Origin: Comamonadaceae bacterium
GTDB lineage: Bacteria > Pseudomonadota > Gammaproteobacteria > Burkholderiales > Burkholderiaceae_C
DNA length: 25,515 nucleotides
Assembly: GCA_024642025.1 (NCBI GenBank)
Contig: JAHEBY010000001.1
Span: 3,464 to 28,978 of the forward strand
Direction of reading: 5' to 3'
Both the position numbers and the translations under genes were made by a program. Below, one piece after another: positions 1-25,515 of this stretch; the first letter of the stretch is position 1; each line of letters begins with the position of its first letter. The notes beneath the pieces are model-generated. The model made no database searches. It saw only the letters and a program-made list of their open reading frames with translations, and was not told the DNA's origin.

Positions 1-375
1 CAGCAACACCACACTTTTACTTTTGTCGGCAAGATCGGCCTGTTTCAACAACTCAGCGCGCACGATTGAGCCGCCCAACGTATCAAAGGTTAGCTTCAGC
101 ACGTCTGAACTAACAGTAATGCGCTCTCCAGCGGCCATTGGTCCAGATGAACTGTTGATCGGCGCGCCTAAAACGGTTGATGAAGCGCTGTTCACGGGTA
201 TCGGTGCTGGCACACCCGAACCGGCCGTGGTGGCGGGCTGACCGGTAACTGCTGGCCGACTCGCTGAAGGCATGAAGGTGGCTGGTTTTCCGTTGTGAAT
301 TTGCCATTGGTCCCACAAGAGGACCAGCGAAAAACCAAAGATCACCCACAAGATGGTGCGGCGAATATCATTCAT
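1..375 (-). CDS. yidC: Membrane protein insertase YidC, N-terminal 125 codons (runs off the left edge)
   Basis: Manual translation from ATG at 375 gives MNDIRRTILWVIFGFSLVLLWDQWQIHNGKP..., the typical betaproteobacterial YidC N-terminal TM segment. Open to position 1, ATGA overlap with the yidD stop, canonical rnpA-yidD-yidC order. Not in the ORF track. Confidence 0.95.
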   Translation of the reverse strand, partial: MNDIRRTILWVIFGFSLVLLWDQWQIHNGKPATFMPSASRPAVTGQPATTAGSGVPAPIPVNSASSTVLGAPINSSSGPMAAGERITVSSDVLKLTFDTLGGSIVRAELLKQADLADKSKSVVLL

Positions 376-653
376 GAAGATTTCTTTTTTATCGAAGACG
401 AATTGGTCGAGGCCAGAAGGCCGGAAAAAACAGCTGGCCTGGTTGTCGGCACCGGATCAAGTCCGCCTCGGCACCATGGATGGCAACGAACCAGTCGGGC
501 CACGGTTAAATAAGTGCCCACCGCCGCACCATGCTTTTCCAGCGCCTGAAGCGAATAGGCAGAGCACGTCGGCTCGAATCGGCACGATGATCCTAGCCAT
601 GGGCTTAACAGTAGGCGATAGGACTTTACCAACGCAATCAAGATCGGTTTCAC
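372..653 (-). CDS. yidD: Membrane protein insertion efficiency factor YidD
   Basis: 93 aa with SPWLGSSCRFEPTCSAYSLQALEKHGA...RLVRCHPWCRGGLDPVP (conserved Cys motifs). GTG start overlaps the rnpA stop. Confidence 0.95.
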   Translation of the reverse strand: MKPILIALVKSYRLLLSPWLGSSCRFEPTCSAYSLQALEKHGAAVGTYLTVARLVRCHPWCRGGLDPVPTTRPAVFSGLLASTNSSSIKKKSS

Positions 654-1102
654 TTTGGAGCGATGGGCATTAAAGGGTTATTTGATTTCACAAAGGCCCG
701 GGTGAAAAGTTGCTCGAGTTCCAACCGGACAGCTGATTTGAGCACTCTGGATGTCGGGCTCAAAAACTGCGCCCTGCTGAATGCAGCCCGGAGCCTCACG
801 ACGAGAGTCGCAGATTGAAACGCACGTTCGTAATCTTTGCTTACTTCATAAATTTGGCGACGGATGGTGTTGCGGGAAACCGCTGTTTTCGCCCATCGCT
901 TCGGCACCATTGCACCAATCTTGGATACCCCGACCTCAGCTTCAGACTGTTTTTGTCTCGAATTTACCGTTGACTCGCGCAAGGATTCAGCACCCTCTTC
1001 GCGCATGACCACCATGAAATGCAACGCAAAATGGTCCGTTACAACAACGGCACGATCAGCCAGAACGGCCTGAAACTGGGAATGCGTTTTCAGGCGCCGC
1101 AC
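650..1102 (-). CDS. rnpA: Ribonuclease P protein component
   Basis: RLKTHSQFQAV N-terminus and GAMVPKRWAKTAVSRNTIRRQI (RNR-like motif); position between rpmH and yidD. Start placed at GTG 1102, which follows a GGCAGGAG SD-like sequence; the ORF track starts at 1120. Confidence 0.9.
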   Translation of the reverse strand: MRRLKTHSQFQAVLADRAVVVTDHFALHFMVVMREEGAESLRESTVNSRQKQSEAEVGVSKIGAMVPKRWAKTAVSRNTIRRQIYEVSKDYERAFQSATLVVRLRAAFSRAQFLSPTSRVLKSAVRLELEQLFTRAFVKSNNPLMPIAPK

Positions 1103-1213
1103 GCTGTGCTCCTGCCACATTGCAGGACTCGCAACTAATTAAGCCCCAGCGACGCCAACCATTTGCTTACAACCACTTTCAGCACGCCAGTGGCCTGACC
1201 ATGCTGTCAGCGA

Positions 1214-1348
1214 CTAGACGGCGAGGCGCTTGCGCCCCTTTGCCCTGCGGGCGTTTATCACAGCACGCCCACCGCGTGTTTTCATGCGAACTAGAAATCC
1301 GTGGGTTCGGGCCCGGCGAATCTTGGATGGCTGATAGGTGCGTTTCAT
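1214..1348 (-). CDS. rpmH: 50S ribosomal protein L34
   Basis: Manual translation gives [44 protein letters not shown] (44 aa), below the ORF track length cutoff. Confidence 0.98.
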
Positions 1349-1495
1349 TGGAAATCCTGCGTTTCAATATTTTGGGGAAAGCCTGCGATTATCGCAAATT
1401 TCTTCAGCTACAGCAATACGTTACAGGGAACTCTGCTTTTTCCAGGTTGCAAGCCATTGCCCAATCAAAGTGTTCAAGGCATGCCAAATAGTGCT

Positions 1496-1504
1496 TGTGG
1501 ATAA
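1496..1504 (-). promoter_or_regulatory. DnaA box (perfect) in the rpmH-dnaA intergenic region
   Basis: TGTGGATAA on +, equal to TTATCCACA on -. Confidence 0.85.
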
Positions 1505-1544
1505 ATTCTTGATAAATTACAATTCGTCGTGCAAAAAATAGCAA

Positions 1545-1553
1545 CTATCCACA
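1545..1553 (+). promoter_or_regulatory. DnaA box (one mismatch) just upstream of dnaA, likely autoregulation
   Basis: CTATCCACA, ending 16 nt before the dnaA ATG. Confidence 0.7.
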
Positions 1554-1569
1554 GACGCAAAGTCGGGCA

Positions 1570-2982
1570 ATGACGGCTAGAGAATTTGAGAGCCCCTCCG
1601 GGTCAGCAGGATATGGTCCGGGGCAAGGGCTATGGCAGGCATGCATAGATCAGCTGGCCCAAGAGTTACCAGAACAGCAATTCAATACTTGGATAAGGCC
1701 ACTTTCTGCGCGGGTTTCCAACGACCTTTCACGGGTCACAATCTTTGTTGGCAATCGGTTTAAGCTTGATTGGATCCGCGCGCAATATAGTGCCCGAATC
1801 GCCAGCCTGCTGGAGAAGCTCTACGGTCAGACAATTACCTTAGAGTTAGCGCTCGCCCCGCGAGAGGCTTTGGTAAAAACCTTCCCGGCGTTTCAGTCCT
1901 CGGGTTCCTCGCCGGCGGAAGAAATTTCTGTTGGGGGGGATGACAGCGGGGGAGAGAATGCCCGAAACCGACTCAATACTTCCTTGACATTTGATACTTT
2001 GGTAGAAGGGACGGCCAACAGGATGGCTAGAGCGGCGGCCATGCATGTGTCTACCATGCCAGGTCATCTATATAACCCGCTTTTTATATATGGTGGGGTC
2101 GGTCTGGGAAAAACCCATCTGATGCACGCAGTCGGCAATCGGTTGCTGGCTGACAAACCCGGCTCAAAAGTTCTCTACATTCATGCTGAGCAGTTTGTAT
2201 CAGATGTCGTCAAAGCGTATCAGCGCAAAACCTTCGATGAATTTAAGGAGCGCTACCACTCGTTGGACCTGTTGTTAATTGATGATGTTCAGTTTTTCGC
2301 CAACAAAGAGCGAACCCAGGAAGAGTTTTTCAACGCGTTTGAGGCTTTGCTAGCGAAGAAGTCTCACATTGTGATGACTAGCGACACGTATCCAAAAGGG
2401 CTGACCGACATTCACGAGCGGCTTGTTTCGCGATTTGACTCCGGGTTGACCGTAGCCATAGAGCCGCCTGAACTGGAAATGCGAGTTGCCATTCTGATTA
2501 ACAAGGCTCGACTCGAAAACGCGGAAATGCCTGAGGAGGTAGCGTTTTTTGTCGCCAAGAACGTGCGTTCCAACGTACGGGAGCTTGAGGGGGCGTTACG
2601 AAAAATTCTTGCCTATTCCAGGTTCAATCAAAAAGAAATATCCATTGCGCTTGCCCGCGAGGCCCTTCGCGACCTTCTATCCATTCAGAATCGGCAAATC
2701 TCCGTTGAAAACATTCAGAAGACGGTTGCCGACTACTACAAGATAAAAGTTGCCGACATGTACTCCAAGAAGCGACCTGCCAGCATTGCAAGACCGCGTC
2801 AAATTGCCATGTATTTGGCCAAGGAGCTTACCCAGAAAAGTCTCCCAGAGATCGGCGAGTTGTTTGGCGGCCGCGACCACACCACTGTCCTGCATGCTGT
2901 TCGAAAAATTGGAGGTGAACGCCAGCAAATGACTGAGCTAAATCAACAACTCCACGTACTTGAACAAACTTTGAAAGGTTAA
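1570..2982 (+). CDS. dnaA: Chromosomal replication initiator DnaA
   Basis: [12 protein letters not shown] domain I, Walker A GGVGLGKT, Walker B LLLIDD, RELEGAL, and domain [22 protein letters not shown]. Confidence 0.99.
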
Positions 2983-3243
2983 TGTGATGCGCTCACGTGT
3001 GCTCTGCATGAGGGCTAACAAAGTTGGGGATAGTTTTACTCAAATCACTGAGTTATCCACAGAGGGTAGCAATTATTCCAGGTTATTCATTTCTTCGAGA
3101 CATGGGCGAGTCACACGTGTACACAGCCTTAAGGCTTATCCAAGTCATTGATAAAAAAGAGGAAAATGTACCTGTACACAGAAAAGTAGCTCCTTTATCT
3201 ACTACTACTAACTTGAAATAAAGAAATTAAAGAAGAGGTTGAC
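2983..3243. other. Candidate replication origin (oriC) in the dnaA-dnaN intergenic region
   Basis: Perfect TTATCCACA at 3053-3061. Degenerate boxes at 3025-3033, 3117-3125, 3136-3144 and 3172-3180. (CTA)4 at 3199-3210 followed by an A-rich tract. Confidence 0.65.
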
Positions 3244-4350
3244 ATGATTGTCCTGAAGGCAACACAAGATAAAGTTCTGGCAGTTCTACAGTCGGTCGCT
3301 GGAATCGTTGAGCGTCGACACACGTTGCCCATCTTGGCCAATGTACTGATTCGAAAAACTGGTTCGTCGCTGCAGTTCACCAGCAGTGATCTGGAAATAC
3401 AAATTAGGACTTCCTCCGAACTCAATGGCGACAATGGTAATTTCACGACGACCATAGGCGCGCGAAAGTTAATTGATATTTTGCGCAGCATGCCGTCGGA
3501 CCAGACGGTTTCACTTGAGTCCAGTGCCTCAAAGGTAATTCTCAAGGGTGGCAAGAGCAAATTCACTTTGCAGACGATGCCGGCAGAGGATTTTCCGCTA
3601 GTACAAGAGTCTGCAAATTTCGGTGTAGTGTTTAGCGTGCCTCAAAAGACACTTAAAGACCTTCTCAGCCAGGTTTCGTTCGCCATGGCCGTGCACGATA
3701 TCCGCTATTATTTGAACGGTATCCTGTTTGTAGCTGAGGGCAAACAACTCAGCCTGGTCGCAACCGATGGTCATCGGTTGGCCTTTGCGTCATCCACTCT
3801 GGACGTTGAAGTGCCAAAGCAGGAAGTCATCTTGCCTCGCAAGACGGTCTTGGAGCTTCAGCGCTTGCTCAGCGATGCAGAGGGCGCCATCGAAATGCAA
3901 TTCGCAAACAATCAGGCGAAATTTACCTTCGATGGAATGGAATTTGTAACCAAGCTGGTAGAGGGCAAGTTTCCTGACTACAACCGTGTCATTCCTAAAA
4001 ATCATAAAAATAGCGTTACTTTGGGACGCGTTGCGTTATTGGCGACACTTCAGCGCACGGCCATTTTGACCAGTGACAAGTTCAAGGGCGTCCGCCTTAA
4101 CATTGAGCCCAGTACTTTGCGGGTTGCTTCCAGTAATGCTGAACAGGAAGAGGCAGTTGATGAGCTGGACGTTGACTATGCTGGAGATAGCATAGAAATC
4201 GGCTTCAACGTAACGTACCTGATCGATGCGTTGACCAACATGAACCAGGAGATGGTCAAACTGGAGTTATCAGACGGAAACAGCTCCGCGCTATTCACGA
4301 TTCCTGACAACATGACATTCAAGTATGTGGTCATGCCAATGAGAATTTAG
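3244..4350 (+). CDS. dnaN: DNA polymerase III beta sliding clamp
   Basis: 368 aa with motifs VERRHTLPILANVL, DIRYYLNG, VATDGHRLA, GKFPDYNRVIP and YVVMPMRI; lies between dnaA and gyrB. Confidence 0.99.
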   Translation: MIVLKATQDKVLAVLQSVAGIVERRHTLPILANVLIRKTGSSLQFTSSDLEIQIRTSSELNGDNGNFTTTIGARKLIDILRSMPSDQTVSLESSASKVILKGGKSKFTLQTMPAEDFPLVQESANFGVVFSVPQKTLKDLLSQVSFAMAVHDIRYYLNGILFVAEGKQLSLVATDGHRLAFASSTLDVEVPKQEVILPRKTVLELQRLLSDAEGAIEMQFANNQAKFTFDGMEFVTKLVEGKFPDYNRVIPKNHKNSVTLGRVALLATLQRTAILTSDKFKGVRLNIEPSTLRVASSNAEQEEAVDELDVDYAGDSIEIGFNVTYLIDALTNMNQEMVKLELSDGNSSALFTIPDNMTFKYVVMPMRI

Positions 4351-4378
4351 TGCATAAAAGACCATAGCGCCCCAGACG

Positions 4379-4402
4379 CAAACCCCCTAGCAAGGGGGTT
4401 TG
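4379..4402. terminator. Stem-loop between dnaN and gyrB (possible terminator or pause/processing site)
   Basis: CAAACCCCCT-agca-AGGGGGTTTG, a perfect 10-bp stem; no long U-tract. Confidence 0.45.
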
Positions 4403-4426
4403 GTCATTCAAGAGTTTGCAGAATAG

Positions 4427-7045
<2,619 letters not shown>

Positions 7046-7057
7046 TGGTTTTCTGCC

Positions 7058-8587
7058 TCACGTCCCGCAAAAGGTTTTGTACCCTGCCGTTTGCTCAGTT
7101 GTTCCCGGCAAGGCATAGCGCTCAAGACCATCCCGTTTGCCAAAGGGCTGCTTGACCACATCCAAAAGCCGCTCAAAAGGCCGCATGTCACCCTGCTGAG
7201 TGGCTGCATCCAGTGCTTCCTCGACGAGGTGGTTGCGGGGGATGTAAACCGGGTTCGCTTCGCGCATGGCGGCAGTTTGCGCCAGAGGCGAGCGACCTTC
7301 GAGCGCGCTGCGTGCACGCCAGCGCGACAACCATGCGTCCATCGGTGGAGCAGTCGGCGCATCATTGACGGTCGGATGCAGCGCCTGCAACCTGGAGGCG
7401 GTCTGGTGGGGTACTTGGGTTTCGTCTGCCAGGTAATCAAACGCAAGAGTGAAATCTACCTGTCGGCTCGCCAGGGTTTTGAGGAAGTCTGTTGCCAGTG
7501 CAAGGTCGTCTGTGCGCTGTGCTTGCAGGCCGAGCTTGCGGCGCATGCCAGCCAGCCAGTTTCGCTCGTAGTGGATCGGGAACTCGTCCAGCACCTCTGT
7601 GGCCAGCGCCACGGCTCGCTCTGGCGCGTTGGTCATTAGCGGCAACAGGGCTTCGGCAAGGCGGGCGAGGTTCCATCGGGCGATCAGCGGCTGGTTGGCA
7701 TAGGCGTAGCGCCCTTGCAAGTCGATTGAGCTGAAAACGGTGGCTGGATCGTACTGATCCATGAACGCGCAGGGGCCATAGTCGATCGTTTCCCCAGAGA
7801 CGGTCATGTTGTCAGTGTTCATGACACCGTGGATGAATCCAACGTTCATCCAGCGGGCAATCAGCACGGCTTGTCGCTCGGCTACGGCGCGCAGCAAGCT
7901 GAGGTACGGGTTGGGCGCTTCTTTTATTTCAGGGTCGTGCCGGGCAATCGTGTAGTCCGCGAGGCGTCGCAAGTTGTCGATGTCACCTCTTGCCGCAAAG
8001 AACTGGAATGTGCCCACACGAATATGGCTCGAAGCCGCTCTTGTGAGCACAGCCCCTGGTAGTGCGCCCGTCTCGCGGTGCACGGACTCGCCGGTGGTGA
8101 CGGCTGCGAGCGCTCGCGTGGTTGGTATGCCGAGCGCATGCATGGCCTCACCCATCAAGTATTCGCGCAGGACGGGGCCCAGCGCAGCCTTGCCGTCGCC
8201 GCCCCGCGAAAATGGGGTGCGGCCAGAGCCTTTCAGTGCGAGGTCGTGGCGCTTGCCAGCGCGGTCGATCACCTCGCCCAATAGCAATGCCCGCCCGTCA
8301 CCCAGCTGTGGCGAGAAGCCGCCAAACTGATGGCCTGCATAGGCCTGTGCTATGGGTGTAGCGCCTATCGGGACATGATTGCCGGAGAAGATCGCTGCGC
8401 CCAACGGCGAATCTAGTGCCTGCGTGTCCAGTCCCAGCGCATCCGACAACGCGCGGTTATATTTGATCAGCACGGGTTCGACCACCTGCGCCGGCCGGCC
8501 GGGCACGTAAAGGCCTTCCAGCATGCGCGCGTAGGAGTTGTCGAAGTAGAAGCTGGGTTCTGCGGCAATTGGTGTGGCGTTTTCCAT
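7058..8587 (-). CDS. selO: Protein adenylyltransferase SelO (YdiU family)
   Basis: AYAGHQFGGFSPQLGDGRA, LKGSGRTPFSRGGDG, GFIHGVMNTDN, IDYGPCAF and NPVYIPRNH; C-terminus TFCGT. Confidence 0.95.
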   Translation of the reverse strand: MENATPIAAEPSFYFDNSYARMLEGLYVPGRPAQVVEPVLIKYNRALSDALGLDTQALDSPLGAAIFSGNHVPIGATPIAQAYAGHQFGGFSPQLGDGRALLLGEVIDRAGKRHDLALKGSGRTPFSRGGDGKAALGPVLREYLMGEAMHALGIPTTRALAAVTTGESVHRETGALPGAVLTRAASSHIRVGTFQFFAARGDIDNLRRLADYTIARHDPEIKEAPNPYLSLLRAVAERQAVLIARWMNVGFIHGVMNTDNMTVSGETIDYGPCAFMDQYDPATVFSSIDLQGRYAYANQPLIARWNLARLAEALLPLMTNAPERAVALATEVLDEFPIHYERNWLAGMRRKLGLQAQRTDDLALATDFLKTLASRQVDFTLAFDYLADETQVPHQTASRLQALHPTVNDAPTAPPMDAWLSRWRARSALEGRSPLAQTAAMREANPVYIPRNHLVEEALDAATQQGDMRPFERLLDVVKQPFGKRDGLERYALPGTTEQTAGYKTFCGT

Positions 8588-8679
8588 GAATGCAGCTTAC
8601 AGGCAATCATGAAAGTGTGTTCTGCGGTATCTGCGAAAATCGCAGCAGCGTCGCAATCCGCATAACCTTCCCGCCGCCC

Positions 8680-9783
8680 ATGTCCCGCCTTGCCAGAACT
8701 TTGCCGAATGGCACCCACGATTCGAGAGGCCTTGATGACGCGCGCATTCGTTCGGTTCGCCCTTTGATCACGCCAGCGCTTCTTGAGGAACAACTGCCCG
8801 TGGCTGCTGCTGCGCAGGCTTTGGTGGCGGATAGTCGGGCAGCTATTTCACGTGTGCTTCAGGGGCTCGATCAACGGCTGATTGTTGTCGTAGGCCCATG
8901 CTCCATTCATGACCACGATCAGGGTGTGGAATATGCGAAGCGGCTCAAGGAGCAGGCCGATGCGCTGAAGGACGATTTGCTGGTGGTCATGCGGGTCTAT
9001 TTTGAAAAGCCCCGCACTGTTGTGGGCTGGAAGGGTTATATCAACGATCCGCACCTGGACGGCACCTTTGCCATTAACGAGGGCCTGATGTTGGCGCGCC
9101 AATTGCTGCTTGATGTTCTGCTGTTGGGATTGCCGGTTGGCACTGAGTTCCTGGATTTGCTGTCACCGCAGTTCATCAGCGACCTTGTGAGCTGGGGCGC
9201 CATAGGCGCGCGCACAACGGAGAGTCAGAGTCACCGCCAGCTCGCCAGTGGCCTTTCGTGCCCGGTAGGGTTCAAGAACGGTACGGACGGAGGCATCAAG
9301 ATCGCGACAGACGCCATTCAGGCTGCGCGCGCGTCGCACGCCTTTATGGGCATGACAAAGATGGGGCAGGCCGCCATTTATGAGACCCGTGGCAACAGTG
9401 ATTGCCACGTGATTCTGCGTGGTGGCAAAGTGCCGAACTATTCAAGGGCAGACGTTGACACGGCCTGCAAATTGTTGGGCGAAGCGGGGTTGCGCGAACA
9501 GGTCATGATTGACGTGAGTCATGCCAATAGCAGCAAGCTACATTCCCGGCAGATTAGTGTGGCTGCGGACGTCGCACGGCAGATTGCAACTGGCGACAGG
9601 CGGATTGCTGGCGTGATGATTGAGAGCCATCTGAACGAAGGCCGTCAGGAAATTGTTCCCGGCAAAGCGCTCAAGCACGGTGTGTCGGTAACGGATGCCT
9701 GTATAAGCTTTGACCAGACCATTCCCGTGTTGGAAGGCCTGGCGCTTGCGGCCCGCAACAGGCGTGGTATCGCTGCAACCTGA
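8680..9783 (+). CDS. aroG: 3-deoxy-7-phosphoheptulonate (DAHP) synthase, class I (AroF/G/H family)
   Basis: VVGPCSIHD, RVYFEKPRTVVGWKG, GAIGARTTESQSHRQLASG, DVSHANS, MIESH and SVTDAC. Start moved to ATG 8680 because the track's 8590 start lies 2 bp from the divergent selO start. The feedback specificity (F/G/H) cannot be told from sequence. Confidence 0.9.
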   Translation: MSRLARTLPNGTHDSRGLDDARIRSVRPLITPALLEEQLPVAAAAQALVADSRAAISRVLQGLDQRLIVVVGPCSIHDHDQGVEYAKRLKEQADALKDDLLVVMRVYFEKPRTVVGWKGYINDPHLDGTFAINEGLMLARQLLLDVLLLGLPVGTEFLDLLSPQFISDLVSWGAIGARTTESQSHRQLASGLSCPVGFKNGTDGGIKIATDAIQAARASHAFMGMTKMGQAAIYETRGNSDCHVILRGGKVPNYSRADVDTACKLLGEAGLREQVMIDVSHANSSKLHSRQISVAADVARQIATGDRRIAGVMIESHLNEGRQEIVPGKALKHGVSVTDACISFDQTIPVLEGLALAARNRRGIAAT

Positions 9784-9832
9784 TTCTGCTTATACTGGTT
9801 TAACCGATCCTGGCATTCATGTTTGAGGTCTT

Positions 9833-10261
9833 ATGAAGCCGATTACCGAACTGCTCAAGAAACGAAATTCCAGCATGTATCAGGTTGCCCCTGATGTGGT
9901 GGTGTTCGACGGCCTCAAGCTGCTGGCTGAGTACGGTGTGGGGGCGATGCTGGTCATGGATTCAAGCCGCATGGTGGGCATTTTCTCCGAGCGTGATTAC
10001 ACTCGCAAGGTTGCCCTGCAGGGTCTGAATTCCCGCGAAATTACTGTGGCCGATATCATGACGCCGGACGTGATCTCGGTGGGGCCCGCAACCGGCACGC
10101 GCGCGTGCATGAGCCTGATGAGCCAAAACAAAATCCGCCACCTGCCGGTGGTTGACGGTAGCAAGGTACTGGGGCTCATATCGATTCGTGACCTTATGGA
10201 CGACATCATTGCCGAGCATGAGGTCACCATTTCGCAATTACAGAGCTATATATCGGGATAG
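9833..10261 (+). CDS. CBS domain-pair protein
   Basis: 142 aa with GIFSERDYTRKV, VADIMT, IRHLPVVD and GLISIRDL; GAGG SD upstream. Confidence 0.92.
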   Translation: MKPITELLKKRNSSMYQVAPDVVVFDGLKLLAEYGVGAMLVMDSSRMVGIFSERDYTRKVALQGLNSREITVADIMTPDVISVGPATGTRACMSLMSQNKIRHLPVVDGSKVLGLISIRDLMDDIIAEHEVTISQLQSYISG

Positions 10262-10323
10262 GGCGGGGCCGATCTACGTGCTGGTCCGCGGCGGCCGGGT
10301 ATGTTTTAAGTAAAAAAGGGGAA

Positions 10324-10367
10324 CTAGCCCCCTTTAAATATGCCCAGACAGCTATAAATTTAAGAGC
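10324..10367 (+). repeat. Dispersed ~44-bp intergenic repeat, copy A
   Basis: 31/44 identical, ungapped, to 17600-17643. Begins CTAGCCCCC and ends in the 17-nt quasi-palindrome GCTATAAATTTAAGAGC. Confidence 0.7.
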
Positions 10368-10414
10368 AATTCGGGGCGGGTGAGGAGTTTAGTGAGCGCT
10401 CCCAAGACAAAACC

Positions 10415-10428
10415 TAGGGTTTACCCTA
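10415..10428. promoter_or_regulatory. Palindromic operator-like site overlapping a TATACT -10 box
   Basis: TAGGGT-TT-ACCCTA; TATACT at 10427-10432, upstream of the 10469 ORF. Confidence 0.5.
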
Positions 10429-10468
10429 TACTGCACTGCAGCATAAGTTTGCTTTAGGAGGTTTTGCC

Positions 10469-10750
10469 ATGACTGACATCACATTGAAATCCGCCGACCT
10501 TTCGGCGACAGGCGGCGCGCCGGGCGTAGACCAGGCGATTCGCGAACTGGGTCATGCCACGCGGCGGCTCGCGGTGGCTTTGTGGGCGGCGGGCACCCAG
10601 CGGCCAGTGTTTGTACCGCGCGTGCTCACGGCAGCTGAAGAGGCCGCCGAGTTGCGTGAATTTGCAGCGCTCCATATGAAGACCGACCCGGGTTTTGCAG
10701 CAGATTTGTTTGCCGCAGCAGACAGGCACGAACTGACCTGCCGGGAATAG
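10469..10750 (+). CDS. Small hypothetical protein (93 aa, Ala-rich, helical)
   Basis: Strong SD (AGGAGG) and a -10 box upstream. The C-terminal TAAEEAAELREFA...DPGFAADLFAAADRHE reads like a real helical protein; function unknown. Confidence 0.75.
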   Translation: MTDITLKSADLSATGGAPGVDQAIRELGHATRRLAVALWAAGTQRPVFVPRVLTAAEEAAELREFAALHMKTDPGFAADLFAAADRHELTCRE

Positions 10751-10803
10751 GCTTACCTGGGTAGGGTCCTGCCGTTAGTGTTGCGGCTATGCACATTGGG
10801 GCG

Positions 10804-10820
10804 GCTATTTTTTTTGTAGC
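10804..10820 (-). repeat. Possible degenerate third copy of the intergenic repeat (inverted orientation)
   Basis: 17-mer GCTATTTTTTTTGTAGC, followed by TTGCTCA, which is also in the reverse complement of copy B with a 2-nt offset. Confidence 0.4.
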
Positions 10821-10885
10821 GGAATTTGCTCATATGTCTCGCGTTAATATCAGCGCATTAGATATAAATGCAGGCTTGGGCGACC

Positions 10886-11491
10886 ATGATCTACAAGGAG
10901 TTGGATGCGCTTAACAGCGTAGCGGCAGATGCCACGGCCATTCATTTCGCGCAGGAAATGATGGCAGCTCACCTCACACGGGCATTTGCCAGCAGTGGTG
11001 ACGTGGATGTGCTTAGCGGCTTGCGCGTAAAGGCAGGCAACGTCACTGCTCAAGTCGACCACTTGGTGCTCCATCCGTATGGCCTCATGGTGGTGGATTG
11101 CCAGAGCGTGCTTGGGGGCCTGCAGGTTTGTGAAGATGGACAGTGGCTGAGTTGGCGTAACAGCCATGTTTCGGAAATGCGGTCCCCAGTACATCGGGTC
11201 TTTGCGCAGGCCTCTGCGTTCAAGCAGTTTCTTGAAATGAAGGTCAAGCAGCGCGGGTTCTTCAGCAAAATGGAGATGGCGGTCCTTGTGGCTGTGCCAG
11301 ACAAGAGCGCCATCGAGTGGCCGCCCAGCGGAGCCCTGTCAATTGTGTGCAACACCGCGCAGGTTCCCGCGAGAATTCTTCAGCGCGTTCAGGACTGTGC
11401 ATTGCGCTTTGGCGGGCGCGGAATATTTCACGCGGAGCACCGCGATCGGCTGGCCGAGTTTTTATGTGCGGCGCACCAGCCAGATCCTTGA
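10886..11491 (+). CDS. NERD (nuclease-related domain) protein, paralog 1, degenerate catalytic motif
   Basis: AQVDHLVLHPYGLMVVDCQ, aligning to the NERD xIDHxxx...GxxxxExK motif, and SPVHRVFAQ. Start set at MIYKELD, which is shared with paralog 2; the track starts at 10868. Confidence 0.75.
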   Translation: MIYKELDALNSVAADATAIHFAQEMMAAHLTRAFASSGDVDVLSGLRVKAGNVTAQVDHLVLHPYGLMVVDCQSVLGGLQVCEDGQWLSWRNSHVSEMRSPVHRVFAQASAFKQFLEMKVKQRGFFSKMEMAVLVAVPDKSAIEWPPSGALSIVCNTAQVPARILQRVQDCALRFGGRGIFHAEHRDRLAEFLCAAHQPDP

Positions 11492-11662
11492 CGGCAGCTA
11501 TGGGCCAGTCGTTCTCTTCGAGGCCGCATCCCCCCGAGCCCTATGTTGTAACAAAAGGTGTCTAGTGGCTTTGCGGAATCACCACAGTGCCGGATTTCCT
11601 TGCCCGAACGGTTCGTCGCCGGGTAATATGCTGTTTCACGCACCCGCCGCTGGCATCGCATC

Positions 11663-12343
11663 GTGATTTACAAAGAGTTGGACCCGTTCGAATCCAAGGC
11701 CAATGAAAAAATGGCCTATTACTTGCGCCGCGCATTTGCGGGCAGCGAGGATGTGGACGTGCTCAATGGTTTGGTGGTTCGATCTGGCGAGGTCCGGGCG
11801 CAAATGCACCACTTGGTCATGCACCCCTTCGGATTGATTGTGGTTGAAAACCTCGCCGTGCGCGGCACCATCAACATTGAAGCTGACTGGCAGTGGACTC
11901 AACTTCACCGGGGTGAGCACAAACAAATTCGTTCCCCTGTTACCGAGACCAAGTTACAGGCGCTTCAACTGGAAGCTTTTCTGGACAAAAAGGTTCGGCA
12001 GAAGGGTTTCTTTCATAGCCTGGAGCTGGATGTGCTGGTGGCCGTGCCTGATTTGCGAGCCATCAAGTGGCCGCAGAGCGGGCCGTTGCTGGAGGTTTGC
12101 AATGCTGACCAAGTGCCGGAGCAAGTGCTCCGACGCTTATTCCAGTGCAAGATTGAAGCCAAACGTCCTGGCAAGCTTGTTGGCGCGCAGCGTCAGCGCC
12201 TGGCGCAGTTTCTGTGCGCCTCGCACAAGGTGTTACCAAGATTGGTGACTGTGGAAGAAGAGCAATCGACGAGAAGTGGTGAGTTTGGCACTACGTCTGG
12301 CGCGCAATGGAGTGCGTCGTCTCGCGCGAGTGACTTGGGTTGA
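11663..12343 (+). CDS. NERD protein, paralog 2, degenerate catalytic motif
   Basis: GTG start. MIYKELD, RRAFAGSEDVDVLNGL, AQMHHLVMHPFGLIVVENL and LVAVPD; aligns colinearly with paralog 1. Confidence 0.75.
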   Translation: MIYKELDPFESKANEKMAYYLRRAFAGSEDVDVLNGLVVRSGEVRAQMHHLVMHPFGLIVVENLAVRGTINIEADWQWTQLHRGEHKQIRSPVTETKLQALQLEAFLDKKVRQKGFFHSLELDVLVAVPDLRAIKWPQSGPLLEVCNADQVPEQVLRRLFQCKIEAKRPGKLVGAQRQRLAQFLCASHKVLPRLVTVEEEQSTRSGEFGTTSGAQWSASSRASDLG

Positions 12344-12586
12344 CCGTGTGGATGTGTGGCGCTTGCCACGACCGCGCCGGACGAACTTCGCCAAGACACC
12401 ATGGACGGCTTTTACCACTAACTTAGCGCCGTTTGTTCGGTGACGTCACGTCAGCGGCGATTGAACAACACCGAAGGGCTGAAAAGCGTGGTCTTATCGG
12501 ACTTGGCACTATCAGCGACCTCCGAAGCATCGTGCGATGTTATAAATGCGGATTACCAAATACACGGCTAATTCTGTCGCTTCGCC

Positions 12587-12964
12587 ATGGATTGTCTCCC
12601 CCATTTTCACGTTGCTGCCATACACGACAGCGCAGATTTTCAGTCAGCAACCCCGGGCCTCGGGGTTTTTTGTACCCGGGAGAAAGAAGACTCTTCCGCG
12701 ATCATGGGTGCAGGGGTACTTGAAAACAGCTTGGGGCGCACGAGTCTGTATGCCATGTATGGTTGGCGACCCCTGTCGGTGGGGTCAGTAAAACTTGGCG
12801 TTTTTGGAGGCGTTATCAACGGCTACAAAAGGAGTGCGGACCTTTTTGCTGGCGTGAGCGCGTCTGTCCCTTTTAGTTGGGGCGAGGTGCATGTGCTGTT
12901 GCTCCCAAAGGCACCAAATATTTCTCCCACCACGCTTGCCTTGTCTTTCACGGTTCGCTTTTAA
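12587..12964 (+). CDS. Putative small outer-membrane beta-barrel-like protein; signal peptide missing, possibly a 5'-damaged pseudogene
   Basis: Amphipathic strands (PGLGVF, ENSLGRTSLYAMYGW, LGVFGGVINGY) and a C-terminal LALSFTVRF ending in Phe. In-frame TAA five codons upstream of the ATG. Confidence 0.55.
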   Translation: MDCLPHFHVAAIHDSADFQSATPGLGVFCTREKEDSSAIMGAGVLENSLGRTSLYAMYGWRPLSVGSVKLGVFGGVINGYKRSADLFAGVSASVPFSWGEVHVLLLPKAPNISPTTLALSFTVRF

Positions 12965-12997
12965 AGGGCTGACTAGCCACGAAACGGGCATGGACCA

Positions 12998-14563
12998 ATG
13001 CCAGATTCCGGAACCTCCCAAAAGAAACCTTTTGAGATCGCGCGGGAGGCGCTCAGGCAGCTGACCGTCCGCAAATTGGTTCCTACGCCGCAGAATTACC
13101 AGACGGTTTACAACGAAATTGCTGCCATTCCGGATGTGCAACCGTTTCCGGAGGCGGCCTTGCGGCAGATTGCCGCTGAGTTGCCAGTTAAAAACCCGGG
13201 CCAGGAGAGACAACTGGCTTTGCTGGAGTCGGCCATTGGCCGACGCTCGTGGGCCGGCGTTCAAAACGCGCTTGTGGTCTATGCAGGCTTCGCCTCGCCC
13301 GCTGGCGGATCGGAGGCTACGACGGCCGCAACGCTCATTGGTGGTGGCACCAGCCCAAGCTCAGCGCCTGCGTTAACCACAGGGTTCCTTGAGCAGATCG
13401 CCCGGCTGATTGAATACACGCAACCCGCGCTGGGCGATGAGGATGCCCGCTTTAACGAGCAAACCCAGACCATCGTTAGTGCGCTGCGCAAGCCCGAAAC
13501 CGACGTGCTGTCGGCGAAATCGCTTCTGGCCAATTTCAGCCATCGGGTGTCCTTCATGGCGGAAGATCAGGCCGAGATCAAGGCCAACCTGCTGCGGCTT
13601 CTGCACCTGATTTTTCAAAATATCGGTGAGCTCAGTCTTGATGACCGCTGGCTTCAGGGTCAAATTGATGGCTTGATGGCAGCTTCCACGCCACCGTTAT
13701 CCCTGCGTCGGCTTGACGATCTGGAGCGGCGCCTCAAGGATGTAATTTTCAAGCAAACCGAGGCCAAGGGTCGGGCCATGGAGGCGCAGGAGGAGATGCG
13801 CAAGATGCTGCTCACCTTTATTGAGCGGCTTTCACAGATGACCGATTCCACGAGCGCCTTTCAGGCAAAGCTTGAAGACAATGCGCGCCAAATCGAGCAG
13901 GCCAAAACGTTGACCGAAATTGCGCCGGTGCTCAAGGACATGGTCGGTGCGACCCGGGGTATGGCTTCCGAGAGCCGAAGCACGCGCGACGAGCTCCAGG
14001 CCATGCGAAAGCAAACGGCCTCCACTGACGCCGAAATTGCCAAGCTGCATCAGGAGCTGGACCGCGTGAGCAATCTGGCGCGACACGATCCTCTGACAGG
14101 TGCGCTCAACCGTAAAGGACTTGACGAAGCCGTGCAGCGTGAAGTGTCCGCCTTTAAGCGTAAGGAAACCCCTCTGAGCGTTGGCCTGCTGGATATCGAC
14201 AACTTCAAGCTGCTCAACGACCGACTGGGCCATGCCAGTGGCGATGCAGCGCTGGTCCATTTGGCAGAGGTGGCGCGGCAAAGCATGCGACCACAGGACA
14301 CACTCGCAAGGTATGGCGGCGAAGAGTTTGTTATTTTGATGCCCGACACGCCGCTGGACAAAGGTATCGAAGCCATGACCCGCCTTCAGCGCGAGCTCAC
14401 CAAGCGCTTTTTTCTGGCTGGCACGGAGAAGGTGCTGATTACCTTTAGTGCGGGTGTGGCACAGGTGGCACCAGACGAGCCAGGAGATGATGCCATCAAG
14501 CGCGCCGACCAGGCTATGTATCTGGCCAAACGTGCCGGAAAGAATCGCGTGCTGGGCAGTTGA
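12998..14563 (+). CDS. Cytoplasmic diguanylate cyclase (GGDEF) with a long helical/coiled-coil N-terminus
   Basis: RHDPLTGALNR, DIDNFKLLNDRLGHASGD, RPQD I-site five residues before GGEEF, TFSAGVA and RADQAMYLAK. No TM segment seen. Confidence 0.95.
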   Translation: MPDSGTSQKKPFEIAREALRQLTVRKLVPTPQNYQTVYNEIAAIPDVQPFPEAALRQIAAELPVKNPGQERQLALLESAIGRRSWAGVQNALVVYAGFASPAGGSEATTAATLIGGGTSPSSAPALTTGFLEQIARLIEYTQPALGDEDARFNEQTQTIVSALRKPETDVLSAKSLLANFSHRVSFMAEDQAEIKANLLRLLHLIFQNIGELSLDDRWLQGQIDGLMAASTPPLSLRRLDDLERRLKDVIFKQTEAKGRAMEAQEEMRKMLLTFIERLSQMTDSTSAFQAKLEDNARQIEQAKTLTEIAPVLKDMVGATRGMASESRSTRDELQAMRKQTASTDAEIAKLHQELDRVSNLARHDPLTGALNRKGLDEAVQREVSAFKRKETPLSVGLLDIDNFKLLNDRLGHASGDAALVHLAEVARQSMRPQDTLARYGGEEFVILMPDTPLDKGIEAMTRLQRELTKRFFLAGTEKVLITFSAGVAQVAPDEPGDDAIKRADQAMYLAKRAGKNRVLGS

Positions 14564-14587
14564 GACAGACAGCGTAGACTCGCGACC

Positions 14588-15166
14588 ATGACCTGGCTTG
14601 TTTTTGGTCTCATCATTTTTCTGGGTGTGCATTCCGTGCGCATCGTGGCCGAAGGCTGGCGCACCCGGGCCATTCAGCAGATCGGCCTTCTGGCATACAA
14701 GGCTGCGTATTCTGTGTTGTCAGCGCTCGGTCTGGCATTGATCATTTGGGGCTTTGGCTCCGCACGTGAAATGCCGGTAATGCTGTGGTTGCCGCCCGTT
14801 GCCATGCGTATTCCGGCGGCGGTGTTGACGCTCACCGCGTTTGTTTTGCTGGCTGCCGCCTATGTACCCGGCAATTTCATCAAGGCGCGCGTTCACCATC
14901 CGATGGCGGCGGCGGTAAAGGTGTGGGCATTTGCGCACCTGATCAGCACGGGCAGTATGGCCCACGTGGTCTTGTTTGGATCCTTTATGGTCTGGGCGGT
15001 GCTGGACTATCGTGCAGCGCGCCGCCGCGACCGCGTGCTGGGCACGCAATATGCGCCTGCCACGGCGTTGGGCAACGTGACCACGCTTATGGTTGGGGGC
15101 ATTGTCTGGGCCGTTGTCGCCTTTGCCTTACATGGGCTGCTGATCGGTATCAAGCCGGTGGTTTAA
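14588..15166 (+). CDS. NnrU family membrane protein
   Basis: LVFGLIIFLGVHSVRI N-terminus and RVHHPMAAAVKVWAFAHLISTG; multiple TM segments. Confidence 0.88.
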   Translation: MTWLVFGLIIFLGVHSVRIVAEGWRTRAIQQIGLLAYKAAYSVLSALGLALIIWGFGSAREMPVMLWLPPVAMRIPAAVLTLTAFVLLAAAYVPGNFIKARVHHPMAAAVKVWAFAHLISTGSMAHVVLFGSFMVWAVLDYRAARRRDRVLGTQYAPATALGNVTTLMVGGIVWAVVAFALHGLLIGIKPVV

Positions 15167-15179
15167 GCTGGAGGCGATG

Positions 15180-15389
15180 TCAGCGTTCAAGCACCCACTG
15201 AATGATGAACTTGGCTGCAAAGCCAACCATGCCGAACGCCAAGCCCAAAAAAATCACAAACGTGCCAAATTTGCCCGCCTTGGATTCCCAGGCCAGGTGG
15301 CCAATGATGAACAGCATGTAGAGCATGAAGCCGCCCACGCCAAAAGATAGGCCAAAGGCGGCAATCTGTTCTTCCGAGAAGCCGAACAT
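15180..15389 (-). CDS. DUF2788-family small membrane protein
   Basis: MFGFSEEQIA...YMLFIIGHLAWESKAGKFGTFVIFLGL; TGATG overlap with the upstream gene. Confidence 0.85.
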   Translation of the reverse strand: MFGFSEEQIAAFGLSFGVGGFMLYMLFIIGHLAWESKAGKFGTFVIFLGLAFGMVGFAAKFIIQWVLER

Positions 15390-16225
15390 CAGCGCTTGCC
15401 CGACTCACGTTGAGTGCCCGAAGCCTGAAGCTCGCGAGGTGGCAGGGTTGATACGTCCACGAGATTGCGGTAGGCGTGCCAGCTTGCATGGCCCAGAACA
15501 GGAATCACAACGACCAGACCCAACACGGTGATCAGGCCAAGCAGGGTCAGCATCATGATGAGGGCTGCCCACACGGCCATCGTCACCGGGTTGGCCAACA
15601 CGGCCTGCCAGCTGGTAAACACCGCCTGCCAGAGTGTGACGCGCCGGTCCAGCAGCAGTGGCATGGCGATCACGCTAGACGCGAACATGGGCGCCGCCAG
15701 CAGGCCGCCCAGCGCAAGCCAGAGTTCAAATAGCCAACCGCTACGTGCCAGCACCACGTGGCGAACAAAATCAAGCGGCGTCAGAATCGGCGCGGGTGCG
15801 AGCAAGGTGATGAGTGCTGCCGATGTAATGACCCAACCAGTGGCCGCCAGCGCCAGCAAGGCACCAAACTGGACCATGCACCAGTAATCGTTACCCCACT
15901 TGCTGAAGTGGCTGCCCTGCCAGTTGAGCCAGGCTTTGACGACGACACCAGAGTCGGCCTTTTCGCCACGTTCAAGCGCCTGGCTCAGCGCATACAGACT
16001 TGTGGCCAGAACCGGCGCGACCACGAGAAAGCCGGACAGCGCGCCAGCGAGTAGCCAGAAGCGGCTGTAGGCGATGGTGGCAATGCCTACACCGCCAATG
16101 GCCAGCGCCAGACCATGTGCAACACTGGTCCAGCCTGCCTGTACCATGTCTGACCAGCCAGCGCGCAGCCACGTCAGCGGCTGGATCGGATTGATTGAGC
16201 GCACGATGGAAGGAGAGCTGAGCAT
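15389..16225 (-). CDS. DUF2189-family integral membrane protein
   Basis: PLTWLRAGWSDM, GFLVVAPVLATSLYALS, MPLLLDR and PVLGHASWHAYRNLV. Start set at ATG 16225 because the track's 16240 start would overlap the extended start of the divergent gene. Confidence 0.85.
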   Translation of the reverse strand: MLSSPSIVRSINPIQPLTWLRAGWSDMVQAGWTSVAHGLALAIGGVGIATIAYSRFWLLAGALSGFLVVAPVLATSLYALSQALERGEKADSGVVVKAWLNWQGSHFSKWGNDYWCMVQFGALLALAATGWVITSAALITLLAPAPILTPLDFVRHVVLARSGWLFELWLALGGLLAAPMFASSVIAMPLLLDRRVTLWQAVFTSWQAVLANPVTMAVWAALIMMLTLLGLITVLGLVVVIPVLGHASWHAYRNLVDVSTLPPRELQASGTQRESGKR

Positions 16226-16255
16226 AATGTCATTTTGCACTCAAAAATTACCACC

Positions 16256-16621
16256 ATGCCCCGTCCCATTCTTGACGAAACGCACATTCACGCTGCCATT
16301 CGCGACAAGGTCGCGTCGCACAACAAGGGTATCGTCAAAGAGGTGCAGGATGCCATCGCAGCGCACCCGGTTGTGGTGGTGGGCATGCGGCAAAACCCCG
16401 CACCGAGGAGAGCGCGGTCCTTGCTGGATGCGGCCAAGGTGCCGCACCATTACCTTGAGTACGGTAGCTATTTCAACACCTGGCGCAAGCGCAATGCGTT
16501 GAAGATGTGGACCGGTTGGCCCACATTTCCCATGGTGTTCGTCAAAGGCTCACTGGTAGGTGGAGCCGATGATCTTGAGAAGCTTCTGACCAGCGGCGAG
16601 CTGGGCAAGTTGCTGGCCTGA
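16256..16621 (+). CDS. Glutaredoxin-like protein lacking cysteine
   Basis: WTGWPTFPMVFVKGSLVGGADDL resembles the monothiol Grx WPTxPQxxxxGxxxGGxD motif. Start set at ATG 16256. Confidence 0.85.
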   Translation: MPRPILDETHIHAAIRDKVASHNKGIVKEVQDAIAAHPVVVVGMRQNPAPRRARSLLDAAKVPHHYLEYGSYFNTWRKRNALKMWTGWPTFPMVFVKGSLVGGADDLEKLLTSGELGKLLA

Positions 16622-16646
16622 GCGGCGCGGTTAGCGCGCGAGACTT

Positions 16647-17135
16647 TTAGTTCGCCGGAGCGGCCGGAGCCGCTTTGCGGTCGCCATGATGCCAGCCGCG
16701 CATGCCATGTCTGCCACCACGTTTCATGGCTTGAGCATCAAAGGTTTTCTGTTGCTCTGGCGTCAGCGTGGCATAGAAGGTTTTGGTGGCATCGGCACGC
16801 TTGTCCATCTCGGCCGTATGCGTGGCCCGCATGGCTTTCATTTTGTCAATGCGCTCGGGCGTTGTGAGCTTCGCCATGGCGTCGTGGTCCGGCATCATGG
16901 CAGCCATTGCGCCAGTTGGTTTCATGGTACCCGCAAATGTGGACCATGAACCTTCCTGGGCTGGCGTCAACTTGAGAGCGGCCTTGAGACCGTCCATGCG
17001 TTTGGCCATCATCTGTTCCATTTTGGCAGGGTCTCGGTGCCCGTCACCACCGTGCCCAAACCCCTGGGCTGTGGCAGCGAATCCGGCTGTGGCCAAGAGG
17101 CCAGTGATCAATGCAGTTTTGAACGTCAATTTCAT
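16647..17135 (-). CDS. Spy/CpxP (LTXXQ) family periplasmic protein
   Basis: Sec signal peptide (…AGFAATA), LKLTPAQ and LTPEQQ motifs, Met/His-rich; SD upstream. Confidence 0.9.
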   Translation of the reverse strand: MKLTFKTALITGLLATAGFAATAQGFGHGGDGHRDPAKMEQMMAKRMDGLKAALKLTPAQEGSWSTFAGTMKPTGAMAAMMPDHDAMAKLTTPERIDKMKAMRATHTAEMDKRADATKTFYATLTPEQQKTFDAQAMKRGGRHGMRGWHHGDRKAAPAAPAN

Positions 17136-17256
17136 GGTGCTTCCTTCTTTCAGTTAATACCCCTGAGGACACAACTTCGTGGTCAGGTTGAAAGCGAGTT
17201 TGCGTTCTGCATGTATCTGCCAGATGGCTGTTTGATAAGAGTTTGTAAAGATCAGA

Positions 17257-17454
17257 TCAGGTCTTGCTCTTCATCGGACATGTGCTCAGCCCCAGCAACC
17301 GGTATGCGGGGCACCAGCCGACGAGGCCAGTAACCAGCGGCACGACGCCAATCCATCCCCACACACCGATGTTGCCGGTAAGCGTGAGGCCGATCAGAGC
17401 CAAGCCTGCGAGGATGCGCACGATGCGGTCAATACTGCCTTCATTGCTTGTCAT
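17257..17454 (-). CDS. DUF2892 (YgaP-like membrane domain) protein
   Basis: NEGSIDRIVRILAG...WGWIGVVPLVTGLVGWCPAYRLLGLSTCP; AAGGAG SD upstream. Confidence 0.92.
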   Translation of the reverse strand: MTSNEGSIDRIVRILAGLALIGLTLTGNIGVWGWIGVVPLVTGLVGWCPAYRLLGLSTCPMKSKT

Positions 17455-17516
17455 GGTTTTCTCCTTGGTTAAATGTGACTAACACGTTAATTTGATACTG
17501 ATTTGCGGCAGACATA

Positions 17517-17532
17517 TGTGACTTGGGTCACA
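17517..17532. promoter_or_regulatory. Perfect CRP-type operator upstream of the DUF2892 gene
   Basis: TGTGA-CTTGGG-TCACA, within the extended inverted repeat TATGTGAC-ttgg-GTCACATA (17515-17534). Confidence 0.8.
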
Positions 17533-17599
17533 TAAGCCGCAACGGGTGTCAGTGTGAAGAGCGGGTACCAATTCGGTGGTTCATACATGTTTTAGGCCG

Positions 17600-17643
17600 C
17601 TAGCCCCCGTCAATTTTGAGCAAGCAGATATAAAATAGATAGC
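17600..17643 (+). repeat. Dispersed ~44-bp intergenic repeat, copy B
   Basis: 31/44 identical to 10324-10367; ends in GATATAAAATAGATAGC. Confidence 0.7.
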
Positions 17644-17659
17644 AGTTGTGGCGAATACA

Positions 17660-18310
17660 TCAGCTTTGCAATGCCGCTGCCAGTGAGCGCAGCGCAGCGC
17701 CGTTGGCAATGTGAATCTGCTCACGCCCGAGGGTGACCCAACCCTCGTTTTCAAAGCGGCGCAACAATCGGGTGACGATCTCGCGTACCGTGCCCAGTTC
17801 ATCGGCGAGCGTCTGGTGTGTCACTGTGAGCTGTGGACCGTGGCCCAGCAAGGCCGCTGCGAGCCGCTGGTCCAGCTTGTGAAACGCCACAGCGTCGATC
17901 AGGCTCGTGAGGTCGGCCATACGCTCGGCGAACAACGCAAGCACCTCGGTTCGAAACGGGGTTGATTCCAGCCACATGCTGAAAACTTCTGGCGGAATCA
18001 GCAACAGCGACGTCGGCTTGGTGGTGACGCCTTGCGCTGACAGGGGCACTTTGCGAAACAGGCTGGCACTGGAGACCAGACACAGCTCGCCCGGAACCAC
18101 GCGATACAGCTCCAGCGAGCGTCCGTCGCCCGAGTTGCGCGAGACTTTGATTTCACCTTCGAGCACCAGCGGAAAACCCCGGCAAGGTGCGTTCGCATCA
18201 AATAGAACTGCGCCAGCTGGGGCCTCCAGGGGGCCGGCACGGGAGCCCAGATCAGCCAGGGGTGGTGTGACCTGAGCCAGTGAAGGGTACAGGCCAAGGG
18301 GGTTTAACAT
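17660..18310 (-). CDS. Crp/Fnr family transcriptional regulator
   Basis: cNMP-binding-like N-terminal domain (PLVLEGEIKV, GRSLELYRVVPGELC) and HTH THQTLADELGTVREIVTRLL. Confidence 0.93.
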   Translation of the reverse strand: MLNPLGLYPSLAQVTPPLADLGSRAGPLEAPAGAVLFDANAPCRGFPLVLEGEIKVSRNSGDGRSLELYRVVPGELCLVSSASLFRKVPLSAQGVTTKPTSLLLIPPEVFSMWLESTPFRTEVLALFAERMADLTSLIDAVAFHKLDQRLAAALLGHGPQLTVTHQTLADELGTVREIVTRLLRRFENEGWVTLGREQIHIANGAALRSLAAALQS

Positions 18311-18338
18311 GGAGCCAGTTTAGCGCCAAGCCCCAAAG

Positions 18339-19619
18339 TTATGGCATCTGTGAAGACCCCCGTCCGGCAGGTGGTGATGCGCTCCAGGCCGCCTGCGACA
18401 ACGCTTCGGCTAGCGCTTCGCGCTCGGCCCGCGGCATGGGGCGCAGGCTATTGGCAACCCACTGTGCGCGCGGGAGGTTGATCTGGCCCGTGGCATCCCA
18501 ACTTTGGGCCTCGGCCGACGGATGATGAAGCATGGCGGCCAGCCAGATGGCCTGGGTTGCATCCAGCTCTTGTGCCCGCACACCGAAATACCGGTTGGCG
18601 GCCGCATCCGCCCCGCAAATTCCATCGCCCCATGGCGCATGGTCCAGATACAAACGCAGGATGCGCGCCTTGCCGAGGGTTTGCTCCATCTCCACGGCAT
18701 ACAGCAATTCGCGCAGTTTGCGAATCGGTGTGCGCTCGCCGCCGGTGACCAGAAGGCGCGCCAGCTGTTGGGACAAGGTGCTTGCGCCGCGCTCGATGCG
18801 CCCCTCGTGTTGATTGCGTTGCAGCGATTCGGTGAGTTCCGAAAGGTCATAGCCTGAATGCTCATAAAACCGCTGGTCTTCGGCGGCAATCACGGCCCGC
18901 GCGAGCACGCTGTCTGTGCGCATGCGGCTTCTGCGCAAACCGGCTGCGCAGTTGCTCCTGGCGCTCCTGAATGCTTCGGTGCCAAGGCCGTTTACGGTGA
19001 ATCCCGCCAGGTGCGGCTTGAAGCTGAACTCTCCCGACGGCAATGTCACGCTGGCTCTCAGTCCAAACGTGCCTTCAATACTGGCAGACTGCCATTCCGG
19101 TATGGCCTGGGCAAACAGTTCATAGCCATCGCGAATCGGTGTGTCCGCAAGCTCGAGTTGTACGCGCATGGCGTCAGGCGTCAGGCGGCCACGCCATGGC
19201 GCGATCAGCTTGCCCGTCGACAGCTGCCCTTCCAGTTGCGAGCCTTGGCGGCGCACCGTCAGCCCGACCGCGTCGAGCAACAGGGTTTCTGCACCCAGGC
19301 TGTGTGCAGGCACCCGGCAGGGTTTGCACTGCATGGCAAGCCACTTCCGCTTGTCGTCCCAATCAACGTGGACCGGCCCGAGTCGGGTTTGTATCGAATA
19401 CCCGTCAAGCAGCGCGCCAACCCATGGCGTGGTGCCGATCCAGATGAGTGATGGAACACTGGCTTCAATCTCCATTGGCCCAAGATGCAATGTCGTGGCC
19501 CAGCCACCGGCTTCAGGTTTCAGCGCCTGACGCACGCCCCACAGCAGCCCGATGGCGCACAAGACGAGCGCAACGGTGGCCATGCCCAGAATTGCGAGCG
19601 CCCGATGAATGATTTTCAT
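18339..19619 (-). CDS. Peptidoglycan transglycosylase (GT51, monofunctional) with an N-terminal TM anchor and beta-rich domain
   Basis: GT51 motifs AAEDQRFYEH, GASTLSQQLAR, RKLRE, YLDHAPWG and GADAAANRYFG; no transpeptidase domain. Start set at ATG 19619 (ATGA overlap with the upstream gene). Confidence 0.88.
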   Translation of the reverse strand: MKIIHRALAILGMATVALVLCAIGLLWGVRQALKPEAGGWATTLHLGPMEIEASVPSLIWIGTTPWVGALLDGYSIQTRLGPVHVDWDDKRKWLAMQCKPCRVPAHSLGAETLLLDAVGLTVRRQGSQLEGQLSTGKLIAPWRGRLTPDAMRVQLELADTPIRDGYELFAQAIPEWQSASIEGTFGLRASVTLPSGEFSFKPHLAGFTVNGLGTEAFRSARSNCAAGLRRSRMRTDSVLARAVIAAEDQRFYEHSGYDLSELTESLQRNQHEGRIERGASTLSQQLARLLVTGGERTPIRKLRELLYAVEMEQTLGKARILRLYLDHAPWGDGICGADAAANRYFGVRAQELDATQAIWLAAMLHHPSAEAQSWDATGQINLPRAQWVANSLRPMPRAEREALAEALSQAAWSASPPAGRGSSQMP

Positions 19620-20185
19620 AACGACTCTGCGGTCGTGATGGCTTGCCAGGGGCCGATTGACGTGCCGGTTATGGAGGCCCAGTACCAGGCAGAGGTGTCG
19701 GTGAAGTTCTGGCCAGCCGCATCGGTGATGTGCTCGCACACGCGCAGGTGCTGACCGGCTCGCTCAGCCACAAAGCAGCGCTGCAAACGGTGCTGCCCGA
19801 CCGTAACCAGCTGCTCATCGTGGATTTGATAGCCAATACCCTTGTAGCAATCTGCCGCGGGGTGCAACATGCGGGTGGGCTGTTGCACGGTGCGCACCAC
19901 CATGACCCGCTGCCCGTCGGTCAACCGCGCAATCGTGCCGGGGAATCGCCGCGCGAAGCGGCGTTCGACCTCGCCCAAGGCGAGCGGGCGCATTGGTTGA
20001 CCGTCCCACAAAACGGGCAACTCGGCGCCAGCCTGGGTTGTGATGAGGTTTGCGGGCCTGTTGACGTTTCTGGCCGGGTTTTGAAGTGCTTGGGCAAGCC
20101 CCCAGAGGGCACACAGGGGCAGCACAATGGCCCAAAGGGTTTTGTGCATGACGCGGTTCACAAACCGGTTGTCGAACCAGCTCAT
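19616..20185 (-). CDS. Exosortase-associated EpsI-like periplasmic protein
   Basis: N-terminal TM helix and HPAADCYKGIGY, similar to the EpsI HxPxxCYxxxGF motif. ATGA overlaps with both neighbours when the start is set at 20185. Confidence 0.7.
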   Translation of the reverse strand: MSWFDNRFVNRVMHKTLWAIVLPLCALWGLAQALQNPARNVNRPANLITTQAGAELPVLWDGQPMRPLALGEVERRFARRFPGTIARLTDGQRVMVVRTVQQPTRMLHPAADCYKGIGYQIHDEQLVTVGQHRLQRCFVAERAGQHLRVCEHITDAAGQNFTDTSAWYWASITGTSIGPWQAITTAESL

Positions 20186-21072
20186 AGCACACCACCTATG
20201 CTGAACTGGGGCGAGGGGCGCGACATCACCCACACAATGCCGCAGCACACAACGGCCAGCATCGCCAGACCCACCCCCTCGTGCGCCCAGGCCGGCACCG
20301 TTTGGCCAGACGCGTCAAGTGCAACCAGAATGGTGTTGCGCACCACGTTGCCGGCTAACACCATGGCGCTTGCCAACGGCAGCCGTCGCAAAAACAATCC
20401 GTTGGTGAACCCCGCATGGCGACCCCCGGCATGGATGGCCACCACGCAAGCCGTGAAATAGCCGAACCACACCATTTGGACGCCCGAGCAGGGTGCGTCC
20501 ACAATAATGAGATGGCCATTGACCTGCAGGCTGGTGCCGCTTCGCGTGACCTCATGTTGAACCATCAGCAGCCAGCGACTGAGCTCCGCCGTGAGTACGC
20601 GCAGTGGATAGCCGGCGTAGAACTGCAACGATGCCAGCAGAGGTAGCGACAGCACAGACAGGCCAATGACCGGCACTACGTTCACGCGCGTAGGCAGGAA
20701 GGCGGTCAGGCCCGCCGCCAGCGCAAGCAAGGCAATCAGCGCAGCGGCCAGATCAGGCAACAGGCTGCGTGCGGCAGTCGCCAGAACGGCACCGCACAGT
20801 GCCGTGGCCAGCCAACCCAGGCGTGGTGATGGCCGCAGGGCATACCGATAAGCCCATACCACCGAGCCCAGAGCGGCTAGCGCCAGCAATCCCAGTGGAT
20901 CGTCCGAGCCGTCGGTCATGCGCCGGGCCATCCACCACCAGGTGGGCCACAACGAAACGGTGAGCAGCAGCAGCCACAGCCATTCGGGCGCCGTATCCAC
21001 GCGGATGCCGAAATCGACAACGCGAGGCATCTGCAGCAGGCGGGAAGGTCCGTAGCTTTGAAGGTGCTTCAT
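20182..21072 (-). CDS. xrtQ: Exosortase (probably exosortase Q subtype)
   Basis: Multi-TM protein with the exosortase Cys-Arg-His triad in VDAPCSG, NVVRNT and WAHEGVG; DGSDDPLG motif. The subtype is recalled from similar proteins and needs an HMM check. Start set at ATG 21072, 2 nt after the VIT gene stop. Confidence 0.85.
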   Translation of the reverse strand: MKHLQSYGPSRLLQMPRVVDFGIRVDTAPEWLWLLLLTVSLWPTWWWMARRMTDGSDDPLGLLALAALGSVVWAYRYALRPSPRLGWLATALCGAVLATAARSLLPDLAAALIALLALAAGLTAFLPTRVNVVPVIGLSVLSLPLLASLQFYAGYPLRVLTAELSRWLLMVQHEVTRSGTSLQVNGHLIIVDAPCSGVQMVWFGYFTACVVAIHAGGRHAGFTNGLFLRRLPLASAMVLAGNVVRNTILVALDASGQTVPAWAHEGVGLAMLAVVCCGIVWVMSRPSPQFSIGGVL

Positions 21073-21074
21073 GA

Positions 21075-23126
21075 TCAGGCCGTGTAGCGGTTGACGTTGC
21101 GGGTGTGACGGCGTTCGCGGCGCGCCAGCATGGCCAGCATTGACAGCACCACCAGTACAGCGCCCCATGTTGCCGGCTCGGGCGTGCTGGGGACCTCAGC
21201 CCCCACGGCAAGGTTGCTCACGCCTTGTGGCAGCGGCGACGGCTGGTTCACGCTGGTGCTGTCTTGCGGCGCCGGGTTGCGCACGACCTGGTCTACAGCA
21301 ATGAAGCTGGTGTAGTTGGTGAGCAGGCTGTATTTCAGACCCAGATCGGTGATGCGCTTTGCCCAGGCATCGCCACCCTCAAGGGCCTCCTGGTCAGACA
21401 GGCTGGCGATGCGGTGACGGGCCCAGAGGTGGCGCAGCGCGGCGTTGCCTGTAGTGGCGGTGGCTTCGGCGTCGATGGGCAGGGTTTGCCGGAACGGGCC
21501 GTTGGCATTTTGACCATCCACAATCAGGCTGCCTTTGCCCTCACCGCGCCATTTGCCAAACACGATCACCGGGCGACCGGCCAGTACATCGGGCAACTGG
21601 GCGGGCTCGACGTCGTACACGTCCAGACCTTCAAACCGGGCCTTCACGCTGGTCAGTACGGGTGAATCGATCATGCGGCGAAAGCGTGCCGCCTGCTCCG
21701 CGGCTTCGGACGGCTGCGTGATGATGAATGGCTCGCCCATGCCGGCACGCGCCAGGCCTTCCATCAGATGTCGGTTGACAGATGAGCCAATGCCAAACGA
21801 AAACAGATTTGCTGCAGACAGGTTTTTACGCACCAGTTCAAAGGCTTCCCGCTCCACGGTCACATAGCCGTCGGTTACCACGACCACGGTTCGCGATACA
21901 TCCGTGGCCTTGGGTTCTGCATAAACGCGCTTGAGGGCCGGAATCAGTTCGGTGCTGCCGCCACCACCCATCCGGTCTATGGTGCGAATGGCCAGGTCAA
22001 TATTGGCACGGGTCGCTGGCACCGACTGGGGGTTTAGCAGCCGGTTGCTGCCCGAGAACAGCAACACGTTAAAGGTGTCGCTGGGGCGCAGGTTGCCGAT
22101 CAGTTCGCGAAGCAGGGTCTTCGCCGTGTCCAGCGGAAAGCCGTGCATGGATCCGGATATGTCGACGACAAATATGTAGTCTCGTGGAGAAATGGCTGTT
22201 GCTGAAGGAGCTTTGGGCGGTTCCACCATCGCCAGAAAGAAGTTCTCGTCGGTGCCTTTGTACAGCAGCACGCCCGACTCGATGGCATCGCCCGCCAATC
22301 GGTAGTTCAGAATGAAGTCACGGTTGTTGACGGGCACCACGGTGCTTTTCAGGCTCACCAAAGAGGTGCCGCCCGTCTGCAGCTCGGTGTTGATGTCATG
22401 CGTGTTCGAGTGGATTTCTTTCACCCCGATCGGCGTGGCCAGAGCCACGCGAATGTCGAACGCCGCTGGCGACGCGGTGCCCTGTGGCAGGATGGGCTGG
22501 CTGACCCACGTTGAGCGCGCCTGTGACGATTGCGGGCTGTTGTAGCGTGGCCCCACCACAGTGGGAAAGACAAACTGGTAGTTGCCGTCCGTCGGAACCA
22601 GCAGCTCGGTGTAGCGCAGCTCTACTTTCACGTCGTCACCGGGCAGGATGTTGGCGACGTTCATCTGAAACACGTTGGGCAAATGCTGCTCCAGAAGGGC
22701 GGCGGTCTTGCCTTCCTTTTTTGCCGTGTCGTATTCGATGCGCGCCTGCTGCTTTTCCCTGATCTTCGCGGTGATCAGCCGGTCACCCAGGCGCACGCTC
22801 ATGCCGTGCACAGCCGCCTGTGTGGAGCCGGGGAACACGTATTTCGCTTCAATGGCGCGCTGGCCTTCGTTCTTGTAACGCTGTGTGACGGTCACGTCTG
22901 CAATCACCCCCGAGATGCGCACGTCAACCTGTGTGGACTTCAGCGGCAGCTGGTCTACCGTGGGGTCGTCGCTCTTGATGAAAAAGTAGGGGCTCTCAGT
23001 TTTCAGGCGTGGTGCGTCGCGGTCTTGCGCGTGAGCCGATTCGGCCACCAATGCCACGAAACAAAGTGTGGCCATTCCGGCGGTGGCCAGCCATAGCCAG
23101 CGGGCAGTAAGGTGAGCAGGGAACAT
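21075..23126 (-). CDS. Exported VIT + vWA domain protein with a C-terminal PEP-CTERM-type sorting signal
   Basis: Signal peptide (…AESAHA), VIT domain (VRISGVIADVTVTQRY, AKYVFP, NVFQMNVANI), MIDAS DISGSM..T..TDG, and C-terminal TPEPATW + TM helix + RRERRH. GGAG SD upstream. Confidence 0.92.
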   Translation of the reverse strand: MFPAHLTARWLWLATAGMATLCFVALVAESAHAQDRDAPRLKTESPYFFIKSDDPTVDQLPLKSTQVDVRISGVIADVTVTQRYKNEGQRAIEAKYVFPGSTQAAVHGMSVRLGDRLITAKIREKQQARIEYDTAKKEGKTAALLEQHLPNVFQMNVANILPGDDVKVELRYTELLVPTDGNYQFVFPTVVGPRYNSPQSSQARSTWVSQPILPQGTASPAAFDIRVALATPIGVKEIHSNTHDINTELQTGGTSLVSLKSTVVPVNNRDFILNYRLAGDAIESGVLLYKGTDENFFLAMVEPPKAPSATAISPRDYIFVVDISGSMHGFPLDTAKTLLRELIGNLRPSDTFNVLLFSGSNRLLNPQSVPATRANIDLAIRTIDRMGGGGSTELIPALKRVYAEPKATDVSRTVVVVTDGYVTVEREAFELVRKNLSAANLFSFGIGSSVNRHLMEGLARAGMGEPFIITQPSEAAEQAARFRRMIDSPVLTSVKARFEGLDVYDVEPAQLPDVLAGRPVIVFGKWRGEGKGSLIVDGQNANGPFRQTLPIDAEATATTGNAALRHLWARHRIASLSDQEALEGGDAWAKRITDLGLKYSLLTNYTSFIAVDQVVRNPAPQDSTSVNQPSPLPQGVSNLAVGAEVPSTPEPATWGAVLVVLSMLAMLARRERRHTRNVNRYTA

Positions 23127-23249
23127 GATGCTTTCTCCAGAACAAGCGTGCGACGTTGCACGGTGTCTGTAGCATCGGCGGCGGAAGCGAAGCCAGTTTG
23201 AAGTGGCTGTGCGCTGTTGCGCCTTTTGGAAGGGTAATGGGGAGCCTGG

Positions 23250-23276
23250 GGGAAGGCTGTGTGAAGTCTGAGTGAA
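23250..23276 (-). promoter_or_regulatory. cre-tag (CreB binding site) direct repeats upstream of the VIT operon
   Basis: On the - strand: TTCAC-tcagac-TTCAC-acagcc-TTCCC, at 11-bp periodicity. Matches the E. coli cre-tag TTCACnnnnnnTTCAC. Candidate -10 TACCCT at 23231-23236. Confidence 0.8.
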
Positions 23277-23277
23277 G

Positions 23278-24741
23278 TCACGTCAGTTTGCTTTTGCGCG
23301 GCAGCGACAGCGTGGCCACCACGCCAGGCCCATGGCCCTCAGGCTGGTTGGCGAGGCTGATGCGCCCTCGGTGCAGTTTGGCAATTTCCCTGACGAAAGA
23401 CAGGCCCAGTCCGGTGCTCTTTTTTCTGGAGTGTGGTCGGGCGAGGGAGTAAAATTTTTCGAACACCTTGTCCTGCGCATAGTCTGGAATGCCCGGACCC
23501 TGGTCGAGCACCACAATGTCGGCAGTCCCGTTTCCAACCCGCACGGTCAGCTTGACCACGCCGCCTTCGGGCGAGAAATCCAGCGCATTGTCCAGCAGGT
23601 TGCTCACAGCGCGTCGTATCAGGAACGGATCGCCCTCCACCACTGCGCCCTCGGGCACATCGAGCTCAATGCGCACCTGCCGCAGTGTGGCCTGGCTTTG
23701 TGCCGCGCTTGCCAACTCGGCAAGCATGGTCTTTAGCGCAACGGGCTCCATGTGATCCAGCACCCGGCGGCTCTCCAGCGCGGTGAGCTCCATCATGCGG
23801 TCCACCATTTCCTGAATGCGCTGGGTTTCCCGCTGGATGTTGGCCAGAAACCGCTCGCGCTCGACCTGAGGCATGTCGGCCTCCTGCAGCAGTTCGGCTG
23901 CACCGCGTATGGCCGACAGCGGGCTTTTCACCTCGTGTGTGAGTGTCTGCACATAGTCGGCTACGTAGTTGCGGCCCGCCAATGCGTCGCGCATTTCGTC
24001 GTAAGCGGCCCTGAATAGTGCCAGCGCGTGGCGTACCAGGCGCATTGGATTGAAGCCGCGCTGGGCCCGGACAAACCGCGCATAGTCGGTGATCAGACCA
24101 AATGGCCGCACCAGCCAGGCCGACACGATCACGGCCAGCAGCAACACCGACACCACCGACACCACGCCCACGTAAAGCGTTTTTTCACGTGCTGCTGCAA
24201 CAAACTGGCCAAAGCTCTGCACCGGTTTGCCCAGAGTGACCACGCCAATAATTTCACCGTTGCCGCCGTTCGTCCATCGTACGGGTGCGCCCACATACAT
24301 GACAGACGTGGTGCCGTCACCCAGCACGTCGGCAGATGTGCGGGCACCGTATTCGCCATCCAGCGTCATGCGGACGTCTCGCCATCCAGAGAAGTCTTCT
24401 CCCGTTCCCTGACCCGTGGAGTCAAACAGCACGCGCCCGTTGCGGTCTGTCACATAGGCGCGGAGCTCGATTCGGGTTTTGGTGAGGCTGAAAATTTGCG
24501 CTTTGAACTCGCGCGCATACAGCGACTTGAACAGCGGTTCAAGCCGGGCAGTGTCGATGGCACCATCGCGCACGTCCTGCTCGATCAGCGTGGCCATCAA
24601 GTGTGAGGTTTCGACCAGCGATTCTTCGGCTGACTCTCGATAGCGCGGGTCCAGGTCTGACACCACGCGATACAGCGTGAAGCCGATGCCCGCTGCGTAA
24701 ATCAGCAAAATGCCGAAAAAGATGCGGCTGCGCTTGCTCAA
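23278..24741 (-). CDS. creC: Two-component sensor histidine kinase CreC
   Basis: Two TM segments around a periplasmic domain (YRESAEESLVETS...ELRAYVTD...EYGART), H-box THEVKSP, N-box NLLDNA, DQGPGIP, FEKFYS and STGLGL. TTG start overlaps the creB stop. Confidence 0.93.
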   Translation of the reverse strand: MSKRSRIFFGILLIYAAGIGFTLYRVVSDLDPRYRESAEESLVETSHLMATLIEQDVRDGAIDTARLEPLFKSLYAREFKAQIFSLTKTRIELRAYVTDRNGRVLFDSTGQGTGEDFSGWRDVRMTLDGEYGARTSADVLGDGTTSVMYVGAPVRWTNGGNGEIIGVVTLGKPVQSFGQFVAAAREKTLYVGVVSVVSVLLLAVIVSAWLVRPFGLITDYARFVRAQRGFNPMRLVRHALALFRAAYDEMRDALAGRNYVADYVQTLTHEVKSPLSAIRGAAELLQEADMPQVERERFLANIQRETQRIQEMVDRMMELTALESRRVLDHMEPVALKTMLAELASAAQSQATLRQVRIELDVPEGAVVEGDPFLIRRAVSNLLDNALDFSPEGGVVKLTVRVGNGTADIVVLDQGPGIPDYAQDKVFEKFYSLARPHSRKKSTGLGLSFVREIAKLHRGRISLANQPEGHGPGVVATLSLPRKSKLT

Positions 24742-25484
24742 GTTGGTCTCGATGCCGGCCAGTCTTCGGTAAGCGCGTAGCCGGTGCCGCGCAGGGTGCG
24801 AATGGCGTCTGCGTCCGGCGCGATGGCCTTCAACTTGGCTCGCAGGGTCTTGATGTGGGCATCTACCGTGCGGTCAAAACTGTCGCTGTCGTCATCCCAG
24901 ACTTTGGCCAGCAACTCCTCGCGGCTGAAAACCCGCCCCGGGCGCTGAACCAGCAAGCGCAACACGCCATATTCATAGCGCGAGAGTTCCAGCAGCTGGT
25001 TGTAAAAGCGGATTTGGTGGCGTTCCTCGTCCAGTGCGAACGGTAAAGTAGGTGTGCCGCGCGATGGGGCGGCGGGTGCGGCCAGACCGTTCCCAGGCGC
25101 GGCGCGAGCGCTGCGGCGAAGGATGCTGCGCACGCGGGCCACAAATTCACGGGGCGAAAAGGGCTTGGCAATGTAATCGTCTGCGCCCAGCTCAAGCCCC
25201 ACCACGCGGTCAATTTCGTCACTGCGCGCGGTCAGAAAAAGCATGGGAACGTGCGCGCCACCCGGCAGCGCCTGAAGCCGCTTGAAGAGCTCGAATCCAT
25301 TCAGGTCAGGCAGCCCAACGTCCAACACCGCCAGCGCTGGCGGTTGAGCCGAAAACTCGCGAATCGCATCGTCTGCCGTGCTGCACCACACGGGCGCAAA
25401 GCCGTCGGTAGACAGCACGTATTGCAGCGTGTCTGCAATGCCCGACTCGTCTTCAACCAGGAGGATGCGCGGCTTTTGAACCAT
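24738..25484 (-). CDS. creB: Two-component response regulator CreB (OmpR family)
   Basis: ILLVEDE, LDVGLPD, FLTARSDEIDRVVGLELGADDYIAKPFSPRE, and winged helix RTVDAHIKTLRAKL…RGTGY; adjacent to creC. Confidence 0.95.
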   Translation of the reverse strand: MVQKPRILLVEDESGIADTLQYVLSTDGFAPVWCSTADDAIREFSAQPPALAVLDVGLPDLNGFELFKRLQALPGGAHVPMLFLTARSDEIDRVVGLELGADDYIAKPFSPREFVARVRSILRRSARAAPGNGLAAPAAPSRGTPTLPFALDEERHQIRFYNQLLELSRYEYGVLRLLVQRPGRVFSREELLAKVWDDDSDSFDRTVDAHIKTLRAKLKAIAPDADAIRTLRGTGYALTEDWPASRPT

Positions 25485-25515
25485 GGGCGCTATGGTAACT
25501 GCGGCCCCGGCCGGG

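Follow-up and report, generated by a model that had tools for sequence, protein, structure and literature searches.

A CreBC-linked exosortase Q operon of Comamonadaceae as a probable counterpart of the dedicated sortase module of Shewanella

Introduction

The creBC genes of the stretch of DNA analysed here (25,515 nucleotides in full, hereafter the window) are followed by a run of four genes that includes no creD. The host is a freshwater/soil betaproteobacterium. This locus raises the question of what kind of operon stands behind creC and whether it belongs to the CreB regulon. The creB and creC genes of the window have orthologues in the CreBC-CreD (BlrAB-BlrD) systems of E. coli, Aeromonas, Pseudomonas and Stenotrophomonas. 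The cre/blr tag of the E. coli type, TTCAC-N6-TTCAC, likewise precedes the gene that follows creC there (PMC4689548). However, the tagged downstream unit is creD in those species and the exosortase operon in the window. An earlier note, written from the sequence alone, had proposed a self-contained envelope-stress module induced by CreB, and its claims were examined by profile searches and genome comparison.

Results

The positions of all six genes were confirmed, all on the minus strand, in the order creB, creC, a 151-nt spacer, VIT-vWA, exosortase, EpsI-like and GT51; every coordinate below refers to that strand. The creB gene (24738..25484) encodes an OmpR-type response regulator with the Pfam domains Response_reg and Trans_reg_C, and scores 307 bits against the NCBIfam CreB equivalog NF008296 (cut-off 273). 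Its stop codon is overlapped by the TTG start of creC (23278..24741), a sensor histidine kinase with 576 bits against the CreC equivalog NF008312 (cut-off 356). There is no tight coupling between creC and the VIT gene, and the spacer between them (23127-23277) contains the cre-tags. Direct reading of the sequence confirmed the compact four-gene run behind creB-creC: the VIT/exosortase junction is TGA-TC-ATG with a 2-nt gap, and ATGA overlaps join the exosortase to the EpsI-like gene and the latter to the GT51 gene.

The first gene of the run (21075..23126) encodes an exported VIT-vWA protein of 683 residues, the cargo, which matches Pfam VIT (2e-36) and VWA_3 (7e-16). A signal peptide (…SAHA/QD) is followed by a VIT domain (residues 62-172) and a vWA domain (318-467), in whose translation the MIDAS motif VVDISGSM ... 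T ... D is seen. The marine sortase target family TIGR03788 aligns with the cargo from end to end and gives 442 bits, short of the cut-off (552). The PEP-CTERM sorting signal (21108..21185) is composed of TPEP, a transmembrane helix and RRERR, and scores 20.9 bits against TIGR02595 (cut-off 16; match located at G000:C220:24571-24648). Seventeen hydrophobic residues separate TPEP from RRERR, and an extra tail, ...RYTA, runs on to 21078. The pattern GAEVP[SG]TPEP ... RRxRR ... [RH][FY]T[AS] is common to nearly all of 77 cargo homologues. The intact MIDAS and the PEP-CTERM-type tail described earlier were both found. The notion of one dedicated cargo also held, since the single PEP-CTERM match of genomes with this exosortase as their sole exosortase is always the VIT-vWA protein. 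Other envelope-anchoring ends, TonB_C and an outer-membrane beta-barrel, occur on close relatives of the VIT-vWA core.

The second gene (20182..21072) encodes an exosortase of 296 residues. With 364 bits against NCBIfam NF012182 (cut-off 270), it falls into a family that already has a name, exosortase Q (XrtQ). Pfam Exosortase_EpsH matches as well (3.5e-22). The catalytic triad was reported as intact, and indeed all of 10 homologues retain Cys195, Arg245 and His264. Orthologues in Rhodoferax, Curvibacter and Polaromonas already carry the NCBI annotation 'exosortase Q'. The window enzyme resembles that family throughout, in its Cys/Arg/His residues and its adjacent PEP-CTERM protein, with no difference at the enzyme level. 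Its context, namely a single VIT-vWA cargo, EpsI-like and GT51 partners and CreB control, is not described in the searchable literature. The third gene (19616..20185) encodes a membrane-anchored accessory protein of 189 residues. The designation 'EpsI-like' gained no support from Pfam; it is supported by a match (8.6e-9) to the exosortase T model in its EpsI-like C-terminal part and by the predicted fold. The AlphaFold2 model (pLDDT 86.7) retrieved EpsI-family proteins with Foldseek (E 6e-5 to 1e-2), together with exosortases carrying an EpsI domain. In the loci compared, the gene directly after XrtQ is always EpsI-like.

The last gene (18339..19619) encodes a membrane-anchored GT51 peptidoglycan glycosyltransferase-like protein of 426 residues (Pfam Transgly 9e-43, residues 237-389). 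It is composed of a transmembrane helix (2-33), a beta-rich domain (40-210) and the GT51 domain (220-410), and all of 25 homologues keep the motifs ED..F..H, G.ST..QQ, RK..E and K unchanged. Its score against MtgA (TIGR02070) is 141 bits, under the cut-off of 183. Compared with the GT domains of MtgA and class A PBPs, this type adds a membrane-proximal beta-rich domain of 170 residues, has four invariant cysteines across the protein and is confined to XrtQ/CreBC contexts. The proposed co-conservation with XrtQ was borne out, as 33 of 36 XrtQ genomes carry the GT51 partner, against only 2 of 165 others. The module is not strictly self-contained, however. One genome (G159) has the GT51 gene alone behind creBC and a tag, with neither cargo, XrtQ nor EpsI-like gene; four cassettes (G175, G047, L012 and L048), and G432 from outside the family, have these three genes without GT51. 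Rather than one obligatory machine, CreB probably has two effectors here that can be separated, the GT51 gene and the unit of cargo, XrtQ and EpsI-like gene.

The spacer behind creC was then compared with related loci. The distal cre-tags, TTCAC-TCAGAC-TTCAC-ACAGCC-TTCCC (23250..23276), are three 5-mers with a period of 11 bp. The exact TTCAC-N6-TTCAC occurs once in the whole window, with about 0.10 occurrences expected by chance, and is positioned 1 nt past the creC stop. Among 75 related loci, 72 have the exact tag 115-231 nt ahead of the VIT gene. The distance from creC to the operon ranges from 0.15 to >6 kb, whereas the tag keeps a short and fairly constant spacing to the VIT start codon. 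Unlinked loci (G111, G008 and G045), in which the operon stands on a different contig from creBC or at a distance of 46 kb, retain it as well; the exact form is missing from a few cassettes (L008/G195, L016, L067, G021 and G432). Relatives that lack XrtQ have the same tag upstream of creD (13 of 20 exact, 19 of 20 with at most one mismatch). It also precedes the relocated creD of XrtQ genomes, where six of eight tags are exact and the other two genes have overlapping one-mismatch tags. TTCAC-N6-TTCAC thus appears to mark CreB targets in this bacterial family. These tags, conserved in linked and unlinked loci and shared with creD, argue for the CreB control of the operon that the earlier note had assumed.

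Nearer the VIT gene lies a proximal degenerate tag, TTCAAACTGGCTTCGC (23187..23202), with two mismatches to the cre-tag. An alignment of 25 upstream regions keeps the block CTTCaaAnnGnCTTCnC, which ends 10 nt ahead of the -10-like hexamer GATGCT (23171..23176; conserved block GAt.cT). The proximal tag is likely to replace the -35 element and may be bound by CreB. A scan for the sigma-70 consensus upstream of the VIT gene returned no promoter and did not detect GATGCT. The ribosome-binding site is conserved too in this alignment, and so is a palindrome in the leader, CGTGCA-ACGT-CGCACG (23147..23162; block cGTGCA....cGCAcg), whose RNA shows no unusual folding energy (z = 0.08).

Co-occurrence was analysed in 201 family genomes, 88 CreC-positive and 113 CreC-negative. 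CreC is present in 36 of 36 XrtQ genomes, and XrtQ in none of the 113 CreC-negative ones. The 88 CreC-positive genomes comprise 49 with creD only, 24 with XrtQ only, 12 with both and 3 with neither. The slot is held by creD in 49 of the 52 CreC genomes lacking XrtQ, and in genomes with both, creD is inverted or elsewhere. From these comparisons creD and XrtQ seem largely to alternate, the XrtQ operon standing where relatives have creD, in agreement with the idea of an operon in place of creD. No creD was found in the source genome, which is 74% complete.

Discussion

The operon is best explained, and we consider this reading fairly probable, as a CreBC-regulated cell-envelope operon in which an exosortase takes the place that the sortase has in the 'proteobacterial dedicated sortase' (Pds/PghKR) module. 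The Pds system of Shewanella is composed of pdsS/pdsR (PghKR), pdsO, the sortase target SO2195 and the sortase SO2196. Both systems have one VIT-vWA cargo of the same family, one dedicated sorting enzyme gene adjoining it, a two-component system alongside and a peptidoglycan-related accessory protein within the operon, and the Pds regulator likewise controls creD. In Shewanella, PghKR, which senses damage to peptidoglycan, induces SO2195 together with creD, and SO2195 stabilises spheroplasts exposed to beta-lactams (PMC13712847, mBio 2026). It is required for tolerance of beta-lactams and of D-cycloserine (PMC13712847; bioRxiv 10.1101/2023.05.05.539549), and it is overexpressed in a carbapenem-resistant pdsS mutant (PMC11580497). 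PMC13712847 gives the anchoring site in Shewanella as unknown.

The two systems also differ. The sorting enzyme is a sortase in Pds and an unrelated membrane exosortase in the window, and the sorting signal is an LPXTG-type motif (PQTST) in Pds and PEP-CTERM in the window. The regulator in the window is CreBC, which scores no more than 113 bits with the marine_sort HK model (cut-off 612) and 132 bits with the RR model (cut-off 336). In place of the OmpA-like PdsO there are a GT51 glycan polymerase and the EpsI-like protein, and the hosts of the window-type system are Comamonadaceae. Pds has been tied experimentally to peptidoglycan damage and beta-lactam tolerance. For the window operon, gene composition and order, XrtQ/single-cargo pairing and intact XrtQ and GT51 motifs were read from its sequence and from relatives, and comparison likewise shows conserved cre-tags before the operon, strict co-occurrence with CreC and occupation of the creD slot. 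The Shewanella sortase experiments (PMC13712847, PMC11580497) suggest an envelope-stress role, and since the cargo scores under the TIGR03788 cut-off, any function carried over from SO2195 is an analogy.

According to this model, CreB would be phosphorylated upon cell-wall damage or another CreC signal. CreB~P would sit on the distal perfect tags and on the proximal degenerate tag, 10 nt upstream of the GATGCT -10 element, and turn on the four genes as one transcript. The VIT-vWA protein would be exported by Sec and retained in the inner membrane through its PEP-CTERM helix, whereupon XrtQ and its EpsI-like helper would cleave at the TPEP motif and hand the cargo to some acceptor. The GT51 enzyme may supply glycan polymerisation insensitive to beta-lactams, and the envelope would be stabilised while peptidoglycan synthesis is compromised, by analogy with SO2195. 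Surplus polymerisation of glycan can, as a futile cycle, also do damage while beta-lactams are present; therefore, the benefit of GT51 is not obvious. Also against this reading, CreBC of E. coli answers to growth conditions and not to wall damage, and a few cassettes are devoid of the exact tag.

An alternative that we regard as unlikely is covalent anchoring to the wall, in which XrtQ, acting like a sortase, would cleave the cargo and attach it to lipid II or to a growing glycan strand. GT51 would then polymerise this bulky precursor into the sacculus, which would make the four genes one biochemical pathway. Lipid II is the acceptor of Gram-positive sortases, a homologous cargo is handled by a sortase in other bacteria, and the GT51 catalytic residues are strictly conserved. 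The N-terminal domain of the GT51 protein is almost confined to XrtQ genomes (33 of 35 carriers), its gene directly follows the EpsI-like one, and the ATGA overlaps suggest translational coupling. Nevertheless, the parts are separable, as seen in G159 and in the five cassettes lacking GT51, and an acceptor is known for no exosortase. Equally doubtful is a role in adhesion or the biofilm matrix, with the VIT-vWA protein as a surface adhesin sorted by XrtQ, CreBC answering nutritional or growth signals and GT51 as a co-regulated passenger. Growth in minimal media elicits a CreBC response in E. coli; ligand binding is common among vWA domains with a MIDAS; and PEP-CTERM proteins are generally tied to exopolysaccharide and floc formation. 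The TonB_C and beta-barrel ends of cargo relatives fit a structural or adhesive role, and creD was grouped with biofilm genes in S. algae (PMC11580497). However, exopolysaccharide genes adjoin the cassette neither in the window nor in the examined loci, and the near-constant glycan polymerase is left unexplained. The sole experiment on a homologous cargo also points to envelope integrity under wall stress (PMC13712847).

Very improbable, in our estimate, is that the TTCAC repeats are a remnant of a former stretch between creC and creD and that another regulator drives the operon. The window tag does lie where an ancestral creD promoter would be expected, and the promoter scan was negative. Against this, the tag follows the VIT start whatever the creC distance, persists in unlinked operons and has a conserved second site and -10-like hexamer beside it, and XrtQ never occurs without CreC in the family genomes.

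Exosortase N (TIGR04476/TIGR04477) is another dedicated exosortase with one VIT-domain cargo. It is the second-best exosortase model for the window enzyme, yet at 45 bits against a cut-off of 200; its cargo differs in architecture, and no link to CreBC or GT51 is known for it. Distant XrtQ-like/EpsI-like pairs in other lineages lie beside VIT proteins of ~800 residues that match TIGR04477.

Gene organisation of the cassette

The observation of an exosortase operon beside creB-creC is real, and the interpretation given to it in the earlier note, that of a CreBC-controlled envelope operon, is largely borne out by the comparison of genomes. The window makes up the final 25.5 kb of a contig of 29 kb. 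The source is a metagenome-assembled genome of 2.87 Mb in 459 contigs, incomplete at 74%. Its genes have their closest relatives in Rhodoferax, Curvibacter, Polaromonas, and Variovorax, all of them Comamonadaceae. Its left part carries dnaA, dnaN, gyrB, and the genes of SelO, DAHP synthase, two NERD proteins, and GGDEF, DUF2189, and LTXXQ proteins. The right end is occupied by creBC and the cassette, all on the minus strand. The creB gene (24738–25484) is followed by creC (23278–24741), the TTG start of which overlaps the creB stop codon. After a spacer of 151 nt come the genes for a VIT-vWA protein of 683 residues (21075–23126), an exosortase of 296 residues (20182–21072), a membrane-anchored EpsI-like protein of 189 residues (19616–20185), and a GT51 protein of 426 residues (18339–19619). 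The junction of the VIT-vWA and exosortase genes reads TGA-TC-ATG and the next two are ATGA overlaps, exactly as first described. The genes 3′ of GT51 are not conserved, being GNAT in V. paradoxus, CRP-like in the Rhodoferax group, and open reading frames without a Pfam match elsewhere. Therefore, the cassette was taken to end at GT51.

In the window, a CRP-family regulator gene (17660–18310, minus strand) begins 28 nt past the GT51 stop codon on the same strand and may be co-transcribed with the cassette. Such a gene was seen 3′ of the cassette only in Rhodoferax-like loci (L002, L007, L013, L014, L019, L021, L022, and L024) and not in Variovorax. About 11 kb separate the cassette (18339–25484) from dnaA-dnaN-gyrB (1570–7045). 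The locus is also near coordinate zero in several complete genomes, at 10–31 kb in V. paradoxus, 58–79 kb in Comamonadaceae OS-4, and about 146–149 kb in G018 and G095.

Exosortase Q and its single cargo

The exosortase of the window matched the exosortase Q model NF012182 with 364.1 bits against a cut-off of 270, over profile positions 1–255 of 256, and its orthologues have already been named exosortase Q (XrtQ) by NCBI. The signature domain TIGR04178 was also matched. All of the 10 homologues compared share Cys195 (in APCSG), Arg245, and His264, which we take to be the catalytic residues of exosortases and archaeosortases. The cargo carries a signal peptide, a VIT and a vWA domain, and a MIDAS motif (DxSxS). 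In its tail, TPEP is followed by 17 hydrophobic residues and RRERR, and this tail scored 20.9 bits against a cut-off of 16 with the PEP-CTERM model TIGR02595. The tail pattern, GAEVP[SG]TPEP ... RRxRR ... [RH][FY]T[AS], is nearly the same across 77 homologues. XrtQ is the sole exosortase in the source genome and in G069 and G018, and each of the three has exactly one TIGR02595 match, the VIT-vWA protein adjacent to XrtQ. Two genomes with an additional classical exosortase have 9 and 17 PEP-CTERM matches. XrtQ would process the C-terminus of this one protein. The predicted complex of XrtQ, the EpsI-like protein, and the cargo tail scored 0.13, against a mark of 0.32, which speaks neither for nor against such a complex.

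The cargo matched TIGR03788, the marine proteobacterial sortase target model, over profile positions 2–626 of 629 with 442.6 bits, below the cut-off of 551.65, and by this profile it is a homologue and not an equivalog. A swap of sorting signals was tested for by inspecting the tails of relatives of the cargo, namely the 150 nearest cluster representatives. None of them was of the LPXTG type; 14 were PEP-CTERM-like, and others ended in TonB_C, outer-membrane beta-barrel, or other domains. Therefore, the TIGR03788 match is the one link between the cargo and the sortase targets. Three relatives with a VIT-vWA core of 44–55% identity (P0147, P0137, and P0162) end in different modules that anchor in the envelope, namely TonB_C, TonB_C plus FKBP, or an outer-membrane beta-barrel. 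In one genome, G045, a frameshift splits XrtQ in a tagged cassette that is otherwise intact (L097, G045:C10, 9929–10757), and another contig, G045:C30, carries fragments of a second XrtQ and GT51 that are interrupted by internal stop codons.

The EpsI-like protein had no Pfam match, PF11984/DUF3485 included, and this family was matched by only one of 25 homologues (E = 0.062). An alignment was obtained to the exosortase T model (8.6e-9), in the C-terminal portion that resembles EpsI. The AlphaFold2 model of the protein (pLDDT 86.7) matched numerous members of the EpsI family, as well as EpsI-domain exosortases, in a Foldseek search of the AFDB clusters (E 6e-5 to 1e-2), and the gene is always directly 3′ of XrtQ. 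Therefore, the name first given to this protein is justified by fold and context rather than by the family model.

Occurrence with CreBC and the place of creD

Relatives of XrtQ were found in about 375 species-level genomes, and the best 80 of these were all from Comamonadaceae. In an evenly drawn sample of 201 genomes of the family, in which counts ignore shared ancestry, XrtQ was present in 36, CreC in 88, CreD in 61, and the N-terminal domain of the GT51 protein in 35. CreC accompanied XrtQ in 36 of 36 genomes, and XrtQ was present in none of the 113 genomes negative for CreC. Among the 88 genomes with CreC, 49 have only creD, directly 3′ of creC, 24 have only XrtQ, 12 have both, and three have neither. 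Where both occur, creD is found at a distance or on a separate contig; in L026 (Variovorax ginsengisoli) and G018/G178 it separates creC from the cassette and is encoded on the opposite strand. CreD (PF06123) had no match in the source genome, which is 74% complete, and the slot beside creC holds the XrtQ operon. Judged by these counts and by the displaced or inverted creD of the genomes with both, it is fair to say that the operon stands in place of creD.

In the window, CreB scored 307 bits and CreC 576 bits with their NCBIfam equivalog models, above the respective cut-offs of 273 and 356. The cre/blr tag, the proposed CreB site, has been defined as TTCAC-N6-TTCAC (PMC4689548). It occurs once in exact form in the window, at 23261–23276, 1 nt past the creC stop codon, with 0.1 occurrences expected by chance, and is followed by a third in-phase TTCCC. 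Of the related loci, 75 had a VIT start that could be used, and in 72 of these an exact tag was found 115–231 nt upstream of it. This position is kept while the distance from creC runs from 0.15 kb to more than 6 kb, and the tag is also present where the fetched locus is without creBC. In G111 the cassette is 46 kb from creC, in G008 and G045 the two are on different contigs, and all three cassettes are tagged. The exceptions are G195 (locus L008), with only 1-mismatch tags, L016, L067, and G021, without an exact tag, and G432, from outside the family, with a TCCAC-N6-TCCAC variant. As a positive control, the creC-creD spacer was searched in 20 genomes of the family without XrtQ, and an exact tag was present in 13 and one with at most one mismatch in 19. 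The relocated creD of eight XrtQ genomes likewise carried exact tags in six cases and overlapping 1-mismatch tags in two. CreB would bind these tags in response to cell-wall damage or another signal sensed by CreC.

The interval that separates creC from the tagged VIT operon in relatives is a variable insertion site with defence-type genes (L015:3325–7950, L033:4652–7989, and L007:4545–7852). Their products are a STAND NTPase 7 whose sirtuin domain is inactive, a TOPRIM/AAA protein of the OLD-like type, and an AAA_14/DUF4143 ATPase.

The putative promoter region

Alignment of 25 diverse upstream regions revealed four conserved elements 3′ of the perfect tags, all on the minus strand where positions are given. 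These are a degenerate second tag (23187–23202), a GATGCT hexamer exactly 10 nt past it (23171–23176), a palindrome, CGTGCA-ACGT-CGCACG (23147–23162), between this -10-like hexamer and the ribosome binding site of the VIT gene, and the ribosome binding site itself. In pho boxes, the box of the regulator stands in for the -35 element. The spacing of the second tag and GATGCT resembles this OmpR/PhoB type of activation, and a CreB box would here replace the -35 element. A scan with consensus promoters and terminators gave nothing above chance, and GATGCT was found only through the alignment. The -10 element first proposed, TACCCT, did not withstand the same alignment; it sits in an insertion of about 45 nt that is unique to the window and not conserved, and GATGCT is preferred. 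The palindrome was also considered as an RNA hairpin in the leader, and its folding energy was no better than that of shuffled sequence. A second regulator could use the palindrome as its operator. In locus L027 it is changed symmetrically to CATGC...GCATG. Four sequencing runs of unknown type over the V. paradoxus locus yielded only short, low-depth contigs of related strains, which bear on neither transcription nor its start.

The GT51 partner

The GT51 protein has a Transgly domain with both catalytic glutamates and motifs 1–4, and is without a transpeptidase domain. The motifs E247-D248..F..H254, G278xST..QQ, R300-K301..E304, and K317 are invariant in 25 homologues, and the protein is predicted to be an active glycan polymerase. 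A beta-rich domain of 170 residues was confidently predicted between the membrane helix and the GT domain, and structural comparison of this domain gave no specific relative. MtgA is without such an extra N-terminal domain, and the protein scored 141 bits against the MtgA equivalog model TIGR02070, below the cut-off of 182.65.

The gene is located 3′ of the EpsI-like gene in nearly all loci. In the family sample, its N-terminal domain was present in 33 of the 36 XrtQ genomes, in contrast to two of the 165 others. In one of these two, G171, the contig breaks off immediately past the EpsI-like gene. In the other, G159 (L098, G159:C1:3450000–3468000, about 5800–9600), creB, creC, and an exact tag are followed by GT51 alone; no VIT, XrtQ, or EpsI-like gene was found at the locus and no creD in the genome. 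Conversely, G175, G047, L012, and L048 have creBC, the tag, the cargo, XrtQ, and the EpsI-like gene, and no GT51. The transglycosylase thus accompanies the exosortase in most genomes, but the module is less self-contained than the earlier note proposed. In our reading, GT51 and the unit of cargo, XrtQ, and EpsI-like protein would be two separable effectors under CreB that are usually combined.

Proposed function and the Shewanella sortase system

A CreB-activated envelope operon is the best-supported mechanism from the comparative sequence evidence, which shows the gene order, the motifs, the co-occurrence with CreC, and the conservation of the tags. CreB would activate the operon, which would install one XrtQ-processed VIT-vWA protein in the envelope and add a monofunctional glycan polymerase, and its likely role would be to preserve envelope integrity during disturbances of peptidoglycan synthesis. 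The exosortase Q family has already been named, and a working analogue has been published in Shewanella. No paper on exosortase Q or XrtQ, on CreBC with an exosortase, or on CreBC with a transglycosylase was found in the literature searched.

The sortase-based system with the homologous cargo has been studied in Shewanella oneidensis. Its neighbouring two-component system, PghKR (pdsS/pdsR), responds both to antibiotics directed at peptidoglycan and to the loss of PBP1a, and induces blaA, relV, creD, phoPQ, and the operon pdsO-SO2195-SO2196 (bioRxiv 10.1101/2023.05.05.539549). SO2195, the VIT-vWA sortase target, is needed for tolerance to beta-lactams and D-cycloserine and keeps spheroplasts intact; its anchoring site and its need for the sortase were both left open, and exosortases and PEP-CTERM were not mentioned (PMC13712847). 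Carbapenem therapy selected a point mutation in pdsS of S. algae that raised the expression of the operon 100- to 800-fold, and creD was also raised (PMC11580497). The cassette closely parallels this system. In both, the cargo belongs to one family and has its own sorting enzyme, a two-component system related to the envelope is encoded nearby and controls creD as well, and an accessory protein is related to peptidoglycan. However, the enzyme, signal, regulator, and accessory protein are all different proteins. The two-component system of the cassette scored 113 bits against the 612 of the Pds kinase model TIGR03785 and 132 against the 336 of the regulator model TIGR03787. No sortase domain was found in the proteins of the operon, the tail of the cargo is of the PEP-CTERM type and not of the LPXTG type as in Pds, and no OmpA-like gene comparable to pdsO was found in the cassette. 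Since the homologous cargo mediates beta-lactam tolerance in the sortase-based system, delivery of this one kind of protein appears to be handled by two unrelated enzymes, in each case controlled by a sensor linked to cell-wall stress, which would be a convergent design.

A further reading makes XrtQ the functional equivalent of a sortase in Gram-negative bacteria. The cargo would be joined to a peptidoglycan precursor or nascent glycan, and GT51 would build the product into the sacculus by a route insensitive to beta-lactams. We consider this improbable. If true, it would identify the long-sought acceptor of an exosortase and explain why a sortase serves the same cargo family in other Proteobacteria. 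To our knowledge, exosortases have been recognised in genomes for about two decades with no acceptor and almost no physiology known. The operon makes the question testable, as a minimal system of one enzyme, one cargo, and a defined regulator whose operator can be recognised. Hosts such as Variovorax paradoxus and Rhodoferax can be cultured and are amenable to genetics. The near-constant GT51 partner suggests a specific and testable idea of where the cargo goes. CreBC would also gain a second major output beside creD, the function of which is itself unclear.

Distant and divergent copies

Among 401 genomes sampled across the phylum, G432 was the one case of a bona fide XrtQ outside the family. 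Its cassette holds the cargo, XrtQ, and the EpsI-like gene without GT51, and a real CreC is encoded on another contig. Upstream of its VIT gene (L089, 7956–7971) is TCCAC-N6-TCCAC, with the same change in both half-sites. More distant pairs of XrtQ-like and EpsI-like proteins, in G276, G288, and G527, adjoin VIT proteins of about 800 residues related to the cargo of the XrtN system. In G527 (L092, G527:C1:564000–583999, about 7285–13105), a VIT protein of 772 residues matches the XrtN-system cargo model below its cut-off. Next is a single open reading frame of 408 residues in which an XrtQ-like exosortase and an EpsI-like domain appear to be fused. The genes after it encode a CreB-like response regulator, at 207 bits below the cut-off of 273, and a HAMP histidine kinase. 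The cassette of G021 (L093, G021:C1:2346500–2366499, about 8999–12329) is far from creBC and untagged, its VIT match covers only residues 463–670, and it may be a decaying copy.
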